Part shown: positions 1 to 64,000 of the stretch, piece after piece
Numbering within the stretch: position 1 is the first letter of the stretch
How the letters are laid out: every line of letters begins with the position of its first letter
DNA from: Mytilus californianus
Lineage: Eukaryota
Direction: 5' to 3'
NCBI RefSeq assembly: GCF_021869535.1
Contig: NW_026262712.1
Span: 41,540,001-41,604,000 of the forward strand
DNA length: 64,000 nucleotides
The notes under the pieces: model-generated
The model's input: the letters and a program-made list of their open reading frames with translations, nothing else
The model's database searches: none
Told to the model about the DNA's origin: nothing
Made by a program: the position numbers and the translations under genes

Positions 1-1140
1 AAACATCATTGTAACAAGTTGATATTGGTGATTCTAAATAACAACTATTTATTGTTTTAGTTAAAAAGACGTAAAAGGAGAGCTATATATATTTCAAAGA
101 CAGGTTTTTACTGTTTTATTACTGTACTTATTTTTATTTTTTGTGTCTTTGGTCTAATGTCTCATGACATATATCGCATATCTCATTTCATCGATCCGTT
201 TTTAAACTACTTACATATTTTGAAGACAGGTTGTTGCTGTTAAAATTTACATATTTTTAGTTTTTGTGTGTTTGGTCTAATGTGTCATGACATATACAGC
301 ATATCTAATTTTATCGATACGTTTTTAAACTACTTACATGGATTTAAAGAAAATCATAAATTCAAACAAAGAGTGAACAAAAAAAATGCAAGATAAATAA
401 AAATGATTTTTACTTCCAATTTTATGTTAATAAAAGACATTTACACTCTCACTGTGGTAGAATATAGTAGGAGATAGAGTGTAGTTGTAAAGAATGCATG
501 TTGTCAGTAAGCCAACTAGATGAGGTTTGACAAACGTCAATGATGTTGCCCTTGCAATGCAAAACTAGTAAACATCATTGTAACAAGTTGATATTGGTGA
601 TTTTAAATAAATTGTTGGAACTATAAAACTGTATAATCAATTATCTTTGAGAAATGTTGTATAACATATCGTTTTTCATAGAAGTTTGAAATAATACTTT
701 TTTTAATACTCATGATTCATGATTCTCCGATGTTTATTTTTGGGGGGTATAATATGTTGAAATCGATCTTTGATAGTTGGTCTTTAATTTATTCACAAGG
801 ATTTCTTGTCACAGGAATATCTAAAGTTAGAAATTACATATTTTAAAGACAGGTATTTATTGTTTGATATTGATATTGTTATTAGTTTGTGTCTTTGATT
901 TACTGTATCATAAATGAACATATATCACAGATCTCCTTTTATCGATACTTATTATATTTAATTTCATGGATACATAGAAAATCACAAATTCAAACAAAGA
1001 GTGAACGAAATAAATGAAAAATATATAACAGTGGTTTCTCCTTCCAAATTTATGGTTCATTAAAAATATCAACATGTTTACCATTATATTATAATCTAGT
1101 AGGAGATAACAAGTTAATCTTTGAAGAATAAAAATTGTTC
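1..1140 (+). repeat. Degenerate tandem repeat, period about 570-630 bp, with internal subunits of about 125 bp
   Basis: aaacatcattgtaacaagttgatattggtgatt at 1 and 571; aaattcaaacaaagagtgaac at about 358 and 986; sub-repeat 95-220 vs 220-340. Confidence 0.75.
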
Positions 1141-1589
1141 AGAGGCAAACTAAACATGCTAAAGATGGTTTGTTGTTCCGAAAATTACAAAAAAAGTACA
1201 AATAAATTAAATATTTCAATACTATATAAATTTGATTGATACAAGAAAATTGTATTACAATCTTGTCTAATCTGTTCAAAAAGGTCACTTTTGATATTAC
1301 TTACGTCATCAATCTGTCAAGTACAGCATCGTTGGTCTGAAATGGCAACTTTACACATAAGTTTTGGACGCACTTGATATGAGCCAAAGCTTTACCCCAA
1401 ACAGAATTGTGGACACATTTCCATGATGTAGCAAAATATCTTTTTTTTTCGAGTAAATCATTATCTGGTTTCGAAATGTTCAGATACAAGATCTAATAAG
1501 AGTCAAATTTGATAGATATATCAGTTTTATACAGTCTAAGTAGTTTGAAGTCCTCGTGCAAACATATAAGACAAAATTCAAAATGTATA

Positions 1590-1945
1590 AATAATGATAG
1601 ACTAATGCTTGTTTTTTCTACATTAGCTAGAGGTATACGGGGTGGGTCGAAATCTCACAAAATATGTTTAACCCCTCCGCATTTTTATGCCTGTCCAGAG
1701 TTAGGCCTCTGTTAGTCTTGTATGTTTTTTTTTATTTTGGTTCATTCATATGTTTCGGATTTTAATGTGACATCCATTTTTGCTGAGCTAGTACACATGT
1801 TTGTTTCGGAGCCAGCTGAGGGCAACCTCCGGATGCAGGATTTTCTCGCTGTGTTGAAGATCCATAAGTGACCTTGGGGTGTTTTCTTCTCTTTGGTCGG
1901 GTTGTTGTCTCTTTGACACAATTCCTGTTTCCATTCTCAATCTAA
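1590..1945 (+). repeat. Family A copy
   Basis: Matches 7110-7457. Confidence 0.85.
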
Positions 1946-4900
1946 ATGTTTTATTAACATGTGACGTATGTTTTGTTGTTTAATTACCTATGATTTTATA
2001 ATCTCGGCGACTCCTATCTTTAACATTTTTCTGTACACTAGTAAACTAATCGATATGTAACACATGATACAAATGATGCTGTGAGTATCAAACAAATTTA
2101 TATCCTTTTATGAAAAGTGCTTGCTGTATATTGTTTTGAAATTGTTAATATTTTACATGAATTCGTTATTTTACAATAAGTGGGTGCAATCAACATGTGT
2201 GTCTGCGTCTTTTTTCAACATATTCATTGATGCAACTATTTGTTTTAATGCTAATCAGATTTTAAATAAACATTGTTAGCTCAAATATGAAATGAAATTC
2301 ACGTAAACGTTATTTCAAAAATGAAAAACAAATAATCTTGAATGATAGTTTTTTACTTTTTATACCTTCACTAAAAAGTTTTTTTTTTTTTTTTTATTTC
2401 TAAAATATAACGAAATGGTGACAATTGGAATTTTGGGTAAGAAGGCACGAGTCCTTTTCTTGTGAGTCTGTTTATTTTCTATTCGTCTGTATGTTGTATA
2501 CATTTATAAGCAGAACAAGTTTTATTTCGCGTTTTATCTCAGTAATGAATGCTTGACTGTTTTACTTTGTAATCAAATATTTGCAAACAAAAACTTAGAT
2601 TGACCTTTGTTAGCATCTTTTTTATTATTATCAATCCGACACTTGCTATCAAAAAGCTGAAAGATAATACATTTCTTGAACAAATAAAATATAGTATTCG
2701 CAATTAAAAGTTAGTCTTACTGACAATGTACAATTACAAGACGGATGCCATTTAGAAAATTTGAGTGATAATAATCCGTTTGGTGTTTTTTTTTCAGCAA
2801 CTAATTAATAGATTTAAAGACAGATACTATTCAAGCAACCTAGCAATATAATAACTTTTGTAAGAGTGGTAGTACATAAAACATACAATGACCGTATATA
2901 TATCTGACATAGATATTTTTTTCTATACCCTTTTGTTGGCGTCTTTGTTTTTTTAAATTGTAGTTTTGTTTGAATATTTTATTCGGTTCTGTTTTATATC
3001 TGTGTGTGTTTACTCAGTTTTGGCTGCTGAACACAAATTATTTTCTCAATAACCTATTATTCTGTTTGGGTTGCTCACCCAATTTTGTTAAGTTACGGAA
3101 TTATAAACAAATGGCATAAAAGTGGGAGGCTAAGCAAGCAATAACACCAGGTTTAACTCACCATTTTCTTCAGTGCAAAGTCAGGAAAATGACAGATATT
3201 TTTCAATTTTTCCGTGTTGATTGATAGCGTTTGATTTTGTCAGTTCTCATGGACTTTCTCTTTTGTATTCTTTATTTAAACTTTCTTATCTATTCAATAT
3301 TGTATCTTTTTATATACGGAGATGGGTGCTATTTTAATTTTATTAAAAATAAATTCTCGGTGACGTGACGTTGACAAAACCGATTTAATATTTTTTGAAG
3401 ATTTTAAATTAATTTGTTAAGACTTTTACAGCAATGATGCTTAAATGTTCCGAAATCCTAATTTTAGATTGATTTTAAAATGATTCTTTCAACCTCTTTC
3501 AATTAAGGCGCAATAGTTTACAGAATTTCAAGAATCGCATATTGATTAGAACAAGAAAACATCAAGGTAACAATACGAAACTGAGGGAATATTTAGTGTT
3601 CAGATCTCATGATGGTTTCAACGGTATAACACAAATTGCGTCCAAATCAAAAGTGACCATATTTGAACTTTATTATGAAAATTAAATGGTCCAATTTCTA
3701 ACTACAATTTCAAATTAGGATTTTTTTACCAACATCACAACGAATCATAGCTAATACAAATACTAGAAAGGAAAAATGTCATTTTGTTGAAAATTAATGT
3801 TCTTGCGCTATATTCATGAAGTCACAAATAGCACTTGAATTGATTTTAATAACAATTCAGAGAAAACGGGTACATTTTCATAATTTTTTTTTGAAGTGGA
3901 AACATTGAGTGCATGCGTCGACAATTTAGCATAATGTGTGTTATCATATTTGAAATATGTGGCTTGAATATTAAAAAAATCATTAAGTTTTTCGACGACT
4001 GTGCTGTAAGTTGCTTAGGCCTAGATTTGGTTAAAATCCGAACGAGTTTGTCAAATTTCGCAAAAACCTCTATTTTTGGAAAAAAAATAGTTATATTTAA
4101 CTTTAATTGTCTTTTCGTCAATTTAAACCATTTTTGATCTTGAAACATTGATCTTGACAATCCCAAATATGGCCTTACCGAACTAACTACAGGTTCCTGA
4201 CTTAAAGCAGGCGCAAAAATGCGGTTAAGTTAAACATGTTTTGTGAAGTCTTAACCCTCACCTTATACATCTGGCTAATGTCGAATAAATAAACACATAA
4301 CAAATCGTACAGTAAAACTCAGTTCAATAAAGTCCGTTTCCAATGTAAGAATATGTAACAGACGAGACTTAGAAAACTGACAATGATCAACATATATTAT
4401 CGATGGACTGAAAGCAGTTACTGACATACCAGCTCCAGAATTGATTGAAATTCTATGTTTTCATCATATGAAAATAAACTACAATCCCTCACGTTAAGGG
4501 TTTAATACCATGTCATCATAAAAGAGGGACAAAAGATACCAGAGGGACAGTCAAACTCATAGATCAAAAACAAACTGACAACGCCATGGCCAAAAATAAA
4601 AAGGCAAACAGACAAATAATAGTACATAAATTATACAAGAGGAACATTACCCGTGTGTATTTTAGTAGTTTTTGTCCATACTCTGTGAAAGCAATTTCAT
4701 AAATATTATTGAAGAGTATTGATGAAAGTATTTCAATTTAAGTTAGAAAACCAAACGTTTATTTTTTCATGTTTTCGGAAGCAATATGGGTATCAATACA
4801 TGTGTATAAAACACGTCAGTTTTTTTTCCACGCACTGAATACCAAGCACCTTATTAGTTCAAATTCTAAAAAAGAACACACGTATACTAAGATGCATAAG

Positions 4901-6769
4901 ATTTATAATTGACTCTAATTTTGTGTTGATTTTGTATTTTGTGTTCCTATTTGTATTTTTGTAGGAAATATTTGTTTTGTTTTTGAATTTTCGTAGGCAT
5001 TCAATTTTAGTCTATTTAGTACGATGTGAAGAAGACGTGAAGATTTTCGTAATTCCATAAATATAAATTTATTTTTTAATTTAGAAATCTGATATCACAC
5101 ACTTTCCATGTATATACGCACATTTGAATTTTATGCGCATTTGAAAGTTATGTCCATTAAAGGTTGACACAGGTTTACAATGTCGATTTCGAAAGTATAG
5201 GTAATTTATGTTGTTTTACAAACTAAAACTTCAAGTGACTCATTTCACAGACATTCTTACAAGAAGACAAACAAATCTCAGTATTGTTTACGATCATTCG
5301 GTGTCGTAAGATGTTTTGTGAAAAGAGAATCAGAAATCGTACAGCGGTTTTTTACTTTAATCTAACTCTTCATCAATTTCATTTTGTTCAACACGCTTTG
5401 CTGGTTTTAACTTAATCAGGAACGTGTATAGCTGAATTTATTTCTCAGTCAATGATATTGACAAGTCAAGAAGATTACACAGATATAATGTCTATAATTA
5501 TTATAAAGACGAATAAGAAGTGATCAATAATTTTCATCGTTAATGCTATTGTATAAAAAGATGATTAGTACGTAGTTTTCCAAAAAGGAATCCTTGCATA
5601 AGTAAGGAGGAAAATTGATTCACCGTAAGTTCTTATATCATATTATTTTACATTTGTTAATGAGTTTTACTTTAAAAGAAATATAATGATGCAAATTTGC
5701 TTCAATTATTGAACTTCTTTGTCAGAAACAGTTATGTTTACTTCAATTGCATTTAACAATAATAATACTTGTGAAACATGCTGATAACATGACTGGGCGT
5801 AGTCCTATCATGTTCAGCAAGTTCAATTGCTGACATGTCATTTTGACTGGTCAAAAGTAACCTGCAACAGGTTTAAGAACGGTTCTGACCAGTCTTATGA
5901 CCACAATCAAATTAAAAAATACATTACACTGAAAATAAGTGTCTCGTCAGTCATACTTGAGGCCAAAATATCTGAAAACTATTACATTATAAAAACGTTA
6001 ATTTTCAAGTTATAGTGAATATATCATGTCAATGATTTTTTTATAAAATATTGCATAAAGCTGTTGTATATTAAACTTAAACTATAAATTACAAGATGAT
6101 GCATTTGTGTTTTTTTTTCTGAAATATTACTAAAAATTTCTTAAAAAAGTTTGAAAATGTGAAAAGAAAGCACATAAATCGGCGAAACCTTCCTTAGTTT
6201 GTCCGAAAATTATCAAATTTTTAATTAAAAATCCATAGATTTTTCTGAGAATTGATATGATTTGATACATACATTTGATAAAGGTCACCGACTTCGTTAC
6301 TGGTGGCTATATTTTACCTATCTGGTCTTAAAAAAAGTGAAATATCGACAATTTAAAGCTTACATAGCGATGTCGTTATTTTTATTTTGCCGTTCTGTAG
6401 AATTGGGCTCACGTAGAACACATTTTGAATGATATGTACCGTAAAAATGCAGTCAGTGACAATATTCTTCTTTAACATTATCACAAAAGCAAATTTATTA
6501 CACCAGGGTTTTTGATATCACAAACTAGTCAAAACATTTACTAAATTTTATCATCGGTACAAGGACAACTTTCTAAAATATAACTCAGCATGCTGACATC
6601 TTAAACGTTCACGTATTTCACATCCAATCTTTTATGGTCATATTCTTTACAAAGCACAAAAATGTCGGCATTCACCTCGAAAGCTAACACAACCTTTAAA
6701 CAGACTTATTAAGAAGGGATATAGTAACGATACTGTTGTCAGGTCCTTAAAGATGGCATATTTTGGCTT

Positions 6770-7457
6770 TAATGTTGATTCACTTATAGGGTCTTTGCGT
6801 CGGAAATAAACACTTTTAAAAACCAGTTGTTGGCATGATACTGGTTATGTTTTTCTCATATATTTTATGATAGTATGATACTAAACCCCTAACGGGAGGG
6901 ATTGTGCTTGATATTCATATGATGAACACATAATATTTCAATCAGTTTAATTGAGGTCTGAAGCTGGCATGTCAGTAACTGCTAGTTGTCCTTTGTTAAT
7001 TTATGTATCATTGTCAATTTGTTTAGTGTTTTTTTTTTATTACCTATTCTGACATCGGATTCGGGCTTCTTTTAAACTGATTTTTACTGTGCGTATTGCT
7101 GTGTGTTTGTTTATTCTACATTGGCAAGAGGTATAGGGGGAGGACTGAGATCTCAAAAAGCATGTTTAACCCCGCCGCATTTTTGCGTCTGTCCCAAGTC
7201 AGGTGCCTCTGGCCTTTGTTAGTCTTGTATGATTTTTATTAGTTTAGTTTTTTTTTATATATACTTCGGAGTTTAGTATGACGTCCATTATTACTGAACT
7301 GGTACATATTTTTGTTTAAGGGCCATCTGAGGAACGCCTCCTGGTGCGGGATTTTCTCGCTGTATTAAAGACCCATTTGTGGCCTTCTGCTGTTTTATGC
7401 TCTTTGGTCGGGTTGTTGTCTCTTTGACACATTCCCCATTTCAATTCTCAATTTTAT
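6770..7457 (+). repeat. Abundant interspersed repeat family A (probably HINE/Helentron-type, class uncertain), long copy
   Basis: Core gaggtatagggg...catgtttaaccccgccgc...ggtcgggttgttgtctctttgacacattcccc; also at 1590-1945, 4160-4445, 14915-15112 plus 18976-19050, 44040-44820 and 50425-50895. Confidence 0.85.
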
Positions 7458-10400
7458 TACGCATTAAAAAATATTAAGAGCCAGTCTGTGGTAAAACCAT
7501 GCAACATGGTCCGAATCCAAAATATTCCAATCAGACTGATATTTTGGATTTTAGATACCTTATATGTAATAACTATTTGTGAATAATATTTTGAAAAAAT
7601 ATTCAGCCATTATTTGTTTATGCAGAACATTTGATAATTTTCGATTTCTGTACTGACAAAAGGCCATTTAAAGCCTATTTTAGGGTATTTGGACCTGTTG
7701 TTTTTTTTTTGTGTTATAGAAAAATTACAGCTAAATGATAACAAATACCTTAATAAACAACTTGAAACGAAAGACAATTAAAATAGTTTTAAAAGTTTTT
7801 ACATTTCTCAATACCCCTACTGGCAGGTTGATATTGCATGGTTTTCAAAAAGTGCCGATACAGCGAAATTTGTATTTTTTTTAAAGGCCTGATTCTTGTA
7901 AGATCCTATTCTATTTTCAAAACATGTAATATAGCATGAAGCTTATATACTTATCTACAAAATGCAAGAATATTGTGCTCGGCAAATGATACCATCTTAC
8001 GATAAAATAACAATTAAAGATAGACATGATGGCAATTTTGCCGAATTTGTGATTTTTTTTCTGTTACAATAGAAACTTTACAAATGTATGCCATAGTAAA
8101 AGAATAAGTAAAATAATCACTGAACTAATGTGTATTGCTTATCTTGCTTGAATAAACTTAGTTTAACTTACAGCTTATTAGTTTTAATTAAAAAAATACT
8201 AAAGGAGCAGGCCCTAAAAGAATTTTTTTTGGCCCAAAAATTTAGCATTTTTACTTTTTTTTTTTAAATATAAACTTTTAGCTACTTATTGGAAAGTATG
8301 ATACTTTAGTCACTTTAAAATGGGCTGCTTTTTACAATACTATGCACATTCATTATGTACTATCATCATTAATTCATGTAACATTTCTAAAATCTTCACA
8401 ATTTTAGCATATGTACTAATTTTTAGACGGTTTTTGTCAGAAATTGATGTGGCCACATTTTTGTTCAGTCTTAATATTTAAATACATGATGTATTTGATG
8501 ATAATGCATATACATATAAAGATTGATACTGGGTGCTTCTTACCTAGAAAAGAGCTCCATGTTTTATATTGGGATAAAGCTTTATAAGCTTTATGTCAAA
8601 TATCAAGAAGTTGCTGAGAAAAGTGTGACTTAAATTTTGTGAAACTGACATGAACGACAGATAGTGATCCCTATGTAGCTTCTGAGAGAACAGTCGAAAT
8701 ATGTTAAGTTTTCTCCTAGAATGTATCCATAAAATCTCCAACAACTTGAGGCATGTGAATAAGACATGTAAGATGCAGTTGGCCTTTTACTACCAAAGAC
8801 TAACAAAAATATTTCAAATTGCAATAACATTTATTTTTATGCCCACATGAATAAAAACAAATATACACAGATAAATGGTTAAACTGTGGTGCAGACATTG
8901 TCATTAAAATGGTTATATAATTATTCAGGCAGTTTGCTTATAATTGTACTGTCATATAATATTATCTGCCATGAAGAAAAACATGCAAAACGGTATGAAT
9001 ACAAGTTTTTAGTCATGAATGAAGGTATTGGCAAACAGGAAGTAAAAGGTTCATAGATCTGAAAAGTGCTTACACAATAAAAGTCATCACTATAAAGCTA
9101 TATCCCATCAGCTATTATATTGTCAAGCCCGGCATGCAGATTTTTTTTCAGTAAAGCTACACAAACATTCAGGATGTTAAATAATATTAATCTACTGAAT
9201 GATTCAAAACCCTTCTCCTTGCAGCATGCAGTATAACATTAGATGTTATGATATTTCTCGTGACTTTAGGTCATTTCTAAGCCAGACGAAAGCTGTAGTG
9301 TTTTAGATCCATTGATAACAGCTTGGGAGTTCATAGGACTTGATATAGACTCAACAAAATGCATAAGTTGCGGCTGACTCAAGCGCATTCTATATATTCT
9401 TGGAGTGTTGAGCATTTGGCCTGGTTTTTCCAAATTTCCATGTTTTCTGACAGCATCAATTTTTGAACATTTAACTAGGAATTAAAGTCATGAGTTTTTG
9501 CTTTGTGAAATTGTGGGCAAACAGTGATAAAATCTGAAGCCGAGTCTGGTGACTATTCAGGTATAAGTATGCTTTAGTAAGAGCTTCAGTCATAACATCC
9601 AGTTGTAACATTGACTGTGTTTCGTCTGTTTTCCTCTTTTATACTACAGATGAGAACACTTTATCACCCTTTCCAGGTACATTATAGTTCAAAACGAAAT
9701 CAATAATTTCTGATGATAATTTTGTATAAAAAGCCTTTGTACTTTTTGATACATCATTCCATGCCAGATTCAATTGGTTCCTAAATGGTGGATACTTTCC
9801 ATTACTAAGGATATGCAAGGCTCTTTTGAGGTTCTCCCTGTCAGAAATTTTATCTGCATCCCGAATATGATGCTAAAGATTATGAAAAATTAGTTCATGC
9901 TGTGAATATACTCCTCTGAGAATCTGATAGTCTACAATGTGGCTTTCATCTCCATCTAAAAGATAAAAAATAAATCTACAAATGTACTTTAAAAAAATTA
10001 TATATCCTTTTTTAAATTAAAGTTAAATGAATTTTCAATTATACAATGTCCATGATATATGGAATAACTATGCATTGCCTTCAGATATGCAATCTATTTG
10101 GCCGAGGCCCACTGAAACAATTATATAAGATCTATCATCTGGTGGAGTACAATCATTACTATACCACATCAAGTGTATCATACAAGACCTAAATCGTCTA
10201 ACTGCAAAAACTTAACCAAGCCATTCAAGCAGAAAATGTAGAACAAAGTGATGTTATCAATAGTAACCATGTTGTACTACCCACGATATCTATTCACTTG
10301 TCAAGTATCAATGCAATACCATGCCTATTATCTGACAGAAAGACCTAAACACACAAAATTAAGTTGCTCAAGTGGAAAATCAACATGAACTTTATAATAG

Positions 10401-10869
10401 TGAATCATGCTGGACTACACAAAATGTATCCACTGGTTAAGTATCAGTGCTATACTATGTCTAGTACCTGAGATATTGATCTAAATAAAATATTTCAAGA
10501 AGTGGGAGGATTGCCTCCCCTGACTCACTGCAATAATGAATGATGCAAAAACCGAACCATGTAACTCATGTAAAAAATTTAGGTCAAGGTGACCTAATTT
10601 TTATTATGAACCCTATTGCACTACCCAAAACTTATCCACTGGTCAAATATCATTGCTATACTACATGTATGATGATTACATATAGTGTCACTTAAGTGGA
10701 AATGTAGGTCATAATGACCTAATTATTAATGTGTATTAGGAATTCTAATATGAGGTCCTTGAATCCAAGCGCATGATAAACTAATACAAAACTATATCCA
10801 GTATTGTTTTTAAATTGCTCCTGTAAATATAATATGTGGGGATGTATACATTTTTGTAAGTACTCTGCC

Positions 10870-11275
10870 ACGTCCGATCTCTGTTTTTGTTAGATGTATT
10901 TCTGCTTTGTATCAATCTGATGAGTTAAGCCTCAAATGATTTTTATAGTTTGTTCTTATGTCGTACTTTTACACTAATGTCCCAGGTTACAGGAAGGTTG
11001 GCGCCTTCAAACTAGTTAACTCCAAAGTGGTTGTTGTTGATTGCTGTATATCATATTTGTTTTTCGTTCATTGTTTTGTAAATAAATCAGGCCGTTAGTT
11101 TCTCATTTGAATAGTTTTACATTTGTCATTTCTGGGCTTTTTATAGCTGACTATGCAGTATGGGTTTTGCTCATTGTTGAAGGTTGTACGGTGACCTATA
11201 GTTGTTAATTTCTATATCATCTGGTCTTTGTGGAGCGTTGTCTCATTGGCAATCAAACCATTTCTTATTTTTAAA
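10870..11275 (+). repeat. Abundant interspersed repeat family B (ends gttgtctcattggcaatc..accacat)
   Basis: The same terminal motif occurs near 11700, 14440, 20310, 28190, 31890, 33990, 34985, 39215 and 51170, on both strands. Confidence 0.75.
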
Positions 11276-12255
11276 AATGCAATAACATTCTCATACATGT
11301 ATGTTTTCTTACCAGAATCTTTTTTGTATCAACTTTGATTCCTCAATCAGCTACTTTTTGTCTAATCTTGGGATATCACTGCTTGCAGAGACCTATAATG
11401 TACGTCTTTGTAAAAAAAATGGAATAATGCAGCCAGTCAATGGTACCATACACAATCAATCAATTTATAAACCTGTTGTTGTTAGGCATGATGCCAGTGA
11501 ATGATAGACAAATCTGTTTTATCAAATTAAAGGTTAAATTTAATTTTTTTTCATAAAGGCATGCCTTATTCATGGACATAACGGAGACATTATCAAAGTC
11601 AGTGAGCAGAATAAATATCAAGACTACAAGGGCTTTGCTCATTGTTGAAAGCCATACGGTGACCTATAACTGTAAATTTCTGTGTCATTTGGTCTCTTGT
11701 GTAGAGTTGTCTTCATACCACATCTCCTTTTCTTTTTATACATGTAAAATGTAAATACAAGTGAGAATCGCATACCCGATAAAAACCTAGGTTTTGTCCT
11801 TTCATTTCAGACAAATCAAAGGGGAATTGAGATTTAAGATACAACAAACAAAGTTTAACCTCACCACATTTATGTGTGCCCTTTTCGAGGTAAGGCATAT
11901 ATTGTAGGTTGGTTTTTACATGTAGTACCGGTATGTCCTTGCTTCAATAGAAATTTATAATTTACAATTTGATACATTTTTTTTTGTATCTTGACATTTA
12001 TATATATATATATATGTACATGTAGTGCAGGTTTTTCTTATATGTGTTGACTCATTTCCGGTAATTTAGAGCTTGCAATTAGGAGATGGTGGTTATGTGT
12101 GTTGCATAAGGTGACTTATCACATATCTACATGTATTTAATAGAAATAAATGCCTGTTTGCATATATATGTACATTGTACAATGTTGTATCACATAATAC
12201 CTCACCACTATGTCATGCATGTGTGGCAGTTTTAAAAAATAATCTGTTCATCATA

Positions 12256-12520
12256 CAGTGGTGGATCCAGGGGTGGGGGGGGGGGACCGGTGGTCCAAAT
12301 AATTATTGCTTTGCCGTCGGCTTCGCAGTAAGGCGTCAAAGCAAACAAATAAAATAGCCTTTTAAGACTTCATAATTATTTGGACTAGGAGACCGGGGGT
12401 TGGAACCTTCACTTTTTTGACGATCAATGGTTTTGAATAGGGACATATGGTTGGAACCACCCTTTTTACCCTGCCTTAGAACCCCCGACCCCTTTTTAAA
12501 AATGGCTGGATCCAACCCTG
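12256..12520. mobile_element. GGATCC-type MITE inserted in an intron of the Sola3 relic, carrying a gtccaaataattat...ataattatttggactag insert
   Basis: cagtggtggatccag...ctggatccaaccctg inverted termini. Confidence 0.6.
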
Positions 12521-14519
12521 TCAAAATTAGCTGATTTATTTTTGACTTTTACCTGATCCTATTGGAATCAGTTGTCATTTCAAAATCCAGTATTCTTTTG
12601 ACAGGGTTGGTGTGGTTCCTCTTTCAGCTTTTGCATTACTGTCAGCAGGATGTTCTTTGAATCTACACTTTGTTCATGTTGTTTAATTGTGCCGCCAATA
12701 ATTTCCCAAAAAGTCTCTCTGCCATGGGCATGGAGATATTGACAATTTTATAGCAGCACGATCAACAGAAAAAAATGTCACTTCTATATAAAGATTAAAT
12801 TAAAAGTTCTTCTCAGGCTTCTGGAAAGTTTGATAAAGAGGCATCAGTGCTGTGAAATAATTTAAGGTGGTGGTTGTGTCCTTTGTACAAAGATAAACCT
12901 TGTCTAAAAGATTAGATTTATAGTGCTTGAATTGTCCGCAACAACCTCCAAGTTGAGAAAAATTGCACCGAACAGAGACGTCTGCTTTTCATCGCTAGAA
13001 GCTGCCATATTGCCAGTGAAAGATTTCCACTAAGGCATGTAAGGGAGACAATTCAACCACAAAAATAACATTTAGGCTACCTGTTGGTAACTTAATGTTA
13101 AATTAAGCAAATTAACCAGAAAAACATGATATTAAGCCAAAAATATTGTTTCAACATAAAATAAATCAATGTTAGCCCAATTCCCACCTACTTTAAGCAA
13201 TTTTAGTTAAATACCAAGGGACAAAAACAATAAGAATTATTGTATTTTATAGTTAGATTGGGAGCATTTTTTATCATCTTTCCATTATTTGCCAAGCTAA
13301 AAGTTTTTACCTGTCTTAGAACTGATATACACCTTTCACAATATTATAAAAGTTAAAAATAAAAAATATGATCTTGAGAGAAAACTGCTATTAAGTACAT
13401 GTAGTATATGCAAGTTGTTTATTACATCTGTTGCACAAACCTTTCTGGCAACCTGCCTAAAGGTCCAAAATTCTCAAAAAGCTATTTTTTGGTTAATAAA
13501 AAAAGTTTTTTGCAAAATATGATAAAAATAATATCTTATTTAAAAGATATATCAATTATCCAGACCTTTACAAAGTACCTAAATATGGTGTATTATTTTT
13601 GCCAATTTTTAAAATAGTTCACTAATATGTAAAAAAAGGCTGTTTAATGAAAAATAGTGCAAATTAACAAAAAAAACATTTTTTTTTATCAAAACTCCTG
13701 AATACCAAATGTTTCTGGAAATATATATAATTTTGGGAAGTTGAAACTACCAATTTGGACGACATTTGGGATTTTGCATGGTTTTATGGCAGACTGACTC
13801 TTACTTATACAAAAAATATATTGAATTGGTAATTTGATACTTGGTGCTTTTCAGACAAATATAAAAATGTTTGATTGCCGTTTTAATGCGCTTTATATAC
13901 ATATAAGCATCTGTTTAAAAGATTAAATTCAGTAATATTTCAGAAAATCAGAGAGACAGATATATTTTTTCAATTTTCTTGTATAGTTCAACTAACAAGT
14001 TAATTTACAGTACATCAACGTAGACTTAATCAAACAATTACCCGAACTCTGATTCTCTCTTAAGGTAGCTATGGCATGGGTCTCAACGCAGTCCTTTTGT
14101 TGTATATATATTCCAATGTGTATCCTTTTCATACAACGCTTCATTCAGTATTCACCATTAACATTGCAAACGAGCATTGACAGTGTGTCCAATTGGAAAA
14201 TTGTAACATGAACTTGTTTTAGTAAATTGATCGTTATTTGTTTAATTGGTCTATTAATCCTAGTAGTTCGTAGATGTATTATAATTTCATGTAAATTTTA
14301 TTTTTTTTGTGCTATATATTTACCTATTCATCTTTGAAGGCTACTGATTAGAACAGAAGTAAGTAACTAGTTGGAAGCAGACATAGGAACAGATGTCTCA
14401 TTGAGGTATGTATATAAAGTGAAACAACTTTGGTGGATAGTTGTCTCATTGGCAATCAAACCACATCTCCTCATGTCTATATGTACCGAATATTCATGGA
14501 AACTTTAAATGCAAGCATG

Positions 14520-14880
14520 CAAAATGTGTCAAAATGGAGTATACAACTTGTGATTGTCTGTGTTTATACTCGACACATATTGTGTTCACCAGGAACATAT
14601 TACGTATAACTGTTAACACTTATACAATGGCATGTATCTATTGTCTACTCAAGGCTACATTTTGTCACATTCTAGTTTTAAATTCGGTCGAACAATGTTT
14701 TGTTCCAATCAAAATGAATATCCCTTTTCAGTAGAATTAGGACTTTAACTGTATAGACCCCAGTGTCAACAGTGTCTGTACTATTCGTTGTGTAGTAGAC
14801 CATTCAATAAATAATTATTTGAGTGCAACGACTGTCGATCTTCTGACGATTCTTTTCCACGTAAACCTAGACGCAAAAAG
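14520..14880 (+). repeat. Dispersed fragment of the 2678-bp unit
   Basis: aaaatggagtatacaacttgtga...ccacgtaaaccta also occurs at 43399-43735 and 46056-46390. Confidence 0.85.
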
Positions 14881-14914
14881 GTGTTCTAGCTCAGTTAAAA
14901 TGGAGTCATATTAA

Positions 14915-15112
14915 ACATTGTTAAACTCAAAATCATATAAATGTACTAAAAATTAAAAAACAAATACAAGACCAGGGGCTTCTAACTTGGGACAGACGCA
15001 AAAATGAGGCGGGGATAAACATGTTTTGTGACATCTCAATCCATCCCTATACCTCTGGCCAATATCGAATAAACAAACACACAGCAATACGCACATTAAA
15101 CCAATGTTTAAA
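14915..15112 (-). repeat. Family A copy, left part (continues at 18976-19050)
   Basis: Ends cacagcaatacgcac...gtttaaa and resumes aaaagaagtcc..gtccgatgtcagaa at 18977. Confidence 0.8.
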
Positions 15113-15574
15113 GGTGTATTACACCATTGATTTTCCCCTATTAGTCTTTGTTAAATTTGCACTTTTCAAAAAATTAATGAGAATTTATCTTTGTTTCAAA
15201 TAAAGAAATACTTGGCATTAGTAAAGTTTTATCCTGTCCAGTAATATAGAAAAAAAATCACATAACATTTCAGTGCATATAAGAAAATAACCATCACTTG
15301 AAGTTAACCAATAAAATTTTCCCTCTTTTTAACCTGTTTACAAGCTTTAGTAACCATGTAATCTCAAGTTACCAAAATATTCTATAGAAACCCCAAATAA
15401 AAAAAAATGGTGCTTTGAAATACCCCAGATATATGTTTATGACTCAGAAATGTTTTACTGCAATGAAATGTAGGATCAATTACCAACAACTGTCAAATTC
15501 AAGGGAATATTTTTTTTCGACCTATTTTCGTAGGCAACCGGATGTGACGTACTATGATTTGGTGGTATTACACC
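15113..15574. mobile_element. About 460-bp MITE with GGTGTAATACCACC-type TIRs (Kolobok-like), copy 1
   Basis: ggtgtattacacc...ggtggtattacacc, flanked by taaa; body matches 18626-18975. Confidence 0.75.
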
Positions 15575-16470
15575 TAAAGAAGACTTTTTTGTTAAAAAAA
15601 CTAAATGTGACTTTTTTCCTTAGTAATACTGGTTGTTTCAAGCATTCTTGTCAAGTTTTGTCATAATCAGTTCAATAGTTTGCGAAAAATGGAGTACATT
15701 GTAAGACGACATTTACAGCGATTCGAGCTAAATTTTCTTCGAAAAATCCAAACCAAGCCGCATCATGATAGAATATCGTGTGGACCAATAAATGATCAAA
15801 TTATCTCATCTGCCTAAAAACAGCTGACTATAATACAAAAGATGACTTAAGGATGATAAATACTACTAATTGACCTCTTTGTCTGCCTTATAAGGTCTGT
15901 TTTGGTCTATTTATACGTCTCATGCCCTCAAAATTTCTACTTTTTCGGCCAATACATAAACATTTGGGGTAACTTTCACTCATTTATGATATAAATGTTG
16001 TAATAAATGATTAATTGAAGTATTCAAGCTGAATGAACTATCCGTTTAAAAGTTTACTGTCTCAAAGGAGGTTTCAATAAGTCCTTACGTAAAACTTAAA
16101 TTTACGCCGCGTTCCATAGAGGGACATAAAAAGCTTCTCTTTATGTGAAAATTTGTTGTTACTGCTTTAAAAATAATTTAATTTACTTAAAACTATATAC
16201 TTATTAATGTATTTCTTTTTATTTCCTAGTATAGCAGAATATAAGAAATAAGGAGAAAAAGCTCCCCAAAAACTCTAAGTATGGCTTGTTCTGTCAACTA
16301 ATATTCATGGTAAAGTCCTATTTTAAGGATATTTTATTACTAAATGTGTTTTGGAGACTCAATCCACTCAGAATATTTCATTATTTGTAATATTTCACTT
16401 AAATAGCAAGAAATTTTAACACATGAGAGTACTCACGAGGTTAAAGGTGCATGCATAGCTTCCCATATTG

Positions 16471-18975
16471 GGTGTAATACCACCACTACAAAAGTCTAAA
16501 AGTCTGAAAAGACCAGTTTTTGTCTTAATTTGCATGAACTTTTACTCGACATTCTCCAAGAGTATGACTTGTGTCTTAATTTTTCTTGACAAATTCTCAT
16601 TTATATTAAATTTGTATGAAATTTACTCGACATATTCTCGACATTCTGAATATGGTCTTAAAATTTCTTGACAAATTCTTGACATTTGAATACTGTCTTG
16701 AAATTTCTCGATATATTTTCGACATTCTTGTTTTTTGTCAGTATGGCTTGACATATTCTGAACATTTTGAATCGTGTCTTAAATTTACTTGACAGTTCTG
16801 AGTTTTACAAATCATGACCAATATTCATGATATAACTTTAATCTTTATTTCTCTTTATATGATATACTGTTGTTTCAAGTTACACTTCTTTGCAACAAAA
16901 ATAAAAGTTGGGCATGTAAAACAATTGAAAATTTGGGTATATAAATATTTTTACAAATGCAAATATGGCTATGAAATCTAAAGTATAAAATAATTCAAAT
17001 GTGGGTGTGTTGATATAAAACAATTTCAATGTGGGTTTTTAAATAATTACAAATTTTGATTCCTTAGTCTTATAAATTAAATGATTCAAACCAATCGTAC
17101 TGTAGACATATTTCATTCTACATTCATAATATTCAATGTTGATATGGTAAATAATTATTATACCAATATGTGGTTTATATAAATAGCAAATTATGGTGAT
17201 ATACAAATCATTCATTTAACAGAAGAAAAATTGTGTAATGTCATCTGTTGGAATATATTAAGTATTACACACGGACAGGATGTTCCCCATAAAATTAAGG
17301 TATTCCACACCCCAGACTACACGCAACTGTCAAGTAGAAGTTATTGCTTTACCTGTAATCAGCCATACAACTTATCAGTTGACCGACCATGCCACTACAA
17401 TTTAAAAAGTTTGTTGAAAGATGAAAATGAAAATCATCATTTTGATGACAAAAAATTGAATTGAAATGGATTTTCTTCATCAAAATTATGAAGTTAATTA
17501 TTTTAACATAAAAACAAGTTGAATAATTCCCAAAGATTAAAAGAAAATTATTATCTACTCCAGGAATAATAAAAAAATGTATTTATAATGGGTCCCATCA
17601 ATGATTTCTATAGAAATTATCGGTCTTATGAAATGGTTCTCAAACAGACATGCATAATATAGATCTAAACATTTTTTTTCTTTTCAGGAAGGAGTTATCA
17701 GAAATATTTATTTTTGATAAAAAAATATAAAATTCAACACTCGAATTTGAATAAAAATGTTTTTGGGTTGTTCTAAAAAATGAACAAGGTTTTTGAATCA
17801 AGATGGGAACACATTCTTTGACCTAAACGAAAGCCCCCCCCCCCCCTTATTTTTTAGCCACACAAACCCAAAAGATGAATTGTGGGGTCCAAAAGAGATA
17901 CAAGACACCTATTTTAGTAAAGCAAATTTGACTGGCAGTTTTGCGAACGGCAAAAATCTAAATGCTGTTTGTCAATACCTTCGACTTATATTCCAAGTGA
18001 AAACAATTACTTGAATGTTTAATAAAAATAAATCAAAATTAAACTACATGGGGAATTATTCAGGGTATTCCAACTTGGTTGCACCAAAAGGATATCTTAC
18101 TATACCAAATTAATCCTTGATTCTTCAAAGTTTAGTTTAGCCATAATAAAAGGAGTATATAACAGCAATAGAATGTCATAAACAGTGCAGAATAAGTCTG
18201 TTCACATTTCAGGCGAAATTTATACTGTTGAGATAGTGTCAAGACATATTTAAGACTGTCAAGAATGTGTCGAGACATATTCAGACATTATTTAGAATGT
18301 CAAGAATATGTCGAGACATATTCAGACATTATTAAGAATCTCAAGAATATGTTAGGACAGATCGAGACAAATTTAATACAGTCAAGAATTGGTCGAGACT
18401 AATCCAGACTCTTATCAGATGATACAGGAAGTGTCGAGAAATTTTAAGACAATGTTCATACTGTCAAGACACTTGTCAAGAAAAATCAAGAACCTTATAA
18501 GACAAATTCATACTATGTCAAGAATTTTTGAAAATTATTCAGACAAATTAAGAATGTCGAGTAAAAAATCATGCAAATTCAGACAAAAACTGGTCTTTTC
18601 AGACTTTTTGACTTTTGTAGTGCACCATTAATTTTCCCCTATCAGTCTATGTTAAATTTGCACTTTTCAAAAAATTGTACAGATTTTATCCTTGTTTTAA
18701 ATAAAGAAATACTTCGCATTAGTAAAGTTTTATCCTGTCTAGTACTATAGAAAACATTGCACATAAGAAAATAACCATCACTTGAAGTTAACCAATCAAA
18801 TTTTCCCCCTTTTTTAACCTGTGTACAAGCTTAAGTAACCATGTAACCTCAAGTTTCCAAAATATTCTATAGAAACCCCAAATAAAAAATAATGGTGCAT
18901 TGAAATACCCCAGATATATGTTTACGGCTCGTATGCAACCGGATGTGACGTACTCTGATTCGGTGGTATTACACC
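16471..18975. mobile_element. Same MITE, copy 2, split inside its left TIR by the CACTA element
   Basis: GGTGTAATAC-CAC[CACTA element]CAC-cattaattttcccc... ending ggtggtattacacc at 18975. Confidence 0.8.
16484..18622. mobile_element. Non-autonomous CACTA/EnSpm (CMC)-type DNA transposon, 2139 bp
   Basis: Begins CACTACAAAAGTC and ends GACTTTTGTAGTG. About 70-bp near-perfect TIRs. 3-bp TSD CAC (16481-16483 and 18623-18625). About 300 bp of subterminal GACATATTCT/GACATTCT repeats, inverted at the two ends. No credible internal ORF. Confidence 0.9.
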
Positions 18976-19734
18976 TAAAAGAAGTCCAAGTCCGATGTCA
19001 GAATAGTTAACAAAAGAAAATAAGCAAAATGACTTAAATACACAAATTAACAAAGTAATAAATGAACCCATTTCAAAAACGCAAAGTAACTTAAACATTT
19101 AACACAGCACGTTTCTTGTATAAAAGTATAGAGAAAAGAAATTTCAAGACATGTTGTGAAAAAATAGTGGGTACTTACACCAATATTATACTTGCAAAAA
19201 GCGCAATAACGTGTTGGAAACCAAAATCACAACAAAAAAACATTATCACTTCAGCAAATGAAGTAGTTATTTCATAACATCATTCAAAAAATGAAAAAAA
19301 TATGTCTATCCTGTTACTATGGTTGATATGGTTACAGTAACAGGATAGGCAATAGTAGACAGAAACGTCTTTAAAATGTTTATAATAACATATAGGTGCA
19401 CACATAATGAAATGTTTCGTTGTTTGAACTCATCTAAACGTTATAACGTCTTACTCTTCGCAATTTAGCATTCGCAAGTGCAATACTGCTATCGGTAACA
19501 GGATAGACAAAAAGGTAACAGGATAAAACTTAATATAGTGATATATCATTAATGTACGTTCCTGTTACCAATGAAATAAATACAAAAGTAAACCAACGTG
19601 CGAGGTATTTACTTGATGTTGGGTTTATTTGAAAGATATTGTTTATTCTCATAAAACCACGAAGTACATAGGTTACAGAGAAGTTAAAAACATGCATAAA
19701 AAAATATTAGATGAGATAGCATAATATTTAAAAA

Positions 19735-19780
19735 ATAAATAAATAAATAAATAAATAAATAAATAGTTAAATAAATAAAA
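19735..19780 (+). repeat. (AAAT)n microsatellite
   Basis: Directly visible. Confidence 0.9.
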
Positions 19781-22700
19781 ATATGAGAATACAAAACAAA
19801 TATATGAAAGAGAAAACAAATGCTAAATATTATAAATTGCTATCTTAGACTTACATTACTGGTGGATATTTTTATAACCTTTGAACACCAATTTTTAGAG
19901 GCATTTTTTTCAGTACAACCTGGAAAATAGGCAAATAATCTATTATTTCACAGAATGAATATACATAGAAGTTTTAACTCTTGAAAAACCATTTTATTGG
20001 CTACAAAAAACAAGCTTAAAATTTTTTCGAAACCTTTTCTAAATAACCCGAAATTTCTTTTAAACATGGTAACAGGAGAAACAAAATATTGCACCATCTA
20101 TCAAAAAATGTTTCAATATATTCTTTTGTGACATTATCAATATTGCATCTTTTTATATGTTTTTCTATAAGTGCTGTTTGTTTTGATTTGCTTATGACGA
20201 GGGTTGTTTGAATAAAGAACTTTAAATCAATTTTGCAATTTAAAAAATCGACATTTTTTTTAAAATGACTCATATAATACATGTATATGACTATTTGTTC
20301 TCTGATGGAGAGTTGTTTCATTGGCAATCATATGTCATATTCTTAGTGTTATAATGACATGCAACTCCTTTAGTGGTGCATCAGTGAAATGTATGCCTAC
20401 ATGTGTATCTCATGTATAGTTGTAGGTAGGATTAATTTCATGAATGTTTAAATCAAATTACTTATCTTTTCCCTGTAATTGACATAAAAATAACAAAACA
20501 CTCATATAAGTCTTATTAATGAACATTTCCTTCCTTACAGTTCAACTGCATATCATGTTTATCTGTGGATGTCTCTCTTGGTTAGATATTGCAAATTTTC
20601 AAATATTTCATGAAAGAGACAACAAGTTACATCCGTGAAATACATTTTTTTTAAATGAAATCCAGTTTTGAAACTCCAATTGTATGAAAATTATCAAATC
20701 TCCAAACTGCCTGTATTTAGAGTTCATTTTAACTGATGAGGTAAAAGCTCTATAAGATGGTAAACATCAACTTCAATGATACATGATGATGAAAAAGAAA
20801 CTTAATTGTCCATTTAATAATCCTCTGTCTCCAAGCATCAAAAAACTAAATTCCAATTCATTTGGTCTTGAAACAGTCAATTCGTCTGCTGAGGACATTA
20901 TATAGAATTGCTGTCTTTTTTCTACTTTTCATGGACATATTTGGTAGCTTTCTAAACAAATTTTAATCAGATCTTCCGTAATGGCCATGATGAGTTATAA
21001 GTAACTTTCTACTGCGGTCTCACTGCAGTTCATCGTCTCTGAAATATGAAAATGCAAACATAATTAATATACGTTAAATGAAATTTTCAACATGCGAAAA
21101 GTAATCAAAAGTTAGTGCAAACATACTTCTTCAAGAAGTTACTATTAACATGCTAACAAAATAATTCCCCTGTCCTTATTTAATATAATGTCTTCATTCA
21201 ACATTTGAACAAGAATTTAATGTTCCACACATTTTAAAAAGGTGCACTACTTTTATAAAACTTAAAAACTAAATGAAAAACCCAAATGTGCCTATAATAA
21301 ATAAAGGCAACAGTATTATACTGCTGTTCGACATTCATAAATCGATTGAGAAAAAAAAAACAAATCCGGGCTACAAACTAAAAGTGAGGGAAACACATCA
21401 AATATAAGAGGAGAACAACGACACAACAGAAACACAACATTAAAATGTAACACACACAGAAACGAACTATAATATAACAATGGCCATTTTCCTGACTTGG
21501 TACAGGACAATTTAAGAAAATGGTGGGTTGAATATAAGCCATGTAAGATGTATTATGCTATAAACATTTAAACTTCATGAACTTATGTATTATGTTTAAG
21601 AACAAATGTAAACTATGACAGGGATACTTCAATTTCAATATCAGTAATCCGCAGCTAAGAAATTTTAGCAAGCAAGTTCAGTATTTTATTGTATCAATAT
21701 CTGTTATGTCTGTGTAAATAAATTTTATTGCTGGTACAGATACTTCATTAAATTAAGAAATGTTCATGAGTATTGGTTACATTTATTATTTATGTTATTG
21801 CAATATTTGAAAAATGGACAAAAATGTGAGAATCTGCATACATGTACTTGTACAGTTATGTATAGATATCAAAATGTGAATTCCTATCATTGAGAAATTC
21901 AAAGTTGCCTTATAAAAACATTTCAATAATTTCTGAATTTACATCTAACAATATTCTTACAATGTACAAATGATGTAAGAAAACAAACACTAATGATACA
22001 CTTATGATACCCCGATACCTTTAAAATATGGGTTAAACAGGAAGTTCTTGAGTTATGAATCTGAAAAAGCTTCACACGTTATAGCGGACTCAAATTAACC
22101 CTGAACCATATTTCAGAAATGATTCTGAGAAAGATGCGACGAAAATATTCATGGGACAGACGGACGGACTGACTAAAGGATGTATAGACAGAAGTATGTC
22201 CCCCTTTTTTAAATAAAAAAAAACATAAAGGCTTGCGCACAGTGGCACAATTCATGAATAATTTTTATGAATAATATCCCATAACTGGAATAAGTAAAAT
22301 CTAAAATATATAGAAAAAATCGTAAGGGAGCTCACGTTACATTTCAGCAAAGTTTTATGAAAATTTGTTTAGGCGTTTTTGAAAACCGTGATAATTTCAA
22401 CCCTTTATTATGAATTAAGTCCCTATACTCAAAAACCAGATATCAAAAACATCCAATAGGAATGGAAAGGAAACTTGTGTCAATAAATTTAAACAATTCA
22501 CCAATGTTTCATGAAGATTGGTGAAAGCGGTTTTCAGTTATTGCCTGAATGATTCACCAACAATGATTCTTAGGCAGAGCTCCAAATAAAATTATGGTTC
22601 TTTCAAGTATAGCTTTGAGTAATGGATTTAATTTCTGCCAACAGAGACACAGTTCAGATATTTGATGTAATACTCTATTTTTAGAACGAATGGGTATGCA

Positions 22701-24086
22701 GTGTTTTATTTAATTCAAATACTGATAATTAGTATATATATAAAAAGAATATGTCAAAGTGGACAGTCGTGATGAACAAACTTAATATTAATCAGTCTAA
22801 TATTATTGTGTCATGAAAGGCTTCTTAAATGTTTTGCAGCGATTCCTTTCTAATAATGACGGTCATAGGAACATGAGGAAGGCATCCAAGTTAATCATTA
22901 ACAAAGCCTTTTAAGAAATTATATTAATATTTGGACTATCTGTTAAAAAAACGTTCTATTTAACCAGCAAGTATATTAACCTGCAATTAGTCATAATTCT
23001 GACTTGGTAATGATTTAAAAAATTCTGGTCCCATGAAGATAATTTATTCAAGGTCCAGGCATTTTCCAGAGAAAGACGCATGTTCCAGGATATGTCTAAA
23101 TAATTACTCCGATTTTAATTTTTGCTTTAACGCCATAAACATTAAGGAGATTGGAAAAGGGGGAGGGGGTGGGGTGGGACGACAGAAACACTAGAAAAAA
23201 ATGGCAAAAACATAGCACCGAAAAAAAAATAGGAAAAACAAAACATGAGAAACAACATCTAAAATAGTATGGAAAAGTACTAGAAGTTGTAACTCGGCAT
23301 ACTCAGTCGTCTGCAGTCATTTATAATGGACATAAAGACGTTGCTGTCACCTTTAAACGTCCTTAAGTTGAATCCGATTTCAAAAATTATTATTTATAGT
23401 AATTTGAAGGTCTTTATTACATACATGAACCATAAATATTCAATAGAATTGCAAAACCTTTTGACAAGCTCAAGAAATAAATAGGCATACAGGAAACATG
23501 GAAAATAAAAATAAAGGGGAAACAAGAAGCACGCACATCGAACCAAACACGAGACATTGAGAGGTAAAACGTCAAAACACGAAAAAAAGTGAAATAAAAT
23601 AAACGTTGCATAAAAATAACCCTTTACCACCCTATACAAAAGTTGAGAAATGCCAACAGCGCTTAGCAGAAAATAATATAATATGGACTTCACACTGATT
23701 TAATGGTGGGATTAGAAGTTGGAGGGGGGAGGGGGTACACCATATGTGGTAGAGCTCAAGATTACGTGTTCCGGGTTCCTCTTGAGCAAGTTTGTGTGCC
23801 CTGTGCTCCAAATTAAGAGCTCCATGCTTTGAAGGTAGGTATCACGGCTCAAGCAACGTGGGTTCCGGCAAAAAGTGAACGGTAAAGCAAATGTACCCAA
23901 CCAACTAAATTAGAAACAAATTTCAGGGTGAATGTTGAGAATGGGCTCTTTGTATAATGCAGGGAACTTGTTGCATTCGATATTCTGTTCATTTATTGAC
24001 GGGACTCGATAAATTATTTGTTGCAATCTACACATGGTCTAGTTTCGTGTTGACCAAGTATATATCATGATTTTCAATTGCCTTAA

Positions 24087-25049
24087 CATCGCTGCGTGAA
24101 TCAATATTAATACCAAAATATGCCATCTTTAATGAACTGACAACAATATCGTAACTTTATCCCTTCAGAATAAGTCTGTTTAAAGGTTTGGTTAGCTTTT
24201 GGGGTGATCGCCAACATTTTTGCGATTTGTATAGAATATTACCATTACAGATTAGATGTGAAATACATGAACGTATAAGATGTCTGCACGTTGATTTATA
24301 TTTACGAATGATGTCCTTGTCTTTTCTATGTTAATTATTTTGGCGTATCTTCTCATTTTTAATTTTTGAACTTAATTGGGTAATGTCTTAATTAGAATTG
24401 TGTTACAGTTTGTAATGCCGGGTCCTTTTATAGCCTATTATTCTGTTGAATCAATTGCAAGATGTACACACACTCAAGCATCAACCATCCATATGTAGTA
24501 TAACGATACAACAATATTCCAGAGTTTGTGTATTCTGTCATGATCTTCTTGATATATGGTTGTTATTTAAAAGGAAGATATTGAATCAGACTAAGTTGAT
24601 CAGTTTTAGTTATTATAAGTTATTTTGATTTTAACCTGATTTGAAACAATCTTTGTGATACGTTAATTGGTGGTTAAGTGCATCTCCGTCGTTGTTTTTA
24701 TTTACTAAATATATCAAGATTTAGTTATTAAGTTAATTGCGTCCGTACTATTTAACTTGAAATAACGGGTATCGCATATAGTGCTGTGTGTATTGCATAC
24801 TTGTGCGTCCATATTTCTTCTAGACAGTATTTGATATGGGGTGGTTTTGTATGTGACTCTTATCTGTTATCTTTGAATCTTGGTCCCCGAAAAATTGTCT
24901 TTGAACAAACATACGTTATGTCAGTAAAAGTTCTTGTAAACTATTTGCCCTATCGTATCCTATATCCTGATACAACAAACGTGATTGTCAATACATGTTG
25001 TTTACTCTACACAGATAATTAAAAAAAAAATGATTGATACGCAGGGGCA
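24087..25049. mobile_element. Deletion derivative of the 42943 element, bounded by TTAA and short inverted termini
   Basis: ccTTAA|catcgctgcgt...acgcaggggca|TTAAgg; interior matches 44820-45625. Confidence 0.6.
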
Positions 25050-25272
25050 TTAAGGGCTTTTACAGAAAATTTCCTTATTTTTCACAAAAAAATATACTAT
25101 GGGTCTCAATGGTAAAAATATCCAGTTTTTTAACCAAATGAATGTTAAAAGCGTGTACGGTGGTTAATTTGATAATTCTGCAACACATTCCTGACTTTTA
25201 TTTATAGAAAATATAAATACTCTAGAGTCACGTGACTTGAAACTGAAAGTAGGGCATATTTTTAGAAAAGTC

Positions 25273-25572
25273 AAAAGGGCAGGTGCAAGATGAATTCGGA
25301 TCGACTAAACCTTTGGTGTCTCGTCTTTGGAAAATAATACCGGACTGAAAAAGTGCTGTGCCTAGTTTTTAAGTTGAGGCTTTGTGGATATAAATCGGTG
25401 AAATGTGCGCATTTTTGTTGATTTATCCACTTTCTTGCACTTCGGGTTGAAACCATTCTCTTACTGAAGTACTTTACAACTAGGCACAGCACTTTTCTGA
25501 AAATTCAAAATGTTTTCTTTCTGCCAATACCTAAATCAAGTAATTTGGTATGGCTCTTGCACCTGCCCTTTT
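25273..25572. mobile_element. 300-bp fold-back MITE
   Basis: aaaagggcaggtgcaaga / tcttgcacctgccctttt, plus an inner pair aaaagtgctgtgcctagtt / aactaggcacagcactttt. Confidence 0.7.
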
Positions 25573-27345
25573 CAAATTAATTAATGCATCTGTACGTTCT
25601 CGTTTCAGAATAACATAAATGGTGGAAGGATAAACGCACAAATGACCCAGTTTATACAGGATCGATGTACGGACGTACTACGTAAAATTCCCGTACCACA
25701 AGTGCGGGGAAAACAAATAGAATGTAGCGGGAAAAGTTTCAACAGCGCGAAAATACAAGATCTCTAATAAACGATGCTTTGAATTTAAAGTCATCTTAAT
25801 ATACTTTATCATAAGAATGTCAGTATTATTTAAAAAAATATTTTTTTGTAACCGCTTTTTAAAAAAATAAAATGTTTTCAATCTATATGGCTTATTCCAT
25901 TTTCAAGGAGGTGTAGTGCGTTCTTTTTATAAATCAAATCATTATAAAAATGACTATTATTCTAGGTCTTTTCATTGTTTTGAGGAGAATATAAACTAAA
26001 AAGTCTTAAAAATGGCTACCACCAGTGATATTTTGTCATATATAAATCAGTTGGAGCAATGAATGGTAAATTACCACCCACGATCTAGCCCATCCCATCA
26101 TTATTTTGAAGAAGACATAGCTTGTAGGTTGTTTAAATGTTATCTTTGGAAAATATTAATTTTAATGCACCAATATTTTCCCATAAAAGTTCGTTCTTCT
26201 TGAAATCAATTGATGCTTGCCTACAGAATATTTGAGTGCATAATTATCCAAAAAAAAAACCCTGCATTTATTACATCTAAAACCGTCCAACAATATATAA
26301 AACATTGTTTTTCAACTATTGTGCATTATTGGACGACTAACTTGGTTTCTGGCTGCAACTCAAATCTTCAGTTTCTATGTTTTTTGACATGGCATTTAGT
26401 TCAGGATTTTCTAAACTGATCACCTCTTTTTTCTTACCCATGGGCCATGGTTTCCTAAATTTAGTGTTTATTTCATGCAGCTTGGTGCAAAGTTTATTTT
26501 TTGTTCCAACCAGGCAGTAATAAATTTTAGAAATCCTTCCTACCAACTCCCTATTGTAAAATAGTCATCCCTGATCTGGGGCTGGTCTAGTATAAATGGT
26601 GCCTTTGAGTTTTCTTACAAACTCCAGATTATTTGTATTCTTTTTTTTTCTGTGTCTGCAATATGATGACTAAATTAACTGGTTTAGGAACATAGTAGTG
26701 CAAATAGTTTTTACGTCTTGAAAAGGCCATTTTTACTTTTTCCTGTGACGTCTCGTCTACTGAATAAAAAATTGCCTTTCAAAGCGTCATTTATGTACTT
26801 GGAACAGATATTCCATGACCATTTTTACCAAGAAATTATAAACTTTCCTCAATGAGAAACCATTTTAAGGTTCTGCTGCTGCTCATCACCTCAGTAAAAA
26901 ATAAATGAATAATGTGTCCCTGCATATACTATATAATAGTTAATACTACTCAAAATTTGTAAGGGTTCTCGCCTACTTACCTAGGCTCAAGAAAAATGAG
27001 GAAAAAAATTAATAAAAATATTCCTCTCTATAGACTATACTATCTTTTGATTGTAAGTAGCTTCTGTCCAAGTTTGATAGTTTATAAATCTAATAAATGT
27101 TTTAGAAACTTAAACTGTAGACTGTATTAATGTTAACTGGCAGAAAAACTAAGTCCATTTATAAGTAAAATACTGAAAAAATGAAACAAAATTTTTACAA
27201 AATTTCCTTCTAGATACTAGCTTTTAATCATAAACAAGCTTATGTCTAAGTTTAGTACAAATTAAGGATAATTTAAGAAAGTTGTTAAAATTTTAAAAAC
27301 TTTAACCACAGAGTGAATGTAATGTTAAACTGGCAGAAAAACTAA

Positions 27346-27610
27346 GGGAGCTACCATTTGATTTTTATGGGGGGGGGGGGGGGAGGCTAGGATGAAATTT
27401 GAAAAAAAATAGGCAGGACAGGAGTTTTGAGTAAAAAAAAAAGGCAGGATGACAATTTATGTAAAAAAAAGTCAGGATAAACTAAAAAAAAAAAATTGCA
27501 GGACCGAATAGAGTGAAAAATAAAAAGGCAGGACAGAGATTACAACTAAAAAAAAATGCAGGACAAAATTTTTCATCCTAGCCCCCCATAAAAATCAAAT
27601 GGTAGCTCCT
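27346..27610. mobile_element. Tourist/Harbinger-like MITE
   Basis: About 35-bp TIR gggagctaccatttgatttttatggggggg..ctaggatgaaa / tttcatcctagccccccataaaaatcaaatggtagctcc. Inserted at TAA/TTA in host gaaaaactaagtccatt (uninterrupted at about 27143). Internal caggac repeats. Confidence 0.8.
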
Positions 27611-28421
27611 TTAGTCCATTTATAAGTAAAATATGGAATTTATTTTTAAAAAAATTTACTTTTGAATATTATCTTATGATCATAAAAAAAGCTTCTGTCC
27701 ATGTTTGATAGAAATCCAGGATAGTTTAAGAAAGTTATTAAAATTTCAAAAACTTTAACCACAGAGTGAATATTTGTGGACGCCGCCGACGGAATGTAGG
27801 ATCGCTATGTCTCGCTTTTTCGACAAAAATATTTTATTTTCCCCATTTTTTCGCTACAATTATGAAATTTTCAGGCGACTGTGGTCCATGGGACATTTTA
27901 TAACGTTATAAAGAGAAATAACTCGAGAACAATAAAAGTGACGCAACCCAAATTCAAACTTGATCTGAGTTTTGTGGTAATAAGTATTGTGAAGAAGTTT
28001 CATTATATTAGTTTTTCATCAATTGTTTTATTATAAATTAGGCAGTTAGTTTTCTTAATTTTATTGTTTTATAATTTTCATGTTGGCCTTCAAGTCGGCC
28101 TAACAGAACAGGTTTTTCTCATTATTGAAAGCAGTGCAGTTGCCTGTAATTGCTTTCATCCACTTCATTTGAACATGGGTGGGTTGTTGTCTCATTGGCC
28201 GTTATACCACATCTACTTATTTTAATATATAAAGTTAGAGAATGGAAACCAATTTCTGGATGTACATTCGGACAAGGATAACATTTAATGCCCCCTACGC
28301 TGCATGACTTGAAATTAAGTAGATATAAATGGTTATAGTTTTCCCCTACAAACATGACAAATGGGAACAATTTGCTTTTTTTTCTGAATTCTTCTCTTCT
28401 TTTAGGTTAAATCTTTCCAGA

Positions 28422-31400
28422 ATGGATATCTGTAATTTTGCAAAAGTTATTCTGACACGGGCAACAAAGGACATATCTTCATTGCAATGGTGGAAGAAAC
28501 AAAATTCTGACAACAATCGCCCTATTCTTACTGACAATTCTCTGAACAACAACTCTGACGACAACTCTGGCGACAACTCTGATGACAACTCCATTCAAAA
28601 ATCTTACACATCCAACTTCAGTTTAATGGAAAGGCACCAGAACTATATGATGTTTATGGACGGATATCCAAAAATGCATGTTGAATACGATTACTTCAAA
28701 AAAAGGATAAGTCGACTGCAATCATATTTGACAGAAAAGAAATATTGGAAAAGCGGTGGAAAATCTGAAGAACGTAATTTATTTCTGGATTATTTTGGCT
28801 TACAACACTGGTACAACCTTCAAAAATTGGAAAAACAAAATCATACGCTTGAAAAATGCAATCCATGCAGATCAATCCATATCGATATGTCTTCTCTACA
28901 CAAATCTCTAGACAAAGACTCCCGTCAAATTTTGGAAACATGCCAGACAGCTACAGACCATTTTATTAATACCGTATCCCCGACATCAATGACACAACAG
29001 AAAGGAGTAAAAAATGCCAAGTCTTTCATCAACATCGTTCAACCAATAATAGAAGAGAAAGTCAATATAAAATTCAACTGTAAATTAGCCGACTCATTAT
29101 CTCCTTCAGCAATTACCGCAGCAGAACATCTACAGGAAATTAAGAAAGCAGTCACGGTAAGCAAAAAGAAATTTGAGGAAGTAATGAAGGATGATGGAAA
29201 TGATGTCACCAACTTTCTTTCGTCTGGAAAATCTTTCAACCAATACCATCGGGACAGAATGGCTGGATTTTATGAATCAAAAACAAGAGCAGAGGAGAGG
29301 ACAGAGAAGTTAATCCGTCAAGAATCAGCAGGTAAGAAGAAATCGAAAAAGCACCATGGAAATTTTGAAAACTACTCCTTCGATAGAACTGGCTTTCTTA
29401 ATGAAATGACAACCAAACCATCAGGATCTGATATTAACTGGACTCTAATGGCCAAAAAATACAATTTGCAAATCAACGGTAAGTTTCCTGCCAATGCTGG
29501 TCAAGTCATTTTAGAATACGCAAGGAAGCAGGGCATCAACACACAGACTCACAATAAAGAAAAAAAGGTAAGCTCACGAGACTATCTCAGAAGGATTAGA
29601 AGGGCCAAGAACACAATTTATATGAGGAATAAACAGCACAGTCTACCAACACCAAGGACAGGTAAAGCCATCAAAGAGGATGTTAAAAGAAAGTTAAAAT
29701 CTGGAGAACTTTACATCGGCGTCAAGATAGCAGAGAAGACAAAAATTACAACAGTAATTTCTCCAGAAGGTGAGCTGATACCAAAAACCATCCAACTATT
29801 TGCTAGAAAAATGCCATTAACCTACATTCGAGAACAATCCCTTAAAGACCAGTTACATCAAGGTCTATTTAAGTATACAAGTGACGAGGAATATGACAAA
29901 ATGGATCTTCAATTAGTTAAGGACAAGCTGTTTAAACTGGGACTTACATCACCTGAATCTGAAGACCAGACAAGATCCGTTTTGAAATCCACCGAGAGAA
30001 CAAGAAAGTTGAAAATTTGGCATGACCACAGCGATATTTTGAACCACAGCTACATTTGTTTTACCGTTTCTTTTCTATATGATGAGGCTAACTTCTATAC
30101 CGACCAAAAGTTTAAGCTTAAACATCCCGACAAAAAGCCCATTAATGTCCAAGCATTAGTAGAAAGACCTAAACTTTATATTTTTGGACAGTCCGGAAGC
30201 TCAGACGAGGAGCAGACATTGTATACAAGGACGCGACTTGAAGATTTACAAGAAATACATTTACCAACTCGTGTGACTCATGATGACCATAACCTTACAG
30301 TTTTTGATGATTTGAGAGTTTTCAGTGGGGATGGGCCAGCTCGTCAATTTGAATCAGGTCAACAAAGGGGGGGGGGTAATTTTTCCTGTCTTTGTGGCAT
30401 TCCAGCAGTAGAACATGGCAATTATGTGAGATGCTTTTCTATCAAACCTCTTAGTCTAGATGAAAGATGCCAACTAGCTACTTCAACCACAAGTCTTAGA
30501 AAACTGAAGCAAGGCATTTTAAGTCCCTTTCAAAATCTTAAAAAAGCCGATCTGGTAAAGGAATTAAAAGCGAGGAATATAGAAACAACAGATAAAGACC
30601 GTAAACAACTACAAGAAGACCTTACTCAACTACTCCATGGAATTAGCAGACCACCAGCTTTGATGATACCCGAACCCCATCTTCCAACTGAAACTATCAA
30701 CATCCCAAGTTATGAAATTTTGTGTACTGAACCGTTGCATGACCTGACAAATGTTATCCAGAATATCATAGCCGAACTTCCCTACCATATCCAGGATAAA
30801 GAAGCACAAAAAGAGTTCCAAAATTTCTCCCAAACAACAATAGGAGACAAGAATCAAATAAAAGGCTCCGATGCACGTCTATACCTTGTTAAATTAGCTA
30901 AATTTGCAGCAAACCTACATGAACAAAAGAAGATTGATAAAAACACCATCCAGATGATCGAATCCCTCGTTGAAATAACTAACATTTGCTATTCAAAATA
31001 TGAATGTCGTTCACCAAAACAGATTCTAAGACTTTATAATCAATGTTTCCTATTTGCTGTTACTTGCAGGATAGTTATTGGAATTCCGTCTAACCCAAAA
31101 ATGTCAAAAAGAAAATTTTTTGGAAGTCATTTTCACAGTGTAACCGTCCATCTACCAGAATGTTTAAGAATTTTTAATTTAAGATCAATTGTAACAGAAC
31201 AAGAGGAACGCATTTTTGGGGACTTGCGAAGAATTTCAGAAAATACCACCAATAGGCAGGCCCAATTCATCTGTGACAATGCTATGCTTCGTTTCAACAG
31301 TCAGCAAGCTGCAAAAACCGACTACTTTACCATTCAGGAATCTGTAATTCAAAAACAAGCTCACCTTCTGGCTCCACGTCCAAATTCTACAATTCCGGCT

Positions 31401-31731
31401 CATATCGTTTCAAAGCAACCAACACTTCTGCAAGCTCATCTCGAAAGAATTTCAGACTTTTTACTTCCTGGTAACGACATTTGGTGGCATTCCACTAACA
31501 ACAACTTAATCTTCCATGACGGCCCTGATGAACCATGTTACCGTAACCAGGGTCCCCAGCTGTCCCACTTCAGATCATCGTCCCTGAAAGATGAAAACGC
31601 AAAACTGAAAGTAATTTGGCAGACTATCATGACCCAATTCCAGGAAAATCAACTAATTCTACCATTACGTAGACTCAAGGCATTTGATGTTGATGGAAAT
31701 CCATTCTTTGTAACTGTCAACACAACTGAAG
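28422..31731 (+). CDS. Large first coding exon: N-terminal region, RAG1-like catalytic core, SAP-like insertion
   Basis: Uninterrupted reading frame of 3310 nt ending at GAAG|GTAGG. Contains the D, D, C-x-C, LH, H-x4-H and E motifs. Confidence 0.9.
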
Positions 31732-34700
31732 GTAGGAAAATATCATTTATTGCTTAATAACTTAAGTTTTGTTTCTACATTCACTACTCCAGTCATGAAA
31801 TAACTATTCAATTTATCTGAGGTCTCCAAAACTCAAAATTCCTTATATTCTTCTGTTTCAAATTAATATTAAAATAAAAAAGTGTGGTATGGTTGCCAAT
31901 GAGACCAAATGACCAAAATCAATACACTTACACACAAGTTATTGTCCTGCAACTAAAAAAAAGGCTTGTTTTTTGCCCATTTTTGGCCCCTAATTCCTAA
32001 AATTTTGAGGCAATTACCCCCAAAATCAATTCCAGCATTCCCTTTGTGATATGGAACCTTGTGGTACAATGTCAGAGAGATCCATACACTAACACACAAG
32101 TTATTGTCTAGAAGTTACAAAAATGCTTATTTTTTGCCCCTAATTCCTTAACTGTTGGTACCATAACCCCCAAAATCAATCCCAACCTTCCTTTTGTGGT
32201 ATTGAACCTTATGGTAAAACTTCATAGAGATCCATTCACTTAAACTACTAAGTTATTGTGCGAAAACCAATGTGTTTTTCGGACGACGACAATGACGCCA
32301 AACGTCATACCAATATACGACCGCAAAATTTTTTCCGGTCGTATAAAAAGTAAAAGTGTTGCAGATGATAGTATTTAACATTTTCTTATTTCGAATGTAT
32401 CTGAGGTCTAATTGGCTATTTAAAAATAACCAAAGTTTAAAATTTGTTAATCATAATTTTCTTTATTATTACATATTCAATAGAAAATTATTTGGAGGAA
32501 GAAGATCAAACAGCTACATGTGATATAGATACTGTCAAAGCTCATGACACGATCATTAATGAACCAGAGAATGAAGAGAAAATTGGTAATTTGTTATTTT
32601 ACAATTTTTACAACCATAGTATCAAAATATACCTGATTTTTTTTTTGCATTTCAGAAGCCTCATTTCTGTTAACAAGCTACATATTTCTTCCAATCTGAA
32701 AAATAAAAACCCAACCAGCTGAATTTAAAATTTAACTTTTTATAAAGATACATGACCTACTAGCAACTAGAATAATTTATATTTTTTATTCAGCAACAAT
32801 TTGATTTAATAAAATTACATTTGAACAGTGTATGGCATTCACATGAATAAAGGCCTTTTAGCCTGAGTAAGTAATAGAATATTGAACTTGAAGGATTTTA
32901 TTAATTTTTAAAACATTATTTTACTATGTTATATTTTCAAGAGAACTTGCATTCATTTTTTCAATCCAATTTCTTTTATTCTAGATTCTAAGTCTGAGTC
33001 AACAGAAGATTATATTCCGAATATTCCCATTATGCAAGGTAATGTAGATTGTTTGACAAATAAAGTTCAAAATGTTTGTTAAATGGGCAACTTTCATTTT
33101 GTTGTATTCAATTCATTTTTTGGTATTATATATTTGCCAAGTTTACAGGCAATTTCATGTCCTTAAAGTCTGCATGGGTATCTTCAACCTAGGTATATAA
33201 ATGAGATTAAAAGTTTATTGAAAAAAAGTTTGTAACCTTAGTAGACAACAAATTCAGGTATTCAATACTTTTTCACCAACCTTCACTTTCTTGTTTGAAA
33301 ACCAGTGAATATTCATTGCTAGACATCTGTACATCTGTAAAGAATAAATCTCATGGTCAGTGTACATGTACATGTTTATTTAAATAAACGAAAATTGCAT
33401 CATTTTCTTATAACAGACCAACCAGAAGTACCAGCAATAGACCACGAGAGAAAACAGGAAAATACTGAAACCAAGGAGAAATACAAATCATATATTAAAG
33501 GTAAATAATTTTGATAACCACATATCTGATCATTTTAGGTAAAACAGTTGTTGTGCCTCAGCAGTATATGAATGATTCATCTAATTTTTAAACACCTTGT
33601 ATACATGTAGACTCCACACAGTAAAGAACTTGAAAAATAGTATTTACAAGTCTGTACTGTTGAAGACTTAATATTCCTGTCAAGATGTCTTTTGTTTATT
33701 TTAGTCATTAGGTTGCTGTCTCATTAAAGTTTAATGTTTCACATCCCCTTTTTTCATATGCTTACTTTTTATTTTGTTTTCAAATAAAAATGCTCACTTT
33801 AACATGTTTAACTTACTGCCAAATTGCAAACAATGATATAATGTACCAATCATATATTATTAAATAATTATAAAGATACTTATATTAATTTAAACACTCT
33901 GGTTAGTGATTTGATATATCTAATAAACAGACTTTGTTGAGGGCAGGATTGTGAGTGACCTATAGTTAAACTTCTGTGTCATTTGGTGGAGAGTTGTCTC
34001 ATTAGCAATCATACATCTTCTTATTTCTATATTTCCACATCATTCAGATACAAATATGTTTTAATTTCAGTTTTAAGATGGACTGTAGAACCATGCAACA
34101 ATGATGTCCAAGAAAGTCTGTTCATCAAACCAAAAAAATTACCAGGTAATTACACAAGCTTCATATTCTAATTCTAAATAGTGATCTGATATATCAAAGA
34201 CTATGTTTTTTTATGTTGTTGGATTGCTGTTGACCACTGTTTTCCAAAAAAAAATATTTTTAATTTCAGCTAACAATTACAAGAAACAACCAACATGCAA
34301 AAGGAAACTATTTGAGTCTGAGGTTTCCAATCAAGAAATTGGTAAGTATTAGTAATTTTACCCGAAATTTGGTACTTTATGTACAGCAAAGTATAAAGTG
34401 AAATGAAATTTCCAAAGAGTTGTATTCAAATCAATTTGGTATTGTAAATAAAGAATTAATATGATGCATGTTATTAATCAATATTGTTTTAAGTTATGTG
34501 ATATTTGTATAGATTATAATTATTATTACATTGATAAAATTTTGTTAAAAACTCATTATAATATACTACATATATACTTTTTTATGCTTCAGTATCATGT
34601 AGAAAGAAGACAACATTTGATCTGGTTGTCCAACTACTTGGCCCATCATCAGATGTGGATGACTGTCTTAAGTACAGGGAATTGAAGCAAAAACACCCCG

Positions 34701-34888
34701 GTCATAAATCTTTCATGTCAGCTTTTGATCAATCTTTCTCTAAGCTACAGATTCAGGTCAGTAAGAGATATTTTGCCCTGAAAGAGGAGACAACAAAAGA
34801 TGATGGAAAGGAGAACAGGGAGAGTCTGTTAGCTGACAAAGAGATTGCTCAAAAGCTGCTTGATCACTGGGGAATGTACTACTTTTAA
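28422..34888 (+). CDS. Intact multi-exon RAG1/Transib/CMC-like DDE transposase-derived gene, about 1330 aa; coding exons 28422-31731, 32484-32585, 32985-33038, 33417-33500, 34071-34145, 34270-34341, 34593-34888
   Basis: 1142-codon ORF 28329-31757. A polypyrimidine tract with AG acceptors at 28405 and 28420 precedes the ATG at 28422. GT donor at 31732. All six downstream introns are GT-AG, phase 1, and splice in frame to TAA at 34886-34888 (3993 nt). AATAAA at 34930. Motifs: WHD (D at 30024), SGDG..G..CLC (D 30330, C 30387), EPLH (H 30738), FHSVTVHLPE (31131-31160), TEQEE (E 31197, E 31206). Confidence 0.85.
31925..32345. repeat. Repeat with two internal units of about 155 bp, in the first coding intron of the RAG1-like gene
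   Basis: acacaagttattgtc...gcccctaattcct...cccaaaatcaat occurs twice, followed by gacgacgac. 26915-27830 is similarly organised. Confidence 0.65.
32484..32585 (+). CDS. Coding exon 2 (ENYLEEEDQTATCDIDTVKAHDTIINEPENEEKI)
   Basis: caatag| acceptor, |gtaatt donor, 102 nt, phase 1-1, no stop codon. Confidence 0.75.
32985..33038 (+). CDS. Coding exon 3 (DSKSESTEDYIPNIPIMQ)
   Basis: ttttattctag| acceptor, |gtaatg donor, 54 nt, phase 1-1. Confidence 0.7.
33417..33500 (+). CDS. Coding exon 4 (DQPEVPAIDHERKQENTETKEKYKSYIK)
   Basis: ttcttataacag| acceptor, |gtaaat donor, 84 nt, phase 1-1. Confidence 0.7.
34071..34145 (+). CDS. Coding exon 5 (VLRWTVEPCNNDVQESLFIKPKKLP)
   Basis: ttttaatttcag| acceptor, |gtaatt donor, 75 nt, phase 1-1. 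Confidence 0.7.
34270..34341 (+). CDS. Coding exon 6 (ANNYKKQPTCKRKLFESEVSNQEI)
   Basis: ttttaatttcag| acceptor, |gtaagt donor, 72 nt, phase 1-1. Confidence 0.75.
34593..34888 (+). CDS. Terminal coding exon 7 (VSCRKKTTFDLVVQLLGPSSDVDDCLKYRELKQKHP...LLDHWGMYYF*)
   Basis: ttttatgcttcag| acceptor; phase 1 continues into the frame of ORF 34655-34888; AATAAA follows at 34930. Confidence 0.8.
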
Positions 34889-36308
34889 TGTCCAGTGCAC
34901 TAAATAATAATTCTTGAATGTTACATATAAATAAACTTTACCAAGTTTAAATTCATACCTACTTAACTTATATAAAAAAATGGAGATGTGGTATGATTGC
35001 CAATGATACGATTATCTTGAATTGACCAAAAGGACATGGATGTAAGCAGCTATCGGTCACTGTACAGCTAATAGATTTGAGAAATACATGTACAATGTTC
35101 TAAATTTTACAAATTATACTTGTATATTTCAAGTTTAAAATTTTTTAATTTTTTTTTTTTTTTAGTCTCATGACAGGTGTTTAACGTCAACTGGCAAATA
35201 TTACATGCATATTAGGACTAGAACATGTTAATGATATATGAATATGAACCCTGCTTTGTATTATTATCAACAACCGTTACATTAATATACATTTAATAGT
35301 GAATTGAGAAATTAAACAATTGTATAATGAGCACTTTAATATGTTAAATGGTGCACTGGACATTTTTATATAAGTGTGCACCCTTAGTGACTTGGATCAC
35401 AAGGCTATTTTCATATAGGCAAAATGCATAAAAGGGGGAAGGGGGCAGGTTGTTAAGAGGGTACCCTGGTAACACTTTTAAACAAGGGATAATTACAAAC
35501 TACCATGACTGAATATGCGTGTTGAATCCTCAGAATAATTCCTGATGTATCAGGGCTGGAATATTTGACTTACTGAAAATTTAAACAGTATGCAATAATA
35601 GACCAAAATTAAGGAAGTGTGATAAAATTGCAAATGACACAATTATTCTGCATAGACCAACAGACTAGAAATGTAATATCCCATTAATATAATCATGATA
35701 AGAATAAGGAAATGTGATATGATTGAAAATGACAAAATTTTAGATCATAGTTTTGAAGGTGGGCTTCAACAATGAGCAAAACCAATACCATGAAGCAAGA
35801 TACAATTTAATTTTGCATGAAAAAATTGAGAAATGATTCAAACCAGTAAACCTTACCTACACATGTACAGCCTGATTTATGCTAAAGCAAAATATGAAAA
35901 AATATTACCGCCAGCAACCCATGTAAACAACAGGCAATTACAAAAAGACAAAACAATGGCACATCAGAACCGTTTTAATTGCTGCTATTCCATGTGAACT
36001 TTAAAATCACAATTTGACCTTCAACAGGAGCACTTTCTATAACCTTGTTTATACTACATTCATTTTCAAAACCTGCCCGTTTTTTAAATAGACCTTGTGG
36101 TTAATATGAAAGGATTTATGAAGGGGACCTCTTCAATGGACGGACATGGCCGATGCTGTATTCATCTTCAGTATAAACTGTTTGAAATTTAAATACATTT
36201 TGTAATTTTGTAATTAAGTCCATATCTGTAAATCTGCAGGAAAACCTTATTAATTATGTCATATTGAGACTCATAGGGTGAAAAAAAATGGGAACTTAAG
36301 TCAAATAA

Positions 36309-36899
36309 TAGTGTTTCCCCTATCACATAAAAAGGGCATCTACAGCGTACAAAAATTTATAAAAAGGGCACCTACAGTGTATGGAAAATTAACAAAAGGG
36401 CACCTACAGTATGCTGAAAACAAGAAAGGCAATAAATTGTCATATTGCAGTATGGACTGGCAATTGTTGATGGAATTAGAACTCAAGATAGCAAATGTGT
36501 TGTTTCAAAATATGGAGATTAGGATATAAGATCTGAAAATCTAGTTCAAAATTTCACTTCAATTAGTTTCAGGGGAGAGTTCTGATCAACAAAAGTTGAG
36601 CCCCTTTTTTAAAACCAGGATTCACAGTATAAATGAACTTGTAGAACTTTGCAAGATAAGCGGATTAACTTTAATCACAACTTTATAACACCTGTTGTAA
36701 ATGTTAATCAGCTGAGGGTCCTAAACTTGAAACTCAGAAACATGAAGACAGGAAGAAAAGGCATTTTTTTGAGACAATGGCGTCACCCAAAGAAGTGAAA
36801 AAAGGGCATGGCCTCATGTATCAAGACAAAAAAGGGCATGGCGTCATTTAAATAGGGCATGGCGTTTATCCATTCTTAACATGCTTGGGGGAAACACTA
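36309..36899. mobile_element. hAT-like MITE with AAAGGGCA subterminal repeats
   Basis: TAGTGTTTCCCC...GGGGAAACACTA. Three aaaagggca(c/t)ctacag copies at the left end and three agggcatggc copies at the right. aaataa lies on both flanks. Confidence 0.7.
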
Positions 36900-37230
36900 A
36901 AATAAATGTCAGCTTTTAAAATAGTTTCATACAATTGCAAGTTTGATTCAAATACAATTTTCAAATATATTATGACAATGGTACCAGTGAATTCCAGTTT
37001 GGTTCAATAATAAGCATGATTAGAAGCTTTGTCCTGAATTCTTTTTTTTTTCGAAACAGTGAATACAGCATCAGCCTCATAACCTGTACTTAAGTAACCG
37101 CCATGAGTACAACCAGAGATTTATACCAAGTTTCCAATAACATCAGGATGATACCACTGTCAGGATATGACAGAAATTTACCTAATATGACTTAAAAATA
37201 TACTGGATAAGACAATGATTTACTCGATAA

Positions 37231-37490
37231 TCCCAGGGGTGTGGAAATTTGAAGTTCAACCCACAGGATAAGTACATCCATTCAACGGGACAAGACAAAA
37301 TCTGAATTTAAGAGTCTTTCCTTCAACGATCTGATATACTACTAGTATACGCAAGGTCAGTGTGGTTGTTCCGCGCTATACCTTTCAATCTTTAAATAAT
37401 ACTAAACGGTCATTGACAGTGTTCTGAAAGAATTGAGGGTCAGTATGGGTTTTTCTACGCTATACCCATATTCCAAAGACACCCCTGGGA
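37231..37490. repeat. Small element with 12-bp inverted ends and an internal direct repeat
   Basis: tcccaggggtgt / acacccctggga; ggtcagtrtgg...cgctatacc occurs twice inside. Confidence 0.45.
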
Positions 37491-40400
37491 TATGACAACA
37501 TAATTTACCGGATATGACACAGCAATTCACTGGATTTGACACAGACAACAATTAATGGATATGACTTGACTCAATAATGTCACACTGACATGTACTGTAA
37601 TCATTATGGTAATTATAATTATTTTCCCTTTTATAAAAAAAAGTAATGTTAATCTTAATTTTAGGTATCCAGGTGATGGTTAAAATATCTGGTCATCTAA
37701 AATGTGTATAAGAAACAGTATCATGGTAGGTTGGCCATAGGGTTGGTCATGTGATTTATTATGATCTGTACCGTTTTGAAATAATTATGACAAGTGTTTT
37801 AGCTTCTCATCTAGGATTTTATAAATATTCTGCTAAATTTCTAGTTTTTTTATATAAAATGGTAATGTCTATAATCATTGATAATGTTTAGACATGTTAA
37901 AGTTTTGTACACTGTTTTTGTGTGCATTAAACATTCTTCATTCAAAGAGTAAAATTTAAGAAATAAAAGATGAAAAAATTAATAAAATAATTCAAAGTAG
38001 TTTAAGTACCAGAAATTGCAAAAAGGGCCAACATTAAAATTATAATGACCGGCATTATAACAACAATATCAACAATTTTCATTTAAATTGCAATTAAAAT
38101 TTGCTTTGTTTCAAAGAAGGTGTACTGGTGTCAAAGAAGGTGTAATAAAAACAGTGGTTTCAAAGAAGAAGTAAAACAAACAGTTGTTTCAAAGAAGAAG
38201 TAAATGGCATTTAAGGGTTTTCTTGCTGTGTAAAATTCTCCCCGATTCATTTCATGCCATATTTTGTATTGCATAATTTAATCAGTCCAAAACCAGCACC
38301 TTCAGGAAATTCTGATATTAAATGAAACTGAAAAAGTATATGATTTTGAAGCATTTTAATACATGTATAGTTTGGAAAAGCAATTATAACTTCTTTTAAA
38401 TAAATTTACAAGCTTTTTTTCATCACTCCCAGCAGAATATACTCATAAATTAAAAAATCAATTAATATTGAACAACGTATACATGTATCAGGTCCATTTC
38501 AGTTTAGAAAATTTAGTTATAAACTGAAAAGTTCATCTAAAAAAAATTCGGAAAACTCAACTAATTAAAAATTGTTAAAAGTTATCATTACACAGCAATT
38601 GTTTTTTTTTTAAATTATTAATTTCTCCTATTGGACTGAAATTTTGCAATGCGGTGGTGGGTGGGTAATGCAGCCAAGATTGTGTAACATCTTGCCAGTC
38701 ACAAGCCTGGAAGGAAGGTCACATACAAATTATCAAAAACAAAGCTGTTGAGATAATTCATGTATGTCTATACATTTTGTTTTTAAAATAACTTCAAATG
38801 AATAGTAAAGTGACCTTCTAAATGCAGAGTGAACCACCAGCAAAAGGATAAAACTAGTTTGACAAAATTTGCATCTCACAACTTTCAACTACGAAAGCAA
38901 ACATGCATTCAGTTCAGACAGTTGTTGCCAAAATTTTTAAATGTCAATATCAAACAGTAATTCATTGCATAATAATGCTTATTCAGAAGTGTGTGTACCA
39001 TGAGTGTAATGTGTACTGTAAGTGGCGTTATAACATTTATATTTTCTTATTTGTGTACAGTTCATTGTGGAGTTTTCTTTGTGGTCTTGTGTTTACTAGT
39101 AAACAATGTTGTTTTTTTTCCAAAAATCAGAGACAATAATTAAGATTTAAAAAAAAAGGCTTCAAGTGCTGTATATTAATTGCAGGGTAAAAACAATATA
39201 TACACATACAAGAGAAGATGTGGTATGATTGCCAATGATAAGTCACTGTACGACCTTCAACATTGAGCAAAGCCCATACTGCATAGACTAGTAGACTATT
39301 GAAGGCGCCAAAATGACTAATGTAAAACAATTCAAATGAGAAACTAAAGCAGTGTTCTCTCCAGATATTTCATATAGCATCCTGGTAAAAATGGAAATTT
39401 GAAATACCATCATATGTCTAAAAATTTATAGCATCACATCCATAACACAATCTATAAGAAAATCAATTCAGATAGCATCATATTCAGAAATATAGCATCA
39501 CATTACTATGATCATGATGATGCTAAAAGGTCTCTTAAGCTCATACAAATAGGTTTGTTATTTTCCAACATGTACATAGACCAGTTATCAATAGGTTTTG
39601 GGAGTACGAGTTTTTGAGTAGCATTTAAAAGGTATAAAATTTGTAAACATTTTTAAATCATTTGGAATGCATGGTTAAACATGACTGCCTTGATAAGAAT
39701 TTGATTTTAGTGACAATATTATTTTCTAGAGTTCTAGTAGATTTTATTTAACTGTTGTATCAACGAGTCTGGATGGGGAAACCTTTAATTGTATTATTTT
39801 AATTTTTTTTATCTTATTCTTTAAAAATTTTGCATTTTATGCTCTAAGTATTCTTTATATTATAGCACCACATTATTCTCTATTAAAAATTTGGCTTATT
39901 TTTTTCTATTCTTAATATTTTTAGCAATTATTTGGGCACATTTTGTCAGTTATTCTTATTCTGTAAACCCTATGCCAACTCTAATTAAAACTTATACATG
40001 TAGATATAGATGTCCATAATTTCATACTATTTAGCATTTATTATCTATTTCAAGAAAAAAAAAAGAACTTGCCTACTGGAGTATCCTTCCAATACCCAAA
40101 CGGACAACTTGGTTAACTTGGCAAAACTGAAACTGAAGTATTTGTAATGGTGGCACAGTGTAAATTTTAAGCAAGATAAATATGACTTGAACAGGACAGT
40201 ATTTCTTGTTATGCTTGATATTTTTGCACAGCAGGTCTCATTTAACATGTTTTAAAGGAGATTTTAATTAACAAGAAAGTTTCTGTTTAAACACAGATCA
40301 TGCAGATTGAAAAAGACAAGTCTTATGACATTATTTTAAGCAATAGCCTAGTTTTTACATGTAGGAAAGTTAAGCAAATAGAATTATTTTCACAGATTTC

Positions 40401-42070
40401 TACTTACAATACTCCAAGTTTTTCAAGTTTGGTTCCCCTCTTGGTAGAAGGATCCATTACATATAAATTGATATTTAAAGCAGATTTAAATACTGCATTG
40501 AAATCTAATGTTAAGAATGATGTTATCATGTGCCTGCACATTGTGGGTTTTAAAATCTAATCGGACACGGTAAAAACCCGAAACTTAACTACTAGACCAG
40601 TAAAATCACTGTTTGAATCTGTTTCACTATCTGAATTTATAATAAATGTATCTTACATGTCTTACTTGTTCAAAAGTTTTAATATTTAAATCTTTAAATT
40701 ATTATTGACAGAGATTTTCCAATCCCAAAGAGAAATATGCTCTTTTATTTCCAAATTTTCAGCTCTAAAATTCCCAATATATATTGTCTGGGACTATTAT
40801 ACTAGCGGGACTCAGGCATCCTCGGGAGATTTTGAAATAGTGTACAAGTCTTTAGAGAAAAAAGGGGGTCATTTTTTTACAAATATACATAGTTACGCAA
40901 AATAAATCGACCAAGATATTTAATAAATTTGATTATTACAGAAATGAAATTAAATATTTCATCTATCATCTACATGTATTCAAGGACATAGAATTCTTTA
41001 GTTGTCTTAAAAAGATATGTAAAAAAAACTGGCACACAGGGCATGAAGATTCCCAATTTGGAAATGATTTTTTTTTTTATTAAATAAATTTGATTGAAGT
41101 CAACAACAAAAATAAGACAAAATTTACATTTTCCCCTAGCATCTAAATCACCTCCATGTATGCTCAGATAAATAATGTGGTTACCCTCCCTTAAAATATA
41201 TCTTTTTCTGATACTTTGGACCTCAACAGCATTGAATATTTTACCTTGCAGTTATGTGTACACAAAATTGTGTACATAACAAATGGATATGTAGTCCAAA
41301 TACTTAGGACGTCTTGAAAGGCTATGATATTTTTTTGCTTTCAAACTTTAAATCGATGCTCGTCGCTGTAAAGCGTCAAAGCAAAAAAGTATAATAGCCT
41401 TTCATTAGGACTAATGGATATGTGATGTGATTACCATTGAATGAGATAACTATGCACCAAAAATTGAAAACAGTTTAGACAGCAATCCACAAAACCCATA
41501 CTATATAGCAAATTATAAGCTAAAATAGACCTCAACACTAAAGCGAGAACAACAACTATGTTATATACATGTACACAATAAACATCCACTAAATTATAGG
41601 CTTCAAGCTTTGTTCAGGCACATACAGAAATTATGTTGCTGTGCCAGGGTTAATCATATGTGTGGACACACGGAATATCAGTACCCTCAGATGTTGATTT
41701 AATTTGGACAAAGAGGGGGGGGGGGGGGGGGGGGGGGGTCACTAAGGAGAAAGCAAAAAAATTCAGGAATAGACCTTGTCATAGATATAAAATGTGGTAT
41801 GAGTGCCAAAGCTGTTTTCATGTTTGCTTCCAGATTTTCAAATGAGATCATAAATCTTAAAATCGAGAAACACTCCCAGCAGACAATATAATTGCAGATT
41901 AGCTAGGTCATCCAGTCATAAGATACATACACGGGGAAAACATGCAAAACAAGATAGAATTTCACGCTGGTAAGTTGTGAATGCGGTCTTTGCAATGAGC
42001 AATGTCAGAGATTGACACACTCGCATACTTATTTATTTTTTCCGGTGGTGCGTTACTAGAAATGGGATGA

Positions 42071-42356
42071 CAAGGGCGGATCCAGCCATTTAAAAAAAGG
42101 GGGGGGGGGGTCCTAGTCCAAATAATTATGACGTCTTGCAAGGCTATTTTAATTTTTTTCTGGGACGCCTTCCTACGTAGGAAGGCGTCCCAGAAAAAAA
42201 TTAAAATAGCCTTGCAAGACGTCATAATTATTTGGACTAGGGCGGTCCCAACTCAGGAGAAAGGAGGGGCTCCAACCATATGTCCCCATTCAAATGCATT
42301 GATCGGCCAAAAAAATGGAGATTCCAACCACCGGACCCCCCTTGCATCCGCCACTG
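42071..42356. mobile_element. GGCGGATCC-type MITE hosting the palindrome
   Basis: caagggcggatccagcc...gcatccgccactg; same family as 12256-12520. Confidence 0.6.
42112..42241. repeat. Perfect 130-bp palindrome (65-bp arms, no spacer)
   Basis: Centre cctac|gtagg at 42176/42177. It explains the mirror ORFs 41962-42225 (-) and 42128-42460 (+). Confidence 0.95.
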
Positions 42357-44039
42357 GATTAAATAAATCCGATTTCATATATTTTTCTCAGTATAGTTTG
42401 GTTCTAACCACGTGTGTACCATGCTTGCCGAAGCTAAATTTGTTGTTTACTCATTTCTAGTCATTTTTTAGATGCTGAAAAGAATAAAATTGAAAGCAAA
42501 CAACTTATAATTCTTTAAGCTTACATATTTGTTAGCTGTCACTTACTGTTCTTCATATATTTTCACACATTAGAGAAAATAATTGCTGGTGCAAGGTGCT
42601 TTCATTTCTGCCGACTGCAAAGCATCTAAAGACGGCGATCGGCTTCTGATTGGTTGTTATTCTCAAGTAGGCGGGGTCTGTAAGCCGACGATCAAGGCAG
42701 CAAAAACAGCTATTGCAACCGTTTACAATATAATTTAAGTTAAAAAAAAATACCGTATGCGTGTTTCAGTAATTAAATTGCATCATATCGGTATAAATTT
42801 TTCATCCGAATGCACGCAAGTAATTTGTATTCAACAAATTGTATCGATGGACGCTGCTTACGGAATCCGCCATTAATGAATACATAATGAGGTAATTGCA
42901 GAGTTACCTCCTCCTGACGAAAACTCCTCGAAAATGCCTTAACATCGCTGCGTATGTGTGGTATGTTTGGGTTATAGACATTGACGTAAATACAATGTTG
43001 TGTAAATGAAATCAATGGCTGTAAAACTATTATTTTTGTTAAAAGAACATGTTTATTCAAAGCATTCAAAAGATGTATCGGAAATGTGTTCGTAAATTAA
43101 ATGAATGTCACGGCAAACGTATACCATTGCATACACTTAGGAGAAGTTACAATATATGTAATGGTCACTCGTCAGTTAATTGTTTTGTTATGTCTTGAAA
43201 TTTTTATATTTCAGTCATGAATTTTACGGATCAAGTTGCTGCGATGGACCAGACGCCCTTTCAAAGCATGTCATATTCTGTGGTATGTATTAAATTTCGG
43301 GTATTTCAAGCGTAACACACACAAACACACACACTATCTTGTACACACACTTTGAGATATAAATATTCCAGCGTTCTTGTCATTCAGAATTTTCTTTCAA
43401 AATGGAGTATACAACTTGTGATCGTCTGTGTTTATACTCGACACATATTGTGTTTACCAAGAACATATTACGTATAACTGTTAACACTTATACAATGGCA
43501 TGTATCTATTGTCTACTCAAAGCTACATTTTGTCACAATCTAATTTTAAATTCGGTCGAACAATGTATTGTTCCAATCAAAATGCATATCCCCTTTTCAT
43601 TAGGATTAGGACTTGTAACTGTATAAACCTTAGTGACAACAGTTTATGTATTGTGTAGTAGACCACTAAATAAATAATTCTTTGAGTGCAACGACTGTCA
43701 ATCTTCTGATGATCCCTTTCCACGTAAACCTAGGTCGAATAAAAAATCTATACTTCTTTACGCCATACGGTTACTGTATAAATTGTGTATCATTCGCACA
43801 TTTTTTACAATCCCAATCATATGTATCATCTTTAAATGTCTGATTCATCACTTTAAATGGGGTTTCAATATTGATATCAATAAAATCAAGCTGTATAATT
43901 ATCTCTTGTTTCCTTGGTGTACTTTCGCCTTTTGGTTATTTCGGACAATCAATGTTAGTATTACTACAAGCAACTCATATAAATCAAATAAAAAAGTACA
44001 ATGAAAATATAAGAAAGTCATATAGAAACTCATTTGCGT

Positions 44040-44820
44040 AGTTGAGTTTATGCATCAGCACAATTTTGAAGACCATAATCATATTAAGTGTCAGTTACGA
44101 TGAGACACAACAGATATGATGGTTTTGCTGTTTGTTCACAATAATTTATATGATTCTTAAAATTGAGAATGGAAATGGGGAATGTGTCAAAGAGACAACA
44201 ACCCGACCAACGAGCAAAACAAAAACCAACCGAAGGCCACCAATGGGTCTTCAACACAGCGAGAAAATTCCGCAAATGGAGGCGGACAAAAACGTGTACC
44301 AGTTCAATAAAATTGGACGTCAAACTTAACTCCAAAACATATAAATGAACTAAAATTTAAAAAAAAATACAAGACTAACAAAGTCAAGGGGTCCTGACTT
44401 GAGACAGGCGCAAAAATGCGGCGGGGTTAAACATGTTTTGTGAGATCTTAACCCTTCCCTATACCCCTAGCCTATGTAGAGTAAACAAACACACAGCAAT
44501 ACGCACAGTAAAACTCAGTTTAAAAGAAGTTCGATTCCGATGTCAGAAAAGTTAACAAAAGAAACTAAGCAAAATGACAATGATACATAAATTAACAGAT
44601 GTCTGCTAGAAGTTACTGACATACCAGCTCTAGACCTCAATTAAACTGATTGAAAGATTGTGTCTTTATCGTATGAAAATCAAGCACAATCCCTCTCGTT
44701 AGTGATTTAGTATCATGCCATCATCATGATCATAAAATATTTGATAAGAACATAATTCGTATCATGCCAACAACTGGTTTTAGAATAAATGTGTTTATTC
44801 CCGATGCAAAGACCCTATGA
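44040..44820 (-). repeat. Family A copy within the tandem unit
   Basis: Reverse complement of 6770-7457. Confidence 0.85.
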
Positions 44821-46694
44821 GTGAATCAATATTAATACCAAAATATGCCATGTTTAATGACCTGACAACAATATCCTGTCTATATCAGTCCTGAATAAGT
44901 CTGTTTAAAGGTTTTGTTAGCTTTTGAGGTGAATGCCGACATTTTTGTGATTTGTGTAGAATATTACCATAAAAGATTGGATGTGAAATAGCCAGGTCCT
45001 TTTATAGCCCATTATACGGTATCGTTTTGAATAAATTGAAAGTTGTACACACATTCAAGCATCAACCATCCATATGTAGTATAAAGATAAAACAATATTT
45101 CAGAGCTTGTGTATTCTGTCATGATCTTCTTGATATATGGTTGTTGCTTAAAGGGAAGACAATTGAATCAGACTAAGTTAATCAATTCTAGTTATCATAA
45201 GTTTATTTTATTCTAACCTGATTTGAAACAATCGTTACAATCTTTATGATACGTTAATTGGTTGTTTAATGCATCTTCGTTGTTGTTTTTATTCACTAAA
45301 TATACCAAGATTTAGTTATTATGTTGATTGCGTCCGTATTATTTAACTTAAAATAACGGATATTACATACAGTGCTGTGTTTATTGCATACTTGTGCGTA
45401 CACATTTCTTCTAGATAGAATTGTGTGGGATGGTTTTGTATGTGTCTCGTATCTGTTATCTTTGATTCTTGGTCCCAGGAAAAATTTCTTTGATCAAACA
45501 CACGTAATGTCAGTAAAAGTTCTTATAACCTATTTGCCCTATACAAATCCTATATCCTTATACAGCAAACGTGTTTGTCAATACATTTTGTTTACGCTAC
45601 ACAGATAATTAAAAAAAAATAAATAATTGATATGTGTGGTATTTATGGGAAACAGACATTGACGAAAATTCAATTTGGTAGAATTGAAATTAATAACTGT
45701 AAAACTATTATTTTTTTTAAAAAGAACATGATTGTTCACAGCATTCAAAAGATGTATTCGAAATGTGTTCGTAAATTAAATGAGTGTCTGGGCAAACGTA
45801 TACCATGGAATACACTTAGGAGAAGTTATAATATATGTAATGATAAATTGTCAGTTAATTGTTTTGTTATATCTTGTATTTTTTTTTATTCCAGTCATGA
45901 ATGTTACGGATCAAGTTGAGATGCATCAGACACCCGTTAAAAGCAATTCATATTCTGTGGTATTTATTAAATTTCGGGTATTTCAAGCGTAACACACACA
46001 CACACACTATGTTGTATACACACAGTGAGATATAAATATTTCAGCGCTCTTGTCAAAATGGAATATACAAACCCTGTGATCGTCTGTGTTTATACTCGAA
46101 CCATAATGTGTTTACCAAGAACATATTACGTATAACTGTTAACACATATACAATGACATTTATCTATTGTCTAGCCAAAGCTACATTTTGTCACATTCAG
46201 TATTCGGTCGAACAATGTATTGTTCCAACCAAAATGCATATCCCCTTTTCAGTAGGATTAGGACTTGTAAATGTATAGACCTTCTTGACAACAGTGTATG
46301 TACTGTTCATTTTATATTAGACCACTCAATAAACAATTCTTTGAGTGCAATGATTGTCGATCTTCTGATAATTCCTTTCCACGTCAACGTAGGTTGTAAC
46401 AAAAATCTACTCTTCTATACACCATACGGTTACGGTAATAATTGTGTATCATAAGCATATTTTACATGCGACAACCCAATCATATTTATCATCTTTAAAT
46501 GCCTGATTCATCACTTTAAAGGGGGTTTCAATATTGATATCAATAAAATTATGCTTTATAAATATCTCTTGTTTCCTTGGTGTACATTCGCTTTCTGGGT
46601 ATTTCGGACAATTCATGTTAGTAATACTACAAGCAACTCATATAAATGAAATAAAAAAGTACAATGAAAATGTAAGAAAGGCATATAGAAATTA

Positions 46695-49600
46695 TATTCT
46701 TTTTTTTTTAACAACAAAAAGATATTCTTTACTCTTCAGAATGCTTGTTACATTTTTACTTAACTGTCCAAGCTCCAAAAAAGTATCCCTGTGAAATACT
46801 TTCTGAGTATCCAGGACATTACTCAGAATATAATAAAATATAAACGTTTTTTTCTATTATATCTATCTTTTTTTATTTAAATTAATGAAAAATACATTTT
46901 GAGATACTGTTTTGTTCTCATTCATAAACCTTCGTATTTCTTCTATAAACATATTATACACATCTAAAAATTTAAGTTTTTGCTCTGAGACATAATATGA
47001 CTTGTAAATTCAAAAACCTAAAACTGTCAATAAATGGTTAAAACCATAATACCCCTGGTCTGATATTTTGTATCCAAATACTATATGTTTTGCTAATACC
47101 TTGTTATGTAAATTCATTTTTGCTAGAAAATAATGTACCTTCTCCCAAAAATCTTTCAAAAATGAACATGTAATAAAGAAATGCAAGTTATCATTTTCTT
47201 CTGTTTTACAAAAATTGCATTTAACATTCTCAGATATTTTCCATCTTAATAGTAACTGCTTTGTAGGAATAATATACCGAAGTAGTTTCTATCTCAAAAT
47301 TTTCAACTTGTTTTCTGTTAAAATTTTAAATATAAAATCGTATACAAATGACATATGTGGTGTGTATTCTAATTTTAAATATCTTGTCCAAATATTAATA
47401 CCGATTGGTTTTGTATATTTCTTATCTAATTAAGTGTTATAGAGCATTTTATTGTTGATATATTTTGCTTCAATTTGTTTATTTTGCCATCTTAATTTAT
47501 CCTTACATATATTGATTATACTCTTAACGGAGTTTTCTTTTTTTAAAACTTGCAGCCATTCTTTTGGAATGCAAGATTTTAACATCTTAAACTCTGCAAT
47601 CAAGTTTGATTTATTCTTTAACTTTTTTAAAATTAAGCTTCGGATAATTTTCCCTCACTATCCAGTATGTCGTTAATATACACCAATCCACTTTTAACCC
47701 AGTTCGGGAAGAACGAACTTTTATTGCGATTTTTAATATATTTATTTTCCCAAATAATCTGTTTTCTGATACCCGAAAAGTGATCAGAAAATTTTGTTAA
47801 ACCTCCTCCTGTTTTCACCAAACTTGAAATTACTTGTAAATAAAAATCAGATATGTTTCCAAGTTCATTTAGTGATTTTATGTTATCTAAATTCATGTTA
47901 AAGACAAGAAAGTTTTTACCAAGAATGTTAAAATATTAAGTAGGAATAATCTTCCAGTTCGGCAGTTCGGTTGTTGTTAATTTGGAGACCCATGAAGATT
48001 TCAGTGCAGTAAAATAACTGTTATAATCAATCATTTTTAATGCCCCTTTTTGGTATTCTCCGATAAGTGTGTTTCTTTTTACTTTGTCATTTTTTCCCTC
48101 CCAAATATATTTGAAACAGCAGCTTTCAATTTCTTTTAGGTTAATATCTGGAACTTTGCACGAAGTAGCCAAACATGTAAATGTTGGTAATATTAAAGAT
48201 TTTATGATCAATATTTTCCCAACCATTGTTAATTTTCTTTTTTCCCAAGTTTAAATTAAAGATTTCATGTTATCTATTTTAGGTTCCCAATTTAACTTTT
48301 CACATTGGTGTTTGTCGTGACCAAAATAAATGCCTAAAGCTTTAACGGGTTTGTCTGTCCAGCGTATGCCTTCAATTTTATCTATGCTATTTTTAAGCGC
48401 CCCAATCCAAATTCCATCTGTTTTATAACGGTTTAAATTCAAACCTGAAAAAGAACCACATTTTTCAATTATATTCATAGCTTTTGATATATCTGATTTT
48501 GAACTACAAAAAAAGTGTTGTATCATCAGCCAATTTTGATATTTTGATGCTGTGTGTTTTATTATCTATAGTGATACGAATACCTTTAATGTCTGAGGTT
48601 TGCCTCAATCGCTCGGCAATAATTTCGACTGATAAAACAAAAAGTAAGCCGATAAAGGACATCACTGACGAATTCCTCTAGAGTTTTCAAAAATTTCGGA
48701 TACCTATCCATTATTTATCACACACGTCTGTATTTCCTTATATAGTGTTTCCACCCATGATATTCATTAAAACTTAAAACCTAAATGCTTTAGAACGCTT
48801 AAAATGAATTCCCATTCCAAAGAATCGAAAGCTTTTGTAAAATCAACAAATATAATAGCCCCATCTATTCCGTTTGATTCTGCATAGTCCAATATATCTT
48901 GGATTTGCCTTAAATTAAATCCAATAAAACGATTTTTTACATATCCGGTTTGATCTTCATTAATTCGTTAAGGAAGAAGCTCTTTTAGTCTCTGTGCCAA
49001 AACATGAGATAATATTTTCAAATCTACGTTTAATAATGATATTGGGCGATAATTGTCCAAAGATAATGGGTCATTTTTTTTTAAATAATAAAGATAGAAC
49101 ACCTGTTCGTTGTGTATATGAAAAAAGTTTTTCCTCGTGTCCTTTATTTAAAACTTTTACTAACATTGTTTTTAATTTTTCCCAGAACGTCTTATAAAAT
49201 TCTAATGTTAAACCATCTAGACCAGGTGATTTATTTAGCTTCATCTTGTTAATAGCCTTAGCACATTCATCTATAGTAGCCTCCCCGTCACAAATTTTAA
49301 AGTCTTCTCCATTTATCTCCTTTTCCATGACAGTATCGCCTACATATTTATGTAGTAGATTGTTATCTGGATTCGTGGTTGTATATAATACTTTATAATA
49401 GTTATTTATCATTTCTAGAATTTGTTCTTGGTTTGTTGTTACCTCGTTATTTTCAATTCTGAGTTTGTTAATAGATGTTTTAACTTGTCGCTGTTTTTCT
49501 AAACCTAGAAAATAAGAATTATTTTTTCCCCCAGTTCTATCCATTTTCCCTTGATCTTATTTGAGCCCCCTTTGCCTTATTTTCATAAATTTTGTCCAAT

Positions 49601-50420
49601 TGTAACTCTAATTGTTTAATATAATTTGTTAGTGTTTTATCTTATTAATTAGTCTATTGGTTGTTTTTTTTTTATATTCAATATATTTTAAAATAGAATT
49701 ATTCAATTTCCAGTACCCATTCCCTCTTTCAGAAGCTCCTGTCCTAAAGTTTAGAACCATCCCTTGATGGTCAGTCACTTTCATTAGTGCCGGTTTAATT
49801 TTACAATATTCAACGAGAGATTGAAATTCTTTTGCAATTAAAATAAAAACTATCCTACTGACTTGTGTCTTATCCTTGCTTCTCCATGTAAACTGTTGTG
49901 TATTTTCATGTAAAAAACGCCAAATATCTTTAAAATTATGATTTTTCATAAAAGTTTTTGAACTATTTATTGGCTCAGAAAGCTTTGTATTTTTTTTACG
50001 CTTTTCCTATCTAAAATATTTAACGCTTCATTGAAATCGCCGGCAACTAGAGTAATGCCTATAGGATTTTCTTTTATAAAATTGTTTACTTTCTTGAAGA
50101 AAGAATGTCTATCTGTTCTGTAATTTGGCGCGTAAAGACAAACTAGAGACGACATTATATTGTCCATTTTCACATTTAATAAAATAAGTCTTCCGTCATT
50201 ATCGCAGAACTTATTAATGACCTCAATATCTGCATATTTGTTAATACCTATTGCTACCCTCCTACTTGCCGTAGTTCCATTACTGCAGTAAAATATAAAA
50301 TCAGTATCCTTTTCAAGACTAGCCTTTGATTTTTCATTGAGATGTGTTTCTTGTAAAAGGGCAATGGAACACTTATTACGTTTAACCCTATCTATAACTC
50401 TTAATCTTTTTTCTTTATAA
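46695..50420 (-). mobile_element. Decayed, 5'-truncated L1/Tx1-clade LINE (APE endonuclease and reverse transcriptase)
   Basis: Collinear minus-strand fragments: ALLQETHL (about 50350), LVAGDFN (49967-50173), TWR...SRI..TDH (49629-49949), GEKN-like...KSPGLDGLTLEFYKTFW (49071-49544), ADDTT region and ALGIYFG (48251-48526), KVKRNTL...KGALKMID (47936-48226). Many frameshifts. T-run near 46700 is consistent with the 3' tail. Confidence 0.9.
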
Positions 50421-52392
50421 TGTTCTTAGTTGAGTTTATGCGTTTGCACAATTTTCAAAAAAACTTTAAAAAAAAAGAATTAAAAGACCATTATCATATT
50501 TAGTGTCAGTTACGATGAGACACAACAGATATGATATATTTGCTGTTTGTTCAGAATAATTTAAAAAAAAAACAGCCGAAGCCACCAATCTGCCAATGGG
50601 TCTTCAACACAGCGAGAAAATCCCGCAACCGGAGGCGGACAAAAATGTGTACTTGTTAAAATGGACGTCACACTAAACTACAAAACATTTAATTGAACTA
50701 AAATTGAAAAACATACAAGACCAAAAAGGCTAGAGGCTCCTGACTTTGGACAGGCGCAAAAATGCAGCGGGGTTAAACATGTTTTGTGAGATCTCAACCA
50801 TCCCCCTATACATATAGCCAATGTAGAATAAACAAACACACAACAATACGCACAGTAAAAATCAGTTTTAAAGAAGTCCGAGTCCGATGTCATCATAAAA
50901 TATATATAGCCCATTGTAGGGTATCGTTTTGAATATATTGAAAGTGGTACACACATTCAAGCATCAACCCTCCATATGGAGTATAAAGATACAACAATAT
51001 TCCAGAGCTTGTGTATTCTGTCATGGTCTTCTTGCTATATGGTTGTTGCTTCAAGGGAAGACATTGAATCAGACTAAGTTAATGACTTTTAGTTCTCACA
51101 AGTAATTTGGTTTGTAATTGATTTTAAAAAACTATGAACAAAAAATTATTAATATAAAAATAAGGTTAGTGGTTTGATTGTCAATAAGACAACTATCCAC
51201 CAAAGTTCAAATGAAGTGGATGTAAGCATTCATAAGATCCGGACGGTCTTAAACAATGAGAAAAACCAATACCGTATAGTCGGCTTTAAAAGTTCACGAA
51301 ATGAAAACAATGAAACAATTCAACTGAGCAAACCAACGGCCTAATTTATAACAAAACAATTTACGAAAAAGCAAATAAGACAGACATGAACAAACTACAA
51401 CCACTGAACTACAGGCTCATGACTTGGGACAGGCACATACAGAATGTGGCGGGATTAAACAGGTTTTACGAGCGCTCATCCCTTCCCTCGCCTCACATTA
51501 TATTTCTGTGAAATAACCATGTCTAGTCTGCTGAGTAGAATCGCATGTTACTATATAAATAATTCGCTTGCTTTGTACTGTTTTCATTTGTGTTATTAAG
51601 TCAGGTTTATTATTTCAGTCATCATTTAGGCTTACCCACCGGGTTTAATTCAGTACTATTCTGGAGTATCAGTGTCACAGATGACATAACATGTGTTTTA
51701 ATTGTTTAAGTATCATTCCATTATTGTTTGTGCGAAAAATATTGCCGTGTGTTATAAATACGTAAAAAATATGATATATCTGTTCTGTTATTACTGACCG
51801 CGCGCGCATAGCGAACATTTGTGTTACCAACTTTTTAAAGTACTAGTACATTTATAAGAACATGGGTATTTACGGAATTAAACAAAACATTGCAGACTAC
51901 GTGCATACCGAAAACAGTATCTGTTTGTTAACAACTAATACCCCAACAACAATATTGAAATAAAAATAACTAAAAAAATTATGATAATAATAATAACCCT
52001 TCTAATACTGAAAGGAAATAAGAAAAAGAAGAAGAATTGAATTAGTAATAATTAGTATTATAAGATAACATGATAATAATGATAACTATATTAAGAGCAA
52101 TTATATAATAATAATATAAAGAAAAGGACAAAGAAGAATACCGCGAAAATGTCCGTTCATTTGTTGACATTATTTTGTTTATGAAATAACATGTCTAGTC
52201 TGCTGAGCAGAGCAGCAGTTTTCATATTCAACTGTCTTGATTTGTACTTTTTTCGTAAGTGTTATTTTTATTAGAGTAAATGTAATATGTATTGTTTTCG
52301 CCAAATCGATTTATGACTATTGAACAGCGGTATACTACTGTTGCCTTTATTCATTGATGGTGATGTCCAATTCTCTTTAAATATATTTGCAG

Positions 52393-53529
52393 GCCATATT
52401 TGGCGTTTTTGCATACGCCTGGTGTCCTGAAGTAATTCCGATACCGATATCTGGAGATTTGGAGCTGCTGAAACTCTTAGAGTTATTCCCTATTGAAAAC
52501 ACAACGACTGGAAACTTTACAGATGTAACAGCTTCAGGCACATTCGCTGTAGATTATTTTGATGATATACCAGTACCAAATAGAACAGTTCCCGCACAAA
52601 GTCAAGCAGATGGCTATGTAGATATGACTAACAAGTATTGCGACTCGATGTTTCAAAGTGAATACCACAAAATTGCTTACATAGGAATGTCTATTTCCTT
52701 CAGTATGCTTATGTTTATTGGTAACATATTGGTTTTAATCTTACCTTCGATTTCGAAAGCATTTAGGACACCCATATTTTCCACACTCTTAAGTTTTTCT
52801 CTCATATCATTGATTCGTGGAATCGACCTGTAATTCAACAGTCTGGCACAATGTTCGTTGATGTTTAATTTCATTTTAAAGTCAACAGTTGAGTGCATTA
52901 TATTTAGCTGTATTAAGGCATTTATTACAAATGTAATTAGCTTACATCTATGTCTACTGGCTTGTCAACGTATCTATGTGTCTCTATTTCCCCTGAAGGC
53001 GCATGTAAATCACACTAAGACAAATGTTAGTCGATGTATTTTCTGTATTTACATTTCATGTGTTTTACTTGAACTGATTATGGGGATTCAAGGCTCACGG
53101 GATTGCGTTGTCAGTAGCTATCGTAATGATATGTCAACTATTTTTAAGACCAATGCAGATTTCATTGTTTTTAACCTGATGGTAGTAGTTTTACTAGCAG
53201 CCGGTATGCTATCAGGGATAGTTCAGAGGTATGTATCACCAAGACCTACTCAGTCTGCATCACATAGAACACAATCTCGCATAGCTTCAATAGTTTTAGT
53301 TTTATATCTCATGTTTTACTGTCCATTTAAGATTGTGGGTCTGGTTCTACAGTTTACATGTGCAGATCCGACGTACGTAGGACCAATTGCATTTACTGCT
53401 TCTACAGCACAATTCATGATCGGTGCATTAAATCCTATTATGTTGTGTCTCAGGGTTCCAGAAGCAAAAAGAGCTTTGGAGAACAGTTGTTGTAGTTGCA
53501 TCGCCAATCATAAAAATAATCGGACTTAA
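52393..53529 (+). pseudogene. Divergent rhodopsin-like (class A) GPCR exon with one in-frame stop (pseudogene, null allele or sequencing error)
   Basis: ORFs 52387-52833 and 52858-53529 are in the same frame, separated only by TAA at 52831-52833. About seven hydrophobic segments: GN in TM1, LACQRI..SLFP (DRY position), FYCP (CWxP position), ALNPIM (NPxxY position), Cys-rich tail. N-terminal ectodomain has NTT, NFT and NRT sequons. Acceptor tttgcag| at 52392. Confidence 0.75.
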
Positions 53530-53871
53530 AATCCGGATTTAACCTACTCATGAAAACAATATTGCAAAAAAATTTGTCTAATAAAAATTAAAATCAGCTG
53601 CCGAAATATGCTGTATATGTTACCAAGTAGTAAACAAAAGTTATGTGAAACATCTGCGTATGTATACTCCCAGCAAATTTAATTGAATATCCCCTCGATA
53701 TTTTCCGCCTCTTTTTGTTTTATTTATCTTAAAAGATTGCAATATAAACTATTGACGATTAACAGTCAAAGTACTTACTCATATACACTTTCGAATGAAG
53801 CCATGTTATACATCGCAGAATGTGTCCCTTTAACGACAGTAGATTTAGTATCAAATCATTTTGATTTTTAG

Positions 53872-54376
53872 ATTTGGAAATTACGAAAACAATCGCAAAG
53901 AAAAGGAACCTGTACAAGCTGGTGTACTGATACAGGTTTTGTTGTAATCTCTTATCAAAATGGCCGTTTATTTAAATTTCTGCATTACCAATCAGACGTG
54001 GTATATCGTATCACCTGCAAAACTAATCAAACCTGACATAACTTAGCTTGCATAACCAATCACAATTGACAGTACTCATTATATACTACTTATCATACCA
54101 TACATTACAAAGCCTTCATAACCACATAGAACAGCTAAGTATATTTTTCTGCAAGTCGTATGCTCTTTATGTTTGGAAATTAGGACAAAAATCGCAAAGA
54201 AAAGGAACCAGTACAAGGTGGTGTACTTATACAGGTTTTGTTGTAATTGTTTTTGTTTAATATCGTTTTTGAAAGAGATGCGAGTTAGACAGCTTATCAT
54301 ACTTTCTACGACAGGTTTCTCTTTAGGTTTGGAAATTACGATGAAAAAACATCGCACAGCAAAATAAACCTGTACA
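53872..54376 (+). repeat. Local direct repeats (two units of about 75 bp and one partial)
   Basis: tttggaaatta...aatcgcaaagaaaaggaacc.gtacaag.tggtgtact.atacaggttttgttgtaat at 53872 and 54174; partial at 54328. Confidence 0.8.
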
Positions 54377-55090
54377 AAAAAAAAATCTAAATCAAAATCC
54401 GTGAACTGACACATGTTTGTATTTTTTGTTTTTTGTTTTTGTTTCATATCTTCTTTTTGTATATCTTGTATTGAATCGTGCTATAATGTGACCTTTTTCT
54501 ATATAAATTTAAAACTCTACCACTTAAAATAATTGATCTGGTACATTGATACAAGGATAATTATTGTGACTATTGTTAGTCAAAAACTCAATTTTAATCA
54601 TTTAATTCATACATGCACATAGTGACTTTTTCATGTGCATTCCAACATACTTTTTATAAATGATTTTATATATTGTGACTTTTTTCTGTGACTTTTTTAT
54701 TGCGACTTTTTTCCTGTGACTTTTTTTCCGATTACCTTATGTACACTGATTATAACTTAATATGTTCAGAAACTCATAATCGATACCGATACTCGGTAGA
54801 TACAATCATGAATTGAGTGTGAGCTTCTTTCTAAAATCTATTCACTTTAAAATTTCCTTTTAGATTTGAGCCACTTGTGATTTTTTAAAATTGTTGGAAG
54901 CGTTTTTTACAAGGACTAGCATTGCATGAACTAACCTCACATTTTGAATAGTCATCAGGAATTTGCATTGCTATATTCTGCCTGCCAGATATGCAACTTG
55001 CGTAAACATGCATATTGGGGAGGGGCATCAGTCCCGATATGCGGACAGCTCTAGTTTCGATTCATAATTAACAACTTTATTAAGGTCACC

Positions 55091-55320
55091 ATTTTTCCTT
55101 TGATCTTCTTTGAGCCCCCTTTGCCTTATTTTCATAAATTTTGTCCAATTGTAACTCTTATTGTTTAATATTATTTGGTATTGTTTCATCTTCGTTTAAT
55201 TGTTCATTTCTTAGTGTCGTAAAGTGTTCTAATTTTCTTGTTGTCACCCTTGATAATATCGATTTTTTTCTAAATGTTTGTTCAATACATCAATTATCAG
55301 TTAGACATTCCAAATACAGA
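55091..55320 (-). mobile_element. Short fragment of the same LINE family (endonuclease-RT linker)
   Basis: 55091-55185 is nearly identical to 49542-49635 and encodes ELQLDKIYENKAKGAQRRSKEKW. Confidence 0.8.
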
Positions 55321-56019
55321 TACAAAGGTTAAAAACAAAAACTGAACTTGAATAAAAGTTCACAACATCATGACCATAGATAAAAACGACAAATAGACAA
55401 ATTAAAGTCTACAAACAGTATACAAAAACGAACGATTCAGTACAACGAACACTGACAAACCCGGGTAGACTCAGATGTAAAATGTCAACGGTTGGAGACA
55501 TTATGCAGCTTTCTGATTTTGTTTCGCAATTCTATCTTACCAAAATTTTTCACATTTGTGCTGTTTCTGAATTTTACAACATTACAAATCCAAACACCTG
55601 ATACAACACTTATATACATGTACTTTAAGATATACATGTATGCTACACACGTCATGTGGAGGATGTCATCATTGGAATTGATATTTGTACAATTTTAGTT
55701 ACAATGTATGACATTATCAAATTGAATTAAAAAAAAAAATATATAACATTGCATATATGGCCGACACTTCACACGAGAACTTACAGTTACAACAAAGTCC
55801 CGGAGCCGCTGCACAGCAGATTGGAGTAGCTTGTGGATAAACACATACTTCAAAACGACTACCAGGGATACCTAAAATTTCATATACTTATATTAGTTAA
55901 ACTGTGTGACCAGAATATCATAGTACGGTATTGAAAGGAAGATACATAACGATTACTTACCTTATAGAAAATACTTTTACGTTTCCAATCTCAATTTCAT
56001 TTATTTATTTTGAACATTG

Positions 56020-56300
56020 CTATATAAGCAGGAGGTTTGGCTAGCCATAAAACAGGTTCAACCCACCATTTATTCTTAAAATGCCCTGTACCAAGTCAGG
56101 AATATGGCAATTGTCATCACATAGTCCGTTTTTATGTATATTGGCGTTTGTTTTTGTAGCAGTTTAGTGTTTCTGGTGTTCCATTTTGTTTCTCTTATAG
56201 TTGATGTGGGTCCCTCAGTTTTGGTTTTTGTCCCGGATTTGTTTCTGTAAAATCGATTTATGACTATTGGACAGCGGTATACTACTATTGCCTTTATTTA
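56020..56300 (+). repeat. Interspersed repeat family C (aaatcgatttatgactattgaacagcggtatactactgttgccttt)
   Basis: Reverse copy at 21300-21535; 3' fragment at 52300-52352. Confidence 0.8.
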
Positions 56301-58060
56301 TTTAAAGAGAATGTAATAAAATAAACGACAGAAGTTAACAATAGAATCAATCGTTAATGTTGTTTATGGTTATATTCAAACCTGTATTCATTTCATTAAA
56401 CAAATTATTGTCTTTTATAATCCAAAATTTCTCACTTAACTCTGTTGGGGGGAAAACAATGGCACCAAGGTCACGACACTTTTCCGTTTCCTTATTTTTT
56501 TCTTTTTAATTCAAATCTGTATTCTTTCAACTAGATTGTATTATTATTTGTGCTTTTGAAATTAAAAAAAAAAATCATCACAATGAAGAAAAGACAAAAA
56601 TAGGAAATTTTATGTCCCAAAAGGTAATGGGAAAATGAATACATATATCTACGTACTATGAGTTGGGTATATACATTTTAACTAGATAACTTGTTTTCAA
56701 ATACAGATATCTGCCTTTACAGTCAGAATATATCCTGAATTATATGTCATTTAATTGTGCTATTCAAGTTTAGCTATCTATCTTGACCGTCAGAATATTC
56801 ATGCATTACTTGTCATATAATTGTGTTTTCTGAAGAATCGATTTTATCTTGTAATAGGAACGCGTTAGTATGTGTATATCTAATTATTTCAGAATGTGTG
56901 TCTCTTTTTTCATAACAAACTTGCATTTCAACATAGTGATTTGCTACTTTTTATCGTTTTTCTAAGGAAGTATGTCTTTCAGATGTCTGTCAGAATTGTG
57001 GTATTGGGTTGTTGTTTCATTGACGTTGAATTCATATAAAAAATAATACAATTATGTAAAACTACTTACAAGAAGGATGCAAAAGGAATCTAGCTATAAG
57101 TTAAAAATTAAAAAAATACAATAAAACAGAGAACTAATGGTTAATTTTTCGATACATTGTATTTCTGTGTTTTTTTTACTGCAACACAGATGTTCTATAT
57201 GAAATATTTTAGGTTTAAACAATTATTTTTTTTTAATTTAAAGCAGACGACGTAGAAATTTCTCGAACCTGTAATCATTATTTGATTGGTAAAGACAACT
57301 CTACGGAACCGAATTATGACAAACAAGGTGATCTACGGTCATTGACACTATATTAAAGGTGAATATACGGTCAATGAAATTTTATAAGATTGTCTGTAGC
57401 CTCTGTGTTAGTTTTAATTTCTTAACAGTAGTATCTATATTTTTGTCTTTTGTAAATGTAAAGTATAATGTATAGATAGTCAAGCAATAAAGCATGTTAT
57501 AATCGTCATTGCAGGATATACAATCTCGTACACACTTAGCTGTTGGAATATATGCAAGTTGCTATACACTTACAGTTTCGGTTGATATGACCCTCCTGGT
57601 ACAAGTGTGCATGATAAAGTCCGAAGAGTGTGAAAAGCAGTACAATCATTGTGTAATGGTATGGAAACCGTTTAAAACGTGTATTATGAAAAAATCTATT
57701 AATCTTATCTGTATGTATTATTTGAATTAATCTTTACCATGCGTTGGTATTCACTATGTGGAGACGAAAGCAGGAACATGTATATCGTTTCCAATTTTCG
57801 AACAGATTCACGTGTATCTCAGCGATCAAATGCTCATAGGTATGGAGAGACGATCTGTTTCATGTGTTGAACATGCGATTTAAAAAAAAAGCAAACGAAA
57901 GAGAATACATGTTGGTTAGATCAAATGAAAAGTATCCTGTATTCAAAATTCAAAGTTACTTATCATGTTACTCAAGGCATACATGTTATGGGTTCGGGGT
58001 AAATTGATCGCAGGCATCTATAAATATAATGGATATCTAGAACTACAAGTACTTCTATAA

Positions 58061-58831
58061 CAATTGATCTGCATGCCTGAGATTAAATTTTAGCAAACGT
58101 AAATACAAACATCAATGAGACGTCAACTGTAAGATCTGTCGACTAAATTCATGAACAATAGCTGACGTGGTGTATTCTCTAACGTCTTTTCTCAACCCAG
58201 TTCTCAGTAAAAAAAAAATGTATATGTGATTGCATATATCACTGTGTCTATGAACTTTCTTTATTAGTGAATGGACTGTTGGAATCATGATTTTCTTCCG
58301 CCCTTGTTCATCATTGGGGATCTTATAACTAATCGTCTAAAGTACTAAATACAGGATCAGAATATCCAGAAGCAATCCGGTTCAAAAATGATACCACTAA
58401 ATCTTAATAATGTACATGATGTAGAACAACCGCTAAATTCGTAATCTTAATAACGTTCTATCTACCTTCAATAACGTTTTTAATATCGGACTGACATATT
58501 GATGATAACTATCGAAACATTTTTAATTTTTAAAGAATTTTATTAATATATGTTTAATTATGTCCAATAAGTCATTGTCCCTACAATATTGTTTTGTAAA
58601 ACAAACATTATATAAAAACTACTTCATAAGTGAATTATTCTGTGACAGGTCACTTGAAAAGCACCGATATACGTCCACGAGACTGACTATATTTTTCGTT
58701 TCAGGGGAATTAACCAGTATCATCTATAAATATAATGGATACATAGACTTAAAAGTACTCCCATTATTATTTAGTTGACTGCCTGAAATTGGACGTTTGC
58801 TACAATTAATCTCATGCAGTCAGATCAATTG
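58061..58831. repeat. Segment with about 40-bp inverted ends (MITE-like)
   Basis: caattgatctg..tgagattaa..tagcaaacgt and its reverse complement at 58793-58831. Confidence 0.55.
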
Positions 58832-59224
58832 CAATTGGAGTACTCTATAGGTATTCATTACATTTATAGAATCTTGCGATCGATTTTCCACCAAATCACA
58901 ACATGTATGTCTTGACCAAGTGATTTACAATTGTTGAAATCAGGATACTTCACATTTGATCGAACCCATTCTTTGTCGTTTGCTTTTTTACATAATTTGC
59001 ATGTTAACAGATCGTCTGTCCTTATTTTTTTGTTTGTTTGTTTTTTGTTTTTGTTTTTGCATTTGATCACTGAGACATATGTGAATCTGTTCGGAAAGAT
59101 AAAACGATATCTATGTTCTTGCTTTTGTCCCTACATACTGAATACAACAGCATGGTTAAGGTTAATTCAAATAATAAAAAAAGATATATTTTACCATAAA
59201 TCTATAATCCGTGAGGTCTTTTAA

Positions 59225-59804
59225 AAAGGGGTATTAGCCGGCGATTTCATGTTCACCGATTTGACTCAAATTCTCAAATTTGATTAAACACATACTACAA
59301 CTTATATCTAAATTACAATAAGTCTGAAATAAACAATTATCAATGCTTAGACTCGATAATATGTATCAGCAGTTCGTGTGTATTTTAGTCTAGCATCAAT
59401 CTAATTAACCATCGAGATTACCTCTGAAGACTGCCGACGGTCATATAACCCCATTTTTTGTGGTCGAATCAACGAAATGTTCATCATTGTTTCACTTTTA
59501 AGGATGACATGCTTTTCCTTTAAATAGCTAAACACGCCTAGTACATGCGTAACCAATATCCAGCTAAGTAGTTAAGTTAAGTTCACATGAATACGGATTC
59601 ACATGAGATCGAATTATTCACTTGCAAATCAATAATACATCAGCAATGTTTTTGAGCTTATTTTGACAAATATGGGCCAAACTAGCTGCTTATATCGAAA
59701 TGATATTCTAAAATTTCGCTTTTATTACTGGTAATACTTGAAACAGAAAGATTCGTTTTTTTTTTTTTTTTTTTTTTTTGTCTAAATCGTAGCTTATGCA
59801 CCTT
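59225..59804. mobile_element. Degenerate Kolobok-like MITE
   Basis: ttaa-aaaggggtattagc at left and gcttatgcacctttta at right; degenerate inverted ends. Confidence 0.4.
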
Positions 59805-62800
59805 TTATGTAAAAATGTGAACGCCATTCAAGACCCACCAGCAATGCATTTTTTTCTGAATACCAATTTATCCTCCCCCGTCTATAAACAATCGAAAGGC
59901 TCGTGACAACATTTTGGGTTATACATCGATTTCTCATGTGAAAACAGTAAAATCGGAAAGGTATTTCGAGGAACCTATAACAGAAGTAAAAAAACAACAG
60001 AAAACACCATATACAAAAGCAAAACAACAATTCACACACCACTGCACAAAATATAAAAATTAGGTCAAACGAAGAGCAATTTGCTTAGACTGATTAAGTT
60101 CCATTAGTGGCAGCCTTATGTATTGAATCTAAAACTCAGTTGACCTTAGTTGAATTTGGCTTTTTAATTAACGTTCCTTTTGGTCATTTAGCTCCTAATG
60201 TATGTACGTTTCTTATTCCGGGTTACAAATGTTTGGATTTTAGCGTTCCTGATTAAGTTCAATCCAGAAAGGCGCTTCCGAATCATGACATTTACAAAGT
60301 CTTATTTTCAATGATGAATTGTATTCGTTCGTGACCCAACCGGGGAAACGTGACTATGACTGTATGTGCTCTTGGAAAATTTATGAATTGTATTGATAAA
60401 GTACTAATATCTGATTCAAACATCCAAAGAGTATGTAGTTTCACATTAACTTTAACTTTCATGTTAGGTTGCTGATATGATAGAATGTTTATAACTCGGA
60501 AATGTTTCATGGAACAATGACACATGTATTTTGTGTGTCTTGTACAGTGAAATAAGATTTAGTTTATCTTTTTGTTTATTCTACAGAAACATAAAAATGA
60601 AAATAGTAATCCGTGATTGTAAAGGATTTTTTTTAATTAATGAAGAGGATTTCTTTTATTAAAGTACATGTAAATAAAGAGGATTTCCTTACAAACTAAT
60701 AACATATACAAGATGATTCACTGAAAAATATAATTAAAGGAGTAACTTTAAGGTTAATAAAGAGGTCGAAGAAAAAAGAAGGAGAAATATATTCAGTCTC
60801 TTGGAAGTATATCTGTGCTTTTCAAGTGACTTGTCACAGATTAATTATCTTATGAAGTAGTTTATATAATGTTGTTTTACAAACAAAACAATAGTGTTGG
60901 TGCAATGACCTATTGGACATATTTCAAAAAGTTTTGTCCTTCCTTTAAACTTTCATATACACCGTGTGTAGGACAAATATTTTTCAAAAGTGTAATTGCA
61001 CTTACACATGTTTTATTTACTTCATCCTTCGGTTATAGTTTATTGTGACGTGATTGCTGTAATGTCCTGTCAAGCGTCTAAATGACACTATTTATCTAAA
61101 AAAAATATATGAATATTCATAACAATTCGTTATTTACTGTAAATACAATTTTGTGTTTTATAGAAAACTTTATATTGATCAATTTTAATACGTTAAAACA
61201 TTACACATTTAACAAGCTATTGTGAAATTGTTAATAATGACGTTAACAAATAATGTATCCAATCTCCTGCTGCAAACGACAGAATCAAATTAAAAAATGA
61301 GGGATAAAGGCAGATAAGTTGACATATATTCATCACTGATAAACTGATACGATTTATCGGTTTCTCAACTCAATAGCAACATTTTTTCACGATCTCCGAT
61401 CTTTATATACTAGTATAGTCGATTCATCTGTAACTTCTCCTATTGTGTCTTATTCCCGATTGTGACATTTTGACTGAGTGTCAATTCGCATGGAGGTAGA
61501 TTCATGCATAGAAGTACAGGCTTAATCTGTGGACGCATCTGGCATCGCTCAGTTTGTGTTTTTTACACTGATATGTATCTTCCTAAATAATTTATACTAT
61601 TTGATCATCGGCAAAAATATTTTGCTTTAATTTACATCTATGTGTACAGTATGAGTATAGTTAACTTCTACCGATTCATAGTTTAACATAATACTTTCGG
61701 TCAAATAACAAGATATCAGACTTAATTTGACATGTATTTCCCTTTGACGTAATTTCCACAATCAAATGTGTTATACTGTTTAAGTTTTAATTTTATTTTA
61801 TTCTGAATGATTTAATCATTCAATCTAACTTATAGTTCAAATTATGGTAAACATGAACAATCAGTCGACCTCATTATGTTCCAAAGGCTAGGCACAGAAA
61901 TGATGATTTTAATATTTTTACAATAAACAAATCAAAAAATGTAAGAAGATAATTTAAAAGGTCAACGGAGCTATACAAAACAAATAGTTGATGGGAAATG
62001 AATAACACCATAATCAAATGAAACGCAAGGAAAAGACAAAAACTGTAATCTACAAGTATACTTCTCAGCCAATTCAATGGTGACACCAACCAGAAACCGA
62101 GATTGATTCAGAAACAAATATTCTTTTACATGCTTTAAATAAAAGAATTATACCATAACTATTTGATGGTGTTCATTTTTTTTTAGAAAGTATATTATAC
62201 GCAGATCGGAAAATATGTTTTCCAGTATTTAGCTATTACAATGAAATTTCAATGGCATATTTTAATAAACAGTCTTAGGTAATATGACGTATTTGATCAC
62301 TTGATATAAAAATACAATTACTAATGGGTTATTGTGATTAAAAATTATGACGACAAATGCGTTAATTGTCTAAAACAGTCCCTTTTTGACAGCAATATAT
62401 ATGTCTTGTTTTTGTTTAATCTGCTACACCAAATATACAAAGACATTTGATCCGGAAAGGTCAACATCTTAATTTATCGGTGTTATTATAGCTTACTTTT
62501 TAGCAAAGTAAAAAGATATTTCGGTTATGTTTTTTGAATTTATTCTGATTTGCCCACTTTCATGTTTTGATTATTTCTTTTGTATCTGTTTATTTTTTTA
62601 TCATTGATTGCATTTGTTTTTATATAGTTTTGCATTGATCATAAGGTTTTTCTTTTGGTTTTGTTTTCTTTTGCAAGTTTTATGAAAATAAAGGAATAAT
62701 TGCGTTTGTATTTAACACAAACAAATGTTTAAGAATATTTATAAAGTGCCTAGAAAATCAACATAACAATGTTAGAGTAGATATGATTCTTTACTTCCTC

Positions 62801-63039
62801 CCCGACCGTGGCTGGAACCTGTACTTACTTATACGACAACACCGCCTAACATTGCGTAGATGCCTTATCGCCTCCTCTAACTATAGCTGACAAAAAGCAG
62901 CTTTCGTTTCGGGAGATGTTAACTTCTCGTAGGAAATTAACAAGGACATCTAAACACAATACAAAAAGTATGTTGAAGTGTACAGGAATGATCATCTACT
63001 CATCTATTCAGTATAATTACAAGATGTTATTCTATTTTT

Positions 63040-63180
63040 AGCCCAACAATGTTAGATCTGCAAATTTTCATAAGCTAATGCTTGTCCTTCTCTCAGCGGG
63101 ATTCAAACCCTTGCGTCTGTGATATCGTGGCAACACCGCCTGCACATTGTCCAGCGCCCTAGACCACTCGACCTTCTAGG
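63040..63180 (-). mobile_element. tRNA-derived SINE-like head, with a degenerate upstream copy at about 62760-62900
   Basis: Minus strand reads GGTCGAGTGGTCTAG (A-box-like)...GGGTTTGAATCCC (B-box-like). No clean cloverleaf or anticodon arm, so not called as a tRNA. Confidence 0.65.
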
Positions 63181-64000
63181 CTACATAAACATATAGCTTT
63201 CGGAGGTCGATGTAATGCCTTTCCTCGTCGGCTTTATCTAGGGTTGTAACACAGGACATGATGTATAGTAGCAAGTAGATGGTTTACCGTACCTTTCAGA
63301 TCAGCTATTTTGTCTGTCGTAAAGGATGATAATGTTAATTACCATACCGCCACATTAAATTTTATTATACACGTCTAAACATGTGACAATTTTATGACAG
63401 ACTTTCTCCATCGGATAACACGTGGTTATACAGGGCTAACACCCTAAAATAAAAATTAGAATATTAACATATTATAATATCTATACAGTTTGTACAATAG
63501 TGCTTGGTTTATGAAGTTACATAGACCTTAGTATGAACTGAACGGTAACGGTGTCGTCTTCGAGGTTCGAGTTCGTCACATGCATATATTGCAGAGTTCT
63601 TTTCATATACGAATTTTAAATACATATATATCCATCAGACCCGTGCATATAAATAAAGGACGTTTTGATCGCTGACTGTTGTCATGATAACTTTCACATA
63701 GAATCCGTCAAATACATGTACGTCAAATAGGCTATGGATCATCGGTCACCGATCATTCATCGATCAGTCAAAAATACGTCTTCGATCGTTCACCGATCAA
63801 TCAAGCTCACGTCAAACAATAACACATATTGTAAGTACTGTAGCCTGTCCAAACAACCAGCATCACAAATGTGGTGTTTGTTGCTTTGATTTGTATCTTC
63901 CCACTCGGTTTTACGAGATTTAAAGATTGGTAAACTACTGTCAATTTAGTTTTAAATCGTTGTTTTCATTATGATTATATGTACCTTATATTAAGTTATA

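What the first reader, a model, noticed from the sequence alone, without database searches (positions are those of the whole stretch)
28422..34888. Intact RAG1/Transib-like DDE recombinase gene with near-RAG1 active-site geometry
Seen: one open frame contains KIWHD (D 30024), FSGDGPARQFESGQQRGGGNFSCLC (D 30330), EPLH (30738), FHSVTVHLPE (31131) and TEQEERIFGDLRR. Established (mouse RAG1 recalled from memory): KESCD600; GYD708EKLVREVEGLEASGSVYIC727TLC; DALH795; FH937KTLAH942VPE...SEGNE962SGNKLFRR. The second Asp to Gly (+9) and to first Cys (+19) spacings are identical to RAG1. FH-x4-H-x-PE is identical. The ExxE lies one residue closer than in RAG1, and the D-to-D spacing is 102 versus 108. 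This is the C..C / LH / H-x4-H signature shared by Transib, RAG and CMC transposases. Inference: a catalytically intact member of a RAG1-related lineage that may not be annotated as such. It is not a RAG1 orthologue, since no RING/ZnA or nonamer-binding domain is recognisable.
Basis: partly seen in the sequence, partly recalled or inferred. Interest (0 to 1): 0.9.

Follow-up and report, generated by a model that had tools for sequence, protein, structure and literature searches.

The report
Mussel transposon with RAG1-like transposase
An apparently intact gene in a mussel genome encodes the cutting enzyme of an 18-kb jumping-DNA element whose predicted core fold matches RAG1, the enzyme that assembles vertebrate antibody genes. 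This kinship is expected for its transposon clade, but public protein databases do not annotate the family.

Summary
A 1142-codon ORF (28329-31757; real start M32 at 28422) carries every motif at the stated coordinates. D566, D668, E957/E960, C687, C689, H804, H936 and H941 are kept in 63-69 of 69 homologues.

The gene lies in a true transposon, 25040-42952 (17.9 kb). It has imperfect inverted ends (CGCAG...TTAAGG) flanked by TA on both sides. The same ends sit in unrelated flanks in M. coruscus, M. galloprovincialis and M. edulis. M. edulis holds at least four ~99% identical copies, two of them with intact ORFs.

An RNA contig from a related species confirms five GT..AG phase-1 junctions, giving an in-frame tail that ends at 34888. 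A sixth junction, for an optional exon, rests on gene models only.

No Pfam model hits the family. A SAP domain is inserted in the zinc module. No Chapa/RING domain and no RAG2-like partner were found.

The scan's earlier notes on this stretch (SAP insert, exon tail) agree. Verdict: real, probably autonomous, a new member of a known kind.

The parts
25038..25039 (.). TA flanking the 5' end (one copy of the putative 2-bp target-site duplication)
   Evidence: Read directly from the sequence. The same TA lies next to the 5' end in L008, L003, L009 and L010.
25040..25057 (+). 5' terminal inverted repeat, CGCAGGGGCATTAAGGGC. Imperfect similarity to the other end continues to about 25073.
   Evidence: DNA homology of M. 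coruscus L001 and M. galloprovincialis L003 to the window starts here, and their upstream flanks are unrelated. The alignment to the 3' end is.
28422..31731 (+). Coding exon 1 of the transposase (residues 32-1135 in ORF numbering). As an unspliced ORF it runs on to the stop at 31757.
   Evidence: The splice donor G|GT at 31731/31732 is seen in the RNA contig.
29385..29528 (+). Conserved three-helix segment (ORF residues about 353-400; N358, G360 and Q361 of the N-terminal model are nearly invariant). It is a candidate site-specific DNA-binding (HTH-like) module, followed by a basic stretch.
   Evidence: Alignment A3 and N-terminal model ma39d5600217f. The function is inferred; there is no significant PDB match.
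29772..31322 (+). Catalytic core (ORF residues 482-998) that superposes on mouse RAG1 544-1004 (pre-RNase H, RNase H, ZnC2/ZnH2, CTD). Catalytic D566 (30024-30026), D668 (30330-30332), E960 (31206-31208). Putative Zn ligands C687 (30387), C689 (30393), H936 (31134), H941 (31149). Also H804 (30738).
30522..30632 (+). SAP domain inserted between the Cys pair and the LH motif (ORF residues about 732-768)
   Evidence: Family profile against PDB 1zrj SAP, E 0.01. Pfam SAP matches 13 of 56 family members, best E 1.7e-7 and 2.5e-7.
31323..31724 (+). Extra C-terminal alpha/beta domain (ORF residues 999-1132) with no counterpart in the RAG1 core alignment
   Evidence: Confidently modelled but outside the RAG1-aligned range 3..519 of the model. 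Conserved in the family.
32484..32585 (+). Optional 102-nt phase-1 exon (E|NYLEEEDQ...ENEEKI)
   Evidence: Present in gene models P0043 and P0052. AG and GT borders read. Skipped in the RNA contig.
32985..33038 (+). Tail exon (54 nt)
   Evidence: RNA contig junctions, GT..AG
33417..33500 (+). Tail exon (84 nt)
   Evidence: RNA contig junctions, GT..AG
34071..34145 (+). Tail exon (75 nt)
   Evidence: RNA contig junctions, GT..AG
34270..34341 (+). Tail exon (72 nt)
   Evidence: RNA contig junctions, GT..AG
34593..34888 (+). Last coding exon, ending with the stop codon at 34886-34888
   Evidence: RNA contig reaches 34753. The motif FDLVVQLLG...CLKY..LKQ.HP is also present in a 49%-identical paralogue, P0069.
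34889..42933 (.). 8-kb non-coding 3' part of the element. It holds nested repeats and a 130-nt palindrome at 42112-42241.
   Evidence: Colinear with the 3' parts of M. edulis copies at 71-89% identity. No ORF of 90 aa or more, and stops in all frames of the conserved pieces.
42934..42952 (-). 3' terminal inverted repeat, CGCAGCGATGTTAAGGCAT read on the minus strand
   Evidence: Pattern search: 2 matches against 0 expected. The 579 nt ending here are homologous to the 3' end of M. edulis copy L008. Alignment to the 5' end is.
42953..42954 (.). TA flanking the 3' end (second copy of the putative TSD)
   Evidence: Read directly from the sequence. L008 also has TA at both ends.

Best explanation
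The ORF is the transposase gene of a large (17.9 kb, 25040-42952) cut-and-paste DNA transposon in a Mytilus-type mussel genome. The element has imperfect terminal inverted repeats and is flanked by TA.

Shown: the transposase belongs to the clade that unites EnSpm/CACTA, Mirage, Chapaev, Transib and RAG1 (CMCT). Its core (residues 482-998) is predicted with high confidence to have the RAG1-type arrangement. This is an RNase H-like DDE domain (D566, D668, E960) interrupted by a helical module. That module carries a Cys pair (C687, C689) and a His pair (H936, H941) at the positions of the RAG1 ZnC2/ZnH2 zinc ligands.

Inferred from RAG1 and Hztransib biochemistry, not shown here: an N-terminal helical region with a conserved HTH-like segment, together with the inserted SAP domain, recognises the ends. 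The DDE site nicks at the TIR border. The free 3'-OH attacks the other strand to release the element, leaving hairpinned flanks. The element then integrates with a 2-bp stagger at TA.

The gene is spliced: one 3.3-kb exon plus five or six short phase-1 exons add a C-terminal tail of about 160-195 residues, conserved in a 49%-identical paralogue (P0069).

The window's copy has an intact reading frame. Whether it still moves is unknown. Sister copies in M. edulis that are ~99% identical, two of them with intact ORFs, argue that the family was active very recently.
For: ORF and motifs. Family size: 2938 clusters at 50% identity with E<=1e-3. Named members come from Mytilus, oysters, scallop and pearl oyster, all labelled 'uncharacterized'.

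CMC kinship: Atlas Transposase_21 models reach TM 0.51-0.55, against 0.50-0.54 for RAG1. The structural neighbours of a cnidarian family member are Transposase_21/DUF4218 and Plavaka, TM 0.55-0.61. PMC12730594 states that EnSpm, Mirage, Chapaev, Transib and RAG1 share the C(2)C and H(3-4)H motifs.

Transposon ends: the same terminal sequence lies in unrelated flanks at the window, L001, L003, L006, L008, L009 and L010. TA/TA flanks occur in the window and in L008. M. edulis copies are ~99% identical over more than 10 kb at four loci, and L005 and L006 encode the full 1105-aa protein.

Selection: window against the M. coruscus copy L001 gives dN/dS 0.31 (27.5 synonymous, 33.5 non-synonymous changes).

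Splicing.
Against: No sequence-profile method links the family to any named transposase. Pfam gives nothing but SAP for 56 members, and the family HMM does not find RAG1 in the PDB even at E<=10. The clade assignment therefore rests on predicted structure and short motifs.

The termini are CG...CG, not the CA...TG usual in CMCT.

The TA duplication holds in only 2 of 3 complete copies (L009 has TA/TC). L001 and L006 have AA and AG at the 5' side.

The two TIRs of the window's copy agree at only about 13 of 18 positions (about 23 of 34 when extended).

Raw RNA reads from what is probably the window's own organism (run X21, about 6% of the run read) put no read on exon 1. The spliced RNA contig comes from another species and carries indels relative to this ORF.

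Active-site clustering and zinc geometry could not be measured. The hairpin mechanism is by analogy only.
Confidence: 0.85

Rival explanations
1. The family is a genuine early branch of the Transib/RAG1-like lineage, sister to Transib and RAG1L rather than to EnSpm/Mirage/Chapaev. It would then bear directly on the origin of the V(D)J recombinase.
Against: No CMC structure exists in the PDB, so RAG1 and Transib are the only possible solved matches. Against predicted models, CACTA and Plavaka transposases match equally well or better. No Pfam RAG1 domain model is hit even weakly. The TSD is 2 bp, against 5 bp for Transib (the latter from my own knowledge). No second gene resembling RAG2 lies in the element. 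No NZD/Chapa or RING domain is present.
Confidence: 0.08
2. This copy is a domesticated host gene derived from such a transposase. It would be kept for a cellular function and no longer be part of a mobile element.
For: The 1111-codon frame is intact. dN/dS is 0.31 against a copy from another species. The multi-exon tail is conserved. RefSeq models in Crassostrea virginica have several isoforms.
Against: The gene sits between recognisable TIRs with TA flanks. Closely related copies lie at different sites with unrelated flanks in other Mytilus genomes and are frameshifted or deleted there: L001 has indels of -2 and +1 nt, and L003 lacks 29037-30566. All catalytic residues are retained, which domesticated transposases often lose. 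No expression was seen in the sampled RNA of the window's own organism. A dN/dS below 1 between TE copies is expected from selection on the active lineage before the copies inserted.
Confidence: 0.04
3. The resemblance to RAG1 is a generic DDE / RNase H similarity. The protein would belong to some other cut-and-paste superfamily (hAT, P, MULE, Kolobok and so on).
For: The P element, ISCth4 and Hermes transposases also appear in the structural hit list.
Confidence: 0.03

Closest known systems
RAG1 core (mouse RAG1 544-1004; e.g. PDB 6xnx, 4wwx)
   Different: About 12% identity and no HMM-level similarity. C-x-C here rather than C-x2-C. A SAP domain is inserted. There is an extra 130-residue C-terminal domain and a spliced tail. 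The 480-residue N-terminus is unrelated, with no NZD, RING or NBD. There is no RAG2 partner. It is a mobile-element gene with TIRs, not a host recombinase.
Transib transposase (Helicoverpa zea Hztransib, PDB 6pqx/6pqn)
   Different: This protein is roughly twice as long (HzTransib chains are 450-480 residues in the PDB). The TSD is 2 bp TA, not 5 bp. The termini are CGCAG, not CACAATG-like (Transib values from my own knowledge). The element is far larger, at 18-21 kb.
EnSpm/CACTA transposases (Pfam Transposase_21 / DUF4218) and Plavaka
   Same: Predicted structures match as well as RAG1 does (TM 0.51-0.61). The transposase gene is multi-exon and alternatively spliced. The element is large. The C(2)C / H(3-4)H motifs are shared (PMC12730594).
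   Different: No Pfam Transposase_21 or Plavaka hit in 56 members. The ends are not CACTA/CAC...GTG. The TSD is 2 bp rather than 3 bp. No subterminal repeat arrays were found near the ends.
Mirage and ESTA lineages of the CMCT clade
   Same: Short TSD: 2 bp in Mirage (my recollection of the Repbase classification) and TA in ESTA, whose transposases also hit RAG1 by HHpred (PMC12730594).
   Different: ESTA is described from rust fungi and carries a TET/JBP gene, and none is present here.
Chapaev / Chapaev3
   Same: Animal host range (lancelet, sea anemone, Hydra, molluscs). Distant similarity of the transposase core to Transib/RAG1 (PMC4411706).
   Different: Chapaev transposases carry the N-terminal Chapa (NZD-like) double zinc finger, sometimes with a RING (PMC4411706 Additional file 5; bioRxiv 10.64898/2026.01.24.700457). 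This protein has only one H..C-x2-C..H motif and no such fold.

Membership tests
CMCT clade (EnSpm/CACTA-Mirage-Chapaev-Transib, incl. RAG1; Kojima 2025, PMC12730594) | DDE catalytic triad on an RNase H-like fold | tested here: met
   D566, D668 and E960 are near-invariant in 69 sequences. In the model D566 lies on a strand, D668 follows a strand directly, and E960 lies on a helix. The fold matches RAG1 and Transib. Spatial clustering of the three residues was not measurable.
CMCT clade (EnSpm/CACTA-Mirage-Chapaev-Transib, incl. RAG1; Kojima 2025, PMC12730594) | [quoted passage not shown] | tested here: met
   C687-x-C689 here and C-x2-C in more distant members. H936-x4-H941. Kept in 65-69 of 69 sequences.
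CMCT clade (EnSpm/CACTA-Mirage-Chapaev-Transib, incl. RAG1; Kojima 2025, PMC12730594) | TIRs and TSDs of 2 to 5 bp | tested here: met
   TIRs at 25040-25057 and 42934-42952. TA/TA flanks in the window and in L008, TA/TC in L009.
CMCT clade (EnSpm/CACTA-Mirage-Chapaev-Transib, incl. RAG1; Kojima 2025, PMC12730594) | 5'-CA..TG-3' termini ('in most cases') | tested here: not met
   The termini are 5'-CGCAG...CTGCG-3' in all seven copies examined. The paper itself allows exceptions.
Transib superfamily / RAG1-like (RAG1L) | Recognisable sequence similarity to the RAG1/Transib core (Pfam RAG1_RNase_H, RAG1_ZnC2, RAG1_ZnH2 and related models) | tested here: not met
   No such hit in 56 members. A4 (31 members) was scanned at E<=10 and A1 (25 members) at E<=1. 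The family HMM does not find RAG1 in PDB sequences.
Transib superfamily / RAG1-like (RAG1L) | RAG1-core three-dimensional architecture | tested here: met
Transib superfamily / RAG1-like (RAG1L) | 5-bp TSD and heptamer-like CAC(A/T)(A/G)TG termini | tested here: not met
   2-bp TA flanks. The termini are CGCAG(G/C/T)G. The definition is recalled from Kapitonov & Jurka 2005.
Transib superfamily / RAG1-like (RAG1L) | Adjacent RAG2-like gene (for RAG-like / TransibSU elements) | tested here: not met
   No other ORF of 90 aa or more lies between the TIRs. The conserved 3' DNA has stops in all frames.
Chapaev | N-terminal Chapa (NZD-like) zinc-finger domain | tested here: not met
   The Cys/His pattern of Additional file 5 of PMC4411706 is absent. 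The N-terminal model is helical and has no PDB match.
EnSpm/CACTA | Transposase_21 (tnp2) domain, CACTA/CAC..GTG ends, 3-bp TSD | tested here: not met
   No Pfam hit, and the ends and TSD differ. Only the predicted fold is shared. Repbase now files Chapaev and Mirage under EnSpm (PMC4455052), so a Repbase label of 'EnSpm' would still be possible.
Mirage / ESTA | 2-bp (TA) TSD together with sequence relatedness to the type elements | tested here: inconclusive
   The TSD length and TA agree. Sequence relatedness is not testable, because no Mirage or ESTA sequences are available to the tools.

The most novel reading that the evidence does not exclude
The family is a deep metazoan lineage of the RAG1/Transib/CMC clade that has not yet been classified. 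Its marks are a SAP insertion in the zinc module, a unique 480-residue N-terminus, an extra C-terminal domain with a spliced tail, CG...CG ends, TA targeting and an element size of 18-21 kb. On this reading it is still transposing in Mytilus. It would then offer an experimentally tractable, naturally active enzyme that bridges CMC transposases (no structure solved) and RAG1/Transib.
Probability: 0.25. Interest if true: 0.65.

Novelty: new member of a known kind. Interest (0 to 1): 0.45.

Why it matters
RAG1 arose from a transposase of this broad clade. The only members studied biochemically and structurally are RAG1, amphioxus ProtoRAG and one moth Transib. No CMC-type enzyme has a solved structure in the PDB copy searched here.

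This mussel family has a very confident RAG1-like model, intact catalytic and zinc residues, defined ends, and near-identical intact copies in M. edulis. That makes it a practical candidate for testing whether nick-and-hairpin chemistry and the zinc-module architecture are ancestral to the whole clade.

It also matters for annotation. Thousands of such proteins in bivalve, cnidarian and other genomes are currently labelled 'uncharacterized' and match no Pfam model beyond the SAP insert. Some gene models fuse them to neighbouring genes.

Tried and rejected
1. Sequence-only identification failed. Pfam on the ORF and on 56 relatives found only SAP. phmmer and a family HMM against PDB sequences found nothing relevant.

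2. The same ~40-nt motif recurs at 31866, 39213 and 20318 and is a very abundant interspersed repeat.

3. A first estimate put the 3' boundary of the M. edulis element at ...GTGACAAAACAGT. That was wrong. Copies differ by insertions there, the element continues, and the true 3' end carries the inverted CGCAG...TTAAGG terminus.

4. I first read L001 and L003 as orthologous loci. This was rejected because their flanks differ from the window's exactly at the TIR.

5. A search for a second gene (RAG2-like or TnpA-like) between the TIRs found nothing: the ORF lists and tblastx against M. edulis copies show only non-coding conservation.

7. No subterminal repeat arrays lie near the ends.

8. Pfam found nothing in the tail exons.

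9. Yuan & Wessler 2011 could not be read. The motif statement is taken from PMC12730594 instead.

10. A phylogeny with reference Transib, Chapaev, Mirage and EnSpm proteins could not be built, because no tool delivers those sequences and typing them from memory is not acceptable.
Full report
**What is there.** The window is AT-rich (about 30-37% G+C). It holds one very long open frame, 28329..31757 on the plus strand, 1142 codons. One detail differs from RAG1. The cysteine pair is C-x-C in this bivalve clade, while more distant relatives have C-x2-C.

**Family.** A word-indexed search found 42 relatives. The named ones come from Mytilus coruscus (94% identity over the core), M. edulis, M. galloprovincialis, oysters, a scallop and a pearl oyster. 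All are 'uncharacterized' and none has a Pfam domain apart from an occasional SAP. The exhaustive HMMER search found 2938 clusters (at 50% identity) with E<=1e-3 and 320 with E<=1e-30. In a 69-sequence alignment (A2) the putative catalytic and metal-binding residues are almost invariant:
- D566 63/64, D668 67/68
- C687 66/67, C689 65/67
- H804 69/69, H936 69/69, H941 67/69
- E957 69/69, E960 69/69

**Sequence methods do not name it.** Pfam gives only sub-threshold SAP for the ORF. For 56 family members it gives SAP (13 members, best E about 2e-7) and nothing from the RAG1, Transposase_21, Plavaka or DUF1258/1280 models. The family HMM finds only a SAP domain (1zrj, E 0.01) among PDB sequences.

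**Structure names it.**
- AlphaFold2 on residues 480-1142 with A2 gave mean pLDDT 93.9 and pTM 0.94.
- Foldseek against the PDB returned RAG1 in ranks 1-43 (E 3e-10 to 1.5e-7, about 580 alignment columns). BbRAGL followed at 1e-4 and HzTransib at 3e-4 to 1e-2. Unrelated noise begins at rank 50.
- In Swiss-Prot, eight RAG1 entries score about 1e-9 and the next entry scores 1.5e-3.
- In the model D566 lies on a beta strand, D668 directly follows a strand, and E960 lies on a helix. This is the expected RNase H-like DDE layout.
- I could not obtain coordinates, so side-chain clustering and zinc geometry remain untested.

**Is it specifically RAG1-like?** No. No CMC-type transposase has a solved structure in the PDB copy searched here, so the PDB can only return RAG1 and Transib.
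- Against predicted structures in the ESM Atlas, RAG1 fragments give TM 0.50-0.54 (378-411 residues). Plant and fungal CACTA transposases (Transposase_21, DUF4218) give 0.51-0.55 (398-430 residues).
- The structural neighbours of the cnidarian member of this family are Transposase_21/DUF4218 and Plavaka proteins, TM 0.55-0.61.
- Among the top 100 feature-based hits, 35 are Transposase_21 clusters. RAG1 clusters share somewhat more features, 170-175 against 147 of 256.
[quoted passage not shown] The paper names this the CMCT clade, with TSDs of 2-5 bp and mostly CA..TG ends.

The protein fits that clade. I cannot resolve which branch it belongs to.

**Extra modules.**
- A SAP domain (ORF about 732-768, nt 30522-30632) is inserted between the Cys pair and the EPLHD motif.
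- Residues 999-1132 form a confidently modelled alpha/beta domain outside the RAG1-aligned range.
- The Chapa/NZD double zinc finger that defines Chapaev and RAG1/RAG1L N-termini is absent (PMC4411706 text and Additional file 5; bioRxiv 10.64898/2026.01.24.700457).

**Gene structure.**
- One RNA-run contig of 3767 nt (run X1, another species, about 97.5% identical) is colinear with exon 1. It then joins 31731|32985-33038|33417-33500|34071-34145|34270-34341|34593 onward, always across GT..AG.
- These exons are 54, 84, 75 and 72 nt long, all in phase 1.
- A further 102-nt phase-1 exon (32484-32585) is used in gene models P0043 and P0052 but is skipped in the contig. This points either to alternative splicing or to a model artefact.
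- Five junctions therefore have RNA support in a relative, and the sixth rests on gene models. This agrees with note s1-328222.
- Two caveats apply. The contig has indels relative to this ORF, so it comes from another copy that is probably frameshifted. Raw RNA reads from what is probably the window's own organism (X21, about 6% of the run sampled) gave no read on exon 1.

**It is a transposon.**
- M. edulis has at least four loci (L005-L008) that are ~99% identical over more than 10 kb. At L005 and L006 the fetched gene translates to an intact 1105-aa protein.
- Their common 5' boundary is CGCAGTGATATTAAGGCAC, with unrelated flanks. L008, L009 and the window carry the inverted copy of that sequence downstream.
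- In the window the 5' end is CGCAGGGGCATTAAGGGC at 25040. Homology to the M. coruscus copy L001 and the M. galloprovincialis copy L003 starts exactly there, and the upstream flanks are unrelated. These are therefore separate insertions, not orthologous loci.
- The 3' end is CGCAGCGATGTTAAGGCAT on the minus strand at 42934-42952. The last 579 nt are homologous to the 3' end of L008.
- The element is thus 25040-42952, 17,913 bp. L008's element is 21.4 kb.
- TA directly flanks both ends in the window and in L008. L009 has TA/TC. The 5' flanks are TA in L003 and L010, AA in L001 and AG in L006. I read this as a 2-bp TA target duplication, with moderate confidence.
- No second gene was found between the TIRs.

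**State of this copy.** Against L001 the ORF is 98.15% identical, with dN/dS 0.31. L001 carries frameshifting indels (-2 and +1 nt), and L003 has lost 29037-30566. The window's copy is therefore the intact one among the three close relatives examined. Its two TIRs agree at only about 13 of 18 positions, or about 23 of 34 when extended. Current mobility is unknown.

**Mechanism.**
- Shown: a conserved DDE triad, conserved Cys and His pairs, a RAG1-type fold, TIRs and TA flanks.
- Inferred by analogy with RAG1 and Hztransib: end recognition by the N-terminal region and SAP domain, a nick at the TIR border, hairpin formation on the flanks, and 2-bp staggered integration at TA.

**Comparison and novelty.** The kind is known: CMCT transposons, whose RAG1-like motifs were published in 2011 and 2025. 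CMC elements are recorded in bivalves (PMC10294476), and Repbase files Chapaev and Mirage under EnSpm (PMC4455052). I could not query Repbase or Dfam. Because the family is abundant in well-mined genomes, it may already have a Repbase name. Features that do not fit any one described lineage are:
- CG...CG ends
- the TA TSD (like Mirage or ESTA)
- the SAP insertion
- the absence of a Chapa domain
- the lack of Pfam coverage
- the 18-21 kb size

I therefore rate it a new member of a known kind, with a 25% chance that it is an unclassified deep lineage.

Noticed in passing
window 34548-38839 compared with L005 16897-20792, L007 27354-31240 and L008 17072-20951: The 3' non-coding part of the element is colinear and 71-89% identical between the window's subfamily and the M. 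edulis subfamily. The transposase core is only about 67% identical, and the 5' non-coding part does not align. All frames have stops. The cause is unexplained: it could be recombination between subfamilies, a functional non-coding region, or missed small exons.
   Followed up: partly
window 31886-32482 (intron 1): A very high-copy repeat. RNA word depth is 7e4-8e5 in two runs and about 680 reads per bin in the raw-read run, and many reads begin at 31976. It is probably an abundant SINE-like or satellite-like element nested in the intron.
   Followed up: no
window 42112-42241: A perfect 130-nt palindrome inside the 3' part of the element (self-BLAST). A homologous piece lies in M. edulis L008 at 24295-24406.
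   Followed up: no
window 24078-24096 (minus strand): A solo terminus, CGCAGCGATGTTAAGGCAA, of the same TIR type. It abuts a different repeat that starts at 24096. It is probably the end of a related, perhaps non-autonomous, element just upstream.
   Followed up: partly
window 28189-28229, 31866-31905, 34969-35009, 39213-39238, 20318-20343: A motif of about 40 nt, GTCTCATTGGC..ATACCACATCT, recurs in both orientations. Two copies happen to bracket the gene and look like TIRs, but it is an abundant interspersed repeat.
   Followed up: yes
window 27341-27615: A MITE-like unit with 34-nt arms that are 97% complementary and 207 nt apart, nested in the 5' part of the element.
   Followed up: no
L006 6164-6170 and L008 4116-4122 (M. 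edulis): The first seven bases of the TIR, CGCAGTG, differ from the V(D)J RSS heptamer CACAGTG at one position. This may be chance, and the window's own ends read CGCAGGG and CGCAGCG.
   Followed up: no
L002 (M. coruscus), gene model P0052: The public gene model fuses the transposase tail exons to unrelated downstream exons, which looks like a chimeric annotation. P0001 (L001) skips the Cys-pair region, and L001 carries a frameshifting 2-nt deletion there (30367).
   Followed up: partly
same genome, about 2.6 Mb before the window: Earlier scan note s1-314008 reports another RAG1/Transib-like transposase next to a chromodomain gene. It was not examined here.
   Followed up: no
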